Shown: one piece after another, positions 1-64,000 of the stretch | Layout: the number at the start of each line of letters is the position of its first letter | Numbering within the stretch: the first letter of the stretch is position 1 | Source: Patescibacteria group bacterium | GTDB lineage: Bacteria > Patescibacteriota > Microgenomatia > UBA12405 | Length of the DNA stretch: 64,000 bases | Assembly (NCBI GenBank): GCA_013387215.1 | Contig: WARW01000019.1 | Coordinates: 22,717 to 86,716 of the forward strand | Direction of reading: 5' to 3' | Notes under the pieces: model-generated | Told to the model about the DNA's origin: nothing | Databases searched by the model: none | The model's input: only the letters and a program-made list of their open reading frames with translations | Translations under genes and position numbers: made by a program

Positions 1-178
1 GCCAATTATTCTTAAAAACCATGTCTTAGTCAATAATTGGGAAAATGGCTGGCAGCTTAATTCTAATGCCGCAGCTACAATTTATCTCCTTTTCTGGCCT
101 CAGGTTCTCGAATTTATTGGCTTTGGATTTTTGCTTTTAGTCCCTCTGATAATTTCTACTAAAAAACTTGATTTTTAG
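1..178 (+). CDS. 3' end of a hydrophobic (membrane) protein; partial, continues upstream of the window
   Basis: Open frame from window edge to TAG at 176-178 (…NAAATIYLLFWPQVLEFIGFGFLLLVPLIISTKKLDF*). Hydrophobic C-terminus. Confidence 0.35.
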   Translation, partial: PIILKNHVLVNNWENGWQLNSNAAATIYLLFWPQVLEFIGFGFLLLVPLIISTKKLDF

Positions 179-253
179 CCAAAAGATTGGTAAAATACCC
201 CCAATTAAGTAATCAGGCATTTGCCCTCTTTCACTTGATAAATTTCGTTCTTT

Positions 254-268
254 AACAAACGGTCGTAT
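254..268. promoter_or_regulatory. palindromic motif AACAAACGGTCGTAT (AWACG-nn-CGTWT) in the 5' region of secreted-protein gene 1
   Basis: Exact inverted copy at 1156-1170. Variants at 1308-1318, 2093-2112, 2236-2247 and 3187-3204, all flanking the three paralogous secreted-protein genes. Confidence 0.45.
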
Positions 269-314
269 TAAAAAAATGTCCTCAAAAAGAGGAAAGAAAG
301 GTAAGGTGTTTTCC

Positions 315-1097
315 ATGTTAAAAAAAATCGTTTGCCTCGTAATGGTTCTCTTTGTCTGTCTATCAATAACTAGCGTTTCTTTCGGTGCTGAACCACCAAA
401 AACTATTACCGTTACTCTTGTGGACCAAAAAGTAAATTTGAGTTCCAATTGGAGTATCTATTACACCAGAGTGCTTTGGAAAAGAGCTAATGGCACAGAA
501 TACAGTCAGTTGGTCAGCTTTTCATTAAAAAGTTCCACTTTCTCTATTCCCGCAGACGCTTGGGCTGTCAAAATAGACCATGCTTCCAATGTTACAATTT
601 TTACCGAACTTCCGGCTATCTATAATAGCTGTTGGATTATTGTCAAAAATAAACCAGCCGAAGTTTGGACCAATCTCAGCCATAGTTCCACTCACACTCC
701 TGGTTTAGGACATCAGATTTACCAAGTATCTACTTGGGGCAATCATCGTTGGATTTGTTCTTATGAAACCGACACTAATTGCACAATTTGTCATCCTAAA
801 CCTTCAAACGCTATCGATGCTGGTAAAAACTTTGAAACCGGTGTTAACAACACAAAATATATCTATTTCAAAGTTGATACCAACGAGCTGGGCATAATTG
901 GGGCTTTTTCTCTTGATGGCATCTCTGATGGTGTTTACAAGGTTTATACCCCCGGTATATACACTGCTAACATTAACAATGGTTTTCTAGTTATTGTTTC
1001 CAAAGACAAGGCTCAAGCCGAGTGGGATGCACGTCTCAAAACAGCCAAAGATAATGGTTGGGCTTGTGCTCACATTGACAAAGGACCTTTGAAGTAA
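315..1097 (+). CDS. secreted hypothetical protein (signal peptide)
   Basis: ORF 276..1097. Likely start at the internal ATG 315, preceded by a purine-rich RBS (aagaggaaagaaaggtaagg). N-terminus MLKKIVCLVMVLFVCLSITSVSFGA looks like a signal peptide. No recognisable domain. Confidence 0.6.
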   Translation: MLKKIVCLVMVLFVCLSITSVSFGAEPPKTITVTLVDQKVNLSSNWSIYYTRVLWKRANGTEYSQLVSFSLKSSTFSIPADAWAVKIDHASNVTIFTELPAIYNSCWIIVKNKPAEVWTNLSHSSTHTPGLGHQIYQVSTWGNHRWICSYETDTNCTICHPKPSNAIDAGKNFETGVNNTKYIYFKVDTNELGIIGAFSLDGISDGVYKVYTPGIYTANINNGFLVIVSKDKAQAEWDARLKTAKDNGWACAHIDKGPLK

Positions 1098-1345
1098 TTT
1101 TTTGGGGATTCTCTTTTTTCGCAAGATTAATGGGAATCTCCTTCCTGCTTTTAATATACGACCGTTTGTTGCAATTTTTCCTATTTTTTATTGAGTATTT
1201 TTGTGTCTAAAAACTTGACATTTAACCTATAATATAGTAATATATGTTACAGTTTACAAAGAAACCTTTGTTTCGCACAAAACCGCTTCTTGTAATCCTG
1301 GTACCTTAACAAACGGCCACACTTAAACCCAAAAGGAGATTTCAA

Positions 1346-2029
1346 ATGAACCGCAGTGTTGCTTTAAGCATTCGTATCCTTTTCACCCTCAGCTTCATTT
1401 TGGCTCTGACTTTTTCGTCCTGTTTCACGGCCAAAGCTGATTCCGGCAACACCCTGACCATTAGTGGAGATTCTAACCTCATTCAGTTCCAAACCAACTG
1501 GGATGTGGCTTCTCTGCCTATGTTTTGGGGCGTTTCAGGATTACCCATGCAGCCAGACACTATCACCTTCGTCAACCGCCAAGCTCAATTAATTCCGCCC
1601 AAAAACACCGTTTCCATGTTTTTCAATCAGCCCGGAGTCACTGTTTCCACCACCTTCACCGCTTTAACCAGTGATGGATGGTATGCAGTTCCCCAGGCTA
1701 CTGACGAGATTGTTGTTTCTGGTTCCATTGCTTTGGTTCAATTCATATCCAACTTTGATCCAGCACCACTCAGTGTTACTTGGGGCGTTTCAGGACTTCC
1801 GGCTGTAACTCAAACGGTTACTTTCACCAATCGCGTTGCCAGCCTGATTCCCCCTAAAAACACTGTGTCTATGCTGTTTGCCCCCTCAGGCATCAAAGTT
1901 ACCACAAGTTTTCCTAATCTTGGCTTTGGCTGGTATCAGGTTCCCGCAGTTACCCCAACTCCGACTCCCAGCCCGACGCCGAATCCTATTCAAAACAATT
2001 TCATTTATCTCCCTCTCGTTACTCGCTAA
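1346..2029 (+). CDS. secreted protein with two internal ~85-aa tandem repeats, Pro/Thr linker and C-terminal FIYLPLV tail
   Basis: RBS aaaggag lies 8 nt upstream. Signal-peptide-like N-terminus. Internal duplication (…WGVSGLP…T(I/V)TF(V/T)NR.A.LIPPKNTVSM(F/L)F…) occurs twice. TPTPTPSPTPNP linker. Paralogous to 2280..2936. Confidence 0.65.
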   Translation: MNRSVALSIRILFTLSFILALTFSSCFTAKADSGNTLTISGDSNLIQFQTNWDVASLPMFWGVSGLPMQPDTITFVNRQAQLIPPKNTVSMFFNQPGVTVSTTFTALTSDGWYAVPQATDEIVVSGSIALVQFISNFDPAPLSVTWGVSGLPAVTQTVTFTNRVASLIPPKNTVSMLFAPSGIKVTTSFPNLGFGWYQVPAVTPTPTPSPTPNPIQNNFIYLPLVTR

Positions 2030-2043
2030 TTCAAATCCCGCTT

Positions 2044-2081
2044 GGGCTGCTTCCCGACTCTCGTAATCGAGGAAGCAGCCC
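2044..2081. other. GC-rich hairpin (gggctgcttcc…ggaagcagccc) downstream of 1346..2029
   Basis: 11-bp inverted repeat in an AT-rich context with no clear U-tract. A related hairpin starting gggctgc recurs at 3139-3177. Confidence 0.4.
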
Positions 2082-2279
2082 GGGTTTGGGATAAAAGTGT
2101 GGTCGTTTGTATAAATTTTCCCTATTTCCCCCAGATTTTTTCTTGACTTCTACCTATTTTTATTGTAATATAAAATACAATTATAGGCACATTCTTAAAT
2201 TGCCAAGAATTCTGCATATAATCAGTTCTTTAAAAAAACGACCGTATCTCAACCCCAAAATCAAAGAAGGAGTCTAAAA

Positions 2280-2936
2280 ATGTATCACCGTTCAACCGCT
2301 TTACTTGCCTTTATCACCATTGTTCTGTTGAGCACTTTATTGTTCTATCAGTCAAGTGCACACGCAGAATCCGCAAACAACACCATCACCATAAGTGGAG
2401 ACAATTACCTAATCCTTTTCTCATCTGATTTCACTTCCAGCCAAGCATTTTCTGTTCATTGGAGTCCTGATAACCATAACTGGTCAACTCAAGACATCAT
2501 ATTCAATAAAAACAATGTATATATTGAGCCACCAGATGGTACTATCAGCATGAAAATTGACTCAGCCAATACTCTGATTAGTACTAGTTTTAACCCGCAA
2601 GAAAACGGCAGTTATTCTATTCCTCAAATATTCCCCCGTCTTATTCAAATGACTGGAAACAATAAACAATTAACAATGATTATTAGTAATGTTGGCCCAA
2701 TACCTATCCCCATCAGATGGAGACTCCAAAACAACATCGAAATCGAAGATACCCTGAATTTTTATGATAATACTCTTCTTGTGACTCCACCAGTAGGTGC
2801 CGTTGCTATCGGAATGAATCTAAAAGGATACAACTTTTACACCCAATTCGAACTAACTCCCGGTGGATGGTTCCAAATCACTCAGGTTGAAACTGGACCT
2901 CAGCAACAAATCTTTTTACCCTTAATTCAGGGTTAA
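2280..2936 (+). CDS. secreted protein, paralog of 1346..2029 (C-terminal IFLPLI tail)
   Basis: RBS gaaggag. Signal peptide MYHRSTALLAFITIVLLSTLLFYQSSAHA. The N-terminal 'NNTITISGDNYLILF' resembles 'GNTLTISGDSNLIQF' of the neighbour. Shares the C-terminal ΦΦLPLΦ motif. Confidence 0.65.
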   Translation: MYHRSTALLAFITIVLLSTLLFYQSSAHAESANNTITISGDNYLILFSSDFTSSQAFSVHWSPDNHNWSTQDIIFNKNNVYIEPPDGTISMKIDSANTLISTSFNPQENGSYSIPQIFPRLIQMTGNNKQLTMIISNVGPIPIPIRWRLQNNIEIEDTLNFYDNTLLVTPPVGAVAIGMNLKGYNFYTQFELTPGGWFQITQVETGPQQQIFLPLIQG

Positions 2937-3138
2937 AGCTAATGATTTATTACTACATCACTCTCATCACCAGCATCCTTTTGATAATTGGTCTGTGCGC
3001 CTTTTTTGTATTTCAGATTTGCCGTTTAAAGCGTCGTCCCACCAAGCACCAATCTTTATGGAATTATATTGGACCAATTCCTCTCGGAAGACGCAAATCG
3101 CACAGCGCTCATCGGTAATCACATTTTTCAACACCAAA

Positions 3139-3177
3139 GGGCTGCCCTCAAAACACACTCGTGTCCGAGGGCAGTCC
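3139..3177. terminator. GC-rich hairpin between convergent genes (2280..2936 + and glyA -)
   Basis: gggctgccctc…gagggcagtcc inverted repeat with a nested acacactcgtgt palindrome in the loop. Only a weak T/A tract on either side. Confidence 0.45.
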
Positions 3178-3201
3178 AGAAAGGGAAAAAGTGCGGTCGT
3201 T

Positions 3202-4404
3202 TTAAAAATTTTTCAACCACTCTTTAACTTCATTTGCTACTTTTTCTTTATTTTCTCCCTTAATTACCTGACAAATTAATTCTCCTATTTTGACCATATC
3301 CTCTTCTTTCATGCCTCTGGTAGTCATTGCTGGTGTTCCAATTCTGATACCAGATGGTCTCAAAGGTGAACCTTCTTCATGAGGAATAGTATTGGCATTA
3401 ACGATTATGTTGGCTGCCTCTAAATCTAAAGCCACTTGCTTGCCCATTTCTCTGCCCACATCCACCACCATTAAATGGTTTTCGGTCCCAAACACTCTAA
3501 ACCCATTTTTCTTTAAAGTTTCGGCCAAAGCTTTAGCATTTTTTAGCACTTGAACTGCATATTCTTTGAATTCAGGCGTACTAGCCTCGGCAAAAGCTAT
3601 CCCCATTGCTGCAATTGCATTCTCATGCGGACCGCCTTGCAGGCCTGGGAAAACTGCTTTATCGATTTTTTTAGCCAGTTCCAGATCCTTTTCCAAACCT
3701 TTTTTAGTTACGCCGATAAAAGCCCCTCTTGGACCTCTCAAACTCTTGTGGGTAGTGCTGGTTATCACATGTGCATATTCAACTGGGCTCATATGCACTC
3801 CGCCCACAACCAAACCCACAATATGGGAAATATCTGCAACTAACCAAGCACCCACACTATCGGCAATTTCTCCAAATCGTTTAAAATCCAAAACATATGG
3901 ATAAGCCGTGGTGCCGGCAAAAATCATCTTAGGTTTAGTTTCTTTAACTAAGTTTTCCAACTTGTCATAATCAATCCTTCCATCCGGCTCAACATCATAT
4001 TGGATACTTTCAAAAAACTTTCCGGAAAAAGTAATCTTTGGATGTCCATGAGTCAAATGTCCGCCAGCTGAAAGTTTCAAACCGCAGATTTTATCGTCTC
4101 TCTCCAACAAAGCCATTTGCACTGCACTATTGGCAGGACTTCCGGAATAAGGCTGGACATTTAAATGTTCCACTCCTAAAAGTTCCTTGCCTCTGGCAAT
4201 TGTTAAATTTTCAATTTCATCAATAATGGCATTGCCCTGATAATATCTTCTGCCAGGATAACCTTCAGCATATTTGTTGGTCAGCCCGCTCCCGATTGCT
4301 GCCATCACATCCTCTGATGCAAAATTCTCGCTTGGAATCAGCTGAATCTGTTCTTTTTGTCTTTTTTCTTCCGCTTTAATAAGCTCCAACATTTTATCTT
4401 TCAT
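3202..4404 (-). CDS. glyA: serine hydroxymethyltransferase
   Basis: Full-length SHMT similarity (…YSGSPANSAVQMALL…, HLTHGHP…, PLP-lysine region TTHKSLRGPRG). Confidence 0.95.
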   Translation of the reverse strand: MKDKMLELIKAEEKRQKEQIQLIPSENFASEDVMAAIGSGLTNKYAEGYPGRRYYQGNAIIDEIENLTIARGKELLGVEHLNVQPYSGSPANSAVQMALLERDDKICGLKLSAGGHLTHGHPKITFSGKFFESIQYDVEPDGRIDYDKLENLVKETKPKMIFAGTTAYPYVLDFKRFGEIADSVGAWLVADISHIVGLVVGGVHMSPVEYAHVITSTTHKSLRGPRGAFIGVTKKGLEKDLELAKKIDKAVFPGLQGGPHENAIAAMGIAFAEASTPEFKEYAVQVLKNAKALAETLKKNGFRVFGTENHLMVVDVGREMGKQVALDLEAANIIVNANTIPHEEGSPLRPSGIRIGTPAMTTRGMKEEDMVKIGELICQVIKGENKEKVANEVKEWLKNF

Positions 4405-4471
4405 ATTATTAATTAAATTAATAACAAATTAAATTTATTAAAGATTTTTAAGTTCATATTTTTTGAGATTT

Positions 4472-4491
4472 TCAACGTGGTAACACATTGA
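4472..4491. promoter_or_regulatory. 21-bp imperfect palindrome TCAACGTGG-taa-CACATTGA (copy A), upstream of glyA
   Basis: Half-sites AACGTG / rc AATGTG. Followed on the + strand by AAAAAAATATGACGAAAAAA. Flanked by a 10-bp inverted repeat ttgagatttt…aaaatctcaa (4463-4526). Confidence 0.5.
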
Positions 4492-4531
4492 CTGATCGAA
4501 AAAAAAATATGACGAAAAAATCTCAATTAAC

Positions 4532-5491
4532 TTATAGAATTTTACTCTGATTTTCCCATTTAAAAAGATCACCAAGAGATCTTTCCTGATGAACTCTCCA
4601 AATTATTTTTCCCAAAAGCGGAGCCAACGAAATCACTTTTACTTTAGGAGTTCTTTTTTCGCAAGGAATTGGAACGGAATTCAATAAAAGTATTTTTGAA
4701 GCAGCTGATGATTCTAATCTTTCACAAGCATTTTTGGACAAAAGTGCATGGGTTGCACACACCACCACATCTTTAGCCCCGAAATCTTTTAATACATTTG
4801 CTGCAGCTGCAATTGAACCGCCGGTATCAATAATGTCATCGATAATAATTGCTGTTTTATCTTTCACATCACCCACCAAATGGGCTACTTCAGCTTCGTT
4901 ATGTTGTTTTCTGACTTTATCAATAATGGCCAAAGGTGCTCCCAAAAGATCAGCTAATTTATTGGCTCTTTTTACTCCGCCAATATCTGGTGATACTACT
5001 ACGATATCTTGGTAGTTTAATTTTTTAATTTGTTTGGCAAACAAAGGATAGCCCACGAAATGGTCTACTGGAATATCGTAAAAACCTTGAATTTGTTCCG
5101 TATGTAAATCGACAGTTATTAATCTATCAGCACCTGCTTTAGTAATTAAATCAGCCACTAGCTTAGCAGTAATTGGTTCTCTAGAGGTCACCTTCCGGTC
5201 TTGTCTTGAGTAACAAAGATAAGGACAGATTAAATTGATTCTTTTTGCTGACGCTCTTTTTAAAGCGTCAATAATAATCAACATCTGCATCAAGTTGTCA
5301 TTCACCGGGCCAACTAAACTTTGAATAATATAAATATCATCTCCTCTAACTTTTTTACCTATCTTTACATATATTTCCCCATCAGCAAAATTTTTGATTT
5401 CAATCGGAGTCAAAGGCACATCTAAATTCTTCGCTATTTTCTGGGCAAGTTTTAAATGGGCAGTACCGCTAATTAATTGAATTTTGTTCAT
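4532..5491 (-). CDS. prs: ribose-phosphate pyrophosphokinase (PRPP synthetase)
   Basis: ORF 4532..5530. Start most likely at MNKIQLISG (ATG at 5491) with AGGAG RBS. The Prs family signature runs throughout (…DLHTEQIQGFYDIPVDH…, …IIDDIIDTGGS…). Confidence 0.93.
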   Translation of the reverse strand: MNKIQLISGTAHLKLAQKIAKNLDVPLTPIEIKNFADGEIYVKIGKKVRGDDIYIIQSLVGPVNDNLMQMLIIIDALKRASAKRINLICPYLCYSRQDRKVTSREPITAKLVADLITKAGADRLITVDLHTEQIQGFYDIPVDHFVGYPLFAKQIKKLNYQDIVVVSPDIGGVKRANKLADLLGAPLAIIDKVRKQHNEAEVAHLVGDVKDKTAIIIDDIIDTGGSIAAAANVLKDFGAKDVVVCATHALLSKNACERLESSAASKILLLNSVPIPCEKRTPKVKVISLAPLLGKIIWRVHQERSLGDLFKWENQSKIL

Positions 5492-5571
5492 ACTCCTTAA
5501 ATTTTTAAAGCTGGGGGCAGCTAATTCCACTATAGCCCAAAACAGGAATATTGCTACAGGCTAAATCTGGC

Positions 5572-6333
5572 TCAAATCAATCCATTTTTTTTAACTTCCT
5601 CTACTACTTTTTCATGAATTTCTTCAAGACTCATCAAACCATCCTTATTACAGCAATTTATTGCCACCCAAGTCTTATCTGACTTAATCATTTTTTTATA
5701 TTCTTCAAAAGTAGATTCTTGATGTTCTATACTTTTTTCAGCCATATCGGCTCCTTTTCCACCCACATAATTTCTTTCGGTTTTTTTCAATATCAACTCA
5801 GCACTCACTTTTGGTTCCACTAAAAGCACAATTACCAAATCCGGTTTTAAAATTTTCATATCATTCCAGCCAGTTTTCCAAAGCCACTCCCGATATTTTT
5901 CTTTAGCCTCACCTTGAAGTTTCGCGATTTGATGAACATTGGAAGTGAAATACCGATTGGAAATAACCAACTTTCCTTCATCCACCCATTTTTTGATTTG
6001 CTGGCTGCCCCAATATTCATCAATCATATATGGCAAAACTGCCAAATATGGACTGATGCTAAAAAGATCTCCAAATTCACCGGTCAACATTCGGCCCACC
6101 AATTTTCCCCACACACTTGAATCATAATGAGGGTAATCATCAGTTTTCACTTCAAATCCTTTTTCTTCAAAATAATCACCAAGCAAACTCACCTGCTCCC
6201 CTTTCACTCCGCCTTTACTTATTTTGTATCCTTGTTGGCTTAAATATTTTTTTAATAAATCTGTCTGAACCGATTTACCGCTGCCATCCGTTCCTTCAAT
6301 CACAATAAATTTGCCTTTTTTTATTTTTTTCAT
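5572..6333 (-). CDS. tmk: thymidylate kinase (dTMP kinase) with C-terminal extension
   Basis: P-loop IVIEGTDGSGKS at the N-terminus. Overlaps thyX by 4 nt and is co-oriented with it. Confidence 0.85.
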   Translation of the reverse strand: MKKIKKGKFIVIEGTDGSGKSVQTDLLKKYLSQQGYKISKGGVKGEQVSLLGDYFEEKGFEVKTDDYPHYDSSVWGKLVGRMLTGEFGDLFSISPYLAVLPYMIDEYWGSQQIKKWVDEGKLVISNRYFTSNVHQIAKLQGEAKEKYREWLWKTGWNDMKILKPDLVIVLLVEPKVSAELILKKTERNYVGGKGADMAEKSIEHQESTFEEYKKMIKSDKTWVAINCCNKDGLMSLEEIHEKVVEEVKKNGLI

Positions 6334-7058
6334 ATCTTAGATCTTAATTCTGCACCATTAATTTTTTTCCACAACCCGCAAGACATTTTACCTTCCCAAC
6401 AAACTTTTTCATTAATACAGCTTGGTCCGGCATTTTCAAAAATATTTGGGGCTACTTTTTTCACTTCCTTTAACATTTCATTGGCAATTTTTTGAGTTTC
6501 CCATTGCGATCTTTTACAGCATCTTAAATGGAAAAAGTTTAAAAGCGATCTAGCATTCATTGTCATCACAATTTTGACTTGAATCGATTGTGGCTGGCAA
6601 TATCTGGCATCTTCCTCTGGCACCCCATTGGCTACCAATTTATTATAAATTTCCTGCGTGTGTTTCAAATGTTTTAAATATTCTTTTAAAGTCTTTTTAT
6701 CGCCTTTTAAAATCGAATCTGGAACCACATATCTGGCATCAGATCTTTTAACATACCTTCCCGATTGAATCGAAAATGAGGCAATTCTGTGTCTAATCAA
6801 ATGAATTTCTGTCACCCTGCTGGCGCCCTCTATTGCAAATGTAAATGATGCATGTTCTAAAGTGGACGTGTGGCCTGAAGCCAGCACTTGTTTAATCAAC
6901 TTAGCTCGATTTTCGTCGCTTATTTTTTTCTTGAGTTGTCTGGCTCCCACTGATGAGTAACACTGCCGAATTGCTGCAGCCGCAATTTGTTCTGGGTCTT
7001 TAGTAAATGAAATAAGTTTTACTTTCAATTTACTTTGTTTTATCATTTCAAACTCCAT
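6330..7058 (-). CDS. thyX: flavin-dependent thymidylate synthase
   Basis: ThyX signature RHRIASFSIQSGRY (RHRxxSxxxxSxR). Confidence 0.9.
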   Translation of the reverse strand: MEFEMIKQSKLKVKLISFTKDPEQIAAAAIRQCYSSVGARQLKKKISDENRAKLIKQVLASGHTSTLEHASFTFAIEGASRVTEIHLIRHRIASFSIQSGRYVKRSDARYVVPDSILKGDKKTLKEYLKHLKHTQEIYNKLVANGVPEEDARYCQPQSIQVKIVMTMNARSLLNFFHLRCCKRSQWETQKIANEMLKEVKKVAPNIFENAGPSCINEKVCWEGKMSCGLWKKINGAELRSKI

Positions 7059-7174
7059 TTATAGACAACATTAAAAAAGTTTTCAAATGAAATTTCCAAG
7101 CTAAAGCTCTTATTTATCACCTCAGATTCCGTGTTCAACCAAGTTCTAGCTTTGCTATACTTGCATATACTTTT

Positions 7175-7732
7175 ATGGCTTTCAAAACTATTCATCACCA
7201 AAAACACTACAACTATTTCATGCTTTTTCTTGGTATTGTTTTAGCTGTTTTTCTTTCTAAAAATCCTTTATTTGAACGGTTGCTCACCCAACTTGGCCCC
7301 TACGCTTATCTTAGCGCTATTGTTGCCGGAGCCATGTTTGTATGTACTTTTTCTGTTGCTACCGGAGGCTTAATTATTTTGACGCTTGCCAAAACCATGT
7401 CCCCAATCGAGTTAATTTTATTTGGTATGTTAGGAGCAGTAATTTTTGACATGATAATTTTCCGTTCTTTTAAAAGTTCCATTGACAAAGAAATTGTTGA
7501 AGTTTTTAATAATCCCAAATTCAGCCACTTTAAAAAAATTCTTCATACCAAATATTTTGCTTGGATGATGCCGCTCATCGGTTTATTGGTTTTCATATCG
7601 CCTCTGCCAGATGAACTTGGAATCAGTTTATTGGGTTTATCTAAACTCAAAACTTATCAATTTATTTTAATATCGATCATGAACCACTCTGTGGGTATGT
7701 CTTTACTTGTCTACGCCACTCATTTTATTTAA
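7175..7732 (+). CDS. multi-pass membrane protein, unknown function
   Basis: Several hydrophobic segments. No recognisable motif. Confidence 0.5.
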   Translation: MAFKTIHHQKHYNYFMLFLGIVLAVFLSKNPLFERLLTQLGPYAYLSAIVAGAMFVCTFSVATGGLIILTLAKTMSPIELILFGMLGAVIFDMIIFRSFKSSIDKEIVEVFNNPKFSHFKKILHTKYFAWMMPLIGLLVFISPLPDELGISLLGLSKLKTYQFILISIMNHSVGMSLLVYATHFI

Positions 7733-7925
7733 TCTTTTTTAAGCTAGCAATTTCTTTTTGTACTTCCATAATCATCGACTGATATACTTTAATTTGTACT
7801 TCCAAATATTCATCTCCATAACAGCTCCCTGCCCGAGTCGCTGCCCAATCTTTTTGCATTTGAGATAATTTTTCTTTATATTTTATTAAATCTGCTTCCA
7901 ATCTCATCAAATTATCGCCATTCAT
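7725..7925 (-). CDS. small hypothetical coiled-coil protein (66 aa)
   Basis: Short ORF filling a gap between convergent and divergent neighbours. Coiled-coil composition only. Confidence 0.3.
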   Translation of the reverse strand: MNGDNLMRLEADLIKYKEKLSQMQKDWAATRAGSCYGDEYLEVQIKVYQSMIMEVQKEIASLKKIK

Positions 7926-7943
7926 AGCTCATTTTATCATTCT

Positions 7944-8519
7944 ATGTATACTTTCGATTATCTAAATAAAAATCGTTTAGCTCCAGACTTTTTTGATCAA
8001 AAAACTCTTGTCATTGCCAAAAATTTGTTAGGAAAATATTTAGTGTCCACTAAAAACAACTTTTTGCAAATCGGCGAAATTATGGAAACTGAAGCCTATA
8101 TTGGCACCAAAGATCTAGCTAGTCATGCCCGCTTTGGCGTTACTCCTAGAAATAAAATTATGTGGGGCAAACCTGGCTTTCTCTATGTTTATTTAGTTTA
8201 CGGTCTTCATCATTTGGTTAATATTGTGGTGGAACAAGAAGGTTTTCCGGCTGCTGTTTTGCTGCGTTCACTAAAACCTATTCAGGGCATCGATATCAAA
8301 ACCAACGGTCCTGCCAAGCTCTGTAAAGCTTTCAATTTGACTGTAGCTAACACTGGCACAAATATTATTACCAGCAATAAAATATTTATTGCTGACCTCA
8401 AAAACAAGCCTCAAAAAATTATCACCTCACCCCGAATTGGTATCGATTATGCCGCCGAACCTTGGAAAAGCAAAAAATGGAGATTTTTAGCCAAAAAAAA
8501 GACCCTGCAAGAATATTGA
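7944..8519 (+). CDS. DNA-3-methyladenine glycosylase (AAG/MPG family)
   Basis: Strong match to the MPG family core: LLGKYLV…ETEAY…DLASHARFGVTPRN…GKPGFLYVYLVYGLHH. Confidence 0.85.
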   Translation: MYTFDYLNKNRLAPDFFDQKTLVIAKNLLGKYLVSTKNNFLQIGEIMETEAYIGTKDLASHARFGVTPRNKIMWGKPGFLYVYLVYGLHHLVNIVVEQEGFPAAVLLRSLKPIQGIDIKTNGPAKLCKAFNLTVANTGTNIITSNKIFIADLKNKPQKIITSPRIGIDYAAEPWKSKKWRFLAKKKTLQEY

Positions 8520-8574
8520 TTATTAAATCAACACCCCATTCGAGTCTTTGACCTTCAGGTCTTTAAAAAAATAG

Positions 8575-9345
8575 TCAATCGTTTTCTACATCCCAAAACT
8601 TATTCCGGCACATCACACCAATCGTCAATCCTTTTTTGTCTGTAACAAAAAGTCCTGCCTTTGGTGAATTTTCTTTGGCATCTGGCCAATATTCAGGCTC
8701 AATTCCAGTAACATCTGATAAAAATCCTAAAAAATGTTCAATATTATCAACGACGAAATCAAAATGAATATCATTTTGATAATCCTCAAGATAATAAAAA
8801 TATTCCTTATAACTCTTACCATATTCAAATGAAGACCCAGATTCTAAGAAAAAAGTTCTAAAATGATCAGCTACGTCTCTAGTATAACCATTTGGACAAC
8901 TAGAAGTAATATTTTCATATTCTTCTTTAGTGCACCAATAACCAGTGTGGTGAAGTTTCAACTTATAAAATATGTCATGATAAAGAATAACAGCTGCAAT
9001 CAACTGATCATGTTCCTCACTTAAGGCACTAACAGCCACATAATTGCAACCATAACGAACTCCGCCTTTCCAGCCATGACCATCTTTAAAGTTTGGAATT
9101 GGGGTCACAGAAAGCCCTTCATTTTTATTCAACAAAAGCAGCTCTCCAGCTTTACAGTTAGCAAAATATGGCCCCCGGGAATTTGTAGAAGGAACACCAG
9201 CCCAACCAGCCTGAGAAAATGCCGATTGACCCTCTGCTTCTCCAATCACCACATAAAATGATTTTTGAATTGAAGTCGCTAAATAATTAGCAAAATCGAA
9301 AGATTTAGGAATAGTTTCCGATAAATAACTTTTCACACCTATCAA
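8575..9345 (-). CDS. hypothetical protein (256 aa)
   Basis: ORF only. Aromatic/Cys-containing sequence with no family recognised. Confidence 0.5.
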   Translation of the reverse strand: MIGVKSYLSETIPKSFDFANYLATSIQKSFYVVIGEAEGQSAFSQAGWAGVPSTNSRGPYFANCKAGELLLLNKNEGLSVTPIPNFKDGHGWKGGVRYGCNYVAVSALSEEHDQLIAAVILYHDIFYKLKLHHTGYWCTKEEYENITSSCPNGYTRDVADHFRTFFLESGSSFEYGKSYKEYFYYLEDYQNDIHFDFVVDNIEHFLGFLSDVTGIEPEYWPDAKENSPKAGLFVTDKKGLTIGVMCRNKFWDVEND

Positions 9346-9472
9346 CCCTTTCTTTTTTTTATTTTTGACTATTTTTAAAAGTGCTTGTAAAACAAAATAT
9401 AGACCGTAAATAGCCCTAAATTATTTTCCGGACAGTATAACAAAATAAAAATTAAAAATCAATATTATAGGA

Positions 9473-10246
9473 TTAGTTAAGTTCAAAACTTACCACCAAA
9501 GATTGACTAACATTTTCAGTTCCAACTTCAGTTACCGCCCCGCCGCCCATTCCGGCCGTTTTTGCCATCATTGGATAAACAGGATTAACACCACCTGCAC
9601 CTTCATTAACACTAACTACTTTACCCAATTTTCTGCCCGATGATTTGGCAATTATTGCTGCTCTTTCTCTGGCATCTTGAATTGCACCGTCGTATAAACT
9701 TTTTTCAATATTACTGGTATTATCCATTCTGAAATTTGGACCATAAACATTGTTAGCACCGCTGCTATTTAACAAATCGGTCAAAGCCGATGCCTTGTCA
9801 ACATCTCTTAAAGTAATTTCAATTGAATTATTAACCACCCATTGACCCCCGCCTCTTTTAACTGGCGCCACTTTTGAATCCATCATGTAAACCGGTTCTT
9901 GCTGTTGATAAACACTTACATTTTGAGTTTTTATATCAGCTGCTGGAATTCCAAACTTTTTCACTGCTTCAACCAAAGCACTTATTTTCTGATTAGTTTC
10001 TGCCACTGCATCTTCTTTTTTATCTTTAATAATGTTCACTCCGGCCGTAAAACTGGCAATCTGATTTTTTTGAGTTGACTTTGCTGTTCCAGTTACAGTT
10101 ACCGTTTGAGGTGTTGCCCATTCAATTCTCCCCCAATTGACCATTTTCCAAGGCAACACCAATGCTGCCGCAATCAACATCACCGCCAAAACTCCAAAAC
10201 CCAACACAATATTGATTTGCCCTTGGTTGTTTTTCATATATTTCAT
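9473..10246 (-). CDS. SIMPL-domain (DUF541) protein, membrane-anchored
   Basis: N-terminal TM segment. The SIMPL-like repeating pattern (…VTVTGTA…IKTQNVSVYQQQE…IEITLRDV…) resembles YggE-like proteins. Confidence 0.65.
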   Translation of the reverse strand: MKYMKNNQGQINIVLGFGVLAVMLIAAALVLPWKMVNWGRIEWATPQTVTVTGTAKSTQKNQIASFTAGVNIIKDKKEDAVAETNQKISALVEAVKKFGIPAADIKTQNVSVYQQQEPVYMMDSKVAPVKRGGGQWVVNNSIEITLRDVDKASALTDLLNSSGANNVYGPNFRMDNTSNIEKSLYDGAIQDARERAAIIAKSSGRKLGKVVSVNEGAGGVNPVYPMMAKTAGMGGGAVTEVGTENVSQSLVVSFELN

Positions 10247-10329
10247 TCTAGCATTTTCAAGCTCTTGTCAAACTAAAATTTCCTGCCTAAAAATTTGACT
10301 TTCCCCTAATTTTGGAATAATCTATTAAC

Positions 10330-11091
10330 ATGGCACTAGGAACGATTCTCTTCATTTTCATTCTATTTTTCATTGTTTATTTAATCTTTAAATCGATCGT
10401 TATCGTCAACCAATACGAACGCGGTATCGTTTTAACTCTTGGCACTTATTCCTACACTCTTAACCCAGGTTTAAAACTTGTTATTCCCATTTTTCAACGG
10501 GTTATTAAAGTTGATATCCGCATCAACACTCTGGATATTCCTAAACAGGAAATTATCACCAAAGACAACGTGGCGGTTTCTATTAATGCTGTTGTTTATT
10601 TTCAAGTCACTAAAGCTGAAGATGCTATTTTAAAAGTCAAAGATTTTGCCTATGCCGTTTCTCAATATGCCCAAACTGCTTTAAGAGATGTTATTGGCGG
10701 CATTGAACTGGATTCCCTGCTTTCTGACCGTCAAAAAATTAGTGATGAAATCAAAGTTATTGTTGATTCTGAAACCGTGGAATGGGGTGTCGATGTTACC
10801 TCTATTAAACTTCAAGACGTTGCTGTTCCCGACAACATGAAACGCGTTATGGCTAAACAAGCCGAAGCTGAAAGAGAACGCCGTGCCACCATTATCCGGG
10901 CTCAAGGTGAATTAACTGCTTCCGAAAATCTTTCCAAAGCCATGACTCAAATGTCTCAAAGTGGTGCTATTACTCTTCGCACTCTTCAAACAATTGAATC
11001 TGCCAGTACCGGCGGCAACACTATGATTTTTGCTCTGCCGGTTGAAATTCTTGAGGGTTTCAAAAAACTAACCCAAAGACAATCAATGTAA
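10330..11091 (+). CDS. SPFH/band-7 (stomatin/prohibitin-like) membrane protein
   Basis: N-terminal TM segment plus SPFH core (…VNQYERGIVLTLG…, coiled-coil AKQAEAERERRA). Confidence 0.85.
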   Translation: MALGTILFIFILFFIVYLIFKSIVIVNQYERGIVLTLGTYSYTLNPGLKLVIPIFQRVIKVDIRINTLDIPKQEIITKDNVAVSINAVVYFQVTKAEDAILKVKDFAYAVSQYAQTALRDVIGGIELDSLLSDRQKISDEIKVIVDSETVEWGVDVTSIKLQDVAVPDNMKRVMAKQAEAERERRATIIRAQGELTASENLSKAMTQMSQSGAITLRTLQTIESASTGGNTMIFALPVEILEGFKKLTQRQSM

Positions 11092-11135
11092 CAAAAAGTA
11101 TCATTTAGTATAACAAAAGCTATCAATCTCTATCA

Positions 11136-12086
11136 TTAACAGAACGGGCATTTATTGCCACTATAATAGCAGCCGCATTGTTTACATTCCTTAAAGCCAT
11201 CTGGAATCTTGCCGTAAGACACATGTCCATCGACCACAAAATATCCATAACCGTATCGGCCCACTGTAGTTTCACCAGCACAACCAGAACTTGATTCTCT
11301 TTTAGATCCAGTCATTAAACCAAACATATACATTTTCAAGTCATAGCTAACTTCAGTATTTCTTTTACCAATTCCCCCATCTTTAATGGTCTGAATTCTA
11401 AAATAATCATAAACCGAAGTATAAAGTCTTAAAATTTTATCTTTACTCAAAGTTATCTCCTCTCCGAATTCTTTTTTAAAATCTTCAATATTTTTCTTTA
11501 CTTGTCTTTCTATCGATTCGTAACTAAATCCATATTTATTACTAGCCAATTCAAACAAAGAAAATAGTTCACATAACTTTAATTCCGAATTAATCGGTCT
11601 CCCTAAAATTTCCATTTCACTGCTAGCCTCTTGGCCGCCTAATTCAGTCAACACTTTATTCATTTCTCCAAAACCTTCTCTAACTTGAATTCTATTCCAA
11701 ACTACTTTTCCCTCCACACATCTCCAAAAATCCACACAGTTTTCTGAATAACCCAAAGTCTCATTTTTAGGACTAAAATGAACCCAAGTTTTATTTGGAT
11801 CTTTTTTTAAACCTTCTTCAATCGCGTAAATTGCCTCAGTTTCTTCTCTCACTCCGCCTCTTGAAGTCAAATGAACCACACTTTCATGAGACACCGAATC
11901 CACAATTCTTTCATTTTCCCAAATGTATGTTTTTGAATATTCCACTAAACCAAAATCTTCAGCTAATTGTGTCGACAATTCTAAATCCAAGCTTTTTACT
12001 CTTACTTCTGGGTCTAATCTGCCTAAAAATTTAACTTCGTTTTCTGGAGAAAATCCTAGATTTTTTTTATATTTTTCTACTGACAT
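11136..12086 (-). CDS. hypothetical protein with C-terminal CxxC…CxxC zinc-ribbon
   Basis: The C-terminus CKQCGCYYSGNKCPFC forms a zinc ribbon. No other family recognised. Lies downstream of, and co-oriented with, the PduO-type gene. Confidence 0.55.
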   Translation of the reverse strand: MSVEKYKKNLGFSPENEVKFLGRLDPEVRVKSLDLELSTQLAEDFGLVEYSKTYIWENERIVDSVSHESVVHLTSRGGVREETEAIYAIEEGLKKDPNKTWVHFSPKNETLGYSENCVDFWRCVEGKVVWNRIQVREGFGEMNKVLTELGGQEASSEMEILGRPINSELKLCELFSLFELASNKYGFSYESIERQVKKNIEDFKKEFGEEITLSKDKILRLYTSVYDYFRIQTIKDGGIGKRNTEVSYDLKMYMFGLMTGSKRESSSGCAGETTVGRYGYGYFVVDGHVSYGKIPDGFKECKQCGCYYSGNKCPFC

Positions 12087-12169
12087 ATTACTTTTGCGCG
12101 AAAGTTTTGGTTATCCGGCTATACGGTTGCGGCACAGCCCAGGACTTACACCTGGTTCCCCACTAATTT

Positions 12170-12652
12170 TTATATCGTTCGGCTAATTATAAACAAATAA
12201 TCTGACAAACGGTTGAAGTATTTTAAAACATCTTCATCGATTTTTTTAGAATTATTCAAACTCACAACTCTTCGTTCAGTTCTACGAGCTATCGTCCGAC
12301 CTAAATGTAAAAAGGCTTCAATTTCATTTTTACCTGGCACCACGAATTCTTTTAGTTCAGGTAATTCCTTTTCCATTCTCATAATTTCAGCCTCAAAAAA
12401 GTCCACTCTTTTATTAATTTCTTCAAATTTTTTTCCACACGCCAACTCACCATTAATTCTCATCAAATCTTTTTGTATTTCTTCAATTTGAATCTTAAAT
12501 TCTGGAATCTGGAATTTTATTTTTACAATTCCCAACACCGCCTGCAATTCATCAATCGTTCCCACTGTTTCCACTAACACATGGTCTTTGGTAACTATTT
12601 GATAGTTGCAAGTTGTTTTTCCTTTATCGCCTGTCTTTGTTGTTATCGACAT
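12170..12652 (-). CDS. ATP:cob(I)alamin adenosyltransferase, PduO/MMAB type
   Basis: N-terminal TKTGDKGKTT…VETVGTIDELQAVLG matches the PduO-type ATR signature. Adjacent to the B12-dependent class II RNR. Confidence 0.8.
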   Translation of the reverse strand: MSITTKTGDKGKTTCNYQIVTKDHVLVETVGTIDELQAVLGIVKIKFQIPEFKIQIEEIQKDLMRINGELACGKKFEEINKRVDFFEAEIMRMEKELPELKEFVVPGKNEIEAFLHLGRTIARRTERRVVSLNNSKKIDEDVLKYFNRLSDYLFIISRTI

Positions 12653-12698
12653 TATTTTTAATATTAAAAAATTTTAAAACTATAATTTTTTGTGACAT

Positions 12699-12718
12699 TG
12701 AACGTGGTGACACATTCA
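12699..12718. promoter_or_regulatory. palindrome TGAACGTGG-tga-CACATTCA (copy C), upstream of the cobalamin adenosyltransferase gene
   Basis: Same core AACGTGGnnnCACATT. Confidence 0.5.
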
Positions 12719-12761
12719 CCGGAACAAAAAATTCATAGTGTAAATTTTAATATATTTTTAT

Positions 12762-12782
12762 GGGGTGCGGTTTCCGCACCCC
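12762..12782 (-). terminator. stem-loop (ggggtgcgg-ttt-ccgcacccc) just after nrdJ stop
   Basis: 9-bp perfect GC stem 16 nt downstream of the nrdJ stop. The A/U-rich tail is only moderate. Confidence 0.5.
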
Positions 12783-12797
12783 ATAGTTTATTAATTT

Positions 12798-15305
12798 TTA
12801 ACTGCACTTACTGTAACCGCAGAATTGGTTAGTACATTTAAAACAGCCTTCTTCAGCTCGAAGCGGGCTGCCGCAATCTGGACAAGCACTAAATTTGCTT
12901 TCAATTGCCGCTTGTTCAGCTCTGATACTCGCCAAAATACTTGGTGTGTCTACAGTTTTCACTTCGCTTGGCATTAAAATCTCATTCTTCTCTTCGCCAA
13001 ACATATTTAGCTGTTCACCTTTGGCAATTTCCAAAAGAGATTTACCAACGGCATCAAACATACTCAAAACTGTTCCAGAACCTAAACCGACTTTTTGGCC
13101 GCAAGAGATTCCAATTAAATGTTCTGACACCTCATCTAGAGTTGCTCCATATTTTAAAGCCAATGAAGCTAATCTTCCAGTTACCTCTGCGGTTCCCGCC
13201 ATGTAACCGCCGCTTTTACCTAAATTCACAAAAACTTCAATAGGACCGTCACCAGCTTCATAAAAAATTGAAGTGTAAACATTACCCATGTCGCATTTCT
13301 TTTTAAGTCTGACTCCTCGAGCAATAGTTGGTGTGGCTTTTTTCTTGTTCATAACTAACTTTTCCACTACCTCTTCTTTCTTTTCTTCTTTTGCTTTAAC
13401 TTTTTGCAAAGGTTCAAAAGATCTTGAGCCGGTTCGGTAAACAGTAATACCTTTGGTTCCTAAAGAATAAGACATTAAATATGCATTTCTGACATCATCA
13501 ACTGTAGCTGTTTCTGGCAAATTAATGGTCTTGGAAACTGCATTATCAGTATATTCTTGGAAGGCTGCCTGAATTTTAATGTGCCATTCCGGCTCAATTT
13601 CCAAAGCGGTTATAAACACTTTTTTAACTTCTTCTGGAATACCCTCAACTCCAGTTAAAATGCCTCCATTCTTCACAATTTTTTCCATTAATTCTTCAGA
13701 ATAGATATTTCTTTTCTTCAGTTCTTCCACTAAAACTGGATTAACTGTATACAAAGTTTTTCCTTCAACAGTATTTTTTTGGAATCCCAAAGAAAATACC
13801 GGCTCAATTCCTGATGAAGTGTCAGCCAATAAACTGATTGTTCCGGTTGGAGCAATAGTAGTTAGGGCCATATTTCGTGGTTTGTAATCAGTGCCTGCGT
13901 AAACACTCACGTCCCACATGGGGAATGGTCCTCTGACTTCACCCAATTCTTGAGTAGCAATTCTGGCAGATTCAGTCACAAACTTCATTATTTTTTTAGC
14001 CCAAGCAATACCTTCATCAGAATCATATTTAATTCCCAACTTAAATAAACAATCTGCAAAACCCATCACCCCTACTCCGATTCTTCGGGTTTTACTTACC
14101 ATGTCTCTTATTTTTTGGACTGGGAACTCATTTATTTCAACAACGTTGTCCAAGAAATGAACTCCGGTTCTGATGGTGCTTTTTAAAAGTTCCCAATCTA
14201 AATCTCCATTAACTACAAATTTTGCTAAATTAACGCTGCCCAAATTACAGGCATCATAAGGCAATAATGGTTGTTCACCGCATGGGTTGGTTGCTTCAAT
14301 TCGGCCCATGACTGGAACTGGATTTGAGCTTGGGGCATTCATTCGGTCGATAAAAACCAAACCAGGATCGCCAAATTGCCATGCCAAACGAGTCACTAAA
14401 TTAAATACTTTGTAAGCATTTAATTTCATACTGACTTTTTTATCTCGTGGGTTAATCAATTCATAACCCTCGCCTTCCTCTTTGGCAACTGCCCAATCGT
14501 AAAGTTTTTTAATTCCGATTTCAATTTCTCGTAGTCTTGCATCTACATCTCGATTTTGTTCTGCCAATCTAATTTCTTCCACCACATCTTCTGGAATCGA
14601 ATCATCAGCACAAAACTTTTTGTCTGGTTCGATTCTATCCATGAAAACATTTGTTACTGCCAAAGAAATATTGAAATTAGTCAAACTCCATTCATCTAAT
14701 TTCACCACCGCAAATCTCAAAACGTCTGGATGGTCAATTGAAAGCATACCCATGTTGGCCCCTCGTCTGACTCCGCCTTGTTTTATTTGAGCCGTAACAT
14801 CGTTGTAGGCCTGCATGAAAGATACCGGACCGACAGTTGTACCGCCGCTGGTTTTAATGTAATCGCCATAAGGTCTTAATCTGGAAAATGAAAACCCAGT
14901 TCCACCACCGCTTTTATGAATCAAAGCCATATCTGACATGGTTTGCAAAATAGATTCCATCGAATCATCGATTGGCAACACAAAACAAGCCGATAATTGT
15001 TGATGTGGCTTTCCGGCATTTACCAAACAAGGTGTGTTTGGAAAAAATCTTTGTTGAGCCATCAAGCTGTAAAATTCCAAAGCTGTTTTTTCGACTGCTT
15101 CATCACTTGCATTAAAACATTTATCACCCTTAGCCACATTCAAAGCTACTCGCCAAAAAATATTTTTAGCCTCTTCGACTGCTTTGCCATCCTCTGTTTT
15201 CATTGAATATCTAGTTCGTGCAATATATTTTGCATTCTCCGACAACTGTGGTTCTGGAAGTTCCATCATACTATTATTATTGGACCGAAAATTTATATCT
15301 GCCAT
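12798..15305 (-). CDS. nrdJ: ribonucleotide reductase, class II (adenosylcobalamin-dependent)
   Basis: RNR catalytic motifs (…[11 protein letters not shown]…, [18 protein letters not shown]). The 835-aa length and monomeric class II architecture fit, as does the C-terminal CxxC…CxxC zinc ribbon. Confidence 0.92.
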
Positions 15306-15308
15306 TTA

Positions 15309-15761
15309 TTATTTTTTTAAATTTTTAAAATCAACTAATAATTTTTGAAATTCATCAATAGAATTAATATCCAAATAAACTGTTGCAAACCTAATATAAG
15401 CCACCGGATCAATATTTTTCAGTTTCTCTAAAATCATTATTCCAATTTCTTTCGAAGGTATTTCCACACTTGGCCAATTTAAAAGCTTCATTTCAATCTC
15501 ATCAATAATCTTGGCTTTGTCTTCCTTACTCATTCTAAAACAAGCCTTATCGATACATTTTTCTAGCTTTTCGCGACAAAAATCTTCAACTCGGCCGCTT
15601 TTTTTAATTACTTTAAGCTCAATATTCCCCACTCTCTCGTATGTCGTAAACCTCTTGTTGCACTTAATACATTCTCTGCGCCTTCTGGTTACTCTACCGT
15701 CTTCAGCCTCGCGGCTTTCTAAAACGTTTGATTCGTCACACTTGCAATAAGGACAAAGCAT
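15309..15761 (-). CDS. nrdR: transcriptional repressor NrdR
   Basis: N-terminal zinc ribbon MLCPYCKCDES…CIKC plus ATP-cone domain. Immediately upstream of nrdJ. Confidence 0.92.
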   Translation of the reverse strand: MLCPYCKCDESNVLESREAEDGRVTRRRRECIKCNKRFTTYERVGNIELKVIKKSGRVEDFCREKLEKCIDKACFRMSKEDKAKIIDEIEMKLLNWPSVEIPSKEIGIMILEKLKNIDPVAYIRFATVYLDINSIDEFQKLLVDFKNLKK

Positions 15762-15786
15762 TATTTTTTTATGTAATTTATAAAAA

Positions 15787-15800
15787 CACTATTTCTAGTG
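15787..15800. promoter_or_regulatory. NrdR box-like palindrome (CACTAtttcTAGTG) upstream of nrdR-nrdJ
   Basis: Palindrome about 30 nt upstream of the nrdR start, resembling the published NrdR-box consensus (acaCwAtATaTwGtgt). A degenerate second half-site (catagctagtg) lies about 33 bp further upstream. Confidence 0.55.
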
Positions 15801-15950
15801 GATGAAAATCATCATACCCACCATAGCTAGTGACGGTCAATACAACGAAATATATCAAAAATTTAATATTCAATTTTTCTGCGGAAAAAATTTGCAAAAA
15901 AAATACCGCTTGTCTACTTTTTAGTAAACCCTGCGGTATTAAATTTTAAT

Positions 15951-16418
15951 TCATTTTCTTTGCTCTTTAATTTCTTTAGCCATTTCTTCCATCATTTTTG
16001 CGTCTTCAACAAGTCCGCATCTTTGATTGGCTGCTGAAATCATCTTTAATATTAAGTATCTGTGTTTATCCTCATAGGCATCAATTAATGGTAAAGACAT
16101 ATCCCTTATTTTCTTTCCTATTGTTGTGTTCAACCCAAAGTTAGGTACATTGTTACATCTAATTGTTCTGGTCTTAAGGCAATAAATAATAGTATCCAAT
16201 TCTTCTTCTGGAATATTATTTTTAATACCCTCTCCAAGAATTCGAAGTAATTCATTGTCCACTTCATCATCTTCAGATCTGTCCAACAAATCAGTTACTG
16301 CCCCTGCTCTTTCTGCAAAATCTTTTGACTTCAACAACTTCAATATCCTACTGACAAAATCAGCAGTATTTAAGTTCAAGCCGCCAAACAATGCATTAAA
16401 AATTGGATCATTAACCAT
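15951..16418 (-). CDS. hypothetical protein (155 aa)
   Basis: ORF only. Co-oriented with 16451..16912 across a 33-nt gap. Confidence 0.45.
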   Translation of the reverse strand: MVNDPIFNALFGGLNLNTADFVSRILKLLKSKDFAERAGAVTDLLDRSEDDEVDNELLRILGEGIKNNIPEEELDTIIYCLKTRTIRCNNVPNFGLNTTIGKKIRDMSLPLIDAYEDKHRYLILKMISAANQRCGLVEDAKMMEEMAKEIKEQRK

Positions 16419-16450
16419 TCTTTTCTCCTCCCTAAAATTTTGTCAAAATT

Positions 16451-16912
16451 TCAAACCTTAAACACTTCAGCCACCCCAAAGTCAAAGACCACAGCAACCA
16501 TTCCTTCTGTTTCTTTAAGCTTTTTTGCCGCTTCTTTGTCAATTAGGTTTAAACCTTGTTGAATAAAATTACGGCTGGCAAGTCCTCTGGCAAATGGCTT
16601 CTCACCTCGATCGCGAATCTCCTGCCAATTAAAATTGGGCATTAAAATGTCAGTAAGCGCTCCTCCATAAACATCATCAACCGATAGGATAATGATTACC
16701 ATTTCCTCAGGATTTTTGTTATGTGCTTCCATCCTCTTTTTGAAATGATCGATTCGATCCAAATTCTTATCAAAAGAGATTTTGCAATTGCGCTTGTTAA
16801 CTACCGAAATAACTGCCATAGCCTCTGGATCTTCCAACACTAGTTTTCCATCAACCTCTACAATCCTTGCCCTTGGATAACCATTTTTTTCATTTGACAC
16901 ATACATCCACAC
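16451..16912 (-). CDS. hypothetical protein (153 aa)
   Basis: ORF only. Confidence 0.45.
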   Translation of the reverse strand: MWMYVSNEKNGYPRARIVEVDGKLVLEDPEAMAVISVVNKRNCKISFDKNLDRIDHFKKRMEAHNKNPEEMVIIILSVDDVYGGALTDILMPNFNWQEIRDRGEKPFARGLASRNFIQQGLNLIDKEAAKKLKETEGMVAVVFDFGVAEVFKV

Positions 16913-17064
16913 CTTTCTATATTTATATTTTCAGATTTCAAAGAACCACCTCATCGATTTGATTTAGTGCGATACTAAATAAACCAGTTCAGTGCGCAGA
17001 TTATAACACGACTTACTCCGAGCTTTTCCGCCACTTCCAGATTAAATCTTGGTATAATACGCTC

Positions 17065-17361
17065 ATGCAAAAAATCACTCGATTTATTAAGGAAGTAATT
17101 GCCGAGTTTAAGAACATAACTTGGCCCAAACGTGAAACTTTAATTCAGCTCACAGTTGTGGTAATATCAATCTCTATCATCATCTCCCTCATTTTGGGTG
17201 GTTTTGATTATTTATTTACAAATTCGATCTCATTGTTAGGTCAAATTAACAAACCAAAAATTAGTCCTAAAACCCAGGTTGAAGCAACACCATCTGTTAC
17301 CGCAACCTCCAGTGCTCAAAACACGACCATACCATTATCTAATCCACCAATTAAAAAATAA
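17065..17361 (+). CDS. secE: preprotein translocase subunit SecE (with extended C-terminal tail)
   Basis: Single TM helix after a KNITWPKRETL-type segment. Canonical position directly upstream of nusG. Confidence 0.75.
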   Translation: MQKITRFIKEVIAEFKNITWPKRETLIQLTVVVISISIIISLILGGFDYLFTNSISLLGQINKPKISPKTQVEATPSVTATSSAQNTTIPLSNPPIKK

Positions 17362-17366
17362 CCTTT

Positions 17367-17963
17367 ATGCCTAAAACATCAACTAAAACCAACAAAAAAG
17401 ATTTTATCTTTAAACTTTCACCTTCAGAACCTAGTATTGATGCTGCCTGGTACGTTATTAACACCTACTCTGGTCATGAATACAAAGTTATTGAAGCTTT
17501 AAAAACCAGAATTAAAACCATGAGTCTTGAAGACCAAGTTTTCCAAGCTGTGGTCCCAATTCAAAGCAAAATGGTCATCCGCCGTGGTCAAAAAGTTAAA
17601 ACTCAAGAAAAAACCTTCCCAGGTTATGTTTTAGTTCAAATGGTTTTAACCGATGATTCTTGGATTACCGTCAGAACCACTCAAGGTGTTACTGGCTTTA
17701 TCGGCATTGAAAACACCCCATCTCCTATTTCTCAAAAAGAAGTTGACAAAATCCTTCAAACTACCGAAGAAGACAAACCAAAATATCAAACTCCTTTCTC
17801 TCCTGGCGACGTTGTCAAAATCACCAACGGTCCTTTCGCTGACTTTATTGGTACTATCGACACCATCGATCAAGAAAAAGGTAAAATCAGAGTTCTCGTT
17901 TCATTCTTTGAACGAGAAACTCCAGTCGAACTTGACTTCTTACAAGTTACCAAAGAACTCTAA
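17367..17963 (+). CDS. nusG: transcription termination/antitermination factor NusG
   Basis: NGN domain (AWYVINTYSGHEYKV) and C-terminal KOW region. Conserved secE-nusG-rplK-rplA order. Confidence 0.9.
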   Translation: MPKTSTKTNKKDFIFKLSPSEPSIDAAWYVINTYSGHEYKVIEALKTRIKTMSLEDQVFQAVVPIQSKMVIRRGQKVKTQEKTFPGYVLVQMVLTDDSWITVRTTQGVTGFIGIENTPSPISQKEVDKILQTTEEDKPKYQTPFSPGDVVKITNGPFADFIGTIDTIDQEKGKIRVLVSFFERETPVELDFLQVTKEL

Positions 17964-18017
17964 AAATAGTGCCCAAAATTGGGGCTTCTCACTATAAATA
18001 CAACTTTATAAATAAAT

Positions 18018-18443
18018 ATGGCAAAAAAAATAAAAACAATTGTAAAACTAACCATCGGAGCCGGCACAGCTAATCCAGCCCCTCCAGTCGGTACCGCTCT
18101 TGGTCCTCAAGGTATCAAGATCATGGATTTCTGTAACGAATTCAATGAAAGAACCAAAGATATGCGCGGTTCTTTAATTCCATCCGTTATTACCATCTAC
18201 GAAGATCGTTCTTTCGACTTCATTATCAAAAAACCTCCAGTTTCTGACATGATCAAGAAAATTGCTGGCCTTTCCAAAGGTGCATCCAACACTGGCCGAG
18301 AAAAAGCTGGTAAATTAACCAAGGCTCAAGTCGAAAAAATCGCTCAAGATAAAATTGTCGATTTAAATACTGTCGATTTGGAAGCTGCTAAGCGTTCTGT
18401 CATGGGTACTGCAAAATCCATGGGTGTTGAAATCGTCGACTAA
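18018..18443 (+). CDS. rplK: 50S ribosomal protein L11
   Basis: MAKKI…[34 protein letters not shown] is a near-universal L11 N-terminus. Confidence 0.95.
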
Positions 18444-18518
18444 TAACATCTCCACCCCGTCCCGAAGCGACAAACTGTCTTTTATTAAATAAATTATTAA
18501 TAATTTAAAAAAACAAAT

Positions 18519-19283
18519 ATGAGCAAAACCACTCAAGAAAACAAAGCTAAAAAGCTTAAAACCAAAGTGGAAGAGCAAGACTTAGAGCTTACTCAAAAGG
18601 CCAATATGGAAACTGAAACTGAAGCTGTTGAAGAAACTGCCGAAGTCTCTGAAACCGCAGAAGCCGAAACCACAAAAACCGTTAAAGTTGCCAAAGTCCG
18701 AGGCAAAAAATATCAAGCCGCCAAGAAAAAAATTGACGTCATGAAATTTTATCCTCTCGCCGAAGCAGTCAAATTGGTCAAAGAAACCTCTTTTTCTAAA
18801 TTTGACGGTAAAATTGAAGCCCATATTACCACCTACGATGCTGGTAACGTTGGTGAAATTGCTTTCCCCCACCTCGAAACTTCTTCTAAAAATATCGTCA
18901 TCTTAAATGACGCTGTCTTAGCTGAAATCAAAGAAGGTAAAGTTAATTTCGATATTTTAATTGCTACTCCAGTCACCATGCCAAAACTTTTGCCTTTTGC
19001 AAGAGTTCTTGGTCCAAAAGGTTTAATGCCAAACCCAAAGAATGGCACTTTAACCGATAAACCAGAAGAAGCAGTCAAAAAACTTTCAGTTGCTAAAACC
19101 ATGGTTAAAACTGAAAAGAAAGCTCCTGTTATTCACATTATCGTTGGTAAAGTTTCTCAAACTGAATCTGATTTAGTTGAAAACGTTGCTGAATTAATCA
19201 AAGTTGTCAAAGCAACCAAGATTAAAAAATTGGCTTTATGTGCCACCATGGGCCCATGCGTCAAGGTCGATATTACAAAATAA
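18519..19283 (+). CDS. rplA: 50S ribosomal protein L1 with ~55-aa acidic N-terminal extension
   Basis: L1 core runs from KKYQAAKKKIDVMKFYPLAEAVKLVKE onward. It is preceded by a low-complexity E/T/A-rich extension. Confidence 0.88.
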   Translation: MSKTTQENKAKKLKTKVEEQDLELTQKANMETETEAVEETAEVSETAEAETTKTVKVAKVRGKKYQAAKKKIDVMKFYPLAEAVKLVKETSFSKFDGKIEAHITTYDAGNVGEIAFPHLETSSKNIVILNDAVLAEIKEGKVNFDILIATPVTMPKLLPFARVLGPKGLMPNPKNGTLTDKPEEAVKKLSVAKTMVKTEKKAPVIHIIVGKVSQTESDLVENVAELIKVVKATKIKKLALCATMGPCVKVDITK

Positions 19284-19309
19284 TTTTTGTATATAAATTG
19301 ATTCAATCA

Positions 19310-19335
19310 CCCCTCCAATTTCGGAGGGGTTTTTG
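19310..19335 (+). terminator. rho-independent terminator after rplA
   Basis: cccctcc-aatttc-ggagggg followed by TTTTT. Confidence 0.8.
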
Positions 19336-19355
19336 TTATACAATTATCTAAGCTT

Positions 19356-20117
19356 ATGCTAGGTTCGATTAACTTATCACTTCTGATTTGGACGTTTACC
19401 ATCTATTCCTTTTTAGGCTGGTTAACTGAAGTTACTTACTGTTCTTTGAAGCGCAAAAAATTCACCAATCGCGGCTTTTTATTTGGACCGTTTTGCCCTA
19501 TTTACGGATTTAGTTTTGTTCTCGTTATTTGGTTGTTGTCGCCATTCAGAAATAATCTAATCTTATTTTTTCTCGGCGCCATTATTGTGACTTCTTTTGT
19601 TGAATATTTTACTGGTGTAATTTTAGAATTACTTTTTAAAACTCAATGGTGGGATTATTCCAAACGTGCTTTTAATTTAAACGGAAAAGTTTGTCTTCGT
19701 TTTTCCTTATATTGGGGTGTTCTTTGCACTTTAATTATCAAACTAATCCATCCCTTAATTCTTGGCGTAGCTCAATTTTTAACTTTTAAATTAACCGATT
19801 ACGCTGCCTCTCTAGTTTTAGCTTATTTCATAGTCGACTCATCTCTAACCTTTGTTTCACTTTACGGATTGAAAAATATTTTGGAAAGTCTTAATAATCT
19901 CAAACGCCAATATGATCTTGATGTTACCAATGTCCGCCAAAACTCTCTCTTTCCTTTTCTTCGATTAAGAAAACTCCAAAAGAATTTTAATCTAAATCAA
20001 GCTCAGCTCTTAAAAAACTTCAAAAAGCGTTATATTCATTTTATTGATGCTTTTCCAGAACTCAAATCTTCCCGATTCCCAGTTATTAACGACATTCGCA
20101 AAAAACTGGGTGTCTAA
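19356..20117 (+). CDS. multi-pass membrane protein, unknown function
   Basis: About 6 hydrophobic segments (…IYSFLGWLTEVTY…). First gene of a co-oriented, overlapping operon that ends with the FemAB gene. Confidence 0.5.
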   Translation: MLGSINLSLLIWTFTIYSFLGWLTEVTYCSLKRKKFTNRGFLFGPFCPIYGFSFVLVIWLLSPFRNNLILFFLGAIIVTSFVEYFTGVILELLFKTQWWDYSKRAFNLNGKVCLRFSLYWGVLCTLIIKLIHPLILGVAQFLTFKLTDYAASLVLAYFIVDSSLTFVSLYGLKNILESLNNLKRQYDLDVTNVRQNSLFPFLRLRKLQKNFNLNQAQLLKNFKKRYIHFIDAFPELKSSRFPVINDIRKKLGV

Positions 20118-20138
20118 AATGCTATCATACACTAGCTA

Positions 20139-20864
20139 ATGCAAATCACCATAAATAACCTTAAAACTGATTATCTAAAAATTGGCGCTGGTCCAACTTT
20201 AGTTTTTCTTCACGGTTGGTCTAAAGATATTAACAAAGAACGCTACCAAAAACTCTTTGATTCTCTCTCTCAAAAATACCAGCTAATTGCTCTCGACCTT
20301 CCTGGTTTTGGCCAAACCGATTCTCCCCAAAAACCCTGGTCAGTTTCCGATTATGCCAAGTTTGTTAATGAATTTTTAGATAAATTAAATATATCAAACT
20401 GCATCATGGCTGGTCATTCCTTTGGTGGTCGCATTACTCTAAAACTTGCCTCTCAAAATAACCCTAAAATCAAAAAAATAATTTTAATTGACAGCGCTGG
20501 TATCGAAAGAAAATCTCTCAAAGTCAAACTTTTATCTTCTGTTTCCGGCATTATTCCTGTTTCTGTCAAAAAAATATTAATTCCTATCCTTGGTTCAAAA
20601 GATTACAATGATGTTAATGGAGTTTTACGGGAAACTTTCAAACTGGTCGTCAATGAAAACCTTGAACCTATTATTCCCAAAATTAAAGTTCCAACTCTTT
20701 TAGTTTGGGGAAAAGAAGACCACACCACCCCTCTTTGGCATGCCAATCTAATCCAAAAATTAATTCCTCACAGTGTTTTGATTACCGTCCCCGAAGCCAA
20801 TCATGGTCTGCCCTATCGTCAGCCTCAAAAAACCGCTCAAATAATTTTAAATACTAACTTATGA
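20139..20864 (+). CDS. alpha/beta-fold hydrolase
   Basis: LVFLHGW oxyanion region, nucleophile elbow GHSFGG, and C-terminal His region. Confidence 0.75.
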   Translation: MQITINNLKTDYLKIGAGPTLVFLHGWSKDINKERYQKLFDSLSQKYQLIALDLPGFGQTDSPQKPWSVSDYAKFVNEFLDKLNISNCIMAGHSFGGRITLKLASQNNPKIKKIILIDSAGIERKSLKVKLLSSVSGIIPVSVKKILIPILGSKDYNDVNGVLRETFKLVVNENLEPIIPKIKVPTLLVWGKEDHTTPLWHANLIQKLIPHSVLITVPEANHGLPYRQPQKTAQIILNTNL

Positions 20865-22204
20865 TTATCTTTTTTAAATTAATACTTTTTCTTATTTTCC
20901 TGCATCAAGTATTTTTTTGGATTTATCATTGGCAGGTCAAAGAATATCGCCTTGATCGTTTTTTCGATTCCCTCAAAAACCGTTTTGATCTTTTAAAACT
21001 TTTCAAAAATCAATACAATTTACTTTCCTGGTTTCGGCCCAAACCAACTTTCAGAGCTGCTTTATCATTATTTTTAGCCCTAATTTTTTCCCTGCTGCCT
21101 TTATTTGTCTTATCTTTGTCTCAAAGCTTTCTTTTTACCCTTTTTATTCCCATCACTGCTTCTCTGCCCGTTTTTTTGCTTGCTCCTATTTTTAATTATT
21201 TAAAATCCCAACAAATCGAAAAAGCCAAACTGATTATGTCCAAGTATCCCGGCACCGTTATTGGCGTCACCGGTAGTTTTGGCAAGTCTACAACTAAGGA
21301 ATTAATTGCGGCTGTTTTAAGCTCCAAATTTAAAGTCGAAAAAACTCAAAAAAATAATAATTCTGAAATTGGTGTCACCCAAAATGTCTTAAAACTCAAT
21401 TTAAAATCTGACTTTTTCGTGGTCGAAATGGGTGCCTACAAAATTGGCGAAATCAAAGCTATCTGCAATATTGTTAAACCCAAAATTGGCATAATTACTG
21501 GTCTTGGTGATCAGCATTTAAGCCTGTTTGGTAGTCTTGAAAACATAAAAACTGCCAAATACGAACTTATCAAATCCTTGCCTCAAGATGGTTTTGGTAT
21601 CGTGGCCAAAAAAGATTTTAATTTAGACGACGCCAAAAATATTGAAACTTGCAAAGACCATGTCGAGTTTGATTTTCAAAAAACTCATTTTTCTGTTCCG
21701 CTTTTGGGTCAAGATTTAATTTCCAATATTATCGGCACCATAAAAATTTGTCAGCACGCCGGCATGTCGCTTTCAGAAATTCAAACCGCTCTTTCCCAAA
21801 TCGATCCTCACCTTTTTTATCCCAAACTCATCAAAGTCAAACCTGATTCTTTTTTAGTTGATGACAGCTACAACTCCAGTCTCGAATCATTTTTATCCGT
21901 TATCGATTATCTTAAAACTTGGACTGACTACCGAAAAATAATTATCACCCCAGGCATTATTGAACTTGGCCCAAATGCTCAAAAAGATCACCTTAAAATA
22001 GGTAAAAATCTTAATGTTGCCGATCTGGTATTTGTCACCCAGCCCCATCAATTTTCTGCTTTAAATCAATATCAAAATTGTCAGCTTGAGACCAACACCA
22101 AAAGGCTTATTGCCAAATTAAAAAGTTTTAGAACTCAAAAAACCGTTTTTCTTTTTAAAGGACGGGTTCCTTCAGCTATAATCAACTCATTAATCCATGA
22201 ATAA
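20861..22204 (+). CDS. Mur-ligase family protein (MurF-like) with ~110-aa hydrophobic N-terminal domain
   Basis: P-loop IGVTGSFGKSTTKELI, then VVEMGAYKIGEI…KPKIGIITGLGDQH (MurF-like). The N-terminus has several predicted TM helices in place of the usual soluble N-domain. Confidence 0.65.
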   Translation: MIIFFKLILFLIFLHQVFFWIYHWQVKEYRLDRFFDSLKNRFDLLKLFKNQYNLLSWFRPKPTFRAALSLFLALIFSLLPLFVLSLSQSFLFTLFIPITASLPVFLLAPIFNYLKSQQIEKAKLIMSKYPGTVIGVTGSFGKSTTKELIAAVLSSKFKVEKTQKNNNSEIGVTQNVLKLNLKSDFFVVEMGAYKIGEIKAICNIVKPKIGIITGLGDQHLSLFGSLENIKTAKYELIKSLPQDGFGIVAKKDFNLDDAKNIETCKDHVEFDFQKTHFSVPLLGQDLISNIIGTIKICQHAGMSLSEIQTALSQIDPHLFYPKLIKVKPDSFLVDDSYNSSLESFLSVIDYLKTWTDYRKIIITPGIIELGPNAQKDHLKIGKNLNVADLVFVTQPHQFSALNQYQNCQLETNTKRLIAKLKSFRTQKTVFLFKGRVPSAIINSLIHE

Positions 22205-23420
22205 TCCTTTTAAAACCATTGCCATTAGTTTAATCCCCAACTTCACTTTTTCAGATGTCGTTCGTTCAAAACTATTAATTTTTCAACCCTGGAATTACCA
22301 AAACTCTGATTCTCAAAACACCCTCAAAAAAAACCTGGCTACTTATCTAAACCAAAAACATGTCGAACTTTTCGACAGCGGTCGCACTGCCCTTTATTTT
22401 TTGCTTCAAGCCCTCAACATCAAAACTGGCGACGAAGTTATTATTCAATCATTTACCTGTTCTGTAGTCCCCGCATCCATCATCTGGACTGGCGCCGTTC
22501 CCATTTACGCCGACATCGATAAAACATATAATCTTGATCCGGAAAAATTATCCAAATTAATTACTCCTAAAACTAAAGCTGTCATTATTCAGCACACTTT
22601 TGGCACACCAGCAAATATCGATAAAATCGTTTCCGTTTGTAAGTCTAAAAAAATTATATTAATTGAGGATTGTGCTCATGGTTTTGGCAACAGTTATAAA
22701 GGCCAAAAACTTGGCACCTTCGGCCAAGCCAGTTTCTACAGTTTCGGCCGCGACAAAGTCATCTCTGGTGTTTGGGGAGGAGCTGTTTCCATAAACGATT
22801 CTCAAATATTTGAAAACCTCAGAAAACTTACTTCCAAATTACCTCGCCACACTCTTTCATGGACCCTAAAACAGCTAATTTACCCTCCTTTAATGTTTGT
22901 CATCACCAAAACTTATTCTTTCTTTAAATTGGGTAAGGTGCTTCATTTTTGTTTTCGCCGTCTCCATCTTTTATCAGATGCCATTACTCCTCAAGAGAAA
23001 CAAGGCATTAAGCCAAAAACTTTTTATCAAGGCTTACCCTCCCCACTTTGTCTTTTAGTTATAAATCAACTCAAAAAAATCGATGCCTTTATTCAACATC
23101 GTCAAAGATTGGCCCACTTTTATTCCGAAAAACTCAACACTAAATTTGATCCTTCCTCCTCTTATTTGCGCTATTCTCTTGAGATCGATAACCCTCAAAA
23201 AATTAGATCTAAATCAGCCCTAAAAAACATCTTTTTAGGCGACTGGTATACCACTGTAATCGCACCAAAAGATATCAATCTATCTCATTTTATGTATCAA
23301 ACTGGATCATGTCCTCAAGCCGAGGCTATGACTCAAAAAATTATTAATTTACCAACTAACCCCAACTTATCTCTTGCCGATGCTCAAAAAGTGGTTAATA
23401 TAATAAAACAATGGAAATAA
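22197..23420 (+). CDS. DegT/DnrJ/EryC1/StrS family PLP-dependent aminotransferase
   Basis: …FDSGRTALYFLLQAL…IQHTFGTP…IEDCAHGFG…SFYSFGRDK (PLP-lysine region). Confidence 0.85.
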   Translation: MNNPFKTIAISLIPNFTFSDVVRSKLLIFQPWNYQNSDSQNTLKKNLATYLNQKHVELFDSGRTALYFLLQALNIKTGDEVIIQSFTCSVVPASIIWTGAVPIYADIDKTYNLDPEKLSKLITPKTKAVIIQHTFGTPANIDKIVSVCKSKKIILIEDCAHGFGNSYKGQKLGTFGQASFYSFGRDKVISGVWGGAVSINDSQIFENLRKLTSKLPRHTLSWTLKQLIYPPLMFVITKTYSFFKLGKVLHFCFRRLHLLSDAITPQEKQGIKPKTFYQGLPSPLCLLVINQLKKIDAFIQHRQRLAHFYSEKLNTKFDPSSSYLRYSLEIDNPQKIRSKSALKNIFLGDWYTTVIAPKDINLSHFMYQTGSCPQAEAMTQKIINLPTNPNLSLADAQKVVNIIKQWK

Positions 23421-24427
23421 AAGAAATCACCAATAAATCGGTTTGGGAAAAATTTGTCACAAGTCTTTCAGATCACACTTTCTTGCAGGGTTGGAATTGG
23501 GGTGAAATCAATAATAAAATTGGTGAAGATCTTTATCGGCTTGGTCTATATAACCAAAATAAACTTATTGGAGTCTGCCAAGTCTTCACCGTCACTGCCC
23601 GCCGCGGCAAATTCTTGTTTATTCCCCATGGTCCGCTTTTGGAAAAATTTTCTCAATCTCAACTCAAATATATTTACGATTATTTAAAAAAACTTGCCAA
23701 AGACAAGGGCGTTCATTTTATCCGTGTCAGTCCTTGGATTGAATCCACCGATAAAAACAAAAAAGTCTATCAAAATCTTGGTTTTAAACCAGCTCCGATT
23801 TTCATGCACGCCGAAGAAACTTGGTTAATTGATATCAGCAAAGACGAGTCAGTGCTTTTGTCTGAAATGAGAAAAACCACCCGAAATTTAATTAATCGGG
23901 CTACTCGAGATGGTGTTGAGATAATTAAAAGCCAAGACCCGAAAGACATTAAATATCTTTACGATCTTCAACTGGAAACTTCTAAAAGAAATCACTTCGT
24001 TCCTTTTTCCAAAAAAATCCTTGAACTGGAACTTAATACTTTTTCCCAAGACAATCAATGTGTCCTATTTTTAGGCAAATACGATGGCATAGTTACCGGT
24101 GCTGCTATTATCGTTTACTATGGTAAATTCGCTTTCTACTATCAAAGCGGTTCTGTTGAAAACAAAGTTCCCGTCAACTATCTTTTGCAATGGGAAGTAA
24201 TTAAGGAAGCCAAAGCCCGTGGCTGCCAAGTTTACAACATGTGGGGCATTGCTCCCCCCAATAAACCCAAACATCCTTGGAATGGCCTGACAACCTTCAA
24301 AACTGGCTTTGGTGGCTTCAATCGCAACTATCTTCACGCCCAAGATTTGATTTTATCGCCTAAATACTGGATCACCTACGTAATTGAAAAAATCCCTAAA
24401 ACCTTAAGAGCTAAATTTGCCAAGTAA
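23411..24427 (+). CDS. FemAB-family peptidyltransferase-like protein (peptidoglycan interpeptide bridge formation family)
   Basis: Length and motif pattern (…FLQGWNWGEIN…, tandem GNAT-like halves) resemble FemX/FemAB proteins. Operon context with Mur ligase and DegT. Confidence 0.55.
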   Translation: MEIKEITNKSVWEKFVTSLSDHTFLQGWNWGEINNKIGEDLYRLGLYNQNKLIGVCQVFTVTARRGKFLFIPHGPLLEKFSQSQLKYIYDYLKKLAKDKGVHFIRVSPWIESTDKNKKVYQNLGFKPAPIFMHAEETWLIDISKDESVLLSEMRKTTRNLINRATRDGVEIIKSQDPKDIKYLYDLQLETSKRNHFVPFSKKILELELNTFSQDNQCVLFLGKYDGIVTGAAIIVYYGKFAFYYQSGSVENKVPVNYLLQWEVIKEAKARGCQVYNMWGIAPPNKPKHPWNGLTTFKTGFGGFNRNYLHAQDLILSPKYWITYVIEKIPKTLRAKFAK

Positions 24428-25018
24428 TCACTCTTCAAAGCTCGGGTGTCTTAATTGAATCTTTCCCTCTCTGAAACTTGGCATGTCTTTTAAGATAAAT
24501 ACTCTATCTTCCAAACCGGTTATTACCCCTAACTTTGCCACCACATCATACTCTCCCAAACCCAATTCCAACGCTTCTTCAGTTAAACTTCTTAACTTTT
24601 TTAATAAACCATCTGGCACCTCACCAACTTTCATGCTTTCAATTTTACTGCCGATATATTTAATTTCTGCCAAAATATTCTTTTCATCTTCAGTCATTTG
24701 ATTCATTTCCTCTTTAGTCAGTATTAAAGTAGCATCAGCACATTCATTTACCTCATCAATCATGTTTTTAACTTCCTCACCTATTTCAAAAGCAGTATCA
24801 TCAACCCCCAAGCCATTTCTAATAAACACTCCAGCTGTTTCATATATTAGTTTTCGGGGACACCAGACATCTTCTTCATTCAATTTTTTTTCATGGGCTT
24901 CCAATCTGCAAGCGTCAAGTGATTCGCAATTTTCAAAAATCATTCCGCACACGGGCCCGATCTCGCATGGATCGTGGAATCCCCACCATTGAACTCTTCG
25001 CTCAATTTCTCGATTCAT
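24428..25018 (-). CDS. hypothetical acidic protein with Cys-rich N-terminus
   Basis: N-terminal Cys cluster (…HDPCEIGPVCGMIFENCESLDACRLEA…WCPRK…). Contains a DDTAFEIGEE segment. Lies 6 nt downstream of 25025..25597 on the same strand. Confidence 0.5.
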   Translation of the reverse strand: MNREIERRVQWWGFHDPCEIGPVCGMIFENCESLDACRLEAHEKKLNEEDVWCPRKLIYETAGVFIRNGLGVDDTAFEIGEEVKNMIDEVNECADATLILTKEEMNQMTEDEKNILAEIKYIGSKIESMKVGEVPDGLLKKLRSLTEEALELGLGEYDVVAKLGVITGLEDRVFILKDMPSFREGKIQLRHPSFEE

Positions 25019-25024
25019 TATAAT

Positions 25025-25597
25025 TTAACCTTTAAATTCTCGGTCTTTTTTCATTTCCCTTTCAATCAGGTTTCTCAAAAATACTGATCTGGGAATCATT
25101 TTTTCTTGTGCCACCCAATCAAGGTAAGCTAAAATCTTTGGACTAACAAAAAAATTAAATCTAACATCGACGTTTTTCTTAGATTCTTCAACTGCCTTTT
25201 TCAATAATTCTTCTAAATTTTCTTTGGTATAACTAATACTTTGTACTTTATCTCTACCTAAACCTTCCAAAAGCATTGCTCTGTTACCACCTTGTATATT
25301 TAATAAAATTACTGACTTGTTCAAATTGACAGCCTCAGTAACTTCATGGCCCACTGAAACACTTGGAGTCGACACTTCCGCCACCACTAGATCTGCTTCT
25401 TTTATTTTATCTAATAAATTTTTATATACCTTTCTTATTTCTTCGGAACTTTGTTTATCAATTTCATTAACATCGGTTTTTAGAATATGATCAGCATAAA
25501 CATTACACCCCAAATTCTTTAAAGTTTTTACAATCGTTAAATAACTTTCGTTATAATTAGTTCTTCCATGCACTGATGCAGCAAAATAAACTTTCAT
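25025..25597 (-). CDS. nucleoside 2-deoxyribosyltransferase-like (NDT/SLOG-fold) domain fused to C-terminal ribbon-helix-helix domain; paralog A
   Basis: MKVYFAASVHG… and …ADLVVAEVSTPSVSVGHEVTEAVNLNKSVILL match the NDT-like pattern (kiYlAgp…aDlvvA…d.GtavElGyA…KpVi). C-terminus VRFNFFVSPKILAYLDWVAQEKMIPRSVFLRNLIEREMKK has a β-strand/helix/helix layout typical of RHH DNA-binding domains. Confidence 0.55.
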   Translation of the reverse strand: MKVYFAASVHGRTNYNESYLTIVKTLKNLGCNVYADHILKTDVNEIDKQSSEEIRKVYKNLLDKIKEADLVVAEVSTPSVSVGHEVTEAVNLNKSVILLNIQGGNRAMLLEGLGRDKVQSISYTKENLEELLKKAVEESKKNVDVRFNFFVSPKILAYLDWVAQEKMIPRSVFLRNLIEREMKKDREFKG

Positions 25598-25657
25598 ATA
25601 CTGGGATTATAATATAAATATCCCTAAAATCCATAATTTGTTATAATTACATACCTT

Positions 25658-26701
25658 ATGAATAGCCCTGCCCTACTCAACATAGATGATAAAGAGCTGT
25701 TAAGTAACAATATCAATATTAGAGAATTGATGTTTTGTATCACTTTAACCTGCAATTTAAGGTGCAAAATATGCTACCTGGGCAATGACTGGTTAAACAG
25801 TAACCTCTCTTTTTCCGATATAGAAGTAAAATCAATTTTGAATCATTATGGCAAAAAAGGTTTAGATCGGCTCACATTTCTTGGCGGAGAACCATTTTTA
25901 CATCCTAATATTACTGATTTTATTATTTTCGCTCGACAGTTCGATATTAAAGAAAAAAGAATCACTACTAATTGTCTCGATTTAGGATTTTTTGACTTAA
26001 AAAGACTTGATCCTTCAGATTTAGACCATATCAGTGTTAGTTTTGATGGCACAACCAAAGAAACTCATGAATTTGTTAGAGGTAAAAACACTTTTGATAG
26101 AACTGTTGAAAATATTAAAAAATTAGTTAACCATGGATTTAAAATTCACACCAACTTTACCGTTACAGGTTTCAATAAACACGAAGTAATTGATGCTGTT
26201 AAATTTTCAAGAAACCTAGGAGCCTCAGAAATTAATTTTCATTTAGTTTCTTTAATAGGCAATGCTAAAAATCATACGGAATTTAAAGTAACACCTAAAG
26301 AATGGATTGATATACGTAAAAAATTAAAAGAAATAAAAGATGTTAAAGGTATCGATCTTAGAATTCCTATTATGTATGTAACCAAAGATGAATATGAACA
26401 ATTAATTAAAAATAATAATTATTATCCAATCCAAGAAAAATCATATTATAGTGGCTCAGGTCAGAGAATTGTGCTTTATCCAAATAGTAAAGTCTATATG
26501 TCTTGTGATCTAACTGGGACTGAGTTTAATTTTGCTAATTATTCTAATGGTAAATTTACCGTTTCTAAAACCAGAAATGAAATATCTAGTTTTAACCAAG
26601 GCCAAAATAATCCAGATATTTCAAGCGATTTACTTAACTTAAACAATCAAGGTTTTGTCCGCCTTTCAATTTCTTATAAAGAAAAAATTAAATTGGCTTA
26701 A
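25658..26701 (+). CDS. radical SAM enzyme of unknown specificity
   Basis: CNLRCKICY (CX3CX2C) cluster followed by the FLGGEPFL SAM-binding motif. No Cys-rich SPASM-type C-terminal extension is evident. Confidence 0.85.
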   Translation: MNSPALLNIDDKELLSNNINIRELMFCITLTCNLRCKICYLGNDWLNSNLSFSDIEVKSILNHYGKKGLDRLTFLGGEPFLHPNITDFIIFARQFDIKEKRITTNCLDLGFFDLKRLDPSDLDHISVSFDGTTKETHEFVRGKNTFDRTVENIKKLVNHGFKIHTNFTVTGFNKHEVIDAVKFSRNLGASEINFHLVSLIGNAKNHTEFKVTPKEWIDIRKKLKEIKDVKGIDLRIPIMYVTKDEYEQLIKNNNYYPIQEKSYYSGSGQRIVLYPNSKVYMSCDLTGTEFNFANYSNGKFTVSKTRNEISSFNQGQNNPDISSDLLNLNNQGFVRLSISYKEKIKLA

Positions 26702-26710
26702 TTTTTTAAT

Positions 26711-27289
26711 CTATTCTTCCCTATATTGGGCATCTTTTTTCATTTCTTTTTCGATCAAGTTTCTCAAAAACACTGATCGTGGAACCATCTTCTTTTGAGC
26801 CACCCAATCAAGATAAGATAAAATTTTTGGATTCACAAAAAAGTTAAATCTGACATCAATCAAGCTATTAGCTTTCTTCATTGCCATCTCCACCACTTCC
26901 TCCATATTCTTTTCATCATATTCCATCATGATTAATTTCGAATCAATTATCCCCTTAATAAAACTTGGCATCTGATTAACTTTATGAAGTGCAATCACTG
27001 GTTTGCTGCTATCCAAAGCTTTGCTTATCAAATAACCTAAAGACATACTATGTCCAGAAGCTTCTACAATCATCACGTCAGCTTTTTTGATGCATTTCAT
27101 CGATTGGACATAATTATCCACTTTCACTTTCAGAGGAGCGCTTTGAATGTCTTTAACCCCCATTTTGGCCCATTTTAAAACTTTGTCGCTCAACATCTTA
27201 TTGCCGGCCTCCAAGCATTGATACATTCTTTCATATAATTTTGGTTCAACTGCCACCAATCTCGATGAAGCAATAAAATATATTTTCAT
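26711..27289 (-). CDS. NDT/SLOG-like + RHH fusion protein; paralog B of 25025..25597
   Basis: Same architecture. The C-terminal 45 aa are nearly identical to paralog A (VRFNFFVNPKILSYLDWVAQKKMVPRSVFLRNLIEKEMKK). The DNA of the 3' ends is also highly similar. Confidence 0.55.
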   Translation of the reverse strand: MKIYFIASSRLVAVEPKLYERMYQCLEAGNKMLSDKVLKWAKMGVKDIQSAPLKVKVDNYVQSMKCIKKADVMIVEASGHSMSLGYLISKALDSSKPVIALHKVNQMPSFIKGIIDSKLIMMEYDEKNMEEVVEMAMKKANSLIDVRFNFFVNPKILSYLDWVAQKKMVPRSVFLRNLIEKEMKKDAQYREE

Positions 27290-27412
27290 AGACGATAAAT
27301 ATTAATAAATAAAGGATAAAAATCTAAAGAAAAAAATGGCGAAAAAGTCCTGATCAGGTGAAGCATTAAATATGTACAATCTCTTGTCAACTTAAGCCCA
27401 GTATACCATTAT

Positions 27413-28495
27413 TTACTTCTTCAAAATACTATTAAAAAAACCGATATCTTGCCCAACCACTTGATTCCAACTATTTTTTAAATTATGATCATCACCTTGA
27501 TAAACATATAGTGTTGCAGATTTTCCCAAAGCTTTAAGTTTATTAACAACTTCTTGCTGCCAATCCACATTGCACCAGACATCAGCCGTCCCTTGATGAA
27601 TTATAACTGGCGCCTCAATCCATTGATAATAATTTTCTACTGCATATCTTCTTGGATCGTATCTTTTTCCAAAATCGCTGATTAATTTTCTTATCGGATC
27701 GCCGCTTGTACCGCTGTCTGCCGTATCCAAAACACTCTGAGGAAATGGATTTGTCATTGGCGCCCACAAAACTGTTGGGTAATCAGCACTACTCACTTCC
27801 AATGTCGATAAAGCGATTTGTCCGCCGTTGCTGTGCGCCCAAATGCCAATTTTACTTGAATCAACATATGGCAGTCTTTTAACTGACTCGATTAAATCCA
27901 TCACTGATTCCACTTTCTCAAATCTCGCTTCCAACGAATCAGCACTTTCATTATTTGACAGTCCATATCCTAAAAAATCCAAAGACACTGTCACATATCC
28001 ATTTTTAGCCAATTCATCGGCAACTTTCCAGGTTCCAGAACCGGAGTAATACCCTTCTCCTTCAGCAAACCCTCGGATCATAATTATTGCTGGCATCTTA
28101 TTGCTCATTGGCGTCATCGGTGTATTTATCATTCCGCTTATTTTTTTGCCGTTGCTTTGAAAACTGAATATTTCACTTTTCCATGTCATGCTTTTATTTA
28201 AAATTGATTGGGCTAGTTTTTGTTTCTTTTTGGGCAATGTTGCTTTAATGGCATTCAATCTTCTGATATTTACATCAACAGTTTCTCCTTCAATCTTAAT
28301 ATCACTCCCAATCCCCCCTCTTTTTTTTAAAGAATCAAAATCATATTTTTCCAATTTATTTTCTTTCCGCTCAAATTTACCGCCGCCTGGATTCAAGTTT
28401 GAAAACCATGGCCACTTGTAATAATTTTTGTATACATAAAATCCCGTGCCCAAAAATAAAACCAACCCCAAAGCTAAAATAATTATTTTCTTCAC
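27413..28495 (-). CDS. alpha/beta hydrolase (S9/dienelactone-hydrolase-like), N-terminal membrane anchor
   Basis: N-terminal TM segment. GIWAHSNGG nucleophile elbow and a C-terminal DH pair. Confidence 0.7.
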   Translation of the reverse strand: MKKIIILALGLVLFLGTGFYVYKNYYKWPWFSNLNPGGGKFERKENKLEKYDFDSLKKRGGIGSDIKIEGETVDVNIRRLNAIKATLPKKKQKLAQSILNKSMTWKSEIFSFQSNGKKISGMINTPMTPMSNKMPAIIMIRGFAEGEGYYSGSGTWKVADELAKNGYVTVSLDFLGYGLSNNESADSLEARFEKVESVMDLIESVKRLPYVDSSKIGIWAHSNGGQIALSTLEVSSADYPTVLWAPMTNPFPQSVLDTADSGTSGDPIRKLISDFGKRYDPRRYAVENYYQWIEAPVIIHQGTADVWCNVDWQQEVVNKLKALGKSATLYVYQGDDHNLKNSWNQVVGQDIGFFNSILKK

Positions 28496-28614
28496 TATAT
28501 TATTTTAAACCATTTTACAATCACTTCTCTTTTGTGTATAATCCCGTAATTTTAAATACAAAGCTATTGCGCTTTGATATTTGCACATTAACTAAGAGAA
28601 AGGAGCTGATTTCC

Positions 28615-29028
28615 ATGGCACTTATTATCCGTAAGCATTATCTTTATGGCACAAAAGAGAAAATTGGTTTAAACCTTTTATTAAATGGACATTATAATCC
28701 AGACGATCAATCGCTCAAACTAATCCCCGGTATCCAAACACTAACCGTCTCAGATCATCAGCTGATTGTCTTTTTTGCCAACAGCCTGGTCGGCTTCGAA
28801 GTGATGGCCACCAATGTTCCCATCAAAGCAGTTGAACATCTTCACAGTGTTACTGAAAAATCCGATCAGTATATGATCGAAAATAAAAATAAGATGTACA
28901 TTCATGTCAAAAAGGATCCGGAGTTTCTCCTTGGCTACGAACTTATCATTATTCCCGACGAGAGGGCTAAAATTTTGTCCAAAAACGAAGATATCCCTCT
29001 TTGTGGTCCATATGATGATAATCGTTAG
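28615..29028 (+). CDS. hypothetical protein (cassette gene a)
   Basis: ORF 28534..29028. Start probably at ATG 28615 after the aaggag RBS. Own TTGACA-like/-10 TATAATCCC promoter and TTGCACATT 5'UTR motif. Confidence 0.5.
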   Translation: MALIIRKHYLYGTKEKIGLNLLLNGHYNPDDQSLKLIPGIQTLTVSDHQLIVFFANSLVGFEVMATNVPIKAVEHLHSVTEKSDQYMIENKNKMYIHVKKDPEFLLGYELIIIPDERAKILSKNEDIPLCGPYDDNR

Positions 29029-29291
29029 TAGCTTCCCTTTGTCTTGCCTCTGGCTGTTTTATAAATTTATTTATAAACACTCGGAGGTTTTTTTTGGCAA
29101 AATTATCTTATAACTTGAAATAAACATTAGTGTTGTATATAATCCCGCTGAAACTTTTAAACCAAAAATATTCGCATTTTTAGGTTTTTTTGCACTTTTA
29201 CACACAAGCTCGTTTGGCTCAGCTTGAATATTAAATTAATGTTCAGACTGAGCCCAATGTAGCTCAAAATAATAATAAAGAAGGTGTTTTT

Positions 29292-29801
29292 ATGCAAAGC
29301 GCTCCATCAATCAAAGGAAGTAGCGATATTATTCAAACAACGACAATACTCTACAAAACTAAAGATGATTTTATAAATCGCAGTCACTCCACTCGTCCAG
29401 AAATCGAAAGACGTATATTGCCATTGTCTGACCTTGGCCTCTTACTGTCCAAGAAAAAATCTCTAATATACATTAAAGCAGTTGCCGAAGACACTCGTAT
29501 TTTTGTCTCCAGCTTATACATCTCTCCCAAAGGTTCTGTACTCCTGCCTGAAGGACTAATAACCAGCTCGGGTAGATTTGTTCTAACTTATGACAGCCAA
29601 GGCGGTAAATTTACTAATCATGATAAAAAAGGCATCTGGATAGGTAGTTGTTCGGAAAATCCGATTAAACTTACCCTTCATTCCGAATACCCTTTTGTCC
29701 CTTATGCCACTTACGACAACCATTTGCTGGCAATCCTCCTGACTGAAAAAATGAAAAAGATCATTGGTGAATATGAAGTTGCCAATCTCATCTTTGATTA
29801 A
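29292..29801 (+). CDS. hypothetical protein (cassette gene b)
   Basis: RBS aaggtg. Own promoter (…tatataatcccg…) and own terminator. Confidence 0.5.
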   Translation: MQSAPSIKGSSDIIQTTTILYKTKDDFINRSHSTRPEIERRILPLSDLGLLLSKKKSLIYIKAVAEDTRIFVSSLYISPKGSVLLPEGLITSSGRFVLTYDSQGGKFTNHDKKGIWIGSCSENPIKLTLHSEYPFVPYATYDNHLLAILLTEKMKKIIGEYEVANLIFD

Positions 29802-29826
29802 TTCTTTATTATTTTTAATTACCAAG

Positions 29827-29876
29827 CCCGAGGCTTTTTGATAATATTTTTTTATCAATTCCTCGGGTTTTATTTT
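29827..29876 (+). terminator. rho-independent terminator with nested palindrome (cassette b)
   Basis: cccgagg…[ttgataa…ttatcaa]…cctcggg then TTTTATTTT. Confidence 0.7.
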
Positions 29877-30082
29877 GACTATATTTATATCCTATAACTT
29901 GATTATTTTATATATATTTGGTATAATTCCCTGTTTTTTAAACATCCCAAAAAATAATTGCATTTTTGGGTTTATGTACCTTAAAAATCAATAAGCTAAA
30001 TCGAGCAAGTGCTCTATTTGGACATAAATTTTATGCCTAAATCGAGCATTTGCTCAAAATTTTAGTTAGGAGAGTGTATTTT

Positions 30083-31060
30083 ATGAACGATTACTTATTT
30101 GTATCTGACATTCACGGTGAGGATCTTAATTTAGCTGAAAAACTTTTCAAGATTGCCGAGGGCAGCGAACTACCCAAAATAGTCTTTTTCCTTGGTGATG
30201 TGGTTGGAACTAAGCTTCTAGATCAGCTGCAAAAGCTTTTCTATAACCGCGTTTACAATCATATGAAAGCTTTATTGAAAAATAATCCCAATCCAAGCGA
30301 CCGGGAAATTATCGATTATCCTATTGGCGATGGAAAAACAATTGCTGATGGCTGCAAAGAACTCAGCGATTTTCTCCAAAATATCGACCCTGAATACAGG
30401 CCTGTCGGTATAGCTACATATGCCAGGGAATTGGTCTCTTATGTTCATTATGGACATTTTTGCTCCAATTTGACAAAAACGATCAAGGAATTCATTAAAA
30501 AAGATATGAAAGAAAATGCCCAAGTTTGGCTGGAAGTCATGAACGCATTCATTGAAAAAGGCGTACTTGTTGTTGTTATTGAAGGAAACTGGGATGCTCG
30601 CACCCCGCTTGACTTTATGCCCAGCAAAAAAGAATGCCTGCCCCTCCCAATTAAAAACAGATCTTTTTATTTTAAAGAACTATTAAGGTCCTACAATAAT
30701 CAGATCTTATACTTTGATGCAGTTGGTACTATTGAAACCGAAAACGAAATCTTCGTTCTCTGGCCATTTGATAGTGCAATTAACGCTACCCAAATTCCTG
30801 AATTTGATGACAATGAAACCAGAAAAATAGTTTTGGTCTCACACGCTCAAATCGATTGGGAAGCAATCAAAGGTAAAACAGCCATGACTGCCGAAGGTGA
30901 AACTATCCAATTTAATATGGGCATGACGTTCATTGATTTAAAGGCTGATACTGCCGTCCATGGACATTTGCATGACGATATTAACATTGATAATTACTCT
31001 TATCATGAAAAGAATATTCATTATTTGCCCCTTCGCACCTACCGTTTTATTAATTTTTAG
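30083..31060 (+). CDS. calcineurin-like metallophosphoesterase family protein (cassette gene c)
   Basis: Start at MNDYLFVSDIHGED after the taggagag RBS. Motifs D-x-H-G (VSDIHG) and GD-x-x-x (FFLGDVVG) are typical of MPP-superfamily phosphoesterases. Confidence 0.6.
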   Translation: MNDYLFVSDIHGEDLNLAEKLFKIAEGSELPKIVFFLGDVVGTKLLDQLQKLFYNRVYNHMKALLKNNPNPSDREIIDYPIGDGKTIADGCKELSDFLQNIDPEYRPVGIATYARELVSYVHYGHFCSNLTKTIKEFIKKDMKENAQVWLEVMNAFIEKGVLVVVIEGNWDARTPLDFMPSKKECLPLPIKNRSFYFKELLRSYNNQILYFDAVGTIETENEIFVLWPFDSAINATQIPEFDDNETRKIVLVSHAQIDWEAIKGKTAMTAEGETIQFNMGMTFIDLKADTAVHGHLHDDINIDNYSYHEKNIHYLPLRTYRFINF

Positions 31061-31075
31061 CTTATCTGATCCGAT

Positions 31076-31128
31076 AGCCCTGATGTTTCACAAGATTTAT
31101 CTTGTATCAACCTCAGGGCTTTTTTTTC
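31076..31128 (+). terminator. rho-independent terminator with nested palindrome (cassette c)
   Basis: agccctga…[acaagat…atcttgt]…tcagggct followed by T8. Confidence 0.75.
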
Positions 31129-31263
31129 TTAAAATTCTATCCTATAACTTGATTTTAATATCTATACTTAGTATAATCCCCTGTTTTCCAAAAACTTAAA
31201 ACATCAGCGTTTTTTGTTTTGCACATTTAAAATCCTTAAACTAACTAGAAAGGAGGCGTTAAT

Positions 31264-31713
31264 ATGCTCGACCTTGACCACCCAACCTTTATCGATGACA
31301 CCGCCGGCACTTTAAAAAGATATCTTAAAAAAAGACAGATTGCTTATACTACTGAACCAGGATCAGCTCAAAATGTCCGGCTTAATCCAGACGATGTCAC
31401 CACCGTTATTTCCTATTACAGAAATTTTCGCCGCAAAATGAAAAACCAGTGGAAAAAAAGTTTAAAACATCTTCATTGTAAAAATGAATTGATTAAGCCA
31501 GTCCAGATTAAACTTATTCGGGTTGATCGTCCAGACGAAGACTATGAAATCACAAAAGCAGCTGAGAAATTAAATATATTCCATGTTGATTTCGCCATGA
31601 CTCAAAATAATATTGAAACTTTCTTTTGGATTTCAGAAAACAAACTTGCTCAACATAATCGCCACATATATCGCACAAGCGACCATACCCTTAAAATAAT
31701 CCGTATTTGTTAG
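31264..31713 (+). CDS. hypothetical protein (cassette gene d)
   Basis: RBS aaaggagg. Preceded by tataatcccctg -10/discriminator and the ttttgcacattt 5'UTR motif. Confidence 0.5.
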   Translation: MLDLDHPTFIDDTAGTLKRYLKKRQIAYTTEPGSAQNVRLNPDDVTTVISYYRNFRRKMKNQWKKSLKHLHCKNELIKPVQIKLIRVDRPDEDYEITKAAEKLNIFHVDFAMTQNNIETFFWISENKLAQHNRHIYRTSDHTLKIIRIC

Positions 31714-31725
31714 TTCTTTGGACTC

Positions 31726-31773
31726 GACTCCGATATTTTGATTTATATCAAAACCAATCGGGGTCTTTTTTTT
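31726..31773 (+). terminator. rho-independent terminator with nested palindrome (cassette d)
   Basis: gactccgat…[ttttgat…atcaaaa]…atcggggtc followed by T8. Confidence 0.75.
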
Positions 31774-31884
31774 GCCAAAATTATCTGGTTTATACATTCT
31801 GAAAATGCGCTATAATCAGCCAAATTAAAATAAAAGCATTTTAGTTTTTGCACTTTAACCAAAAAATAAGAAAGGGTGAATTAT

Positions 31885-32424
31885 ATGAATGATCTACTCA
31901 TCATTTGCTCGACCGATGATAAAAAAATAGAGGATCTTCTTAAAACCAAATTGAGTATTGAAGATTTGGTGACAATTTTTAATTATGCCAAAAGCAGCTT
32001 CCGATCAACTGTCCTTGATAAGCTAAGAAGTTCTACTGGCACACTTGAAACTTGGATAAATGTCTACAAGAACAACCGGTCAAACCTCCTCTTGCCTGTC
32101 GCCTCGGAAAAAATTAAACCTTTTTTGTCAGACATTACTGATTTTAACGAACTAGTTAAAGTCTATAATAAATGCGACAAAATCGTCCCCATTCAAACGG
32201 TTATTTTTGAAGCCATTGAAAACTATCCATACACACTCGAAAAACTGCTGGAAATAAACCGCGGCCCCAAGATCCCTCAAAAAATTAGCACTTATATTCT
32301 GAACCAAATCCGGTCCCGGATCAATTTAATAAACGACAAAAATGAAATTGCCAGCTTCCAAAACCCTCAAAACAGCCAAACTCTAAAAGAATTTATTCAA
32401 ACAAGACTCTCAAAACTTTCTTAA
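31885..32424 (+). CDS. hypothetical protein (cassette gene e)
   Basis: ORF 31876..32424. Likely start MNDLLIICS after the aagaaagggtg RBS. Preceded by gctataat and tttttgcacttta. Confidence 0.5.
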   Translation: MNDLLIICSTDDKKIEDLLKTKLSIEDLVTIFNYAKSSFRSTVLDKLRSSTGTLETWINVYKNNRSNLLLPVASEKIKPFLSDITDFNELVKVYNKCDKIVPIQTVIFEAIENYPYTLEKLLEINRGPKIPQKISTYILNQIRSRINLINDKNEIASFQNPQNSQTLKEFIQTRLSKLS

Positions 32425-32440
32425 AAAATTATGGTTTCTT

Positions 32441-32498
32441 GACCTCAGTTAGTTTATTTGCAAAATGCAAATTAACGCTAATCTGAGGTCTTTTTTTT
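32441..32498 (+). terminator. rho-independent terminator with nested palindrome (cassette e)
   Basis: gacctcag…[tttgcaaaatgcaaa]…ctgaggtc followed by T8. Confidence 0.75.
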
Positions 32499-32654
32499 GA
32501 TTTAAAGCTAAACAGTTATACACATCATTTACGCATTGACTTTTCGGAAATACTCCATTAGAATTCTTAGTTTGGAACAGACAACCGCGTCTCGAATCCA
32601 ATTGTTCTTTAAAAACGTAAAACACATCTGTAATTGATCAAAGGAGGTCAAACC

Positions 32655-33032
32655 ATGCCCCATTACACCGACAACACCCAACCTAACCTAAAAGAAAACA
32701 GCAAAACATTGATTATTCAAGGGAAAGTAACTTATTTAGACCCAAAGTTTGCCCCCAAACCGCCCACTCATCAATCTAAAGCCTTCTCACCCCTTTATAT
32801 CACCACTAAAAGCCAGCTTGAGTATCCCAAATTAATAAAAATTATTGAAAATAAAACCAATAATTCTCTTGATTTTAGTTCAATTTCCATGCGCCTCAGT
32901 CTAATGAAGGTTCCCCATGCGAAAGTCAGAAACAATTTCTACTCAGCCTATATCGACAAGCCTAATCTGGCAGACATCAAAGAAACGGTTCATCGTCAAA
33001 GCAGTGGCCATTGGTCAGTTATAGAAATATAG
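32655..33032 (+). CDS. hypothetical protein (cassette gene f)
   Basis: ORF 32634..33032. Likely start MPHYTDN after the aaaggagg RBS. Confidence 0.5.
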   Translation: MPHYTDNTQPNLKENSKTLIIQGKVTYLDPKFAPKPPTHQSKAFSPLYITTKSQLEYPKLIKIIENKTNNSLDFSSISMRLSLMKVPHAKVRNNFYSAYIDKPNLADIKETVHRQSSGHWSVIEI

Positions 33033-33050
33033 TGTTTTATTTTCCAAAAC

Positions 33051-33100
33051 AGACTCCAAATGTGTTTTTAATATAAAGCCATTTTTGGAGTCTTTTTTTT
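33051..33100 (+). terminator. rho-independent terminator (cassette f)
   Basis: agactccaaa…tttggagtct followed by T8. Confidence 0.75.
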
Positions 33101-33129
33101 ACCCAAATTTTGAATATTGTTCTTATTAA

Positions 33130-33277
33130 ATATGAATGTTATAATCCTCTATTCACCGAAGACAGTAGGTTTTCTGAGCAATCAGAATCGAAGCATCCTA
33201 CCGAGGCAATCAACAAAGTTATTTGTATTTGATTATCTCCTCGCACTCGGCGAGGATTTTTTTTATTAAAAAACATT
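33130..33277 (+). promoter_or_regulatory. rplJ promoter and structured L10 leader with attenuator-like hairpin
   Basis: gttataatcctc -10 element. About 130-nt leader ending in ctcctcgcactcggcgaggattttttttt (GC stem + U-tract) immediately before the rplJ ATG. This resembles the known L10(L12)4 autoregulatory leader arrangement. Confidence 0.5.
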
Positions 33278-33799
33278 ATGCCAACACAGAAAAAAATTGA
33301 TCAAGTCGCAGATGTGGCAAAAAAGTTCACTGAAGCTAAATCAGCTGCTTTGGTTCAATACCAAGGTCTAAATGCTGCTGATATCGCTGCTTTGCGCGCC
33401 AGCATCAAAGAAAAAGGCGGTTCTATGGAAGTTGTTAAAAACTCCCTTATTACACGTGCTTTAGAACAATTAGGATTAAAACTTCCTGAAACCTTAACCG
33501 GTCCCACTTCTATTGCTTTCTGCAATGAAGACGAAGTCGCTCCTTTAAAAGAAATCGACAAAGTCAACAAAGCTAAAGACATTACCAGTTTCAAATATGG
33601 AATCTACGATAAAAAGTTACTTTCCTTAAATGAACTCAAGAGTTTCCTAAACTTACCAAGCAAAACCACTCTTATTGCTCAATTCATTGGTGGATTGGTC
33701 AATCCTTTACAAAGAATGGCTTACGCTTTCCGTTTCAACCAAACTCAATTGGTTTTAACTCTCAAAGCTGTTGCTGAAAAACAAGAAAAAACAAATTAA
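33278..33799 (+). CDS. rplJ: 50S ribosomal protein L10
   Basis: L10 family similarity (…AALVQYQGLNAADIAALRASIKEKGG…). Directly upstream of rplL. Confidence 0.9.
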   Translation: MPTQKKIDQVADVAKKFTEAKSAALVQYQGLNAADIAALRASIKEKGGSMEVVKNSLITRALEQLGLKLPETLTGPTSIAFCNEDEVAPLKEIDKVNKAKDITSFKYGIYDKKLLSLNELKSFLNLPSKTTLIAQFIGGLVNPLQRMAYAFRFNQTQLVLTLKAVAEKQEKTN

Positions 33800-33824
33800 T
33801 AATTTATAAATTAAAAATAATAAT

Positions 33825-34226
33825 ATGGAAGAAGTCCAAATTAGTGCAAAATTACAGAAAATAATTGATTCTGTAGCCGAATTATCAGTTCTCGAACTCT
33901 CTGAGCTCGTCAAAGCTTTCGAAGTAAAATTCGATGTTAAAGCTGTTGCCGCTGCTCCTGCTACTGGCGCTCCTGCTGCCGCTGCTGGTGAAGCTGCTCC
34001 TGCTGCTGAAGAAAAATCTGATTTCGATGTCGTTATTACTTCTGCTGGTGCAAATAAAATTGCTGTCATCAAAGTAATCCGAGAATTCAAACCAGAATTA
34101 GGTCTTAAAGAAGCTAAGGATATGGTTGATGCCACCCCAGCTAATTTAGGTAACATGAAGAAAGAAGCTGCTAATGATGCAAAAGCAAAATTAGAAGCTG
34201 CTGGTGCTCAAGTCGAATTAAAATAA
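33825..34226 (+). CDS. rplL: 50S ribosomal protein L7/L12
   Basis: N-terminal dimerisation helix, Ala/Pro-rich hinge, and C-terminal domain (…KIAVIKVIREF…GLKEAKDMVD…). Confidence 0.93.
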   Translation: MEEVQISAKLQKIIDSVAELSVLELSELVKAFEVKFDVKAVAAAPATGAPAAAAGEAAPAAEEKSDFDVVITSAGANKIAVIKVIREFKPELGLKEAKDMVDATPANLGNMKKEAANDAKAKLEAAGAQVELK

Positions 34227-34254
34227 GTTTGTTATTTTAATTAAGCTTTTAAAA

Positions 34255-34280
34255 CCCCTCCTTTTGGAGGGGTTTTGTTT
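34255..34280 (+). terminator. rho-independent terminator after rplL
   Basis: cccctcc-tttt-ggagggg followed by TTTTGTTT. Confidence 0.85.
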
Positions 34281-34377
34281 ATCTGTAGTTTTTTTATCGC
34301 AAAATTTCCGGGCTTACTTGTAACCAATATTACATTAATGGTATAATTCCGTTTAAATAAGTGATTAAACAATAATC

Positions 34378-34851
34378 ATGAATTTAAAAGAAGGCTTATT
34401 TCACAAGGATTCTTTTAAACACACTCGATCCAGTTTAAGAGTGGCATTAGTCGACTATTCTGGATACGACAAGCGTGAACCCTCCCCTTTTCTTACCAAA
34501 AGTCGAACCAGAGAATTTTGTGCCCGCGTTAACAAGGGCGAACACTTTGCTTTTATTTTTTACAAACCTCTTCAAGATCCAGAGCATATCAACTCAGAAG
34601 ATACTTGTACTGCTGTCGTAAATCTACCCGGCCACACTTATATCCCCCTTCAATTGTTTGAGCAGGCAGCCAAAATCAAACCTAAACCAACTAGGGAAGA
34701 ATATGAAAATTGGTGGAAACGAAAATATGGGCACCAATTTGTCGGAATTTTTATACCTGAAACTTGCAGCCAAGAAGATCTCTCAATTACCATTCAAAAA
34801 TGCCATGACACTTTAAACAAAATCCCGAGACAACTTTTATTTAAATTATAA
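34378..34851 (+). CDS. hypothetical protein (157 aa)
   Basis: ORF with its own tggtataattccg promoter 25 nt upstream. No family recognised. Confidence 0.5.
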   Translation: MNLKEGLFHKDSFKHTRSSLRVALVDYSGYDKREPSPFLTKSRTREFCARVNKGEHFAFIFYKPLQDPEHINSEDTCTAVVNLPGHTYIPLQLFEQAAKIKPKPTREEYENWWKRKYGHQFVGIFIPETCSQEDLSITIQKCHDTLNKIPRQLLFKL

Positions 34852-35904
34852 AAGTTCGTTTCTGTTTTTTTCTTTCAAAGCATCCACCACCTGTCCCACT
34901 TTTCCGGTTTGGTCTCTTTTGACCACCAAAAGTGCATCTCCAGTATCGATTATTACGACATTTTCAATTCCAATAGTCGCAATAAATTTATTACCTTTCT
35001 TGAAAACATAATTATTATTTCCTTCGATTTCAAAAGTATTTTCATCCACAGAATACCCGCCTTTGGTCTGCATATAATTGGCCACTGATTCCCAAGTTCC
35101 AAAATCAACCCAATTAAAGGGCAATTCAACGACCAAAGCCTCGTTATTTTTATAAACCAGTTTGGTTACATCCTCAATTCCCGCCTTTGGCATTTTGGCA
35201 TATTCAGTTGCCACATCACCGCCATTGGCAATTTGAACTAGTGGTGCATACCAATCCATTTTATATTTTTGATACATCTTCATTAAACTGTTTGGAGTCA
35301 TGGTTGTGTGATTGGCGTGCAAAAGCAATTTATCTGTTCCCAAATATTGTTTAATTTTATCTTCTTCGGTTCGATCAATATAATCAGCCACTTCAAAAAT
35401 CTTTACTCCGTTTTCTTCGGAAACCAAATTTCCTTTGACTAAATAATCAACACCTCTAACTATTGATTGTGGAATAAATCCGCCGGTAATATATTTATCA
35501 CCGGTTTTGGCAAGCTTATCAGCTTCAGCAATCATGTCTAAAAATTTATCATCCGGTTCTCTTAATACATCAGCTTGTACTAAAATAAAAGGTTCATCTC
35601 CAAATCCTTTTTTGATTAATTGGGCGGCTGCAAAACCCGTTGCTGGACCCTGATTTCTCATTTCCGGTTCAATAAAAATATTTTCGTCTTTAATTTCAGG
35701 TATCTGCTCTTTAGCAATTTTGGCCTGTATCTCATTTGTCTGTAAAAAGATTTCTTCAGCAGCAAATTTCTTTCTTAATGTTTCGTAATTCAACTGAAAA
35801 AGCGACTTCCCGTTTATAAGTGGCAAAAAATGTTTTGGTGTTGTGCTTCGGCTCATTGGCCACATTTTTGAACCGATTCCTCCACAGATTATTACAGGTT
35901 TCAT
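34846..35904 (-). CDS. mannose-1-phosphate guanylyltransferase-like sugar nucleotidyltransferase
   Basis: N-terminus MKPVIICGGIGSKMWPMSRSTTPKHFLPL matches the GxGxR(L)WP…PKQFL signature of ManC/GMP-type nucleotidyltransferases. Confidence 0.8.
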   Translation of the reverse strand: MKPVIICGGIGSKMWPMSRSTTPKHFLPLINGKSLFQLNYETLRKKFAAEEIFLQTNEIQAKIAKEQIPEIKDENIFIEPEMRNQGPATGFAAAQLIKKGFGDEPFILVQADVLREPDDKFLDMIAEADKLAKTGDKYITGGFIPQSIVRGVDYLVKGNLVSEENGVKIFEVADYIDRTEEDKIKQYLGTDKLLLHANHTTMTPNSLMKMYQKYKMDWYAPLVQIANGGDVATEYAKMPKAGIEDVTKLVYKNNEALVVELPFNWVDFGTWESVANYMQTKGGYSVDENTFEIEGNNNYVFKKGNKFIATIGIENVVIIDTGDALLVVKRDQTGKVGQVVDALKEKNRNELL

Positions 35905-35979
35905 AACCCATTATAACAGACCAACTCCTAACTAATTATTGTATTATTTATTACAAATATATAAAATGTTTTTATATAT

Positions 35980-36996
35980 ATGAATAAAATCATAATATTA
36001 TGTGTTTCAATTATTTTACTTAGTTCCCTTATTATTTACGGTTCTTATAATCTAAACAAACCCACTCCTGCAACTCAAGAATCAAAACCAGCCGGTATTT
36101 ATCAAAAACAAGCCATAGAATCGCTTGCCTGTTTTCACAATCAAGAAGCCTTACCTGAACAAATCTGGTTATTATCTAAAGTATATTCACAAACCAAAGA
36201 CAATAAATATCTTGATGTAATAAAAGCTAAAATAGATCAATTACCTGCTTCCTCCGATTCTATTTCTCCATTAAGGTGTAAGATGTTTTCCGAAGTTGTT
36301 CAAGTAAGTGTTTTAGATCAAAATTATTCGCAAAAAATAAAAAATAATTGCCTTAACTCCTCCGATACTAGTTCTTCTTATGACTTAATCCAAAAATTAG
36401 AAAAAAATTACAAACCAAATGAATTGAACTCCCTCGTTCAAAAAAGTTCAAGCTTCTCTCAAACCAGTAACGATGATCCAGATAAATCTATGAACATTAA
36501 AATTCTTTCCTTATTATCTTCCGAAAATATTGGAATTTATAAATTTACAAATAACTCAGCCGCTCTTAAATCTAGTCAAATACTATTTCAACATGCTTAT
36601 TCTGTTTTTATTAAAAAACGAAACTGGGAATATGTTGACGCTTGCACTCTAGGTTCTGCCGCTCTAGACAATTACTTCAATACTAATAATAAAACCTACC
36701 TTAATGCCGCTGATTTTATTTTTAACAAAGCCAAAACTATTACTGAAATTAATAATATTAATTTATTTTCTAAAGGTTCATGTACTAACTTCTTCACTCG
36801 ATATTTTGATTTAACCTCCAATCTAGAAGCAAGCAAAGTGAATAAATTTTTAATAAAAGATTCGTTAGATTTTAATTACGATGACCTTGGAACCGCAAAC
36901 TATCATTCTGCTTCCAAATGTTTTATTAATTTTGATAATACTACTCCTTTCTTTGAAAACAGTTTAATCATTAGTTCCTTACTAGACATAAAATGA
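35980..36996 (+). CDS. hypothetical membrane-anchored Ser/Asn-rich protein
   Basis: N-terminal TM helix MNKIIILCVSIILLSSLIIYGSY. Stop overlaps the start of the next gene (ATGA), suggesting translational coupling. Confidence 0.5.
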   Translation: MNKIIILCVSIILLSSLIIYGSYNLNKPTPATQESKPAGIYQKQAIESLACFHNQEALPEQIWLLSKVYSQTKDNKYLDVIKAKIDQLPASSDSISPLRCKMFSEVVQVSVLDQNYSQKIKNNCLNSSDTSSSYDLIQKLEKNYKPNELNSLVQKSSSFSQTSNDDPDKSMNIKILSLLSSENIGIYKFTNNSAALKSSQILFQHAYSVFIKKRNWEYVDACTLGSAALDNYFNTNNKTYLNAADFIFNKAKTITEINNINLFSKGSCTNFFTRYFDLTSNLEASKVNKFLIKDSLDFNYDDLGTANYHSASKCFINFDNTTPFFENSLIISSLLDIK

Positions 36997-39494
36997 AATT
37001 TATAAATCTTTCCAAAATTTTTATTCCTCTTGTTTTTGCTTTCTTGCTTTTTATTTCCAGTCGCCAAGCGGTTTTAGGAGCTTGTATCGAATGCGCCAAC
37101 GATCATGCGGGAATATGTAACCTATATTCAGCAAATCAAGCTTTTAACAGAATGGTTGGCAGGTATTGCGGCTCTACAGTCTGTGATTTCTATGATGCTT
37201 GTTCTCCTCATACTCATAATGATGCAACTTGCTATTCAAGTAATTATGATGATCTTAGTACACATCTACAACAGTTAAGTAGTGGTGAAGCCTTCCATGG
37301 AGCTTTTGTGGGATGTAATAGTAATAACCAAGGTCAAAATTGTTTTTGTGATTCTAGTGGTAGAGTTCACTGTTACGATGATGCCAACAGTGATTCTTGT
37401 GCTGCCAAAGAAGGTGGTTCTCCCAACCCAACATCCCCTCCTGGATGTGAGGAACACTGTCCCAATCCCAATCCTAAAGACTCGGACCTTCTTCAAAATT
37501 GTCATCCACCCGATTCTGATGGAACCAGCAAAGACACACGTTGCACCGCAAAATGCCAAACAGCACCTTGTGGCGGCAAAACTTATTACTGTCCATCCCC
37601 TGGTGGCACCTGGACTACTACTCCAATTATTTGTTGTTCTCCGGCTCAATCATGTCCTACAACTTGTCATACTGCAACCATACAAGTTGATGATGGTAAT
37701 TGTGGCAAAATTTCCTGCCCTGCCAATGCTCCAGCTTATCAGAACTGTCCCAGTTCATGTCACACCACCAGCCTTTCGCTTGATGATGGTAATTGTGGCA
37801 AATACACCTGCCCCCCCAATGTTCCACCGGCCCAATCATGTCCTACAACTTGTCATACTGCAACCATACAAGTTGATGATGGTAATTGCGGCAAAACCAC
37901 TTGTCCACCAAACGCTCCCACAGCAGGAACTTGTCCTATTTGTCGAACAGCTTCATCAACAGTTCCCGACGGAAGTTGTGGAACTACAACTTGTGCCCAA
38001 AATTGTTGGGCTACCTGCGTTGGAAATGTTTGTAATTATCCTCCCACGTTTTCTAGTTTTACAATTAAAAATTCTACCGATACTTTGGTAAATGTCGATG
38101 CCACTGGTAAAAACCACATATGTCAAACCATATTTAATGGCAATAGAATCCCTATTTTAACTGTTACCGCTTCTGATCCCGATGGTGTTTCCGACATAAC
38201 GAGCATCCGGCTCCGCTGGAATGGACACGAATTCCCTCAAACTTCTTTTTCCAATGGCGTTGCTACTTTTTCCGAAGATTTGCCCGTAGCCCTTAATAAT
38301 TCCAATTCATATTTATTTGAAGCTAATATCACCGATTCTGTAGGTCATACCACCGGCTGGGTCAGCACTGGCCGCTTCTTTAAAATTTGGGATTGTCTGG
38401 TTAATGCTCATGGTACATATTATGATGGCTCCAAAGCTTCTTTTGGCACAATTACTTGCGGAGCTATTAGTAATGAATTCAAAGATTTAATTGGGGATGT
38501 TAATTGGAAAACTCTTGTTTTTAAAAATGCAGTTGCTGACAAAAACATGGATATTGATGCTTCACTAAGTAAATATCAAAGCCTTTCCAATAAGCTAATA
38601 TTCGGCAAGACTTATACTTATGCATTTAACACCGACATTGCCGCCGGTATTCCTCAAATGAGAATTCCCAATGCCGCCACCTGTCAAAATACCTTTACGG
38701 TTGACTTTCCTACTGTTGATCCATATGTAGCTCTTCCAGATATGCAGATTGATTTTTCCAGCATAAAAGACCAAGACCCTTGGTTTCAAACTACCGCTGG
38801 TGGAGTTAATGCTGTCAGAAATATTCGCGACGCTATTCCTCCTACCTGTCAATCTACACCTGGATGCATCCCTGTCATTAGTATTGAAAATACTCAAACT
38901 GGTTTGCTGAATAGCAATTTGATTTTTGCCAATTCAATCGATAAAGGTTGCGACACTTGTAATTACGGTCAACCTAATAATTGGAGTTATTCCGTTTCCA
39001 GGACCAGTCTCTCAGAAGATTATAATTACAATTATTTTTATAATAATTACCAAAACAGATTTCAATTTACTAAATATTATGATCAAGCCAGCATTAATTT
39101 TAGTACTATTAAATCGGAAATTGGTGGCACTGGAATAGTTATTGTGAATGGAGACCTAAACATTGATACTGACAATGCTTTACCAAATGGCCAATTCTTG
39201 ATAATCGTTGTTCATAAAAATATTAATATTTCAAATACTGTTAATCGCATCGATGGTCTTCTGATCGCCGATGGATCAATTACTGCTGACGGAGTTTCTG
39301 ACACCGATCAGCAGCTAGTTATTAATGGAGTTCTTTATTCCGCTTACTCCAATGTCACTCTGACTCGAGGTTTTAAAACCAAAAATAAAAACAATGGCAC
39401 ACCAGCAGTTGTTGTTAATTTTCAGCCGGACTATATCTTCAATATTCCAATCATTGTTCCGGAAACTCAGAAGCTTTATCAGTCTGGAATTTAA
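36993..39494 (+). CDS. large secreted Cys-rich protein with four tandem ~31-aa Cys repeats
   Basis: Signal peptide. N-terminal half contains more than 40 Cys. Tandem repeats Q(S/N)CP(T/S)(T/S)CHT…DDGNCGK…CPPN(A/V)P occur four times, with copies 1 and 3 nearly identical at DNA level. C-terminal half is Cys-poor and β-rich in composition. Confidence 0.6.
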   Translation: MKFINLSKIFIPLVFAFLLFISSRQAVLGACIECANDHAGICNLYSANQAFNRMVGRYCGSTVCDFYDACSPHTHNDATCYSSNYDDLSTHLQQLSSGEAFHGAFVGCNSNNQGQNCFCDSSGRVHCYDDANSDSCAAKEGGSPNPTSPPGCEEHCPNPNPKDSDLLQNCHPPDSDGTSKDTRCTAKCQTAPCGGKTYYCPSPGGTWTTTPIICCSPAQSCPTTCHTATIQVDDGNCGKISCPANAPAYQNCPSSCHTTSLSLDDGNCGKYTCPPNVPPAQSCPTTCHTATIQVDDGNCGKTTCPPNAPTAGTCPICRTASSTVPDGSCGTTTCAQNCWATCVGNVCNYPPTFSSFTIKNSTDTLVNVDATGKNHICQTIFNGNRIPILTVTASDPDGVSDITSIRLRWNGHEFPQTSFSNGVATFSEDLPVALNNSNSYLFEANITDSVGHTTGWVSTGRFFKIWDCLVNAHGTYYDGSKASFGTITCGAISNEFKDLIGDVNWKTLVFKNAVADKNMDIDASLSKYQSLSNKLIFGKTYTYAFNTDIAAGIPQMRIPNAATCQNTFTVDFPTVDPYVALPDMQIDFSSIKDQDPWFQTTAGGVNAVRNIRDAIPPTCQSTPGCIPVISIENTQTGLLNSNLIFANSIDKGCDTCNYGQPNNWSYSVSRTSLSEDYNYNYFYNNYQNRFQFTKYYDQASINFSTIKSEIGGTGIVIVNGDLNIDTDNALPNGQFLIIVVHKNINISNTVNRIDGLLIADGSITADGVSDTDQQLVINGVLYSAYSNVTLTRGFKTKNKNNGTPAVVVNFQPDYIFNIPIIVPETQKLYQSGI

Positions 39495-39515
39495 GGCATT
39501 TTTTATCAAGAAGAA

Positions 39516-40517
39516 CTAGTTTTTGCTACAGTAGTTTTTGATGTTATCAATGGTCGTTTGGACTATTCTGCCGATTGCTTCTTTGGTATTAAAAGCATTA
39601 TGAGGAGTAAAAACTACATCATCACGATCTCTCAAAAGATGAAAGCTTAATACTTGTTTTAAGTCTTCTTTTAGGTATTTTTTGCTTATCACTACACTCA
39701 TACTTTCTACTACATTTTCTTCTTCAGTCACGTCTAAACCAGCGCCAGCCAATATTTTATTATTCAATGCCCAAACAATCGCCTCTGTCTCCACAATTGG
39801 CCCTCTGGAGGTATTGATCAAATAACTTCCTCGTTTCATCAACTTTATATTACTTTTATTGATCAGATGATATGTCTCTGGAATGGATGGCACATGTAAA
39901 GTTACAAAGTCCGACTCCTTTAAACAAGTTTCCAAATCAACATATTTAAATCCTAAATTTTTTTCTAGCTTAGGGTCTTGCATATGCTCTACTGCTAAAA
40001 CTTTCATTCCAAAGCCTCTGGCGATGCGAATCACATTTTGCCCTATCTTTCCGGCACCAATAACACCTAATATTTTTTTGTTGATATCTACCCCAGTCAA
40101 ACCCTCAGGACTGAACTCTCCATCCTCAACCGATTGGTTTGCCACCACTATTTTTCTGGCAATAGCCAAAAGTAATGCAAACGTATACTCTGCTACAGTG
40201 TTTGATCCATAACATGGCACACTCAATATTTCTATTTTTCTTTTTTTGCACTCTTCAAAATCTATATGGTCAATCCCTGTTGATCGGGTCGCAATCATTT
40301 TCAAATTAGGCAGCTTACTTAAAACATCCTTATTCATAAATGAATATACAAACGGAGAAATTATTTCATATTTAGCTGCTAATTCTAAATTATCTTGGAC
40401 TTCGGTTTCAAAAATTCCCACTCCAAAACTATCCAGTTGACTTATCTCTTTTTCAATAATCGGTCTCTCCCAACTTTTAACTCCAAAAAATGCGATTTTA
40501 TATTGTTTTCTTTCCAT
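39516..40517 (-). CDS. D-isomer-specific 2-hydroxyacid dehydrogenase family (NAD-dependent)
   Basis: GVIGAGKIGQNV Rossmann motif. Catalytic R/E/H triad context (…TSRGPIVETEA…, …DVTEEE…, …FTPHNAF). Confidence 0.85.
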   Translation of the reverse strand: MERKQYKIAFFGVKSWERPIIEKEISQLDSFGVGIFETEVQDNLELAAKYEIISPFVYSFMNKDVLSKLPNLKMIATRSTGIDHIDFEECKKRKIEILSVPCYGSNTVAEYTFALLLAIARKIVVANQSVEDGEFSPEGLTGVDINKKILGVIGAGKIGQNVIRIARGFGMKVLAVEHMQDPKLEKNLGFKYVDLETCLKESDFVTLHVPSIPETYHLINKSNIKLMKRGSYLINTSRGPIVETEAIVWALNNKILAGAGLDVTEEENVVESMSVVISKKYLKEDLKQVLSFHLLRDRDDVVFTPHNAFNTKEAIGRIVQTTIDNIKNYCSKN

Positions 40518-40707
40518 AATATCATTTTACCTTTTCCTCAAAATTAATAAAGTATCTTTTAAAAAATAAAATTTAATTATTGCCTCACCTAAGGATAAAA
40601 ATAGTACAAGCGACTTCTTTTGATTTACTAACCCATTGACACATAAATATGCTCTATGTTTTACTGATTATAGTTATTAATTAGTTTGATATAAGAGGAG
40701 CCAGTCA

Positions 40708-40965
40708 ATGGATAATCAGACCATATCACAAGATGTACTTGTGAAACAAAACGCCGCCCCAAAAAAAATTAATGGAATCTCTATCGACAACCTTCCAGAC
40801 CTCCTAACGGTGGCCGAAGTTGCTGACCTTTTAAGAGTGAGTAAACTCACTATTAAGCGCTGGGGAAAAAGAGGCAAGTTGCCTGCAATCCGCATTAACG
40901 CTCGAGGCGACCGCCGCTATCGAAAAGAAGCTGTGTTGTGGTTATTGGGAATCCAAGCTGACTAA
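40708..40965 (+). CDS. small HTH DNA-binding protein (excisionase/MerR-like HTH_17 type)
   Basis: LLTVAEVADLLRVSKLTIKRWGKRGKLPAIRINARGDRRYRKEAVLWLLG is a typical Xis/MerR-superfamily winged HTH. RBS agaggag. Confidence 0.6.
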   Translation: MDNQTISQDVLVKQNAAPKKINGISIDNLPDLLTVAEVADLLRVSKLTIKRWGKRGKLPAIRINARGDRRYRKEAVLWLLGIQAD

Positions 40966-41059
40966 GTTTTGTTAGTCAAACTTTTTCAAAAGACTCCGGT
41001 TATTCCGGAGTTTTTTGTGTATGCGACATATTTTTTGAAATCATGTTTTTTAAAGATTT

Positions 41060-41080
41060 CCAACGTGGACTCCACATTGG
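41060..41080. promoter_or_regulatory. palindrome CCAACGTGG-act-CCACATTGG (copy B) between the HTH gene and ruvB 3' ends
   Basis: Near-perfect 9-bp inverted repeat with 3-nt spacer. Followed by AAAAAATATGATGAAAAAAAA, as in copy A. Confidence 0.5.
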
Positions 41081-41110
41081 CCGATCTCTAAAAAATATGA
41101 TGAAAAAAAA

Positions 41111-42070
41111 TTAAGCAAGGACCCGTCCTCTTGGAGTTCTCTTAATTAAACCTTTTTTCATCAAATATGGTTCGTAAACCTCAGTGATTGTGCCCACATC
41201 TTCGGTTAAGGCCGCTGCAATATTCTCTACTCCAACAGGTCCTCCGCCATATTGGTTCTTAACAATCTCTAAATATTTTCTATCGGCATCCGAAAGTCCC
41301 ATATCATCCACACCTAACATATTTAATGCCTCTCTCGCCTCTTTAAGTGTGATTAAACCGTCATTTTTGATCTGAGCATAGTCTCGTACCCGGCGAAGCA
41401 ATCTATTGGCAATTCTAGGGGTGCCTCTGGCTCTTTTAGCTAATTCCAAAGACGCATCTCTTTCAATTTTTACTTTCAAAACATCGGCCGTTCTTGAGAC
41501 TATTTCTTCTAAATTTTCATCATCATAAAAATCCAACTGTTGCACATAACCAAATCTGTCTCTCATTGGACCGCTAATCAAACCGATTCTTGTTGTTGCC
41601 CCAATCAATGTAAATTTTTGCAAATTTAATCGAACAGTTTTAGCCGATGGTCCTTTGCCTAGAACAATATCCAAAGCAAAATCTTCCATGGCCGAATAAA
41701 GCATTTCTTCCACCAATTTATTCAGCCGGTGAATTTCGTCAATAAACAAAAAATCTCCTTTTTTAAGTCCGGTTAAAATTGAAGCTAAATCGCCGGCTCG
41801 AGTCAAAGCCGGACCAGATGTCATTTTCAAAGCGCCGCCCATTTCTTTTGCCATCAAAAAAGCTAAAGTTGTTTTACCCAAACCCGGAGGTCCATAAAAT
41901 AAAATATGATCCAACGAATCCCCTCTAGTTCTGGCGGCATCCAAAAATATTTGCAGTTGATCTTTCAATTTTGGCTGGCCAATAAATTCTGAAAGTTTTT
42001 GCGGCCGCAAACTTTTTTCAACAATTTTTTCTTCACTTTTTGCTTTCGCATCAATTAATTTGTCTTCCAT
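41111..42070 (-). CDS. ruvB: Holliday junction branch-migration ATPase RuvB
   Basis: Walker [12 protein letters not shown], sensor motifs, and C-terminal winged helix. Confidence 0.95.
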
Positions 42071-42074
42071 AAAA

Positions 42075-42653
42075 TTAGTTTCCTAAATTTCCTAAACACC
42101 AGCTTAATTTTTCCTCAATTTCTATTAATTCTAACGGCATTTTTTTAACCACTTTTTCAATTTCTTTTTTATCGAAACCAAGTTGTTTTAAACTGGCAGT
42201 CAAATCATCTTCATGAATTTCTTCACCTTTACTTAAATCCAACTCCCCCAATCCGCCGATTTTAGATTTCAAATCAACAATAATTCTTTGAGCGGTTTTT
42301 TTGCCGATGCCTTTTATTTTTTGAAAAAATTCTACATTGGCATCACCGATTGCTTTTATCACATCCAAACTTTTGCAGTCAGCTAAAATTTGAGCGCCCG
42401 TTTTTGGACCGACTCCTGAAACTGAAATTAACATTTTAAAAAGATTTACATCATCCCAATTTTCAAATCCAAAAAGTGAAATATCATTTTCTGAAACTGC
42501 CATGTATGTATAAACTTTCACTTCCTGATCAACTTTACTGGCCATTGATTTAGCCAATGCTGGGCCATAAACTAGATAACCAACCCCACCTACTTCAATC
42601 TCGCAATTATTTCCCCAAATTCGATTTATTTTTCCTTTAAGGCTTGAAATCAT
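42075..42653 (-). CDS. ruvA: Holliday junction DNA-binding protein RuvA
   Basis: OB domain followed by tandem HhH (…[16 protein letters not shown]…[13 protein letters not shown]…). Lies 4 nt upstream of ruvB. Confidence 0.9.
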
Positions 42654-42696
42654 AGCTTCATTTTACACTATCCCAAACAAAACCCAAAACAAACAA

Positions 42697-44232
42697 TTAC
42701 TTCTTAATTTGATACCATCTCTTTTGAACTGAATAATACGAATCCAAAATTTTCTTTTTATCCTCTGGCATCACTCGGTTATTGTTTTTTTCTTCCACTA
42801 ATTTCACAAAGTCATCAAATTTGATATTTTCTGCTTCCACATCAATACCGCATTGTTTCATATATAACGGTATTTCCGGATTAAGTCGACAATAAATTTG
42901 TTCGTTCACCTGATGTTGCAAATAGTCGCGGCTTGATCTATTTTTTTTATAATTAAATTCTAATTGACCCTCCATTTTTTCTACTTTTTCCAGTTCGCTT
43001 TTATATTTTTTTTCGCTGCCAAAAAGTTTATTTATACCCTCTGGTGGATGTTCAATTAAATTATTTTTAACTTCTTTAAGATCAGCTTGTTGAGTTTCAA
43101 TTTTTCCCATTTCTTGATTGTACGCATCAATTTGTACATCATATTTTGGACATGAATAATGAATTCTAAAACCCGGAGCTCTCTCATGATCCCACACTTC
43201 AACTTCATCGTCTTTTTTTATGGAAATCGATAAGGCATCCTGCAAATTTAAACTCTCAATTATTTCTCGGGTATCTTTTATTTTTCCATCCATTATTCGT
43301 TTTTGGATTTCACTGTCTTCTTGATATTTAATGGCTTCTTTTACGTCTTTTTCAAACTTACCATAGTGGAGTTCATGCATAAAAATAGCTTTAGAATCAT
43401 GTTCAACTTTCGCTGCTAATGATCTTTTGACACCATCCAAATCTCTCTCATTAAAATTTAAATCGGACCCTCTTGCTTGTTCTTCTAATTTTTTATTATA
43501 AAAATCAATTGCAATGTCTTCATAATCATCATCTATTTTAAACATTTGTCCCATCTCGTCAGGAATCAATTTAACTCCTTCATATTTTTTTATCACTCCG
43601 TCAGGATTCTGAAGTTTATTATCAAGAAGCTGCTGTATTAAATATTTAGAACCATAATTTCTTTCTTGCTCTTTTGCGTATTTTATATCCAAAAACCGGA
43701 TTACCTGCTTCCCTTCATCACTCTGTTTTCTGGTTTCCAAAATCTTTTCCGATAACTCCCAACTTCTATCATAAGTTTTTTTGCTTAATTCCCCCCAGCT
43801 CATATTATCTTCCACTCCCAAATCTTTCGACACTTTCTCTTTTACCATTCGGGCTTTATCTATCAAACCGCCGTCTTTATGGGCTTGATCCGACAATTCC
43901 GTTTTATTCTTTAGATAGTCTGAAACTTCTTGTGTATCTTTATATTTATCCTTAAATTCCTCGAAACTTTCAATTCCATTTTCTTTTAAAACTCCGGTCT
44001 CTTTTAAATTGGAATATATGTTTCTCACCTTTTGAATTCCATGTCTCAAATGTCTATGAGCCGAATCAATTTCCTCGCTTGTCTTATCCAAAGCCCTTCC
44101 ATTTTGTTTATTTTCTTCATACTTATCCTTTAAATCAGCAACAACCAGATCATGAATTTTTGGTTTTTCTTGACTAATTCTTATTCCATCAGCTCCACTG
44201 CTAATATTTTCGCTCATAATATATATAAACAA
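42697..44232 (-). CDS. hypothetical Lys/Glu-rich protein (start possibly at MSENISSG, 44217)
   Basis: Long ORF. No recognised domain. Lies 43 nt upstream of ruvA on the same strand. Confidence 0.5.
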   Translation of the reverse strand: MFIYIMSENISSGADGIRISQEKPKIHDLVVADLKDKYEENKQNGRALDKTSEEIDSAHRHLRHGIQKVRNIYSNLKETGVLKENGIESFEEFKDKYKDTQEVSDYLKNKTELSDQAHKDGGLIDKARMVKEKVSKDLGVEDNMSWGELSKKTYDRSWELSEKILETRKQSDEGKQVIRFLDIKYAKEQERNYGSKYLIQQLLDNKLQNPDGVIKKYEGVKLIPDEMGQMFKIDDDYEDIAIDFYNKKLEEQARGSDLNFNERDLDGVKRSLAAKVEHDSKAIFMHELHYGKFEKDVKEAIKYQEDSEIQKRIMDGKIKDTREIIESLNLQDALSISIKKDDEVEVWDHERAPGFRIHYSCPKYDVQIDAYNQEMGKIETQQADLKEVKNNLIEHPPEGINKLFGSEKKYKSELEKVEKMEGQLEFNYKKNRSSRDYLQHQVNEQIYCRLNPEIPLYMKQCGIDVEAENIKFDDFVKLVEEKNNNRVMPEDKKKILDSYYSVQKRWYQIKK

Positions 44233-44349
44233 TATAAAATTATGATCATTTTGTAAATCCGTAAAATTTTTATTCCAATTGTATAAAACTTAATAAAATT
44301 TACGGCTAGCCGTTGATATACTAGAGCGTTTACAGATTTATTTACAATA

Positions 44350-44808
44350 ATGAATCGTGTTAACAATGAAATACTAAGAAGCGCAGAAATAAGAGAATAC
44401 TCAACCAAAAGTTTTCCGATGGATTATTTAACAGCCATCAAAAACAGAGAAGAACTTGTCAGGCATGAAACCCAAAGAGAAATATTTTTGAGAAACGAAT
44501 CAATTGCAAAAAACATAATTGATAGTCTACCCCCAACTGCTAAATTCACTTTAACCCAAAGATCTGAAGAAGAACCAAATGGAGAAATTTCCTATCAAGT
44601 CATTATCAAGAAAAAAGAAGACGATAAAATATTTTTTGGCATTGAAAATTCTAAAACCATCAAGTCTTGCAACTATTTAGGATTTTGTCTTCAAAGCAAA
44701 TTGCTAATCAGAGACAAAGACGGCAATCCCACACCTAACCAGGAACTGATCGAAAAACTATCTCAGAATACTGCCTCAATGCCTCAAACTAGACAAAACG
44801 CTGCGTAA
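44350..44808 (+). CDS. hypothetical protein (152 aa)
   Basis: ORF only. The 3' end overlaps the ruvC 3' end (convergent). Confidence 0.4.
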   Translation: MNRVNNEILRSAEIREYSTKSFPMDYLTAIKNREELVRHETQREIFLRNESIAKNIIDSLPPTAKFTLTQRSEEEPNGEISYQVIIKKKEDDKIFFGIENSKTIKSCNYLGFCLQSKLLIRDKDGNPTPNQELIEKLSQNTASMPQTRQNAA

Positions 44809-45253
44809 ATAGATGGGTCAAGCCCACCGCCACCGCATCGGATGCGTGAGAAGGATTGATAGGTTCACTTAATTTCAAAAATTCTCTCACCATCACTTCT
44901 ACTTGTTCCTTTTCTGCCCGGCCGTATCCCACCAAAGCCATTTTCACCTGAAGCGGCGTGTAGCCAAACACCTCGACTTTGTTTTTCTGGCCGCAAATTT
45001 TTATTACTCCAATTGCTTCCGCCACTTTTATGGCCGACTTAGCATTCTTGGCAAAAAACAATGTTTCAATTGCCACTGCCTCCACCTTATATTTTTTGAT
45101 CAGTCCGTCAATTTCGTCATAAATTTGTCCGAGTCTTTTGGCTGATACATCTGAAATTTTCGTCACTAAACAACCGCACTCCACCAAAGTTTCTTCGTCT
45201 TTTAAAATTGCCCAACCAGTATTAGCCAGTCCCGGGTCGATTCCTAGAATCAT
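44789..45253 (-). CDS. ruvC: crossover junction endodeoxyribonuclease RuvC
   Basis: MILGIDPGLANTGWAIL N-terminus (RNase H-like with catalytic Asp). Matches the RuvC family throughout. Confidence 0.9.
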   Translation of the reverse strand: MILGIDPGLANTGWAILKDEETLVECGCLVTKISDVSAKRLGQIYDEIDGLIKKYKVEAVAIETLFFAKNAKSAIKVAEAIGVIKICGQKNKVEVFGYTPLQVKMALVGYGRAEKEQVEVMVREFLKLSEPINPSHASDAVAVGLTHLFTQRFV

Positions 45254-45505
45254 ATACTATCTTATCAAATTTATTTTTAAGGCAACATTATCCCACCTAA
45301 ACCGCAATCTTTTGTTTAAAAGCCTCTCATGAAGTCCCATTTTTTTACTATAGGATAAATTAATATTTATTCACTTATCCACATCAACAACTTATATTAT
45401 TTTAATATTATTCTATTTACAAAGTTATAGGATGTAAAATATAACAAAACAAGCCTAAAATTAGGAAAAATTGTCTATTGTATATAAACAAGCTATAATT
45501 GTCCT

Positions 45506-46579
45506 ATGGATTATCAAGAAATCTATAATCAACTTAAAACTGAATTCCCTAAATACTTAATCTACAAAGATCATCCCTTAGCTCCTCATACCACTTTAAA
45601 AATTGGCGGTCCTGCCGACATTTTTATCAATACCACCACTAGCCTTCAATTCCTAAGATTACTCAAATTTCTTTCTAAAAATAAATTTTCCAATTTTACA
45701 ATTTTAGGCAATGGTTCCAATGTTTTAATATCAGATGATGGAATTCGTGGAATCGTTATCAAAAATAATTCCAAAAAAATTAAAGTTGTTAAAGAATTAT
45801 TAACTCCATCCGAACTTAATAATTGTCAGTTTATCGACACTCATCGCACCGAAAATGAACCTGGCCAATACCTTGATTTTGCCAATCTCGATTACGATGA
45901 AACTGGTTGCCCTAATGTTTACGTCAGAATATATTCAGGAGTCTTTCTCCCCTACACCATAAATTACCTAATTGACCATCAAATTACTGGATTGCAATGG
46001 TTTTCCTATATTCCTGGCACCATTGGCGGTGCGGTTTGGTACAACATTCACGGCGGCAAATACCATTTATCGGATTTCATCGAAAGCGTATCAGTATTTA
46101 ATTTTGAAACCGGCAAAAAAGAGGTCTACAAAAAGGAAGATTTGAACTGGGGTTATGATAAATCAGTTTTTCAAACAACTCCAAATTTAATCATTCTTTC
46201 CGTAGTTTTAAAACTTTTCCGCGGTGACGCCACTAAAGCCAAAATCACTTCTGAAAAATGGATCCAGCAAAAATCGCTGGTTCAAGCCACTAATTCCGCT
46301 GGTTCAGTTTTCAAAAACCCATCATTAGAAGAATGTCAAAAAATTTGGGGGGAACAAAAATCTGCCGGCTGGATCATTGATCATGAACTAAATCTAAAAG
46401 GAAAATCTGTTGGTGATGCTCAAATCAGCCCTAAACATGGGAACTTTATTGTTAATAACGGCAATGCAACTGCTCAAGATTATTTAAATTTAGTTAAATT
46501 AATTCAGTCCGAAACTCAAAAGAAATTTAATCTTAATCTGGAACCGGAAGTTAAACTGCTAGGTAGCTTTGAGCAGTAA
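45506..46579 (+). CDS. murB: UDP-N-acetylenolpyruvoylglucosamine reductase
   Basis: FAD-binding N-domain (…KDHPLAPHTTLKIGGPADIF…GNGSNVLISD…). The C-terminal MurB domain carries insertions, giving 357 aa. Confidence 0.8.
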   Translation: MDYQEIYNQLKTEFPKYLIYKDHPLAPHTTLKIGGPADIFINTTTSLQFLRLLKFLSKNKFSNFTILGNGSNVLISDDGIRGIVIKNNSKKIKVVKELLTPSELNNCQFIDTHRTENEPGQYLDFANLDYDETGCPNVYVRIYSGVFLPYTINYLIDHQITGLQWFSYIPGTIGGAVWYNIHGGKYHLSDFIESVSVFNFETGKKEVYKKEDLNWGYDKSVFQTTPNLIILSVVLKLFRGDATKAKITSEKWIQQKSLVQATNSAGSVFKNPSLEECQKIWGEQKSAGWIIDHELNLKGKSVGDAQISPKHGNFIVNNGNATAQDYLNLVKLIQSETQKKFNLNLEPEVKLLGSFEQ

Positions 46580-47087
46580 TATCTGCAGTAATAATTCCAT
46601 CATTTTCATAAACAAAGTCACTTTCTAACAATCTCAAATCACCTGAATCCAAAACTTCCAAACCCATTGTTAATGCGTCCATTGCAGCTTTGTCCATTTC
46701 CTGTCTTTCTTTATTTACTAATTTATATATCTTCTTGCTGTTTAGATCGATATCTACATCCACACCACCTCTAAAAAACGTATTTCCTGGAGTATAACCA
46801 ATATTAATTCTACAGCTTTGTTCTTGCTCAGTATTTGTTTTAAGTATCTCTACTGCAATCCTTCTTCTCCCTGTTTCTTCACTATTTTCAAACAAACAAT
46901 TTATTGTTTTATGTCTATCGTCAGTAACAACCATCGATAACACTCCATTACAATCTCCGCCACAACGAGTCAAACTTCCTTCCATATCTTTATAAACAAT
47001 ATTTTTCCCGATTGAATCAATAATTTTACCTAATCTCAGTTTTATCCGCTCAGCAATTACTTCGTTATTTTGTAGTCGTTCTAACAT
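46551..47087 (-). CDS. hypothetical protein (178 aa)
   Basis: ORF only. No family confidently recognised. Confidence 0.4.
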   Translation of the reverse strand: MLERLQNNEVIAERIKLRLGKIIDSIGKNIVYKDMEGSLTRCGGDCNGVLSMVVTDDRHKTINCLFENSEETGRRRIAVEILKTNTEQEQSCRINIGYTPGNTFFRGGVDVDIDLNSKKIYKLVNKERQEMDKAAMDALTMGLEVLDSGDLRLLESDFVYENDGIITADITAQSYLAV

Positions 47088-47095
47088 TACCTAGT

Positions 47096-47998
47096 TTAGC
47101 ACTTCTCTTGATTACTTGTCAACACTTTCAACGTAAAGATAGGCAAAACAAGCTGTCGTTTAAATCTTTTTGGTTCTTTGATTAATGAATACAGCCATTC
47201 CATCCCTGCTTTTCGCCATATTTCAGGCGCTCTTTTAAGATCTCCGCTGTAATAATCAAAGCTTCTCCCCACTCCCATAACGATACCGATATTCAATTTA
47301 GCTAAATTATTTTCTATCCATTCCTCCTGCTTTTTCATTCCATAAGCCACAAATAAAAAATCTGGTTTCATCTTATTTATTTCTTCAATTATTTTAGAAT
47401 TTTCGAATTTAGGTTCGCCTTCAGAATACCCCGTTTTTAACTTCTTATTTTTAGTACTGTATTTTTCTTGAAAAAACTGGGCCGTTCTTTCGGCTCTATC
47501 ATTCCATCCTCCTAAAAAATATACTGATCCGTTTCTTTCAAAAGCCATCTTGCAAAATTCATCTACAAGATCACTTCCTGAAGCTAATTCATTTTTGAAC
47601 TCGCCGCCTAAAATCTTCAATCCAGTTGTTAATCCTACCGACAATCTTCTTAAAATTCCTCTTTCTTTAATCACTCTTCTTGCCCAAACCAAACCAATTC
47701 CATCGACCACATTTAGGTCGGTTTTCTTCAAAATCTTTAAAAAATTCTCATCAATTGTGGTCTTAACCACAAATTCTGGGTTCACGGTAGCAATCCATTT
47801 GTCTTTTTGTTTATTATCTAACCAATTCTCCACTATCCTTAGCACTCCCGCTCTGTCTCTGCCACATAACGGCGTTTCCCAAATTTCCCAGTTGTTTTCA
47901 TTCATTTCTTCTCTTTTCACTATCTTCATTTTAGCAAAAAAATGCAATTTAGCGCTTATCAAAAAATTTAGGTTCAAAAAAAACTTCTTTATGCTCAA
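47096..47998 (-). CDS. WecB/TagA/CpsF-family glycosyltransferase (start may be at internal MKIVKRE)
   Basis: …NPEFVV…DGIGLVWA…SVYFLGGWN…DFLFVAYGMKKQEEWI…IGIVMGVGRSFDYYSGDLKRAPEIW…EWLYSLIKEPKRFKR matches PF03808-type proteins. Confidence 0.75.
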   Translation of the reverse strand: MSIKKFFLNLNFLISAKLHFFAKMKIVKREEMNENNWEIWETPLCGRDRAGVLRIVENWLDNKQKDKWIATVNPEFVVKTTIDENFLKILKKTDLNVVDGIGLVWARRVIKERGILRRLSVGLTTGLKILGGEFKNELASGSDLVDEFCKMAFERNGSVYFLGGWNDRAERTAQFFQEKYSTKNKKLKTGYSEGEPKFENSKIIEEINKMKPDFLFVAYGMKKQEEWIENNLAKLNIGIVMGVGRSFDYYSGDLKRAPEIWRKAGMEWLYSLIKEPKRFKRQLVLPIFTLKVLTSNQEKC

Positions 47999-48600
47999 AA
48001 AAATTTACCAAAAAGCCAAAAAAAGGTCGCTAAAAAAATATTCCTCAAAAAAAATCTAAAAATATTTTCTAAATGTATCATAGTTACACATCAATAATAC
48101 TATATTTCTATACTTTTATAAGATAAAGTTTACAAATATATCACCCTTGGTTAACTCGATCACTATAAGTTAATTGAAATTGATATTAAAATTTCCATAT
48201 TTATTCATTTTGAACAAAATATTTACTCTGAAATAATACCTAAAATAGGGATAATAAATATAAATAATCAAAATTATATAAAATAATCTAATTACTGATA
48301 TATAAGATAAAAAATCAAAAAAATTAATCAAATATTTTGAAAATTATAACCTAAAATATTTCCCATTTTATAATCAAAAAATATAGTAAATAATCACAAA
48401 ATACATAGATTTTTTTTGAATCTCCCGCACCTCTCGCACTTCAGTTTAAAGCTAAAATCTACTTGTTCAGTCTGAAAATAATTTCTCAAAACACGTATAT
48501 TTATACATATTCAATACATCTAAATTAATGGTTTTTCTTTCTTTGTTTAAGATAGCTTAATATACCTATTGATACAGTAAACGATCTATAAAGATACGAT

Positions 48601-49605
48601 TTAACGTATTGCCCTTCGATATACTTCCAGGTTTTCAACTGCTATTCCAGTTCCTTTGATTACACAAAATTGTGGTTCCAATGCCACATGGGCTGACACC
48701 CCAATTTCTCGAGTTACTAAGGTGTTAAAGTTTTTTAATTGTGATGTTCCACCGCTTAAGACAATTCCCCTGTCAGCAATATCGGCCACTAATTCTGGCG
48801 GTGTAATTTCCAAAGTGTCTCTTATCGCCATTATGATCAAATCCAACATTGGCTTAATTGCTTCATAAACACTATCCGAATCGATACAAATATTTTTAGG
48901 TAGTCCATAAACCGAATCCCGGCCATTAATTTCAATTGTTTCCACCTTTTTAGGCTTAATTGCTGAACCCAATTGTATTTTAATATTTTCTGCTGTTTGT
49001 TCACCAATAACCAAATTATGCTTTTTCTTCAAAAAATCCATAATGGCACTGTCCAACTTATTTCCGCCAATCTTTACACTTTTATGAGTTACCACACCGC
49101 CCAATGAAATTACTGCTGCTTCGGCAGCGCCGCCGCCTATGTCTACAATCATATTTCCATATGATTCCGACACGGGAATTTTGGCTCCTATAGCAGCTGC
49201 TAATGGTTCATCGATAAGATAGGCTTTCTTAGCTCCGGCTGCCAAAGTGGCATCCAAAACCGCCCGTTGTTCCACCTGAGTCACCCCTGCTGGCACACAA
49301 ACCATAACTTCAGGACCAAAAAACCAATTAGTTCCCATTACCTGCCTCATAAAATAACGAAGCATGGCCTCTGTTACTTCATAATCAGCAATTACCCCAT
49401 CTTCCAAAGGTTTTATTACTTCTATATATTCTGGTGTTTTTCCTAACATTTTTTTTGCTTCATTTCCTACAGCCAATACTTTTCTATCTTCAATTCCGAC
49501 TGCTACTACTGTAGGTTCATTTAAAACAATCCCCGCGCCTGCTTCCCAGACTACAGAATTAGCTGTTCCTAAATCAATTGCTAACTTCTTAAATAATTTC
49601 ATCAT
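48601..49605 (-). CDS. mreB: rod-shape-determining actin homolog MreB
   Basis: LAIDLGTANSVV phosphate-1 motif. Actin-fold motifs throughout. Confidence 0.92.
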   Translation of the reverse strand: MMKLFKKLAIDLGTANSVVWEAGAGIVLNEPTVVAVGIEDRKVLAVGNEAKKMLGKTPEYIEVIKPLEDGVIADYEVTEAMLRYFMRQVMGTNWFFGPEVMVCVPAGVTQVEQRAVLDATLAAGAKKAYLIDEPLAAAIGAKIPVSESYGNMIVDIGGGAAEAAVISLGGVVTHKSVKIGGNKLDSAIMDFLKKKHNLVIGEQTAENIKIQLGSAIKPKKVETIEINGRDSVYGLPKNICIDSDSVYEAIKPMLDLIIMAIRDTLEITPPELVADIADRGIVLSGGTSQLKNFNTLVTREIGVSAHVALEPQFCVIKGTGIAVENLEVYRRAIR

Positions 49606-49653
49606 TTCATTTTAACAATAAACTTTTCACTTTTAACTAAGCTATAATATGTC

Positions 49654-50859
49654 ATGGCAAATCCTTCTGACAAAAAAAGTATCATCATCATAATCTTGGT
49701 ACTCCTTCTTATTGTAAGTTCCACTTATTTTATTTCCATGTTCGCCCGGGGATACCAGGTTAACTTCAATAAAGGACCAGGTCTCACAGCGACAGGTATC
49801 TTATCTGCTACCTCTAAACCCAAAGGTGCTTCTGTTTATATCAACGACCGCCTCGTTACTGCTACTGATGACACTATCAACTTAACTCCAGACACATATA
49901 CTATAAAAATAGTCATGGATGGATATTTACCATGGCAAAAAACCGTCTCTATCAAAAAAGAAGTTGTCTATCAAACCGACACTCAACTCTTCCGCTCTGT
50001 TCCTGATCTAAAACCAATAACTGTTACTGGTGCTGTTAATCCTACTGTTAATCCCGATATGACTCAGATTGCTTACTCTGTTGCCTCAGCTTCAGCTTCC
50101 AAAGATAATGGATTATATTTAATTCAGCTTACCGACAATCCAATTCTAATCAGCCGCAACACTCCTCGCCAGCTTAGTCCAAATCTTCCTGGAATTGATT
50201 GGGCAAAATTCACTTTTACTTTTTCTCCTGATTCTCGCCAGATCTTAGCCACCAATAAGACCTCCAATATCTCTTATCTTTTAACCCTAGATTCGGCTAT
50301 TTCTCAAAAAAATCTTTATGATGTCACCCCTCGTTTAGGCTTAATTCAAGAAGATTGGAATAATCAGAATCAACAATTAATTGCTAGTAAACTTGAAAGA
50401 CTTCCTAAGGCTTTAAGAACCATGGTTTCCACTGATTCTGCCAAAAATATCACCTTTTCTTCAGACGACAATCGTGTTCTATACCTGGCTAAAGCCGACA
50501 ATAATATTCCTCAAAATTTAATCACTCCTCCTCCAGCTCAAAGCACTCAAACTCAAAATCGTGATCTTAAAAAGGACAATTACTACGTTTATGACATTAA
50601 GGATGACACTAATTTCCTAATTGGTCCAAACACCAGTATTTCCAATCCATTTTGGCTTCCAAACTCCAACAGTATCGTTTTTGTTGAAGAAAACAACATT
50701 AAAGTGATTGAATACGATGGCACCAATAAACAATCTCTCTTCGCTGGTAGCTTTGATCCTAAAGTCGTCTATCCTTGGTCTGATGGCTCTAGAATAGTGA
50801 CTCTCACTTCTCCATACACAAGCGCTCCAGAGAACCTTTACGCCATTTCCATTAAATAA
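49654..50859 (+). CDS. membrane-anchored protein with PEGA-like domain and PD40/TolB-like β-propeller repeats
   Basis: N-terminal TM segment. …SKPKGASVYINDRLV…TPDTYTIKIVMDGYLPW… is PEGA-like. Downstream repeats resemble …FSPDSRQILA… and …FSSDDNRVLY…. Confidence 0.5.
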   Translation: MANPSDKKSIIIIILVLLLIVSSTYFISMFARGYQVNFNKGPGLTATGILSATSKPKGASVYINDRLVTATDDTINLTPDTYTIKIVMDGYLPWQKTVSIKKEVVYQTDTQLFRSVPDLKPITVTGAVNPTVNPDMTQIAYSVASASASKDNGLYLIQLTDNPILISRNTPRQLSPNLPGIDWAKFTFTFSPDSRQILATNKTSNISYLLTLDSAISQKNLYDVTPRLGLIQEDWNNQNQQLIASKLERLPKALRTMVSTDSAKNITFSSDDNRVLYLAKADNNIPQNLITPPPAQSTQTQNRDLKKDNYYVYDIKDDTNFLIGPNTSISNPFWLPNSNSIVFVEENNIKVIEYDGTNKQSLFAGSFDPKVVYPWSDGSRIVTLTSPYTSAPENLYAISIK

Positions 50860-50981
50860 AACGGTCATTATTATCCATCACAAATTTAACCATATTTTTT
50901 GTGATAAATTTTAACTGGAAAATATAGACACCAAAAACACTCTCAACATATTTCACTTCTTCGTCCCATCCGATAAATGTA

Positions 50982-51335
50982 TTACTCGCAGCGGCTGTTT
51001 ATTATCTTTTGAATCATTTGACTGTAATTCTCTTGTTCTGCTTTTGTGATTCCTGGACGGTTCATCAAAGACACTATTTTAGTCAAACCCTTGTCTACAT
51101 CTTTTTCAGACACACACTTAGCTTCCAAAGTATTATTTTGAGATTCAACTACTTGAACATCATTAACCTCGGGCAACTTTACAGTTCCTTCAGTTGACGC
51201 ACCTAAAACAGAAGATGTACTATAATCGAAATAACCTGACTCACCTAACTCGACAAATCTTAAAGGTATTAGAGCTACCATTGCCAAAACAAAACAGACA
51301 ATTAAAGTTCTACAGGTTCTATCATTGTTAGTCAT
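50982..51335 (-). CDS. small membrane-anchored hypothetical protein
   Basis: ORF with N-terminal TM helix. Confidence 0.4.
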   Translation of the reverse strand: MTNNDRTCRTLIVCFVLAMVALIPLRFVELGESGYFDYSTSSVLGASTEGTVKLPEVNDVQVVESQNNTLEAKCVSEKDVDKGLTKIVSLMNRPGITKAEQENYSQMIQKIINSRCE

Positions 51336-51693
51336 ACTACATTCAGTCTAAATATATTTTTAAAATAGTCAAGGACTATTTTAAAAAAAGAAAATATATT
51401 ATCCTATAAACAACACAATTTTTATAGAAAATTTTCAAAATTAAAACACCCAAGTCCAACTCTTATATTTGTAACCCAAAACCTCAAAAAATCTTTTTTC
51501 ATGTGTCCTAGCTTTAAACCAAGCCCTAGACAGCCATTATCACTAAACTAAATGTTCTGCTAATTGTCTTATTTCCAAAAAACCTCTAGGATATCAAACA
51601 TCATCTTTTAAACACTTTTAATTACAAAACCTACTTGTGTTAAACAGGCCTTTAGTAAATAGGTTATAATATTTAATATTCCTCAACGAATTT

Positions 51694-51770
51694 CGGGGAT
51701 TGGCGCAATTGGCTAGCGCGCAGCGTTCGGGACGCTGAGGCTGCTGGTTCGAATCCAGTATCCCCGACCA
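51694..51770 (+). tRNA. tRNA-Pro (anticodon CGG), CCA encoded
   Basis: Manually folded cloverleaf: acceptor CGGGGAT/ATCCCCG (C1:G72, typical of bacterial tRNA-Pro). Anticodon loop uuCGGga. T-loop TTCGAAT. Confidence 0.85.
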
Positions 51771-51855
51771 CATAAAAACTGGTATATTTATTCCATAAAT
51801 AAGACCGTAAAACAGGATAAATCGCACCAGAGGCTCTAGAACGCACAGAATGTTT

Positions 51856-51927
51856 GTCCTTATAGTTCAATGGATAGAACGGCTGCCTCCTAAGCGGCAA
51901 ATCCAGGTCCGATTCCTGGTAGGGACA
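51856..51927 (+). tRNA. tRNA-Arg (anticodon CCU), no encoded CCA
   Basis: Manually folded cloverleaf: acceptor GTCCTTA/TAGGGAC. Anticodon stem gctgc/gcggc with loop cuCCUaa. T-arm ccagg-tccgatt-cctgg. Confidence 0.85.
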
Positions 51928-52454
51928 CAAAATATTTATCATTCTCCGCATTTTTTATACCCACAATTTTTGTATTACCGCATCAATTTTACTGATTACC
52001 GCTTATTTACTGAATGAATTTTCTTTACTTTTTCATAATTTCCGCATACTTTTAAACCGCAACAATAGTCAAATAAAACACCTACCTATCTAGATCAAAT
52101 AAGCCTAAAAATAATCATATTTACCGCACCAGGCACACCATGTAACAATTTTTAATGCTCTTATTATTAAAAAAGGCTCTAAATTATATCGTTTGTGAAA
52201 GTATTTTCACCTTTTCACACAAGCCATTTAAAGTGTCTAAAATCTATATCAGACTTACTCAAAATTGCAATATTTTTGCTCATATTTATTACTGTCTTTT
52301 ACTATTTATCCACCGTAGCCTAGCTTGGTAAAATTTATTAAAAAGTCACAAGCAAGCGTTAAATATATTATTCAAAATGCATTAGCAGAAAAAATCTTCA
52401 GTGCTAAATGTTCTGATAATCGCTTGTTAGTATTTTTCGCTTCAAATTTTAGCT

Positions 52455-53699
52455 TTATCGGATCACGGACAGGCTCTTAATTTGCTCTTTTATAAAAATT
52501 TCTTTACTTAAATCTTTTAGTTCTTTTAACTCTGTTTTACTGTATCGATTAAGCTCTATTAAGATCGAATCGACTCTATTTTCTAATAAGAGTTTCTCGC
52601 CAACATAACCTGATATAAAATCAGTTCGATCCATTGCTAGCTGCGTCTTGCCCATCAAAAACTCTTTGGCTCTTTTCAATTCGTCTTCATTTAAAGTGTC
52701 TGCCAAATTTAGCATTTCTTGGATAGATAATTCTTTGGCCTCATCTAGTTTATCCAGCTTTACTCCCGACTGTACTCCTAAAAACCCGGCTTCCTTAAAA
52801 CTATCGGTAACTGGAAACACATAATAAGCCCAAGCTCTGTCTTCCCTTATCTTGTTATACAATCTGGATGAAGTGTTGCCGCTCAAAATTATATCTAAAA
52901 GTTTTAAAGCATACTTTCTTTTGTCATTCCAGGAGATTGCTGGCACTCCAACACAAAAATGACCTTGCTCAATTTCTTTTTTAATAGTCAAACTGCTATT
53001 AGGATTTAAACTTATCTTTACTGCTGGCAACTCTTGAGCATTAGGGTTAACAAAATCTTCAAAACAATCCCTTAAAACTTTTTCTGCCGACTCATCCACA
53101 TTACCGCTGGCTACTATTACAATTTCCTTGGGATTAAAATATTTTTTATGATAGTTAACTAGTTTTTCTCGATTTAATTTAATAATATCTTCTGTCTCTC
53201 CAGAAATGTTCCAGCAGCCGATTTTAGATTGACCATATAAAAATTTCACAAAATCACCCGACAATCCCATCATTGGATTGTCCTGATACATTCTTATCTC
53301 CTCAATTACTACTCCTCTTTCTTTTTCAACTTCTTCCTCAGGAAAGGTTGAATTTAAAAGGATATCGGAAATTACTTCCACTGCCCAAGGTATATTTTCT
53401 TTTATAGTCGTTATATAGTACGAAGTCATTTCGTGGCCCGTTCCCGCATTATATGTGGCACCTTTAGCATCAATCTCATTGTTTATGTCTTTAGCCGTTG
53501 GTCTTCTTTTGGTTCCTTTGAAAGCCATGTGCTCCAAAAAATGACTTAAACCATATTCTTCTTTGTTTTCATATTTGGAACCGATTTTTACAAATACTTC
53601 AATTGTGGCTGACTTCAAACCTGGAATCGGCACAATAGCACCCCGAATTCCGTTTTTTAAAGTAAAAGTATGGTATTTGTCCATCATTTTTTTTGACAA
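52455..53699 (-). CDS. M16-family zinc metallopeptidase (insulinase-like)
   Basis: Inverted zinc motif HFLEHMAFKGT (HxxEH) near the N-terminus. Two-domain length. Confidence 0.85.
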   Translation of the reverse strand: MSKKMMDKYHTFTLKNGIRGAIVPIPGLKSATIEVFVKIGSKYENKEEYGLSHFLEHMAFKGTKRRPTAKDINNEIDAKGATYNAGTGHEMTSYYITTIKENIPWAVEVISDILLNSTFPEEEVEKERGVVIEEIRMYQDNPMMGLSGDFVKFLYGQSKIGCWNISGETEDIIKLNREKLVNYHKKYFNPKEIVIVASGNVDESAEKVLRDCFEDFVNPNAQELPAVKISLNPNSSLTIKKEIEQGHFCVGVPAISWNDKRKYALKLLDIILSGNTSSRLYNKIREDRAWAYYVFPVTDSFKEAGFLGVQSGVKLDKLDEAKELSIQEMLNLADTLNEDELKRAKEFLMGKTQLAMDRTDFISGYVGEKLLLENRVDSILIELNRYSKTELKELKDLSKEIFIKEQIKSLSVIR

Positions 53700-53855
53700 T
53701 GTTTAATTTGATCTTTTCTTCCATCTTTCAATCAATCCGATGCCTCTTAGCAGTCACTTGCTTACTTTGCTTGATACACTTTGAATTATTCTCTTGAACT
53801 AATTAATATGACTATTACTAAATAGTTTATCAACTGAATCATTAATATTCAATCT

Positions 53856-54137
53856 ATGATTTGTTATCATAAAAACTATGCCAAATCCTCCCGCCAAGCC
53901 ACTTTTCTGCTTCTCGGTTTTGCCCTTTTAAGTTTCAGTTTTGAATATGACAAGCACATCATCAATGGACTCAGAGATCAAACCATGGGTTCTCTCATCA
54001 CCGGCCAGGCTCACTATACCGCCGCTCACTGGATAAATTTAATTATCGGCAGTCTCCTGCCAATCATTTTTTATATGACTGGCTGGATTCTAATTTTTAT
54101 TGCCATAATCTTAAACCACCCCAAAAAGCAACCTTAG
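53856..54137 (+). CDS. small hypothetical membrane protein
   Basis: Two hydrophobic segments. Weak coding evidence. Confidence 0.35.
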   Translation: MICYHKNYAKSSRQATFLLLGFALLSFSFEYDKHIINGLRDQTMGSLITGQAHYTAAHWINLIIGSLLPIIFYMTGWILIFIAIILNHPKKQP

Positions 54138-56659
54138 TCTCTTACTACTAAGTTCACCATTTTGCCTGGAACATAAATTTCTTTTACGATACTTTTACCG
54201 GATAACCAGCTTTTAATTTTTTCAGTTTCTTTGGCTGCACTGATTATTTCACTTTGATTGTTTTGGTTTTCAGACTCAATTTCAATTTCATCCCTTACTT
54301 TGCCATTAATGGCGATTGCCACCCTCATCTTATCTTCAACCAAGTACGTTTCGTCTGCCACAGGCCATTTAGCAATATGAACCGAAATTTCATCTTTATC
54401 GTTTTTGATCTTACTCCATTCTTCTTCAGTTGAATAAGGGGCAAAAGGAGCCAACATTTTAACTATATCTTTAAGATATTTCCCGCCAATATATGTCTCA
54501 CCTAAAGCATTTAGCTCGTTTAGTGCTTCCATCATTTTGGCGATAGCCGTATTGTATTTAAAATTATCGGTATCTTCAGTAACCTTTTTAATCAACTTAT
54601 TAATTATCACATCGACTTTTGCATTGCTAGCATTTTCATTATTAATTTGCTTACTTTGCTTGTCAAAATAATTCTGCAGCCTGTCCAAAAATCTTTTAAC
54701 TCCCATTAACGTATTTTCATTCCATGCCATAGTCGAATCGAATGGACCCATAAACATCAAATACATTCGCACGACATCAACTCCATACTTAGTGGACACA
54801 TCTTCTGGAACAATTACATTCCCTCTCGACTTGCTCATTCTTTGATTATCAGGACCCAAAATTACACCATGAGACAATCTTTTATAATAAGGCTCAGGAT
54901 TTTCTTTCGGCATTACTCCCAAATCATATAAAAATTTGTATATAAACCGAGAATAGAGCAAGTGAAGTGTATTATGTTCATCTCCACCCACATAAACATC
55001 AACCGGCATCCAATATTTCATCTTTTCTTGACTAGCTATTTCTGTATCATTATCTGGATCAATATATCTCAAAAAGTACCAATCACTGCCTGCCCAGTTT
55101 GGCATCGTGTCTGTTTCTCTTCGAGCCTTCTTTCCACAAACAGGACAAACTGTATCAACCCAGTTTGATATAGTTGATAAAGGACTTTCTCCATTATCTG
55201 TAGGTTCATATTGTTCCACTTCGGGTAATACTATGGGCAATTGATTCTCTGGCACTGGCTGCCATCCATGTTCTTCACAATAAATCATTGGAATTGGCTC
55301 ACCCCAATAATGTTGTCTTGAAAATATCCAATCACGTAAATGGTATGAAGATGTTTTTTCTCCAATGCCTTTTTCTTTAATCCAAGTAAGCATTTTTTCA
55401 AATGCTGCTGCTGGAGTCAGTCCATTGATTGGTTCAGAATTTATTATCTTGCCATTATCAACATCAGTGTATGGTGCTTTCTCAAAATCCCAACCGCCTT
55501 CTGGTTCGATTACTGGTACTATTTCTAGACCAAACTTTTTAGCAAAATCATAATCTCTTTCATCGTGTGCCGGCACCGACATAATTGCCCCAGTGCCATA
55601 GCTTGCCAAAACGAAATCTGAAATCCAGATTGGAATTTCTTTTCCGTTGACTGGATTAATGGCATATAAACCCGAGAACACTCCAGTCTTATCTTTAGCT
55701 AATTCTGTTCTTTCCATGTCTGATTTACTTCTGGCATTAACTACATATTTTTTTATTTCCTCATTATCCATTAATCTCGAAACTAACTCATGTTCTGGTG
55801 CAATCACCATAAATGTTGCCCCAAAAAGAGTGTCAGGTCTGGTGGTAAAAACTTCCAATTCATGATCTGACGAAGCGTCAATTTTTCGCCCGGAATCATC
55901 CGAAGACGAAGTCTGAGGGCGTGAGGACGATAAAATTGATGCTGAGTTAGGAGATAATTTAAATCTAATTTTGGCACCATCACTTTTGCCAATCCAATTG
56001 ATTTGAGCCTGTTTTACTTTTTCAATAAAATCAGTGTCTTTTAAACCCTCAATTAGTTTGTCGGCATATTCTGTAATTTTTACTACCCATTGAGAAATAG
56101 TTCTTCTTTCAACTTCCGACCCGCATCTTTCACAATGACCATTGACCACTTCTTCATTTGCCAAACCGATTTTGCAGGACGGACACCAGTTAATCGGCAT
56201 CTCTTGTTTGTATGCTAATCCTTTATTATAGAGCTGAATAAAAATCCATTGAGTCCACTTATAATATTTTGGATCTGTCGTGTTCACTTCTCTAGCCCAG
56301 TCAAAAGAAAAAGCTAATGCCTTCATTTGTCTTCTAAACATGTCGGTATTATCTTTAGTTACCTTTTGTGGTTTTTGTTTTGTTTTAATGGCGTAATTTT
56401 CTGTTGGCAATCCGAAAGCATCCCAGCCCATGGGAAACATCACATTAAAACCCTGCATTCTTTTCAATCTGGCATAAACATCAGCGCCAGTAAAACTAAA
56501 AGTATGACCAATGTGAAGTCCAGAACCTGATGGATAAGGGAATTCCACTAAAACATATTTTTTTGTCTTTGACTTATCATTGTCGATGGCATGATAAAGA
56601 TTTGGGTTTTCTTCCCAAAACTTCTGCCACTTTTTCTCAATATCAATAAAGTTTTCCAT
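54134..56659 (-). CDS. leuS: leucyl-tRNA synthetase
   Basis: HIGH motif (LHIGHTFSF), KMSKS (QRMSKSRGN), and zinc-binding CPSC/CERC. Start taken at MENFIDIEKKWQ (ATG 56659) rather than the longer ORF. Contains a Ser-rich low-complexity insert (SSSRPQTSSSDDSGRKIDASSD). Confidence 0.95.
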   Translation of the reverse strand: MENFIDIEKKWQKFWEENPNLYHAIDNDKSKTKKYVLVEFPYPSGSGLHIGHTFSFTGADVYARLKRMQGFNVMFPMGWDAFGLPTENYAIKTKQKPQKVTKDNTDMFRRQMKALAFSFDWAREVNTTDPKYYKWTQWIFIQLYNKGLAYKQEMPINWCPSCKIGLANEEVVNGHCERCGSEVERRTISQWVVKITEYADKLIEGLKDTDFIEKVKQAQINWIGKSDGAKIRFKLSPNSASILSSSRPQTSSSDDSGRKIDASSDHELEVFTTRPDTLFGATFMVIAPEHELVSRLMDNEEIKKYVVNARSKSDMERTELAKDKTGVFSGLYAINPVNGKEIPIWISDFVLASYGTGAIMSVPAHDERDYDFAKKFGLEIVPVIEPEGGWDFEKAPYTDVDNGKIINSEPINGLTPAAAFEKMLTWIKEKGIGEKTSSYHLRDWIFSRQHYWGEPIPMIYCEEHGWQPVPENQLPIVLPEVEQYEPTDNGESPLSTISNWVDTVCPVCGKKARRETDTMPNWAGSDWYFLRYIDPDNDTEIASQEKMKYWMPVDVYVGGDEHNTLHLLYSRFIYKFLYDLGVMPKENPEPYYKRLSHGVILGPDNQRMSKSRGNVIVPEDVSTKYGVDVVRMYLMFMGPFDSTMAWNENTLMGVKRFLDRLQNYFDKQSKQINNENASNAKVDVIINKLIKKVTEDTDNFKYNTAIAKMMEALNELNALGETYIGGKYLKDIVKMLAPFAPYSTEEEWSKIKNDKDEISVHIAKWPVADETYLVEDKMRVAIAINGKVRDEIEIESENQNNQSEIISAAKETEKIKSWLSGKSIVKEIYVPGKMVNLVVRD

Positions 56660-56716
56660 ATGAAAGTATTCTACTATATAAATAGTATTATCGATGATAT
56701 ATTTTACATACATCAT

Positions 56717-57748
56717 ATGTTATCTCTTACAAAGGAAACTCTGATCAAGTTCTCTATTGCTTGTTCAATTAGTTTAACCGTTGGTTTTGTTGTCGGTATT
56801 TTTACTCCCCTTTATTTTAATTCTCAAGACCACGCCATCGAAGTGGTTCATGAAGTCCGAAATCCTCAAAACTATAAATTTATCAACCCACTCTTGGAAT
56901 GCGACTCAGCCAATATTAGTAGAGACCGTAATTTATCCAATCTTCGGAGTCAGCTCAAATCATTTATTGATGAACAAGTAAAAAATAATGTGAATATAAG
57001 CTTCGGCTCTGTTTATTACCGTGATCTTAACAACGGTCCATGGTTAGGGGTTAACCAAGACGAACTCTTTTCCCCTGCCAGCTTAATTAAAGTTCCTTTA
57101 ATGATCGCCTACTACCAAATGGCTCAAGAAAACCCTTCCATCCTTCAAAAAAAGATTCTTAACACTCAAGTCTTTGACCCTAAAGACCAAAATATCCAAC
57201 CAGAGATTTATCTTGAAGCTAATAAGGAATATACGGTTGATGACTTGATCAACCGGATGATTGTTTATTCGGACAATCTAGCCTACAACCTACTCCTCAA
57301 CGATATTGACAATCAAAAAATTTACCAAGTATATAAAGATCTTGGTGTTGATATTTCTAAAGCCAACACTGATCCTAATGGCAATATCCTCACTGTTTCT
57401 CAATACGCTTCATTCTTCCGAATTCTTTTCAATTCTTCTTACCTTGATAAAGACATGTCTGAAAAGGCACTTAATCTCTTAAGTCAAGTTAAATATAATG
57501 AAGCTCTTCCAGCAGGCATCCCAGCCAACATCAAAGTATCCCACAAATTCGGAGAACGCCAATATAATCAAACTGGAGAAAAACAACTCCACGACTGCGG
57601 CATTGTTTATTTACCTAAAAAACCTTATTTGCTTTGCATTATGACCCGGGGTCATAATTTTGAAAAAGAAGCCAATTTTATTAAACAGATTTCCAATCTT
57701 GTTTACCAGGAAGTCAGTAAATCCGCAAACACCGCTAATCTAAATTAA
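56717..57748 (+). CDS. class A β-lactamase-like serine hydrolase, membrane-anchored
   Basis: Start taken at MLSLTKE (the upstream part of ORF 56591 overlaps leuS). TM helix, then SLIK (SxxK) and YSDNLAYNLLL (the SDN…NLLL motif of class A enzymes). Confidence 0.65.
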   Translation: MLSLTKETLIKFSIACSISLTVGFVVGIFTPLYFNSQDHAIEVVHEVRNPQNYKFINPLLECDSANISRDRNLSNLRSQLKSFIDEQVKNNVNISFGSVYYRDLNNGPWLGVNQDELFSPASLIKVPLMIAYYQMAQENPSILQKKILNTQVFDPKDQNIQPEIYLEANKEYTVDDLINRMIVYSDNLAYNLLLNDIDNQKIYQVYKDLGVDISKANTDPNGNILTVSQYASFFRILFNSSYLDKDMSEKALNLLSQVKYNEALPAGIPANIKVSHKFGERQYNQTGEKQLHDCGIVYLPKKPYLLCIMTRGHNFEKEANFIKQISNLVYQEVSKSANTANLN

Positions 57749-58514
57749 AAACGATTTCTCCTGATTCATCGGTTCTTAAAGTTTTAATTCCTCTTTTATT
57801 TAATTTTTCTAAAACTTCTTTTCGGGGATGTCCAAATCGATTGTTTTTGCCAACGCTGACAATCGCCACACTGGGATTTGTTTCTTCTAAAAGCTCATCG
57901 CTGGTCGCCGTCTCCGAACCGTGATGGGAAACTTTTAAAACATTTATTTTTTGATTCAGCATTTTTCGCCAGACCATTTTTTGTTCCACTTCTGCTGGAA
58001 CATCAGCCAAAAGCAAAATCTTTTTATCCTTATAAGTTAAGATGCCAGCAATCGATCCTTCATTTGCCCCTTGTACATTTTCCTTGTTTTTTTCAGGATT
58101 TACCACCTCATAATTAATCAGACCCACATTAACCATATCAGTCGCATACAATTTTTTTGAATAAATATTTTGTTCATTTAGGGCTTCTAACTGCTCGTCG
58201 CTAAAAATATTAACTATCTTATAACTTCTTAAGACATCTTTAAGCCCTCCACTATGATCGCCATCACTATGAGTTACAATCAACACTTCAATTGTCTTAT
58301 CCCAAAACGGCAAATGTCTATCTAAACAGTTTAATATTTTTTTATTATCCGGCCCAGTATCAATTAGAATTTCCAGATTTTTTTGAACTAAAAGTATTCC
58401 ATCTCCCTGCCCCACATCGCAAAAAATTAGTTTTGTTTGACTATTATTAATACTCCAAACCCAAAGTCCCAAAAGCATCATAAGACTGACGGCTAAAATT
58501 AATTTAAACCTCAT
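57735..58514 (-). CDS. comEC: ComEC/Rec2 C-terminal metallo-β-lactamase-fold domain protein
   Basis: …FCDVGQGDGILL…IDTGP…HSDGDH…HHGS… MBL motifs. Overlaps the upstream ORF by 11 nt. Confidence 0.8.
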   Translation of the reverse strand: MRFKLILAVSLMMLLGLWVWSINNSQTKLIFCDVGQGDGILLVQKNLEILIDTGPDNKKILNCLDRHLPFWDKTIEVLIVTHSDGDHSGGLKDVLRSYKIVNIFSDEQLEALNEQNIYSKKLYATDMVNVGLINYEVVNPEKNKENVQGANEGSIAGILTYKDKKILLLADVPAEVEQKMVWRKMLNQKINVLKVSHHGSETATSDELLEETNPSVAIVSVGKNNRFGHPRKEVLEKLNKRGIKTLRTDESGEIVFNLD

Positions 58515-59505
58515 TTTTCCGCTTTAAAAGATAAACTCCTAAAACCAGATACCAGCCGATTAAAATAAAATAATTAAATTTAAAATCAATACTAGCCCAG
58601 CTTAAATTTCCCAAAACCTCCACTATTACCACAAAATATTTTAATAATGGATATATCAACAACAGAAAAGCATGACCTAAAATATTACAAAATACTCCGA
58701 TAATAGCTCCGATACCTCCGATTATGGTAATAATTTCCACCAAACCTATAAGCATGGCATTGCTCAAAAAACTAATAATACTTATAGTTCCGAAACTAAA
58801 ACTCAAAATCGGCGTAATAAAAAGGCTCACCCACAAAGTCGATTTAATATTGTTAAATCCCTTTTCATTATTTTTTAACTCCGAAATTACGGCTATAAAC
58901 GCCAAAAAGCTGAGCCAAAAACTAATCTCCAAAATCATTTTTGGATCAGCCAAAAGCATAATAATTATTGTTAGAATCAAGCTTCTCCCGATTGAATATT
59001 TTCTGCCCAAAAGCTGCGCCCAATAATAAATGCCGATTAAGATTACTGCCCTTATCACCGGAATCTGCCACCCCACTAAATTTACATAGCTAAAAGCCAA
59101 GATTAAAGCCAGTATTATTGCTTTCTTTCTCCCCAAAATAACCGCCAAATTTTCAACAATAAGTGAGGTCAAAATTATCACATTGGTCCCGCTGACTACT
59201 ACAACGTGTACGATACCGCTTCGTTTTAACTGCTCCCAAAAAGTTTTATCAAATCCTGTCTTGTCACCCAAAATTATTCCTGCCAAAAGCCCCGCCTCTT
59301 TCGGCGGCAAACTTTGATAAATCACCTGGATCAAACTATCACTCTTTACAAACTTGTACACCAAACCCATTATAAAAATTACACAAATCCATAATAGAAA
59401 AATTTTGAAGTTACTATTTGAAATTGGCGAAGATAAAAGATTTTTTGGAGCGCAATCATGCGAAGCGCGTGAGCACCAAAAAAATTTTATCAAGCCAATT
59501 TTCAT
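58504..59505 (-). CDS. comEC: ComEC/Rec2 membrane 'competence' domain protein
   Basis: Polytopic membrane protein with …GIVHVVVVSGTNVIIL… matching the ComEC competence-domain signature. Confidence 0.8.
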   Translation of the reverse strand: MKIGLIKFFWCSRASHDCAPKNLLSSPISNSNFKIFLLWICVIFIMGLVYKFVKSDSLIQVIYQSLPPKEAGLLAGIILGDKTGFDKTFWEQLKRSGIVHVVVVSGTNVIILTSLIVENLAVILGRKKAIILALILAFSYVNLVGWQIPVIRAVILIGIYYWAQLLGRKYSIGRSLILTIIIMLLADPKMILEISFWLSFLAFIAVISELKNNEKGFNNIKSTLWVSLFITPILSFSFGTISIISFLSNAMLIGLVEIITIIGGIGAIIGVFCNILGHAFLLLIYPLLKYFVVIVEVLGNLSWASIDFKFNYFILIGWYLVLGVYLLKRKNEV

Positions 59506-60108
59506 AAACCGACTTTATCCTTAATTTTTTCGAATAATTTATCGCCTATTCCACCCACCAATTTCAATTCTTCAATATTTTTAAACCCTCCTTTCTCTGT
59601 TCGATAATCAATTATTTTCTGGGCAATGCTTGGTCCAATTCCAGGTAGTATGTCAAAATCGCTTAAACTGCCATTATTTAGGCTGATTTTATTATTCTTG
59701 ACCGTGCTTGTATTTGCTTTTGTCTCAATATCTTCCGAAGAATTTGGAATATAAATTTTTTGGCCGTCGATTACTGTTTCTGCTCTATTAAGATTCTTTT
59801 CTACCCATTGACGATCAGCACCAATTGACAGCCCTCCCGCTCTCTCCAAAACATCAGCAATCCTATCGCCTTTTTTTGAATTCGTAAACTCCTGGATGTA
59901 TTACTTCCCCGCTTACATCAATCATTACCTTACTAGAAACTTGTGCATCACCAGTCACTCCAACACCGCTTACTTTAGATATTACTTCAACTTTATTATT
60001 TTGAGAATATTGATCTTTAATCGATAGCCCCACCCCGACAGCAATAAGCATTATCCCTATCGCCAATACACCATCCAATATCTTAAGGTTTTGTAAAATT
60101 TTTAACAT
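59502..60108 (-). pseudogene. comEA: comEA (membrane anchor + SLBB + HhH) interrupted by a frameshift in a T7/A7 homopolymer
   Basis: ORF 59863..60108 (TM + …GEVIHPGVYEFKK) and ORF 59502..59849 (…RIADVLERAGGLSIGAD…DGQKIYIP…HhH) form a continuous ComEA if one A is removed from the run at 59871-59877. Confidence 0.6.
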
Positions 60109-60168
60109 ATAAAAGTTTACACTTTTTAAAACTTGATACTTGCTTGCAATTGATTGATACTATAATCA

Positions 60169-60813
60169 ATGTCTCAAATTGCCGTCATTTGCTTATTATC
60201 ACTTGGATCGTTTATTGCCTATATTTTTTCAGTCACTCCTTTGGCTGTTTACACTCCCCAGTTTATTGCTTTGATTTCCATTATCACTTTAATTCTTATC
60301 AAACGTAAAAGCTATTTAATTTTTTCTATTGCTCTCTTAATTAACGTTATTATTTTTACCTCAAACGGTCTCAACTCGCCTTTTTTCTTTTTAGTTTATT
60401 TCTTACTTTTTGTGATCGCTTTTCAAAATCCTCCCACCACCACCCTCTCATATTCCTTAATTTTAGTTATTCTTCTATCTCAATCTCTCAATTCTTACAC
60501 CTCACTTATTCCCCTAATTTCCCTCTTATTCATTACTCCACTAGCTTGGTTTATTGGCAGGCAATATCTAGATAATCTCAAACTCGGTTCAACCCTCGCC
60601 TATGATGAAACCGAAATTCTTTTTTGGCTGACTTTAAAATTCAAAACTGGCATCTGCCAAATTATTGATTCTGCCTCCCAGCTTTTATCTCAACCCCAAC
60701 TCAGTCCTAGCCAAAAACAAGAACTTCATCACATCAAAGACTCGGCTAAAAATCTTTTGAATTCTTCTCAAAAACTTACCCAAGAAATTGATCAGAAAAA
60801 TAATGAAGCTTAA
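60169..60813 (+). CDS. polytopic membrane protein, unknown function
   Basis: About 6 hydrophobic segments followed by a polar C-terminal tail. Confidence 0.45.
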   Translation: MSQIAVICLLSLGSFIAYIFSVTPLAVYTPQFIALISIITLILIKRKSYLIFSIALLINVIIFTSNGLNSPFFFLVYFLLFVIAFQNPPTTTLSYSLILVILLSQSLNSYTSLIPLISLLFITPLAWFIGRQYLDNLKLGSTLAYDETEILFWLTLKFKTGICQIIDSASQLLSQPQLSPSQKQELHHIKDSAKNLLNSSQKLTQEIDQKNNEA

Positions 60814-61564
60814 AAAAATAATTCCCATTTTATTTTTACTTTTTCTATTTTTGCTCTCCAAAAAAAATATTATTGCTCAGAGTTTTTCATCGGCAAGTTT
60901 TAGAATTCAATGGGGCAACTTTAATATGACCGGCGGCACTAAAAAAGCTCCCAGTGGTTTAACCCTAACAGATAGTGTTGGCCAAAATGCTCCCGGCCAA
61001 TTCAATAGTTCGGGCTTCATTGTCAAATCTGGTTTTCAATATGCCTATGACACTCTCAGTAAATTTTCTTTTCAGATTGATAAATTAAGCCTTAACTTCG
61101 GCACTCTTGTTCCTAATGTCGGCAGCACTCAAAGCAACATTATTACTATTTCCACTCCTTCGGCCAAAGGCTATGAAATTTTAGCCATGGAAGATCATCC
61201 TTTAAATATTTTTCAAACCAACAATAATATTCCCGACACCACTTGTGACGCCGGCACTTGTTCCGAAACAGTTTCTGGTGTTTGGACAGGCACCACTTCT
61301 TATGGTTTCGGTATGAATGCCATTGGTATTAACACCAGCGGTGTGGCCACTGGTGTGGGCACTTCCAGCATTTTCACTAACAATACCTATTTTCGTCAGT
61401 TTGCTAATTTTCAGGCTGGTGAAAATAATCAGGTTATCATGACCGAATCAAATTCAGTTAAAGATCATTCTGCCCGAATTACTTATCGAATCGTTATCGA
61501 TAAACCGCAGGCCGCTGGTCTTTATCAAAATTCTATTAATTTTGTCGCGATTCCAAAATATTAA
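60788..61564 (+). CDS. secreted hypothetical protein (possible WxL-like surface domain)
   Basis: Signal peptide. C-terminal …AGLYQNSINFVAIPKY faintly resembles WxL-domain termini. Confidence 0.4.
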   Translation: MIRKIMKLKKIIPILFLLFLFLLSKKNIIAQSFSSASFRIQWGNFNMTGGTKKAPSGLTLTDSVGQNAPGQFNSSGFIVKSGFQYAYDTLSKFSFQIDKLSLNFGTLVPNVGSTQSNIITISTPSAKGYEILAMEDHPLNIFQTNNNIPDTTCDAGTCSETVSGVWTGTTSYGFGMNAIGINTSGVATGVGTSSIFTNNTYFRQFANFQAGENNQVIMTESNSVKDHSARITYRIVIDKPQAAGLYQNSINFVAIPKY

Positions 61565-62435
61565 AATTATGTCAACTTTTAACATCACTCTTGATCCTGC
61601 TCAAATCGAATTTGTTGTTAAACCTGGTGTTACCTTAACTCAGGCCTACAACGTCACCAATAACTCATCTGAAACTATTTCTCTGAATACCGTTGTTTTA
61701 CCTTGGGAACCGGTCGGCATCGACGGCAATGTTAATTATCAAAATGTAGCTCAAAACCCCAATATTACTTTTTCACTTCTTAATGCCGATTTGAAATTAG
61801 GCCAATCGTTCATGTTGGCTCCAAATTCCAAACAGCAGATTGTCTTAAAAATTTCCTCCACTCAAAATACTGGATTAAACGACTATTACTATACTTTCTT
61901 TGTCACCCAAAATCCTCAAAGCGGCTTTGGTGCCGATTCGAGTGTTTCTCAAGCTTATGGCCAGATTGGTTCCCATATTCTTTTATCCGTTTCCAACACC
62001 GAAAACCCAACAGCTCTTGCTAGCATCCGCAATTTTTCTATTTCTCCCCGATTTAAAGATATCTTTTTTACTCCCGTTGCTTTTACTGCTGAGATAAAAA
62101 ATAATTCCAATAATTTTTTTAAAACTCAGGGCAAATTAACTATCACTAAAAATGACCGGAAAATTGCGGAAACGGAACTTAAAAATGACAATGTTCTAGC
62201 TCATCATTCCCGGGCTTTAAACTGCAAAGATCAAGAATCTTGTGTTTTAAATCCGCCTTTTTGGCCCGGTCACTACACTGCTACATTGGCCCTAGATCAA
62301 TCGCTTGGTGGTGAACAGGCATCCATTTCCTTTTTTGTGTTTCCATTTTCCTTGCTCGCATTTTCAATATCAATTTTGCTTTTAATTTTGCTTTTCCGAA
62401 AAATAACAAAATCAATTTTCCACTCTAAAAAATAA
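61542..62435 (+). CDS. hypothetical surface protein with C-terminal TM anchor and basic tail
   Basis: β-rich Asn/Thr composition. C-terminal FSLLAFSISILLLILLFRKITKSIFHSKK (TM + Lys/Arg tail). Confidence 0.45.
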   Translation: MSRFQNIKIMSTFNITLDPAQIEFVVKPGVTLTQAYNVTNNSSETISLNTVVLPWEPVGIDGNVNYQNVAQNPNITFSLLNADLKLGQSFMLAPNSKQQIVLKISSTQNTGLNDYYYTFFVTQNPQSGFGADSSVSQAYGQIGSHILLSVSNTENPTALASIRNFSISPRFKDIFFTPVAFTAEIKNNSNNFFKTQGKLTITKNDRKIAETELKNDNVLAHHSRALNCKDQESCVLNPPFWPGHYTATLALDQSLGGEQASISFFVFPFSLLAFSISILLLILLFRKITKSIFHSKK

Positions 62436-62570
62436 AGAAAAAAGCAAATTTAATTATCTCCATCTTTCGGTTAAATTATTAACAGATTATTAACGGAATT
62501 TGCAGTACTCTAAATTTAGGTGGTGAGATCAAACATTTTTGAATCATCCCAATTTAACAATTAAGACTTT

Positions 62571-62891
62571 ATGGCAAAAAGTGAATGCAGACAATGTATT
62601 CAGTACTCATGTGAGTCATTAGTAGTTAAACAAGAAGACGGCACTTACGCCAAAGACATCACTCGCCGCTTCCGATTCATCAAAGAAGACGGTGTCATTT
62701 GTGACGGCGGAGCTGTCGAAAACAGCATCGAGAATTGTGAAATCAAAGCCCGAGCCATCGCCGAAAAAGAAAAAATCATCGAAATCGATCCCAACAAAAT
62801 TGAAATTGCCATTAAAAAAAAGATAAAAGCCGAAAAAAGAAAGAAAAGCCGGGAAAGAAAAAGGCTCGCCCGTCTCGGCGATCTGGCTTAA
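62571..62891 (+). CDS. hypothetical protein with Lys-rich C-terminus
   Basis: ORF only. Confidence 0.4.
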   Translation: MAKSECRQCIQYSCESLVVKQEDGTYAKDITRRFRFIKEDGVICDGGAVENSIENCEIKARAIAEKEKIIEIDPNKIEIAIKKKIKAEKRKKSRERKRLARLGDLA

Positions 62892-62955
62892 ACAATAAAT
62901 TCAAGACAACAAAAAAACCCAGCGGTCGATTTCTCTCCCTTCTGGGTTATTTAGT

Positions 62956-63408
62956 TCAGGTAAAAATTGCAAAGGTTCTTTGAATTTCTGGTGCCGACTG
63001 AAAGCAATTTTCATAATCTTTAATAATATTTTCTCTGTCGTTTCCCCAAACAAATACAGTCATTTTAATATCAAAAAGACCATAACCTTTTTCTCCTGGC
63101 AGCTTTATTGAGCGCATATCAACGCTATAGTTGAATGCACAAATCGGACAGTCCAAAAGCTTGCAGATATGACTCATTAATTCAGGTGATGGTCGTTTCG
63201 GTTCTCCTTTCTTGTAATCAAAAGATTCCACCAGAATTCTCGTCGCTCCCTCATGATCGTAGTACCAAACAAAATTACATATATCTTTCAGTAACACCTG
63301 CAGCACCAGTTCTCCATCGTCTTGTTGTTTTCTTTCTTCACAATTTTCTTTGCCAAGTTCTTTGCAAATACCGGCAAACAATTCCTCTCGATTAACCACT
63401 AACACCAT
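62956..63408 (-). CDS. hypothetical Cys-containing protein (150 aa)
   Basis: ORF only. Confidence 0.45.
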   Translation of the reverse strand: MVLVVNREELFAGICKELGKENCEERKQQDDGELVLQVLLKDICNFVWYYDHEGATRILVESFDYKKGEPKRPSPELMSHICKLLDCPICAFNYSVDMRSIKLPGEKGYGLFDIKMTVFVWGNDRENIIKDYENCFQSAPEIQRTFAIFT

Positions 63409-63500
63409 CTCCTTATTTTTATTTTAAATGAACTGCCCGATTATACCACTAAAAAATTACTAACTATAATAATTTGTAAGAAAAGATATATAATGCGCTT

Positions 63501-64000
63501 ATGGCACAAGAATACAACTCTGAATTAATCTATAAACTCTATGATTCTAAAGAAGCGGAAGAAGCAATTCCTATTTTAGAAGAAATGGATGAAATTAAAG
63601 ACAATGTGTTTCTATATCCAATTTACGCCGCTTACTTAAAATATAAAAATACTTTTTACTCTCACTTTTTTATAGACTCATTAAATATTTATGAATCCAA
63701 TGAAACAGTTAAGATAGCCACAAAAATTACAAAATCTCCTTGTAAAGATACCGATTTTATATGGAGCTTACCAATATTTACTAAATACAATCATTTTAAC
63801 GATGAAATAATAAAAAAATGTTTGTATATATTAGATCAATCAAGTAACAAAAAAACAAAACTTATCATCGAAGATTATCATCTAGAAAAAATTACAAATT
63901 TTTTATTAGGTGCAGGAAAAACAAAAGAAATCATATCAAATTTTAGAATTATATTAGCATCAAATTATTTTGCTAAAAATGTACGCAACACGGTATTAAA
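63501..64000 (+). CDS. hypothetical protein, 5' portion (runs off the window)
   Basis: Open frame from ATG 63501 to the window end with no stop (MAQEYNSELIYKLYDSKEAEEAIPILEEMDE…). Not in the supplied ORF track because it is unterminated. Confidence 0.4.
   Translation, partial: MAQEYNSELIYKLYDSKEAEEAIPILEEMDEIKDNVFLYPIYAAYLKYKNTFYSHFFIDSLNIYESNETVKIATKITKSPCKDTDFIWSLPIFTKYNHFNDEIIKKCLYILDQSSNKKTKLIIEDYHLEKITNFLLGAGKTKEIISNFRIILASNYFAKNVRNTVL

Follow-up and report, generated by a model that had tools for sequence, protein, structure and literature searches.

Three secreted-protein genes and their flanking elements

The stretch of DNA analysed here (the window, 64 kb) comes from a Shapirobacteria-like bacterium of the candidate phyla radiation (CPR). 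Close to one end it carries three adjoining secreted-protein genes, g1, g2 and g3. As reported in the initial annotation, all three open reading frames are present, each encodes a hydrophobic signal-like segment at the N-terminus, and each has its own promoter-like site of the form TTGAYW-17-TAAWAT. The locus contains the following elements.

168-196, + strand: g1 promoter-like site, TTGATT-17-TAAAAT
204-239, + strand: g1 5′-proximal leader hairpin, MFE −7.3 kcal/mol
254-268, + strand: g1 5′ arm, AACAAACGGTCGTAT, reaching 275 with a 2-nt bulge
315-1097, + strand: g1, secreted Cys-containing protein of 260 aa that lacks a YLP tail
1104-1141, + strand: g1 3′ hairpin; the 88-nt 3′ region, with a small second hairpin at 1146-1173, folds at −18.7 kcal/mol
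1156-1170, + strand: g1 3′ arm, ATACGACCGTTTGTT, exact reverse complement of 254-268, with a U-rich stretch next to it
1215-1243, + strand: g2 promoter-like site, TTGACA-17-TAATAT
1250-1300, + strand: g2 leader hairpin
1309-1324, + strand: g2 5′ arm, ACAAACGGCCACACTT
1346-2029, + strand: g2, protein with signal peptide, two Ig/FN3-like beta-sandwich repeats, PT linker and YLP-box tail
2035-2092, + strand: g2 extended 3′ GC hairpin, −38.1 kcal/mol, z −4.6, no U-tract behind it and no + strand hit in a terminator scan
2095-2110, + strand: g2 3′ arm, AAGTGTGGTCGTTTGT
2143-2171, + strand: g3 promoter-like site, TTGACT-17-TAATAT
2180-2222, + strand: g3 leader hairpin
2235-2247, + strand: g3 5′ arm, AAAACGACCGTAT
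2280-2936, + strand: g3, paralog of g2, tail IFLPLIQG
2942-3118, + strand: putative 58-aa single-TM ORF within the g3 loop, after g3 and ahead of the 3′ hairpin and arm
3139-3177, + strand: g3 3′ GC hairpin, −30.8 kcal/mol, z −4.3, extended form 3120-3193
3191-3203, + strand: g3 3′ arm, GTGCGGTCGTTTT, abutting or overlapping the stop codon of the convergent glyA gene (3202-3204)

The description of the three proteins as paralogs holds for g2 and g3 (26% identity, E=5e-17) and is overstated for g1, whose similarity is limited to the N-terminus (E=0.018). By sequence comparison, g1 is not demonstrably homologous to g2 or a paralog in general, and its protein matched no Pfam family. The internal duplication noted in g2 is real, with 52% identity over 82 aa (E=6e-27). 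The C-terminal tails of g2 (...FIYLPLVTR) and g3 (...IFLPLIQG) are also as first described and are the only such tails within the 64 kb. Homologs end in YLPLIIH, YLPNIRR, FLPLILR or YLPYIIR, and distant homologs carry the YLP motif inside the protein, between one domain repeat and the next. With the NCBIfam entry NF053834 'YLP-box putative sorting motif' (cut-off 10), the g2 C-terminus NNFIYLPLVTR obtains 15.1 bits, which places it in a motif class that is already known, and with 12.6 bits for NF050076 'YLP-box putative sorting motif-containing protein' it stays under the cut-off of 15. Neither YLP-box family was matched by g3 or by nine other homologs or neighbours. The proposed role of the tail as a sorting or processing tag is plausible.

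The same module is present in five related metagenome loci (L001, L242/L243, L002, L245-247 and L251). The genes it surrounds there encode proteins with 53-57% identity to g2, a homolog with three repeats, and a protein without BLASTP similarity to g1. In every locus with context, the units sit between a gene for a membrane protein of ~935 aa and glyA; L251 is a partial exception, with several small genes in between. Across all eight aligned units, the −35 and −10 columns show no variation, and the promoters are conserved at 58-70 nt upstream of the 5′ arm. A 37-nt block of the g2 promoter-like site is almost unchanged in L001, L242 and L002. The leader hairpin is likewise found in 8/8 units with a common topology (z-scores −1.3 to −4.4).

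Cognate complementarity between the arms

The initial annotation reported six copies of a palindromic motif, AWACG-NN-CGTWT, around the three genes. Six copies are indeed present, with corrected coordinates for those of g2 and g3 (1309-1324, 2095-2110, 2235-2247 and 3191-3203), but the strict palindrome fits only three of them (against 0.14 expected). In the g2 arms (CCACACTT / AAGTGTGG) the palindrome is destroyed and complementarity is kept. Rather, the copies form three cognate pairs, each with a 5′ arm in the predicted 5′ UTR and a reverse-complementary 3′ arm located past the stop codon and a strong hairpin. The GC hairpins after g2 and g3 are followed by AAAAGTGYGGTCGTTT, as had been observed previously.

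The g1 helix comprises 15 bp and is exact (duplex −22.4 kcal/mol), that of g2 has 16 bp including one G·U pair (−24.5 kcal/mol), and that of g3 has 13 bp including two U·G pairs (−17.4 kcal/mol). Duplex energies range from −17 to −24 kcal/mol for g1-g3 and from −17 to −26 kcal/mol overall. Within the window, the best partner of each 5′ arm is its own 3′ arm, with cognate versus non-cognate helix scores of 18.0 versus 13.2/12.0 for g1, 18.75 versus 12.2/9.2 for g2, and 14.0 versus 10.0/11.8 for g3. The best 5′-flank/3′-flank helices of the 63 other genes in the window score 8.9 on average (sd 1.3, maximum 12.5), and no further copies of the arm motif occur elsewhere in the 64 kb. Complementarity and its specificity for cognate pairs are established by computation, and the claim of a duplicated cis-acting module that is tied to each gene and not due to chance is borne out. 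A DNA-level inverted repeat would give the same complementarity as an RNA helix.

In most of seven local folds, the 3′ arm is wholly or largely single-stranded. It is unpaired in g2, and weak local pairing is seen in L001, L251 and g1, where the isolated local fold places part of the arm in the small second hairpin. The Shine-Dalgarno (SD) sequence lies outside every arm, about 8-135 nt downstream depending on the unit, and the arms contain no anti-SD sequence.

Covariation, folding and alternative readings

An alignment of 8 units with 17 helix pairs, 13 of them core pairs, reveals that 87.8% of cells are paired, versus 34-45% when the register is slid. Among the 13 core pairs there is one unpaired cell in total. 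Changes on both sides were found for 7/17 helix pairs (2.8±1.3 in shuffles), and the covariation score of 0.279 (0.131±0.031 in shuffles) was reached by 0/500 shuffles, with the caveat that only eight related units are compared and their relatedness inflates significance. For example, CCGTAT/ATACGG is replaced by CCGCAC/GTGCGG in L245, by CCACAC/GTGTGG in g2, and by AACCG/CGGTT in L251. The three imperfect core cells are all G·U on the sense strand and none is A·C, which, from these three cells only, favours an RNA over a DNA element. When whole transcripts (876-1038 nt) are folded, the MFE structures of 5/5 units contain the helix in full or nearly so, including 15/15 pairs to 1156-1170 for g1, 15/16 for g2, and 13/13 for g3. 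Mean pair probabilities, computed for g1 and g2, are 0.96 and 0.93. Conservation with compensatory changes and thermodynamic plausibility are established computationally as well.

It is extremely improbable that the repeats are functionless leftovers of tandem duplication combined with chance similarity. The whole unit has evidently been duplicated, so the 5′ and 3′ flanks are expected to be alike between units. However, this does not account for reverse-complementarity within a unit, and the helices persist across genera with compensatory changes. At only 26% identity between the g2 and g3 proteins, neutral non-coding DNA should be saturated, and both the scores of the 63 background genes and the covariation result disfavour this explanation.

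At several helix positions (A-A-n-C-G...C...A) the sequence never varies, which goes beyond the needs of pairing and suggests that a protein might read the arm sequence as dsRNA or DNA. The invariance of these positions in every unit, the partial dyad symmetry of the arms (ACG-NN-CGT, including the three strict palindromic copies against 0.14 expected), and a second palindrome, GTAATATATATTAC, that overlaps the −10/TSS region in L001, L242 and L002 would fit DNA sites for a dedicated transcription factor in the leader and behind the gene, perhaps looping the DNA. We consider this unlikely. The palindrome is lost in g2 (AAACGGCCACAC), L245 and L251, where double changes keep cognate complementarity, and a site 0.8-1.1 kb downstream that is always inverted and directly after a 3′ hairpin follows no obvious operator logic. 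A shared factor predicts identical sites within a genome, and a fixed operator, such as the repressor site proposed initially, predicts one conserved dyad-symmetric sequence. The arms are instead pair-specific, differing between genes of one genome and co-changing within pairs, and the operator proposal is therefore not favoured.

Inverted repeats on both sides of each CDS might also serve site-specific DNA inversion, producing phase variation by flipping the gene relative to its promoter. Alternatively, the next promoter might be flipped through the 3′ arm of one gene and the 5′ arm of the following gene. Indeed, in the tandem array, the promoters of g2 and g3 lie between non-cognate arms that can form helices of 11-12 bp, G·U pairs included. 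Yet these helices are shorter than the cognate helices flanking each CDS, and in the single-gene loci (L001, L242, L245 and L251) no arm precedes the promoter. In addition, mismatches are of the G·U type on the sense strand only. Inversion or shuffling, which had been suggested at the outset, predicts shared recombinase sites and both orientations, but the arms are not alike between units of one genome and the ON orientation is found in 8/8 units. One locus is represented by three independent assemblies and a second by two, and in each case these are identical. For the called neighbouring genes in L242/L243 and L245-L247, precomputed Pfam hits include no recombinase family, with several of these genes lacking any Pfam hit. 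Given the single orientation and the fixed synteny beside glyA, inversion is not favoured and appears quite improbable.

The presence of unrelated proteins (g1, the g2 family and the L251 protein) between similar arms, and the tandem multiplication of units in the window, could indicate a small MITE-like or integron-like mobile cassette that carries a secreted-protein gene and has the arms as its terminal inverted repeats. This is highly improbable. The units keep their fixed place beside glyA, L251 in part excepted, and have no additional copies in the 64 kb. No transposase or integrase family is found in the precomputed Pfam hits of neighbouring genes, and no target-site duplication was seen by eye around the g1 arms. 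Moreover, the promoter is conserved together with the arms although they do not enclose it.

A candidate clamp between the mRNA ends

The arms are probably the two strands of an ORF-spanning 5′ UTR:3′ UTR helix that closes each mRNA, clamping both ends and controlling RNase access. From the predicted TSS and 3′ end, we infer that both arms lie within one transcript. Transcription ending at the GC hairpin, if true, would leave the 3′ arm absent from the mRNA. Each unit would have its own sigma-70-type promoter and yield an mRNA with untranslated ends that base-pair. The 5′ UTR arm (13-16 nt) would closely follow the 5′-proximal leader hairpin, upstream of the SD sequence, and its 3′ UTR partner would closely follow a very stable GC hairpin, shortly ahead of a U-rich stretch. 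Such a helix would span the complete reading frame (790-1120 nt) and leave the ribosome-binding site and coding sequence free, and thus could persist during translation.

The closest known system is the hbs mRNA of B. subtilis, in which a ~14-nt segment just downstream of 5′ UTR hairpins pairs with a fully complementary 3′ UTR segment (−19 kcal/mol), spanning the ORF, leaving the SD uncovered, and modulating RNase cleavage and stability, as validated by compensatory mutations (Braun, Durand & Condon 2017, PMC5737220). The 5′ arm placement is the same here, where helices of 13-16 bp reach −17 to −26 kcal/mol. However, the two are unrelated in sequence, the 3′ arm here lies behind a strong hairpin rather than just before a terminator, and support comes from phylogenetic covariation rather than experiment. 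The present module also occurs on three adjacent genes with pair-specific arms in a CPR host.

In the hok mRNA of a type I toxin-antitoxin system, a long-distance 5′ UTR:3′ UTR helix (tac/fbi) closes and stabilises the full-length mRNA, and, as here, a stable 3′ hairpin lies upstream of the 3′ pairing element, which in hok is removable (PMC9841398). Unlike the module described here, the closed form of hok silences translation by sequestering the SD and is activated by 3′ trimming. The products here are secreted beta-sandwich proteins rather than toxins, and an antisense RNA is not evident. Complementary flanks also form helices enclosing a long functional RNA in the RNase III processing stems that bracket 16S and 23S rRNA. 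Those stems exceed 20 bp, whereas the present helix is shorter and surrounds a protein-coding ORF, and RNase III cleavage here is hypothetical. The 3′ UTR of S. aureus icaR reportedly pairs with the SD region, promoting RNase III cleavage, whereas the arm described here precedes the SD by about 8-135 nt and lacks an anti-SD sequence. What is shared is that the UTRs of a single bacterial mRNA pair with each other, as PMC3868564 describes for icaR.

The proposed helix would act like the 14-bp hbs interaction by clamping both mRNA ends, thereby limiting 5′-end-dependent and 3′-exonucleolytic RNases or setting a defined processing site. The outcome might be a fixed stability or level of the mRNAs encoding abundant Ig-like secreted proteins, among them several with YLP-type tails.

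Layout of the secreted-protein genes and their complementary arms

Three neighbouring genes (g1, g2 and g3) encode proteins with signal-peptide-like hydrophobic starts. Each is flanked by a pair of short complementary segments, termed here the 5ˊ arm (in the predicted 5ˊ UTR) and the 3ˊ arm (after the stop codon). The features of the locus are as follows.

168-196, sigma-70-type site (TTGAYW-17-TAAWAT) ahead of g1
254-268, 5ˊ arm of g1, AACAAACGGTCGTAT
315..1097, forward strand, coding sequence of g1
1156-1170, 3ˊ arm of g1, ATACGACCGTTTGTT; 15 bp with the 5ˊ arm, exact
1215-1243, sigma-70-type site (same consensus) ahead of g2
1309-1324, 5ˊ arm of g2, ACAAACGGCCACACTT
1346..2029, forward strand, coding sequence of g2
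2095-2110, 3ˊ arm of g2, AAGTGTGGTCGTTTGT; 16 bp with the 5ˊ arm, one G·U
2143-2171, sigma-70-type site (same consensus) ahead of g3
2235-2247, 5ˊ arm of g3, AAAACGACCGTAT
2280..2936, forward strand, coding sequence of g3
2942..3118, forward strand, 58-aa ORF with one predicted transmembrane segment, preceding the convergent glyA
3191-3203, 3ˊ arm of g3, GTGCGGTCGTTTT; 13 bp with the 5ˊ arm, two U·G
3202..4404, glyA, converging on the 58-aa ORF

The initial annotation described three tandem paralogs, each with its own promoter. Sigma-70-type promoter-like sites are indeed present before all three genes, and g2 and g3 are clearly paralogous (26% identity, E=5e-17), but g1 shows marginal similarity to g2 that is confined to the N terminus (E=0.018). 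The internal duplication proposed for g2 is also real, spanning ~82 aa at 52% identity (E=6e-27). The 58-aa ORF, for which a family search returned no match above threshold, is placed inside the predicted long-range loop of g3, such that g3 is followed by this ORF and then by the 3ˊ hairpin and arm. The best named relatives of the GlyA protein are from Candidatus Shapirobacteria MAGs, which places the window in a CPR (Patescibacteria/Microgenomates) genome.

For every 5ˊ arm, the best partner in the window is the 3ˊ arm belonging to the same gene, as judged by an ungapped score for complementarity between 5ˊ and 3ˊ flanks (helix score); duplex folding of long flanks gave giant interior loops that were uninterpretable. 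Scores for the cognate arm versus the two other 3ˊ arms are 18.0 versus 13.2 and 12.0 for g1, 18.75 versus 12.2 and 9.2 for g2, and 14.0 versus 10.0 and 11.8 for g3. The 63 other genes of the window have a mean of 8.9 (sd 1.3) and a maximum of 12.5. Motif copies around all three genes are confirmed, in the form of three cognate pairs that each score above all 63 other genes. The 15-mer AACAAACGGTCGTAT has its exact reverse complement at 1156-1170 and no further copy in the 64 kb, where its sole other match (≤3 mismatches, at 47147) is chance-like.

The motif had been described as a palindrome, AWACG-NN-CGTWT (AWACGNNCGTWT), and it is instead a complementary pair, because only three of the six window copies fit the palindrome and the g2 arms break it. 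This bears on the proposal that the copies form a fixed palindromic operator on DNA, for which the same dyad consensus would be expected in every copy. The arms instead change together pair by pair, in ways that are pair-specific and break the symmetry. Dyad symmetry is lost in g2 and in the related loci L245 and L251 while complementarity to the partner is kept, and thus the operator is not favoured.

Several other sequence features occur in the window. A 14-nt palindrome, GTAATATATATTAC (GTAATATATGTTAC in g2), lies at 1238-1256 and at the related metagenome loci L001 (~305-320) and L002 (~78-92). It overlaps the −10 hexamer and predicted transcription start site of g2-type promoters, and may represent either an operator or no more than the promoter plus initiation region. 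A GGTWCYTTWAMAA-like motif is found ahead of the 5ˊ arms, and with up to one mismatch it has 13 matches in the window versus 3.8 expected (e.g. 29975-29987, 32603-32615 and 1300-1312); other 5ˊ leaders carry it too. A repeated promoter block of ~55 nt (tatcctataacttgatt...tataat.ccctgtttt) is located at 29880-29935 and 31130-31185, ahead of the genes that start at 30050 and 31264. Across 1-64000, all 2-kb bins have a strongly negative GC skew (−0.07 to −0.36), whatever the gene orientation.

Related loci and covariation of the arms

The g2 family is rare: a search of 5.8 billion sequences yields five proteins, and one of 1.84 billion gives 17 representatives at E≤1e-3. Five further complete or near-complete units, each comprising a promoter-like site, leader hairpin, 5ˊ arm, coding sequence, 3ˊ hairpin and 3ˊ arm, were obtained through contigs encoding three homologs and through GlyA-synteny look-ups.

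Related loci carrying the unit (locus; features; 5ˊ / 3ˊ arms)
L001; g2 homolog; AACAAACGACCGTAT / ATACGGTCGTTTGTT
L242 (= L243); g2 homolog; arms of 14 bp
L002; GC 52%, contig end cuts the 3ˊ arm; ACGACCGTAC / GTACGGTCGT
L245 (= L246, L247); 1.1-Mb contig, three-repeat homolog; CAAACGACCGCAC / GTGCGGTCGTTTG
L251; protein ends FLPFVIVTSSR and lacks BLASTP similarity to g1; CAACCGACCGCAAT / ATTGCGGTCGGTTG

In L001, L242/L243 and L245-L247, the unit is located between a gene for a membrane protein of ~931-962 aa, itself preceded by a GT2 gene, and the convergent glyA. In L251, several small genes intervene in this glyA context. Two loci (L244 and L248) lie at contig ends and show the 3ˊ hairpin and arm alone, and neither gene nor module was found at three syntenic loci from the GlyA look-ups (L249, L252 and L253). 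Protein-pattern scans built on the g2-family alignment yielded no relatives in genome and metagenome contig collections. A scan with a DNA pattern that describes the 3ˊ module (GGGCTGCC..GGCAGYCC..CGGTCGT) gave only random GC-rich genomes among the matches listed, and these loci (L003-L241) were set aside as noise.

Two of the related loci have individual features. In L002 (1-1013), the coding sequence is GC-rich and the locus has 52% GC versus 36-38% in other loci, while the promoter, the leader, both arms and the 3ˊ hairpin are still AT-rich and near-identical to those of low-GC relatives. On the reverse strand of L248 (3140-3330), the conserved promoter (TTGACA...TAATAT-atattaca) is repeated in full right behind the 3ˊ arm belonging to a gene with a YLP tail, and is followed by a leader-like hairpin and a GC hairpin, with no ORF or arms before the convergent glyA. 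This segment is either a decayed unit or a small RNA of ~140 nt.

The arms of the eight units were aligned in a fixed antiparallel register and a 17-pair helix was counted. Standard pairs occupy 87.8% of cells, versus 34-45% when the 3ˊ partner is slid by 1-3 columns, and the 13 core pairs contain a single unpaired cell. Changes on both sides are found at 7 of the 17 pairs (2.8±1.3 in shuffles, with 2/500 reaching 7), and the covariation score of 0.279 is reached by none of 500 shuffles (0.131±0.031). The changes form a classic series from U:A (L001 and L242) through U·G (g3) to C:G (g2, L002 and L245), and L251 carries an A:U to C:G change where the other units do not vary. Because each of the three wobble cells reads as G·U, and none as A·C, on the coding strand, the pattern weakly favours selection on the sense RNA over selection on DNA or an antisense transcript.

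The initial annotation also considered recombination or phase variation. Inversion of DNA between the arms is not favoured, since all eight units and five independent assemblies of two loci, with identical sequences, show one orientation; no arm precedes the promoter in single-gene loci; and no recombinase family appears in precomputed Pfam matches of the called neighbours. A variant in which the 3ˊ arm of one gene and the 5ˊ arm of the next flank an invertible promoter was rejected, as it gives shorter helices and is impossible in single-gene loci. A mobile cassette is contradicted by the fixed synteny and by the lack of extra copies in the 64 kb. Relics of gene duplication cannot explain the arms, given that reverse complementarity within each unit survives divergence to 26% protein identity.

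Predicted structure of the transcripts

The best-supported reading is that each mRNA carries an ORF-spanning 5ˊ UTR:3ˊ UTR helix, with both arms in the predicted transcript, and we regard it as fairly likely that a selected sense-strand RNA helix exists. The arm duplexes have energies of −17.4 to −25.7 kcal/mol. In whole-transcript MFE folds of five units (predicted transcripts of 876-1038 nt), the helix is complete or nearly so, forming 15/15 pairs in g1, 15/16 in g2, 13/13 in g3, 15/15 in L001 and 14/14 in L242. Mean pair probabilities, computed for two units, are 0.96 (g1) and 0.93 (g2).

Conserved promoters are located 58-70 nt upstream of the 5ˊ arm. In every unit, a leader hairpin of 40-50 nt starts within a few nucleotides of the predicted transcription start site and is directly followed by a conserved GGTWCCTT and then the 5ˊ arm. 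The hairpin topology is common to the units in single-sequence folds, and RNAalifold predicted no structure from a MAFFT alignment of the leaders. Between its stop codon and 3ˊ arm, every unit also carries a strong hairpin. The 3ˊ regions folded in isolation have energies of −19 to −46 kcal/mol and z-scores as low as −5.6, and the 3ˊ arm is wholly or largely single-stranded in most of seven local folds, with weak local pairing in g1, L001 and L251.

These 3ˊ GC hairpins are followed by GGGUUUGGGAUAAAAG or AGAAAGGGAAAAAG and not by a U-tract; a U-rich stretch comes after the 3ˊ arm. A scan of the forward strand of 1-3600 revealed no terminator-like site, and the hairpins do not have the form of intrinsic (Rho-independent) terminators. 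Classical hairpin and U-tract terminators are present elsewhere in the window, including those at about 31075-31130 and 32440-32500. Rfam gave no match over 1-3300 even at E≤1, and at gathering thresholds the only matches in the window are located elsewhere: an AdoCbl-II riboswitch, a ribosomal protein L10 leader and two tRNAs, at 12099-12177 (−), 33138-33272 (+) and 51694-51927 (+).

Gene-spanning 5ˊ UTR:3ˊ UTR helices in bacterial mRNAs are known from a few examples, each studied on its own (hok, icaR and hbs), and we know of no other with comparative covariation support. Pairing of the icaR UTRs reportedly acts by SD sequestration. The hok and icaR helices are related in kind to those of g1-g3, and differ in that SD sequestration is not the arrangement here. 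End-pairing of hok through tac/fbi acts by sequestering the SD sequence (PMC9841398), and icaR is described as pairing between the UTRs of one mRNA (PMC3868564). The arms of the present units end about 8-135 nt upstream of an AGGAG-like SD sequence, depending on the unit, and lack an anti-SD sequence, and this type of end-pairing was therefore rejected. Because the arms lie outside the SD and coding sequence, ribosomes would not have to melt the helix during translation.

The closest characterised case is the B. subtilis hbs mRNA, in which a 14-nt long-range interaction (−19 kcal/mol) restricts RNase Y cleavage; the interaction was proven by compensatory mutations and, as in our units, its 5ˊ element lies just downstream of 5ˊ UTR hairpins (PMC5737220). 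Here, complementarity within the same gene spans 13-16 bp at −17 to −26 kcal/mol, with helix scores (14-18.75) above the background maximum of 12.5, and pairing is kept by compensatory change that is seen phylogenetically, in place of mutationally. By its likeness to hbs, the helix may act as a clamp that would protect or define both ends of the mRNA, and would thereby set mRNA stability or level for the secreted proteins.

Encoded proteins and possible roles of the helix

The AlphaFold2 model of the g2 protein (mean pLDDT 80.9) consists of a signal helix and two beta-sandwich domains, with a disordered PT linker and tail, and its Foldseek matches are no more specific than generic FN3/Ig-like tandem domains. 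The g2 protein falls in no Pfam family. Its LPL-type tail reaches the curated cut-off of NCBIfam NF053834, a 'YLP-box putative sorting motif' (score 15.1, cut-off 10, E 0.017), and falls below the cut-off for NF050076 (12.6 versus 15, E 0.1). Beyond this YLP-box match, Pfam, NCBIfam and Rfam gave nothing on the proteins and UTRs. Both tail models describe 10-11 residues of the extreme C-terminus, and neither matches g3, g1 or nine relatives or neighbours. The lack of a match for g3 and the homologs is expected because the models are only 10 residues long.

No partner enzyme for the tail was identified, and a literature search for 'YLP-box' gave no match. In six distant homologs (P0129, P0130, P0132, P0133, P0135 and P0140), YLP-type motifs (vFLPLV, iYLPML and iFLPFI) are internal, between beta-sandwich repeats, and therefore ΦFLPΦΦ may serve as a linker or a site of processing, and not purely as a tag at the C-terminus. 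A 336-aa ORF at 30050-31060 (+) ends in ...NIHYLPLRTYRFINF, with YLPL 11 residues from the C-terminus, and has no flanking arms.

The module is attached to secreted-protein genes, several of which have YLP-type tails. Invariant positions within the helix hint at recognition by a protein, so that it could be a processing signal of the RNase III type or, less probably, an element recognised as DNA. The invariant core A-A-n-C-G-R-Y-C is partly dyad-symmetric, a property that would fit a dsRNA enzyme acting as a dimer, RNase III for example. We consider it improbable that the helix goes beyond a passive clamp to serve as a sequence-specific dsRNA signal or, with the U-rich stretch, as a split long-range terminator. 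As a dsRNA signal, it would allow a dedicated factor to excise or mature each unit, yielding a defined and very stable mRNA with paired ends. With either function, if true, the module would be an expression cassette specific to CPR that serves cell-surface proteins, YLP-box proteins among them.

The module is a new, covariation-supported case among the few bacterial 5ˊ/3ˊ-UTR long-range interactions, and it occurs in a CPR lineage. Natural compensatory changes are found across several uncultured Shapirobacteria-like genomes, and three pair-specific copies adjacent in one genome provide a built-in specificity control. The YLP-box-tailed secreted Ig-like proteins form a small, rare family and are probably highly or tightly expressed surface components. 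To our knowledge, almost nothing is known of mRNA stability in candidate-phyla-radiation bacteria, and the module offers a concrete, testable handle on their post-transcriptional control.

Follow-up and report, generated by a model that had tools for sequence, protein, structure and literature searches.

The question raised by this locus, a stretch of 64,000 nucleotides of patescibacterial DNA that is referred to here as the window, is what a short palindrome with the core AACGTGG-N3/4-CACATT is doing there in three copies (n=3). An earlier interpretation made from the letters of the window alone, the sequence-only reading, took the palindrome to be the site of a dimeric transcription factor linking glyA to B12 adenosylation and offered, for one copy, an antisense promoter or a small mobile or structured element as fallbacks. 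The tip palindromes of copies A, B, and C lie exactly where that reading had placed them (Table 1), and the claim that their recurrence is beyond chance is borne out by 3 window matches to the pattern AACGTGGN{3,4}CACATT, as against 0.00 expected from 100 dinucleotide-preserving shuffles. The positions 5′ of glyA (copy A) and 5′ of the PduO-type adenosyltransferase gene (copy B) hold, and the asymmetry that had been described, with CG in the left half and CA in the right, is real: it corresponds to a T·G (U·G) pair on the minus strand in a stem of 8-9 bp. Two labels had been interchanged. The tail AAAAAATATGA(C/T)GAAAAAA is common to the copies at 4472 and 41060 (A and C) rather than to those at 4472 and 12699, and the copy between the convergent 3′ ends of ruvB (minus) and an HTH gene (plus) is the one at 41060, not at 12699. 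The 10-bp inverted repeat said to bracket copy A exists as an alternative pairing of 4463-4472 with 4517-4526, whereas in the fold common to the family 4517-4526 pairs with 4440-4449.

The 20-bp palindrome constitutes only the tip of an imperfect palindrome of ~90 nt, which is present in all copies. Each of the three initial window copies folds into a rod of ~80-90 nt, with fold z-scores of -4.2 to -6.4 on either strand; the element as a whole is a three-helix rod of ~90 nt, or of 105-115 nt where outer extensions are included. On the strand by which the element is defined, an outer stem pairs GAAAAATTC with GAATTTTTC and is surmounted by an asymmetric internal loop (5′ side, 2 nt; 3′ side, 3 nt). 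The middle stem comprises a variable segment of 4-7 bp and a T6-8/A6-8 run, a conserved 5x5 internal loop places TCCNG opposite AAYGTC, and the tip—a stem of 6-9 bp closed by a loop of 3-4 nt—carries an invariant T·G mismatch. The tip hairpin of copy A reads TCAATGTG-TTAC-CACGTTGA on the minus strand, and that of copy C has a 9-bp stem and a 3-nt loop. Scored with a covariance model (R2), the minus strand reaches 65.5 bits in copy A (plus strand, 25.5; fold z-score -5.6), 80.6 bits in copy B (plus strand, 36.0), and 65.1 bits in copy C (plus strand, 28.7; fold z-score -6.0). An exhaustive covariance-model search of the window with the filters off returned 4 copies only, all on the minus strand. 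The fourth, copy D, matches the family in its outer and middle stems and in the 2-nt/3-nt internal loop and differs in its tip (GTGCTCACGCGCTTCGCATGATTGCGC), a tip type also found at L027 16197-16294 and L028 18792-18894; it scores 27.9 bits with another model (R1) and 36.2 bits on the minus strand vs 22.8 on the plus strand with R2, at a fold z-score of -4.3. Within copy D, ATGA at window 59502-59505 contains both the stop of comEA and a possible start of comEC. The open reading frame runs through all of copy D, which may thus encode the ComEC N-terminus; alternatively, ComEC may start about 45 codons further downstream.

Table 1. Rods and other features of the window
Feature	Position	Strand	Context
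Copy A	4439-4528	-	between prs stop (4532) and glyA start (4404); tip 4472-4491
Copy B	12664-12754	-	between RNR GC hairpin (12758-12786) and adenosyltransferase start (12652); tip 12699-12718
Copy C	41026-41116	-	overlaps last codons and stop of ruvB; faces HTH-gene terminator; tip 41060-41080
Copy D	59418-59507	-	diverged fourth member at comEA/comEC junction
glyA	3202-4404	-	downstream of copy A
prs	4532-5530	-	upstream of copy A
PduO-type adenosyltransferase gene	12170-12652	-	downstream of copy B
Class II RNR gene	12798-15305	-	own GC hairpin (12758-12786), then copy B
Ribosomal protein L10 leader	33138-33272	+	Rfam; unrelated to rods
HTH gene	40708-40965	+	convergent with ruvB
ruvB	41111-42070	-	3′ end overlapped by copy C
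Two tRNA genes	51694-51767, 51856-51927	+	Rfam; unrelated to rods

It is the structure of the rod that is conserved, while its sequence varies. In a sequence-only MAFFT alignment of 24 copies, which was not fitted to structure, paired cells amount to 86.3%, as against 71.2% in shuffles (0 of 500 reach the observed value) and 42-51% when the partners are slid, and 25 of 33 pairs have changed on both sides. In the three window copies carrying the original core, the two outermost pairs of the tip change in compensatory fashion; the tip, not the termini, is the best-conserved part of the element. The T·G is kept in 23 of the 24 aligned copies and is retained across the tip variants AATGTG/CACGTT, AGTCTG/CAGGCT, AGTGTGG/CCACGCT, AATGC/GCGTT, and AATAC/GTGTT. 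Apart from this invariant pair, the stems hold 15 G·T and 21 A·C mismatches on the defined strand, and since G·T is no commoner than A·C, the T·G represents a specific mark rather than a general tolerance of wobble pairs. Deamination scarring was rejected as its sole explanation because the loop asymmetries (2 vs 3 nt; TCCNG vs AAYGTC) give the identical polarity and because the position of the mismatch is fixed while the adjacent pairs covary. The idea that the outer stem is a duplicated palindromic target was likewise ruled out by its covariation as an inverted repeat. Both strands of the rod fold about equally well; the defined strand outscores its complement in every copy, by a covariance-model margin given as about 25-65 bits.

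The repeat is specific to some Candidatus Shapirobacteria (Patescibacteria/CPR), very small bacteria that have not been cultured; GlyA homologues also place the window among them. A strict pattern built from the three window copies and run against GTDB with one genome per species found 8 loci, namely four in Candidatus Shapirobacteria MAGs and four in contigs that are labelled otherwise and have a similarly low G+C content (0.35-0.39). A scan of JGI metagenomes contributed 11 more loci (19 in total with GTDB), and profile and covariance-model searches raised the total to ~41 copies on Candidatus Shapirobacteria contigs, tip variants included; a borderline model match (L030 18471-18548; E=0.045) lacking the features of the family was discarded. 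The pattern scan of viral contigs gave 0 matches, blastn against phage and plasmid records gave low-complexity AT matches only, and no Rfam family passed the gathering threshold, nor was any match at E<=10 meaningful. The element is missing from about 75 kb of related genomes. A concatenated four-frame profile of the peptides that the element can encode had no match at E<=10 in the protein database, where 348 proteins shared words with it. Copies of one genome are only about 75% identical to one another, and one subtype is 92% identical at non-orthologous sites across genomes, the adjacent gene being 77% identical at the DNA level. The genes next to the copies are functionally unrelated. Most intergenic copies are co-oriented with their neighbours and lie 0-14 nt past a stop and 10-35 nt ahead of the next start. 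A cluster of three ATP-grasp/RimK-like genes (L001, L003, L006, L010, L014, L017) is unusually rich in rods: each intergenic spacer harbours one, as does the middle gene, and differing subtypes occupy the same site in different genomes.

All copies share one orientation with respect to base composition. In 41 of 41 copies the defined strand coincides with the G-rich one, and the GC skew of the flanks is +0.16 to +0.44; many copies come from related contigs, and by our estimate ~18 independent sites stand behind the 41. The first set gave 34 out of 34, including antisense copies in radical-SAM and QueA genes, and four further loci, fetched by way of radical-SAM orthologues, added seven more copies, each of them on the G-rich strand. 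Concordance with the direction of transcription, in contrast, is only about 12/17. The intergenic copy L028 17806-17894 has both neighbouring genes on the opposite strand, and the same applies to the preceding gene and the downstream neighbours of the two copies with a D-type tip in L028 and L027. All along the window, C exceeds G on the plus strand (GC skew -0.15 to -0.28), both where genes lie on that strand (-0.16; third codon positions, -0.47) and where they lie on the minus strand (-0.28), and C-richness over genes of both strands makes the skew a property of the strand and not of coding. Genes in these loci are split near-evenly between the strands (87 kb vs 74 kb), so that the polarity is no by-product of gene orientation. 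It is fixed with respect to the G-rich DNA strand, whatever the direction of transcription. An excess of G characterizes the leading strand, and the G-rich parental strand is the template of the lagging strand; it is this template that becomes transiently single-stranded at the fork. With GC skew as a proxy for replication, we infer that the G-rich strand of these loci is the lagging-strand template. The skew of the Shapirobacteria loci is in itself very strong (|0.15-0.44|), of one sign, and independent of the gene strand, and the even gene split indicates that genes in these genomes are only weakly co-oriented with replication.

Gain, loss, and tandem amplification of the element are seen at given sites. 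At the RNR-pduO site, two relatives have 0 copies (L022 and L026, with spacers of 11 nt and 2 nt, respectively), the window has 1, and a third relative (L020) has 3 in tandem, of which two have decayed. The prs-glyA site is occupied once in the window and not at all in L020 and L022, the two closest syntenic relatives (GlyA identity 80% and 84%, respectively). Some copies are retained at orthologous sites with compensatory changes. Taken together, such changes in situ and the divergence within a genome suggest that the insertions are old and constrained in place, which fits a host function as well as mobility. Neither a target-site duplication nor a flanking direct repeat was found at any copy, the flanks being too AT-rich and too diverged; the 5′ flanks are without a fixed motif that would define a conserved target, and comparisons of filled and empty sites yielded no pair with clean DNA boundaries. 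The prs-glyA spacers of the two relatives (L020 9930-9990 and L022 9930-9990) have a motif of their own in common, TTATGGTGTAA-N13/14-ACCAGTTTT 5′ of glyA, which is missing from the window, whose spacer is filled by the rod. The L022 spacer also contains TCAGTCAAT, identical to the 5′ side of the copy A tip, which may be chance or a remnant.

Besides lying between genes, the element has inserted in frame within unrelated genes. QueA of locus L004 carries a clean insertion of 30 residues between residues 276 and 277 of Bacillus subtilis QueA (PDB 1yy3), and a radical-SAM protein from a different genome (L002) contains the inserted peptide, FKDTIFYDIERGNTFAEHKK, again, the part common to the two inserts being FKDTIFYDIERG(D/N)TFAEHKK. 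Among radical-SAM orthologues (n=120), the spacer between CxxxCxxC and GGE measures 36 residues in 34 proteins and 55-71 in about 31. The site holds 0, 1, or 2 copies, and proteins 81-85% identical to the query differ in the presence or absence of the insert. The element is read there in at least two frames, a third (frame-hybrid) one being suggested; the orthologue of L008 contains two tandem copies read in another frame. The core of the element is devoid of stop codons in 4/6 reading frames. A sense-strand copy resides in the RimK-like ATP-grasp gene of L001, L010, L011, and L014, is decayed in L006, and is absent from L003, a close relative of L001. Copies inside genes, the identity of a subtype across sites, and tandem arrays together point to the behaviour of a mobile or amplifying repeat. 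Two sites show further details. One radical-SAM orthologue (P0150) has a spacer, ..FLTKDFKDAKLKSIL, that retains the first residues encoded by the arm (KDFKD) while the core is gone, and resembles an internal deletion of an earlier insertion. Where L001 has its rod, the RimK-like gene of L003 has a GC-rich palindrome, GGGCGACC-atgaa-GGTCGCCC (about 2110-2190, minus), which may represent another small element or a footprint.

The element is probably a non-autonomous, dispersed hairpin DNA repeat of a REP/RPE/IS200-like kind, with a spread or retention tied to DNA that is single-stranded at the replication fork. A strand-specific enzyme of single-stranded DNA would act on the folded single strand, would use the T·G mismatch and the loop asymmetry as recognition marks, and might copy, excise, or integrate the element at the fork. 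IS200/IS605 ends follow a comparable logic, as do REP elements and their Y1 HUH transposases. As far as polarity alone is concerned, either strand may be the active one. No transposase or HUH gene was recognized by eye in the list of window open reading frames, and a tblastn search with an approximate IS200 TnpA query gave no match in 309 kb, a small sample for an enzyme that could act in trans from any place in the genome. The window copies are most likely passengers at the prs-glyA, RNR-pduO, ruvB 3′, and comEA-comEC junctions and not regulators, and they may have side effects on mRNA.

Several known systems share features with the rod. REP/BIME elements (REPIN; Escherichia coli, Pseudomonas) are likewise short hairpin chromosomal repeats lying mostly just past genes, their bases vary between copies while complementarity stays, and their tandem copy number at a locus varies between relatives, as it does here at the RNR-pduO (0/1/3) and radical-SAM (0/1/2) sites. 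In REP, a conserved non-complementary position in the stem is required for recognition by the enzyme (PMC3333891); the invariant T·G parallels this conserved mismatch and, by analogy, may have a role in recognition. Unlike REP, the rod lacks GTAG 5′ of the foot in every copy, the 5′ side of the tip foot being TCC(T/G)G-(T/C)GA(A/G)T, and it is a single three-helix structure of ~90 nt rather than a REP of 30-40 nt or a REP doublet. Moreover, it is not strictly extragenic, given the copies in QueA, radical-SAM, and RimK-like open reading frames, and it adheres strictly to one strand, whereas BIMEs occur in either orientation. A RAYT gene was recognized neither in the window nor in the 309-kb sample. 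The ends of IS200/IS605 elements and their transposase-less derivatives (PATEs) resemble the rod as strand-specific imperfect hairpins without target-site duplication. Excision and insertion of IS608 take place on the lagging-strand template (PMC5027513), and the one-strand orientation of all rods would match this bias if the G-rich strand is that template. In IS200/IS605, however, two distinct subterminal hairpins flank a body, whereas the rod is one palindrome, and no conserved 5′ target tetra- or pentanucleotide is definable for it.

Rickettsia palindromic elements (RPEs) are known to insert in frame into genes (PMC10969869). Like the rod, they are palindromes of ~100 bp repeated within a reduced genome, where they occur intergenically and in frame in unrelated housekeeping genes, to which they add a conserved peptide. 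They differ in belonging to an unrelated phylum, the host of the rod not being one of the Rickettsiales, and in that the rod is read in at least two frames, with hints of a third, at a single gene site; this comparison with the RPE families is one of description. To our knowledge, a polarity with respect to the replication strand has not been reported for RPEs. The attC sites of integrons are imperfect single-strand hairpins (57-141 nt) that rely on asymmetry over sequence and follow the stops of co-oriented genes; the active strand is distinguished by structural asymmetries, and it matters how the sites are oriented with respect to replication (PMC5371416). In contrast to attC, the rod has no RYYYAAC/GTTRRRY core at its base, which is formed by GAAAAATTC/GAATTTTTC instead, and rods are found at housekeeping operon junctions and in open reading frames, with no integrase or cassette logic. 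MITEs such as Correia and ERIC are non-autonomous palindromes of ~100 bp near genes, possibly co-transcribed with them, but the rod is without target-site duplication, is best conserved at its tip, and has a strand-specific polarity. The rod thus lacks defining features of REP, IS200/IS605 ends, MITEs, and attC, and yet, judged by analogy, it would work like them.

There is some room, if only tentatively, for a previously undescribed class of single-stranded-DNA hairpin elements in CPR bacteria, either mobilized at the fork by an enzyme without relationship to the known Y1 HUH transposases or domesticated as a structural, strictly replication-polar signal of the lagging-strand template. In its mobilized version, such a class may be able to colonize coding sequences in several reading frames. 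A related reading, which we regard as rather unlikely, holds that the rod is a polar chromosome signal of benefit to the host, comparable to Chi or KOPS but folded, read on one replication strand by a putative replication, repair, recombination, or segregation protein and kept by selection. The polarity of all 41 copies, pairing maintained by compensatory changes, the invariant T·G, the retention of RNR-pduO copies in the window and in L020, and the divergence of copies in the same genome, which do not look like recent bursts, would all be expected of such a signal. Its distribution, however, is patchy, with none in the 75 kb of related genomes, and in the window the density is low (4 per 64 kb) and the spacing irregular. 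Tandem arrays with decaying members, copies in coding sequences, presence or absence among close orthologues, and a near-identical subtype at non-orthologous sites further argue against it.

The placement of most intergenic copies, co-oriented and at short distances past stops and before starts, is also what a cis-acting RNA element in a polycistronic mRNA would show, whether an RNase III processing site or an intercistronic stabilizer of 3′ ends in the manner of co-transcribed Correia and ERIC sequences. A coaxial rod of ~30 bp with internal loops resembles the substrates of RNase III, for which Correia provides a precedent (PMC10969869), and in RNA the mismatch would be a legitimate U·G wobble. 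Nevertheless, polarity tracks the G-rich strand, and antisense copies (radical-SAM, QueA, L028, L027) keep the marks of polarity. Beyond the invariant pair, G·U is no commoner than A·C, which is not the wobble tolerance of an RNA; both strands fold about equally, and there is no Rfam match. We consider this reading improbable. An unusual bidirectional intrinsic terminator of AT-rich genomes is very unlikely. Copies do lie just past stops, and the outer stem forms an A-tract/T-tract such that both strands end in GAAUUUUUC. However, a terminator scan finds none inside the elements, the U-run is about 6 nt away from the stem, and the stems are AU-rich. The RNR gene has a GC hairpin of its own ahead of copy B, copies are found between genes that are directly adjacent in relatives (such as L022 with its 11-nt spacer), and sense-orientation copies lie inside the RimK-like open reading frame. 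Scans of the three original window sites for promoter and terminator consensus sequences revealed nothing consistent, and the antisense promoter that had been suggested at one of them thereby loses its basis.

A palindromic operator through which a dimeric transcription factor co-regulates one-carbon, nucleotide, and B12 genes was suggested by copies A and B upstream of glyA and pduO and by a core resembling two half-sites, but it is almost certainly wrong, since the element is missing at orthologous promoters (glyA in L020 and L022, pduO in L022 and L026), the stems covary rather than hold a fixed sequence, half-sites are not enriched outside the palindromes, copies reside inside genes and after ruvB and comEA, the neighbours have no common function, no promoter consensus is associated with the copies, and a candidate operator for the nucleotide-metabolism genes is already provided by the NrdR-type boxes that precede nrdR. 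The sequence-only reading had itself proposed to judge its operator by whether the motif is conserved in orthologous intergenic regions, and by that comparison the operator already fails. That reading is partly upheld overall: its operator and its antisense promoter fall, while its fallback of a small mobile or structured element was essentially right. The lack of half-site enrichment also led to the rejection of a DNA-uptake sequence or monomer site. The NrdR-type boxes are two 14-nt palindromes on the minus strand, CACTAGAAATAGTG and CACTAGCTATGGTG (15787-15800 and 15819-15832), spaced 32 bp from centre to centre and conforming to the NrdR-box pattern. They overlap a promoter-like stretch, TTGACC...GTATGAT, upstream of nrdR (15309-15761) and the RNR gene, and the pair appears to be the real nucleotide-metabolism operator of the region.

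The repeat and mobile-element biology of CPR/Patescibacteria is almost undescribed, and a full-text literature search found nothing relevant on palindromic elements or MITEs in these bacteria. The rod family unites traits that are known separately, namely mismatch hairpins of the REP type, colonization of genes of the RPE type, and coupling to the replication strand of the IS200/IS605 type. If confirmed, it could provide a marker of strand or replichore for assembling and orienting MAG contigs, it would account for length polymorphisms in conserved proteins of these bacteria, and it would caution against annotating copies as operators or small RNAs. It would also point to a single-stranded-DNA enzyme in genomes to which little mobile DNA is ascribed.

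Another element of the window concerns the B12 genes themselves. A gene of 316 residues (11136-12086) has no obvious domain and carries a C-terminal CxxC...CxxC; L020, L022, and L026 have a gene without Pfam match at its position. The spacer between the 316-residue gene and the adenosyltransferase gene holds an AdoCbl-II riboswitch (12099-12177, minus), which scores 38.5 bits in Rfam vs a gathering threshold of 36.5.

What the first reader, a model, noticed from the sequence alone, without database searches (positions are those of the whole stretch)
28500..33110. Island of six singleton small genes, each with its own near-identical strong promoter, 5'UTR motif and nested-palindrome terminator
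Genes a–f (28615..29028, 29292..29801, 30083..31060, 31264..31713, 31885..32424, 32655..33032) are not detectably paralogous to each other. One is a calcineurin-like phosphoesterase; the rest have no known domain. Genes a–e each carry a TTGAyT/-N17-/TATAAT(C/T)CC(C) promoter with a GC-rich discriminator and a conserved 5'UTR box (T)TTGCAC(A/T)TT(T)A about 30-45 nt after the -10. Each of the six ends in a terminator built the same way: outer GC stem, inner AT palindrome such as ttgataa…ttatcaa, and a T8 tract. Intergenic modules are alignable (e.g. 29860-29985 vs 31105-31230, including 'tatcctataacttgatt'). This looks like an array of independently and strongly expressed cassettes that has grown by copying a promoter/terminator scaffold around unrelated payloads. 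Such islands often hold defence, anti-defence or host-interaction genes. The 5'UTR GCAC box suggests a shared regulator or RNA element.
Basis: seen in the sequence. Interest (0 to 1): 0.7.

Follow-up and report, generated by a model that had tools for sequence, protein, structure and literature searches.

The report
Accessory-gene cassettes with rRNA-style leaders
Six small, mostly orphan genes in a Candidatus Shapirobacteria (CPR) genome fill a hypervariable slot just upstream of ribosomal protein gene rplJ, and each is a separate transcription unit built from a lineage-wide kit: a strong promoter, a leader hairpin followed by a box resembling the rRNA antitermination signal boxA, and a long terminator.

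Summary
Six co-oriented genes (28615-33032) each have their own sigma-70-type promoter, a 5' leader motif, a strong ribosome-binding site and a long nested-hairpin terminator.

The scaffold is not an invention of this island. The leader is bipartite: a small hairpin with a loop ending in GC, then a box G-Y-W-C-N-U-U-W-A-M-A-A. This box is close to rRNA boxA (gamma-proteobacterial consensus GYTCTTTAANA), and gene f matches that consensus exactly. The same promoter and leader occur elsewhere in the window, in other Shapirobacteria, and in more than 120 metagenome contigs. A genuine 16S rRNA leader from a module-bearing organism carries hairpin + GCACATTTGAAAA.

The island lies between a conserved hydrolase gene and the L10 leader. 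That gap ranges from 127 nt to 4.8 kb across relatives, with almost no shared genes. Only the phosphoesterase (c) and a fast-evolving gene (e) recur there.

Best reading: a hypervariable accessory slot whose genes use rRNA-like, probably Nus-factor-dependent, expression cassettes. No defence, phage or integron signature was found. Protein functions remain unknown except that c is a predicted active metallophosphoesterase.

The parts
27413..28495 (-). Conserved left flank: alpha/beta hydrolase (Peptidase_S9/Hydrolase_4)
   Evidence: Pfam. Homologues at 49-60% identity in 19 related loci, always upstream of rplJ.
28514..28542 (+). Promoter a (TTTACA-17-TATAAT, discriminator CCCG)
28559..28594 (+). 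Leader a: hairpin CAAAGC-TATTGC-GCTTTG, then boxA-like GCACATTAACTA (28583-28594)
28615..29028 (+). Gene a, 137 aa, no known family
   Evidence: no tblastn hit in related loci
29046..29095 (+). Terminator a: nested hairpin + T8
   Evidence: (z -3.2)
29104..29143 (+). Upstream box TATCTTATAAC plus promoter b (TTGAAA-17-TATAAT, CCCG)
   Evidence: (repeat families D7/D8)
29162..29264 (+). Leader b: hairpin (loop ATTCGC), T7, boxA-like GCACTTTTACAC (29192-29203), long hairpin 29207-29264
   Evidence: (z -5.2)
29292..29801 (+). Gene b, 169 aa, orphan
   Evidence: No homologue other than itself among 1.84 billion representative proteins.
29825..29876 (+). Terminator b: nested hairpin + TTTTATTTT
   Evidence: z -5.7
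29888..29927 (+). Upstream box TATCCTATAAC plus promoter c (TTGATT-17-TATAAT, TCCC)
29946..30055 (+). Leader c: hairpin (loop AATTGC), boxA-like GTACCTTAAAAA (29976-29987), long hairpin 30003-30055
   Evidence: z -5.7. Conserved in L322 and L324; 5 of 23 pairs show compensatory changes.
30083..31060 (+). Gene c, 325 aa, calcineurin-like metallophosphoesterase with a helical insert
   Evidence: Pfam. About 60 homologues. Metal-ligand residues D9, H11, D39, N169, H254, H295, H297 are conserved. AF2 pLDDT 94.8. Foldseek hits are metallophosphoesterase folds.
31077..31127 (+). Terminator c: nested hairpin + T8
   Evidence: (z -5.8)
31138..31177 (+). Upstream box TATCCTATAAC plus promoter d (TTGATT-17-TATAAT, CCCC)
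31198..31232 (+). Leader d: hairpin AAAAC-ATCAGC-GTTTT, then boxA-like GCACATTTAAAA (31221-31232)
31264..31713 (+). Gene d, 149 aa, no known family
   Evidence: single-sequence AF2 model unusable (pLDDT 38)
31726..31773 (+). Terminator d: nested hairpin + T8
   Evidence: (z -4.5)
31789..31816 (+). Promoter e (TTTATA-16-TATAAT)
31827..31861 (+). Leader e: hairpin AAAAT-AAAAGC-ATTTT, then boxA-like GCACTTTAACCA (31850-31861)
31885..32424 (+). Gene e, 179 aa, fast-evolving resident of the slot
   Evidence: No word-index homologue. Similar to the gene in the same position in L324/L325 (29% identity, E 1e-19) and to L014 (25% identity).
32441..32498 (+). Terminator e: nested hairpin + T8
   Evidence: (z -5.8)
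32536..32564 (+).
32579..32615 (+). Leader f: hairpin AGAC-AACCGC-GTCT, then GTTCTTTAAAAA (32604-32615), an exact match to consensus GYTCTTTAANA
   Evidence: consensus from PMC5725501
32655..33032 (+). Gene f, 125 aa, no known family
33051..33100 (+). Terminator f: nested hairpin + T8, insulating the rplJ promoter and leader
   Evidence: (z -5.2)
33138..33272 (+). Conserved right flank: L10 leader (RF00557), followed by rplJ (33278-33799) and rplL (33825-34226)
   Evidence: (59.8 bits)
8480..9480 (-). A complete cassette of the same design outside the island: ATCCTATAATATTGATT-17-TATACT promoter, boxA GCACTTTTAAAA (9384), 256-aa gene with no Pfam hit (8575-9345), nested terminator + T8 (about 8500)
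240..2936 (+). Three secreted genes (at least the second and third are paralogous), each with its own promoter and a boxA-like 5'UTR: GTTCTTTAACAA at 247, GTACCTTAACAA at 1301, GTTCTTTAAAAA at 2225

Best explanation
The region is a hypervariable accessory-gene slot in a Candidatus Shapirobacteria (CPR/Patescibacteria) chromosome. It lies between a conserved hydrolase gene and the L10 leader/rplJ-rplL operon. Its six genes are separate monocistronic units built from an expression module that this lineage uses widely for lineage-specific genes.

The module has five parts:
1. A near-consensus sigma-70 promoter with a C-rich discriminator. In b, c and d an ATC(C/T)TATAAC box abuts the -35 element.
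2. A bipartite leader RNA: a small hairpin with a conserved loop (WWYNGC or AUUGC), then 1-29 nt further on a box G-Y-W-C-N-U-U-W-A-M-A-A.
3. A strong Shine-Dalgarno sequence.
4. The payload ORF.
5. A long intrinsic terminator.

Inferred mechanism, not shown: the box is this lineage's boxA and the hairpin is a boxB-like element. The nascent leader recruits NusB-S10 and the other Nus factors, as on rRNA operons. Transcription of poorly conserved, possibly poorly translated genes would then be processive and Rho-resistant, or it would be tied to Nus-factor availability as at E. coli suhB. The unusually long terminators would stop these modified complexes, insulating each cassette and the autoregulated rplJ leader.

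Gene content turns over by insertion, loss and rapid divergence. Genes c (metallophosphoesterase) and e are older residents of the slot; a, b, d and f have no detectable relatives. Modules are locally copied (c and d) and persist while payloads change.
For: **Organism and synteny**
- L10 is 82% identical to a Shapirobacteria MAG.
- Hydrolase, rplJ, rplL and the downstream NTP-transferase are conserved in about 20 loci, whereas the hydrolase-to-rplJ gap varies from 127 nt to 3.3 kb (4.8 kb here) and shares genes only among close relatives.
- Genes c and e recur in this slot in L322-L325.

**Cassette anatomy**
-.

**Leader motif**
- All six island 5'UTRs carry hairpin + box.
- In the window, 11 of 34 box matches lie in 5'UTR space (expected 1.3, P = 5e-8; antisense control 1).
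- Among metagenome promoters fetched with the upstream-box pattern, 43 of 101 carry the box within 200 nt downstream, against 1 of 101 on the antisense strand.
- Positions 11 and 12, which the search pattern did not fix, are A in 42 and 32 of 46 instances, as in E. coli GCTCTTTAACAA.
- A GC-ended-loop hairpin precedes the box in 37 of 69 instances, against 4/69 shuffled, 5/69 reverse-complement and 7.7% of random 60-mers.
- The bipartite motif is 8-35 times denser than in GC-matched viral DNA.
- Box density is 0.64 per kb on the sense strand of the islands, against 0.15 per kb in the flanks.

**boxA identity**
- The published consensus is GYTCTTTAANA (PMC5725501). Gene f and the boxes at 247 and 2225 match it exactly.
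- A genuine 16S leader (L257/L312/L315) has hairpin + CTTTTTGAT + GCACATTTGAAAA. At least its first 12 nt (GCACATTTGAAA) also occur in the island cassette of Shapirobacteria locus L016.
- boxA upstream of non-rRNA targets is established (PMC5725501; PMC7665894).

**Module reuse**
-.
Against: - No rRNA leader from this genome or from a confirmed Shapirobacteria genome could be retrieved. The same-lineage comparison therefore rests on one organism of unknown affiliation that shares the promoter and leader style.
- Five of the six island boxes have A rather than T at consensus position 3, and some have an extra base.
- The presence of nusB, rho or NusG paralogues in this genome was not checked.
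- In E. coli, rrn-type antitermination is thought mainly to oppose Rho (own knowledge). Its benefit for 0.4-1 kb monocistronic mRNAs is therefore not obvious.
- There are no expression data. Promoter strength is inferred from consensus matches alone.
- In b, d and e the hairpin is followed by a U-rich tract and could instead be a weak attenuator.
Confidence: 0.55

Rival explanations
1. The bipartite leader is a lineage-specific regulatory RNA unrelated to Nus factors. Candidates are a binding site for an unknown RNA-binding protein or a specialised NusG paralogue (LoaP-like), an mRNA-stabilising or RNase-processing element, or a hairpin + U-tract attenuator. On this reading the resemblance to boxA is coincidental in AU-rich leaders.
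For: - The hairpin loop is conserved in sequence (AUUGC or WWYNGC) while the stems vary. This suggests a sequence-specific partner; as far as I know (own knowledge, not checked here) the rrn boxB of E. coli has no such requirement.
- In b, d and e a U-rich run follows the hairpin.
- Genes b and c also carry a 55-nt helix of the kind RNase III could cut.
- No Rfam family matches.
- Antitermination that depends on a leader hairpin and a NusG paralogue is a known mechanism (PMC12691694, listed).
Against: - The box matches the published boxA consensus exactly in 3 window 5'UTRs and at unconstrained positions in 46 instances.
- A real 16S leader carries the same arrangement.
Confidence: 0.25
2. The island is an array of mobile cassettes, integron-like or phage-moron-like. 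The conserved ATCCTATAAY box or the terminator hairpins would serve as recombination sites that capture foreign genes.
For: - Each gene is an independent promoter-to-terminator unit, as phage morons are defined (PMC3594210, listed).
- The slot is hypervariable.
- The box marks the 5' edge of cassettes b, c and d.
- In L209 and L221 such promoters sit directly 3' of tRNA genes.
- One viral contig carries the box + promoter.
Against: - Pfam assigned no integrase, transposase or phage family to the genes within about 8 kb that had hits; four neighbours (24428-25018, 26711-27289, 35980-36996, 36993-39494) had no Pfam hit.
- No DNA similarity to 50,697 phage records.
- Island GC content is the same as the genome's (0.35 against 0.36).
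- Unlike integron cassettes, each unit has its own promoter.
- The features that were not fixed by the search pattern next to the box (TTGAC[AT], TGn) are promoter features.
- No payload was found in two different genomic contexts.
Confidence: 0.1
3. The payloads form a defence, anti-defence or host-interaction island. This concerns payload function and does not exclude the expression-module explanation.
For: - The locus is variable and full of orphan genes under strong promoters.
- Phosphoesterases occur in some nucleotide-signalling defence and counter-defence systems (own knowledge).
Against: - PADLOC gave only one sub-threshold hit, for gene e at E = 0.004.
- PHROGs and NCBIfam gave nothing.
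- None of the six proteins has a signal peptide or transmembrane segment at its N terminus (read from the sequences).
- Gene c resembles generic metallophosphoesterases only weakly (TM about 0.4).
Confidence: 0.12

Closest known systems
rRNA-operon antitermination leader (boxB-boxA-boxC; NusB/NusE/NusA/NusG/SuhB complex), and boxA upstream of non-rRNA targets such as suhB and CRISPR arrays (PMC5725501, PMC7665894)
   Same: - A promoter-proximal transcribed element made of a hairpin followed by a box matching GYTCTTTAANA, exactly or with one or two changes.
- It is found on several unrelated transcription units.
- A 16S leader from a module-bearing organism has the same arrangement.
   Different: - Here it sits on short monocistronic mRNAs for orphan proteins.
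- The lineage variant usually has A at position 3 (GCAC or GUAC).
- The upstream hairpin has a conserved loop sequence.
- No factor binding or antitermination has been shown.
Phage morons (independent promoter-gene-terminator units; PMC3594210)
   Same: Each gene is flanked by its own sigma-70 promoter and a factor-independent terminator. The payloads are unrelated accessory genes of unknown function.
   Different: The setting is chromosomal, between housekeeping genes, with no prophage. The scaffold is shared across a bacterial lineage and includes a conserved leader RNA.
Integron gene-cassette arrays
   Same: A co-oriented array of small, unrelated, mostly orphan genes at one locus, with content that varies between relatives.
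   Different: No integrase was found. Each cassette has its own promoter. The inter-cassette hairpins are terminators with T8 tracts rather than attC sites.
LoaP/UpxY-type processive antitermination (NusG paralogue plus leader hairpin; PMC12691694)
   Same: A small conserved hairpin in the 5' leader of accessory-gene transcription units.
   Different: Those systems act on long biosynthetic operons. No NusG paralogue was looked for here.

Membership tests
boxA-type (Nus factor) antitermination leader | Sequence matches the boxA consensus (GYTCTTTAANA in gamma-proteobacteria) | tested here: met
   Gene f (GTTCTTTAAAA), 247 (GTTCTTTAACA) and 2225 (GTTCTTTAAAA) match exactly. Genes a-e differ at position 3 (A) and at one or two other positions. 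Unconstrained positions 11 and 12 are A in 42 and 32 of 46 instances.
boxA-type (Nus factor) antitermination leader | The same motif is present in the rRNA leader of the same lineage | tested here: inconclusive
   One 16S leader (L257/L312/L315) from an organism with the same promoter and leader style has hairpin + GCACATTTGAAAA. No rRNA leader of this MAG or of a confirmed Shapirobacteria genome could be fetched.
boxA-type (Nus factor) antitermination leader | Located in the transcribed leader, downstream of a promoter and upstream of the regulated gene, on the sense strand only | tested here: met
   11 of 34 window matches lie in sense-strand 5'UTR space against 1 on the antisense strand. 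Among metagenome promoters, 43 of 101 against 1 of 101.
boxA-type (Nus factor) antitermination leader | Preceded by a boxB-like hairpin | tested here: met
   37 of 69 instances, against 4-5 of 69 in the shuffled and reverse-complement controls. All six island leaders have one.
boxA-type (Nus factor) antitermination leader | Binds NusB-NusE and alters termination or expression | not testable with these tools
   Needs biochemistry or genetics. The presence of nusB and rho in the genome was not checked.
Integron cassette array | Adjacent integron integrase (IntI) | tested here: not met
   Neighbours with a Pfam assignment within about 8 kb are hydrolases, a Mur ligase, FemAB, an aminotransferase, a radical SAM enzyme, a nucleoside deoxyribosyltransferase-like protein and an NTP-transferase; four neighbours had no Pfam hit.
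Integron cassette array | Promoterless cassettes separated by attC sites | tested here: not met
   Every cassette has its own promoter. The inter-gene hairpins end in T8 and fold as terminators. No formal attC model was run.
Phage moron / prophage island | Embedded in a phage or prophage genome | tested here: not met
   No phage-family hits above noise, no blastn match to 50,697 phage records, and housekeeping genes on both sides.
Known anti-phage defence system | Proteins match models of known or candidate defence systems | tested here: not met
   PADLOC gave nothing except a weak partial hit for gene e (E = 0.004).
Calcineurin-like metallophosphoesterase (gene c) | Pfam Metallophos above its gathering score, conserved metal-binding motifs (D-x-H, GD, GN-x-D, H, G-H-x-H) and the metallophosphoesterase fold | tested here: met
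   30.6 bits against 21.5. D9, H11, D39, N169, H254, H295 and H297 are invariant or nearly so in 35 homologues. AF2 pLDDT 94.8. Best Foldseek hits are aq_1956, Dbr1, GpdQ and Mre11, at low TM of about 0.4.

The most novel reading that the evidence does not exclude
Shapirobacteria and other CPR bacteria have turned rRNA-type processive antitermination into a general, portable expression platform for fast-evolving accessory genes. The platform is a dedicated promoter class with an upstream ATCCTATAAT box and a leader with a sequence-specific hairpin (loop AUUGC) followed by boxA. The conserved loop implies a so far unknown N-like or NusG-paralogue-like RNA-binding partner. The module would let new or foreign ORFs be expressed without Rho silencing in genomes that have very few regulators.
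Probability: 0.3. Interest if true: 0.75.

Novelty: new variant of a known kind. Interest (0 to 1): 0.55.

Why it matters
CPR/Patescibacteria are uncultured, and almost nothing is known about their transcription signals. If the reading holds, four things follow:
- It gives a concrete, searchable promoter-and-leader grammar for this lineage. That helps to fix gene starts, to spot highly expressed accessory genes and to interpret metatranscriptomes.
- It extends boxA/Nus-factor control from rRNA, suhB and CRISPR arrays to a whole class of orphan protein genes.
- It identifies a defined hypervariable slot, between the hydrolase gene and rplJ, for studying gene birth and turnover in reduced genomes.
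- The conserved hairpin loop points to an RNA-protein interaction that has not been described.

Tried and rejected
- **Viral scan with a 15-mer.** The longer box + -10 pattern found one viral contig, which lacks boxA.
- **Rfam.** No family covers the island leaders at E <= 5.
- **Exact look-ups of the source contig.** These failed, so the remaining 28 kb of the contig, and any rRNA operon on it, could not be read.
- **A 16S search among fetched loci.** It found only one organism.
- **Homology searches.** Genes e and b found only themselves. PHROGs, PADLOC and NCBIfam were empty.
- **Structure prediction for d.** The single-sequence AF2 model had pLDDT 38 and was discarded.
- **Covariance model of the leader.** Not built. 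MAFFT could not put 5-nt and 6-nt loops in one register and custom alignments cannot be uploaded. Enrichment tests with shuffled, reverse-complement, random and GC-matched controls were used instead.
- **Stem pair counts.** These are not evidence for the hairpin, because the stems were a selection criterion.
- **Integron or prophage origin.** Rejected: the neighbours with a Pfam assignment include no recombinase or phage family, and the island has no similarity to phage DNA.
- **Box as a DnaA box.** The ATCCTATAAT box matches only 6 of 9 positions (by eye), so this was not pursued.

Full report
**Context**

The window comes from a Candidatus Shapirobacteria (CPR/Patescibacteria) genome. Its L10 protein is 82% identical to that of a Shapirobacteria MAG, and 25 related loci were recovered. 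Directly downstream of the finding lie the L10 leader (Rfam RF00557, 59.8 bits, 33138-33272) and rplJ-rplL. Upstream lies a divergently oriented alpha/beta hydrolase gene (27413-28495). Within about 8 kb on either side, the genes that Pfam could assign are housekeeping or metabolic genes: a Mur ligase, FemAB, an aminotransferase, a radical SAM enzyme, a nucleoside deoxyribosyltransferase-like protein and an NTP-transferase. Four neighbours had no Pfam hit. None was assigned to a recombinase, transposase or phage family. The island's GC content (0.35) is the same as the rest of the window.

**Checking the observation**

The six ORFs are at the stated coordinates and each has a strong Shine-Dalgarno sequence. 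They are not paralogous by BLASTP. Only c matches a Pfam family, Metallophos. PHROGs, PADLOC and NCBIfam gave nothing meaningful.

Promoter-like sites scoring 10-11 of 12 precede genes a-e. Strong consensus promoters in intergenic positions are rare in the rest of the 64 kb. TATAATYCC occurs 7 times against 1.8 expected, with four of the seven in the island.

The simple terminator scan missed all six terminators because their loops are long. Each nevertheless folds as a long nested hairpin (z = -3.2 to -5.8). Five are followed by T8 and b by TTTTATTTT. The same terminator style occurs elsewhere in the window, near 8500 and 15903 on the minus strand. The style therefore belongs to the genome; what is special to the island is how densely such terminators occur.

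Intergenic modules c and d are 77% identical over 82 nt, including the promoter spacer.

**The 5'UTR box is one half of a bipartite leader**

The exact string TTGCACWTT is not significantly enriched. A slightly broader pattern, G[CT][ATC]CNTT[TA]A[ACT], is strikingly localised. Of its 34 matches in the window, about the number expected from base composition (my rough estimate), 11 lie in the 4% of sequence that is non-coding and within 120 nt upstream of a same-strand gene. The expectation is 1.3 (P = 5e-8), and the antisense control gives 1. Six of the 11 are the island genes a-f. The others precede three secreted proteins at 276-2936, a 256-aa gene at 8575-9345 (minus strand) and a 150-aa gene at 62956-63408 (minus strand). 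None of those that were scanned has a Pfam family.

In every island leader the box is preceded, 6-11 nt upstream, by a small hairpin whose loop ends in GC. The loops are TATTGC, ATTCGC, AATTGC, ATCAGC, AAAAGC and AACCGC.

**The module is lineage-wide**

In related Shapirobacteria, the same slot contains promoters of the form ATC(C/T)TA(T/C)AA(T)(C)-TTGAnn-17-TAnAAT, followed by the hairpin and box, in front of unrelated genes.

In 105 unique instances, the positions that the pattern did not fix show TTGAC[A/T] and an extended -10 TGn. These are therefore genuine promoters.

Of 101 instances with enough downstream sequence, 43 carry the box within 200 nt, usually 45-90 nt after the -10 element. 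The antisense strand gives 1 of 101. Enriched 7-mers include ACTTTAA, TTAACAA and GCACTTT.

Among promoter + box instances, 37 of 69 have a hairpin with a loop of N3-4GC within 60 nt upstream. The controls give 4/69 (shuffled), 5/69 (reverse complement) and 7.7% (random 60-mers). The stems differ between instances while the loop is conserved, with AUUGC the most common.

The strict bipartite motif occurs at 6.3 per 100 kb in the window, 1.5 in Shapirobacteria loci and 4.0 in the metagenome loci. GC-matched viral contigs give 0.18 and other phyla 0.11. Within the rplJ-proximal slots of 25 loci, box density on the sense strand is 0.64 per kb, against 0.15 per kb in the flanks.

Payloads downstream of these promoters are mostly small (median 140 aa) and diverse. 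They are soluble, secreted or membrane proteins. A complete cassette of the same design lies at 8480-9480 on the minus strand of the window.

**What the box most resembles**

The gamma-proteobacterial boxA consensus is GYTCTTTAANA (PMC5725501), and boxA consensus is known to drift between phyla (PMC7665894). Gene f (GTTCTTTAAAA) and the boxes at 247 and 2225 match the consensus exactly. Genes a-e carry the variant GCAC/GUAC-(N)-UUWA. Across 46 instances, positions 11 and 12, which my pattern left free, are A in 42 and 32 cases, as in E. coli GCTCTTTAACAA.

The only rRNA operon present among the fetched loci (L257/L312/L315) comes from an organism that also uses the ATCCTATAAT-TTGACA promoter style. 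Its 16S leader reads promoter ... CCCCGCTTGGCGGGG-CTTTTTGAT-GCACATTTGAAAA, which is hairpin, U-rich spacer and box. At least the first 12 nt of that box (GCACATTTGAAA) also occur in an island cassette of Shapirobacteria locus L016.

This is the kind of same-organism rRNA comparison used to validate divergent boxA sequences in cyanobacteria (PMC7665894). Here, however, it was not done on the window's own genome, whose rRNA operon could not be reached. I therefore take the hairpin + box to be a boxB/boxA-type Nus-factor leader with moderate confidence (about 0.55). No Rfam family covers it, and the paper library returned nothing relevant on boxA in Patescibacteria.

**How it would work (inference)**

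A near-consensus promoter with a C-rich discriminator fires. The nascent hairpin and box then recruit NusB-S10 and partner factors. The modified elongation complex transcribes the short, fast-evolving ORF regardless of how well it is translated, which would protect it from Rho. Alternatively, as at E. coli suhB (PMC5725501), Nus binding close to the Shine-Dalgarno sequence would tie expression to Nus-factor supply.

The unusually long terminators with T8 tracts would then be needed to stop processive complexes. They would keep each unit separate and keep read-through out of the autoregulated L10 leader.

Genes b and c carry an extra 55-nt helix between the box and the Shine-Dalgarno sequence (z about -5.5). 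That helix is conserved in L322 in front of the phosphoesterase, and in L324/L325 in front of a different, 111-aa gene. Five of its 23 pairs show compensatory changes, though only four sequences were compared. Its role is unknown.

**The island as a hypervariable slot**

Hydrolase, rplJ, rplL and the downstream NTP-transferase are conserved in about 20 loci. None of a-f gave a tblastn hit in the 25 species-representative loci, apart from a weak match of e in L014.

The hydrolase-to-rplJ gap ranges from 127 nt (L024) to 3.3 kb (L011). At 4.8 kb it is largest in the window. Gene families are shared only among close relatives. At 90% identity all the island proteins found in the collection (b-f) are singletons; the 137-aa form of a was not found there. 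Genes b and e have no sequence relatives in billions of proteins.

The slot is not entirely fluid, however. Gene c has about 60 homologues (30-62% identity), mostly from Shapirobacteria. In L322/L323 and L324/L325 it sits in the same slot. In L324/L325 the gene between the phosphoesterase and rplJ is a 29%-identical relative of e (E = 1e-19), whereas L10 is 76% identical between the same genomes. So c and e are older residents and e is evolving very fast. Genes a, b, d and f are additions or have diverged beyond recognition.

A second variable gap lies between rplL and the NTP-transferase gene. It holds gene g here and ranges from 70 nt to 5 kb in relatives.

**Payload function**

Gene c is predicted to be an active metallophosphoesterase. 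All its metal ligands are conserved, and the AF2 model has pLDDT 94.8 with a large helical insert. It resembles solved structures only distantly: aq_1956, Dbr1, GpdQ and Mre11, at TM about 0.4. The only PDB sequence hit is YfcE, at E = 0.0015. The other five proteins remain unassigned, and a single-sequence model of d was unusable. None of the six has an obvious signal peptide. No defence, phage or mobile-element signature was found.

**Verdict**

The scaffold, however, is a lineage-wide expression module whose leader looks like an rRNA-type boxB/boxA element. It is not a local invention, and the defence-island idea has no support. In kind, this is a new variant of known things: boxA-regulated non-rRNA genes, and moron-like transcription units.

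Three points remain unexplained and are recorded in the notebook: the conserved hairpin loop, the upstream ATCCTATAAT box, and the long helix in the b and c leaders.

Noticed in passing
window 29104-29114, 29888-29898, 31138-31148, about 9463-9473 (minus strand); L007, L009, L010, L013, L016, L017, L022, L324; more than 120 metagenome contigs: A conserved box (W)TATCCTATAA(T/C)(N) lies directly 5' of the -35 hexamer of many promoters in this lineage. It contains a TATAAT-like hexamer. No known factor or element explains it.
   Followed up: partly
window 29207-29264 and 30003-30055; L322 about 95-150; L324 about 7415-7470: A long helix of about 55 nt (GAGCAAnTGCTC ... GAGCAnTTGCTC) lies between the boxA-like box and the ribosome-binding site. 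It is conserved across genomes in front of different genes, with some compensatory changes. It could be an RNase III site or a regulatory switch.
   Followed up: partly
window 240-2936: Three tandem genes for secreted proteins (the second and third are 26% identical). Each has its own promoter and a boxA-like 5'UTR followed by ACGRYCG, so this is a second cassette array at the window's edge.
   Followed up: partly
window 12099-12177 (minus strand): An AdoCbl-II (B12) riboswitch aptamer (38.5 bits against a gathering score of 36.5). It lies beside a cobalamin adenosyltransferase gene (12170-12652) and downstream of an 835-aa ORF (12798-15305, not scanned against Pfam; possibly a ribonucleotide reductase given the adjacent NrdR) and NrdR (15309-15761).
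   Followed up: no
window 1-64000: GC skew is negative (C > G on the + strand) in all but one 1-kb bin (30001-31000, +0.003), whatever the gene orientation. The cumulative skew falls to -14 by the end of the window.
   Followed up: no
window 17367-19283 versus 33278-34226; L324: The usual nusG-rplK-rplA-rplJ-rplL cluster is split. About 14 kb of cell-wall genes and other genes, plus the variable slot, separate rplA from rplJ. The same arrangement is seen in a related Shapirobacteria contig.
   Followed up: partly
window 34318-34851: Gene g (157 aa, orphan) has a TTGTAA-18-TATAATTCC promoter but no boxA. It fills a second variable gap, between rplL and the NTP-transferase gene, which ranges from 70 nt to 5 kb in relatives.
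   Followed up: partly
L209, L221: Cassette promoters with the ATCCTATAAT box begin 10-15 nt after the 3' end of a tRNA gene, a position typical of insertion hot spots.
   Followed up: no
L225, L257, L312, L315: In the organism that supplied the 16S leader, the 16S and 23S genes are about 6 kb apart, with a group II intron fragment and two tRNA genes between them. A box-type promoter in that spacer points toward the 16S gene on the opposite strand.
   Followed up: no
L201 2700-3120 (minus strand): A 105-kb viral contig carries AATCCTATAATTTGACT-17-TATAAT in front of an ORF of about 75 aa with a terminator but no boxA. It may be a phage of a CPR host that uses the same promoter style.
   Followed up: no
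window 29088-29110, 31120-31140, 31766-31785, 33093-33110, about 8500 (minus strand); L322 about 1700: The terminator T8 tracts are followed by a conserved GSCAAAAWT. The T-tract plus A-tract resembles an UP element placed for the next promoter, which would mean terminator and promoter signals overlap.
   Followed up: no
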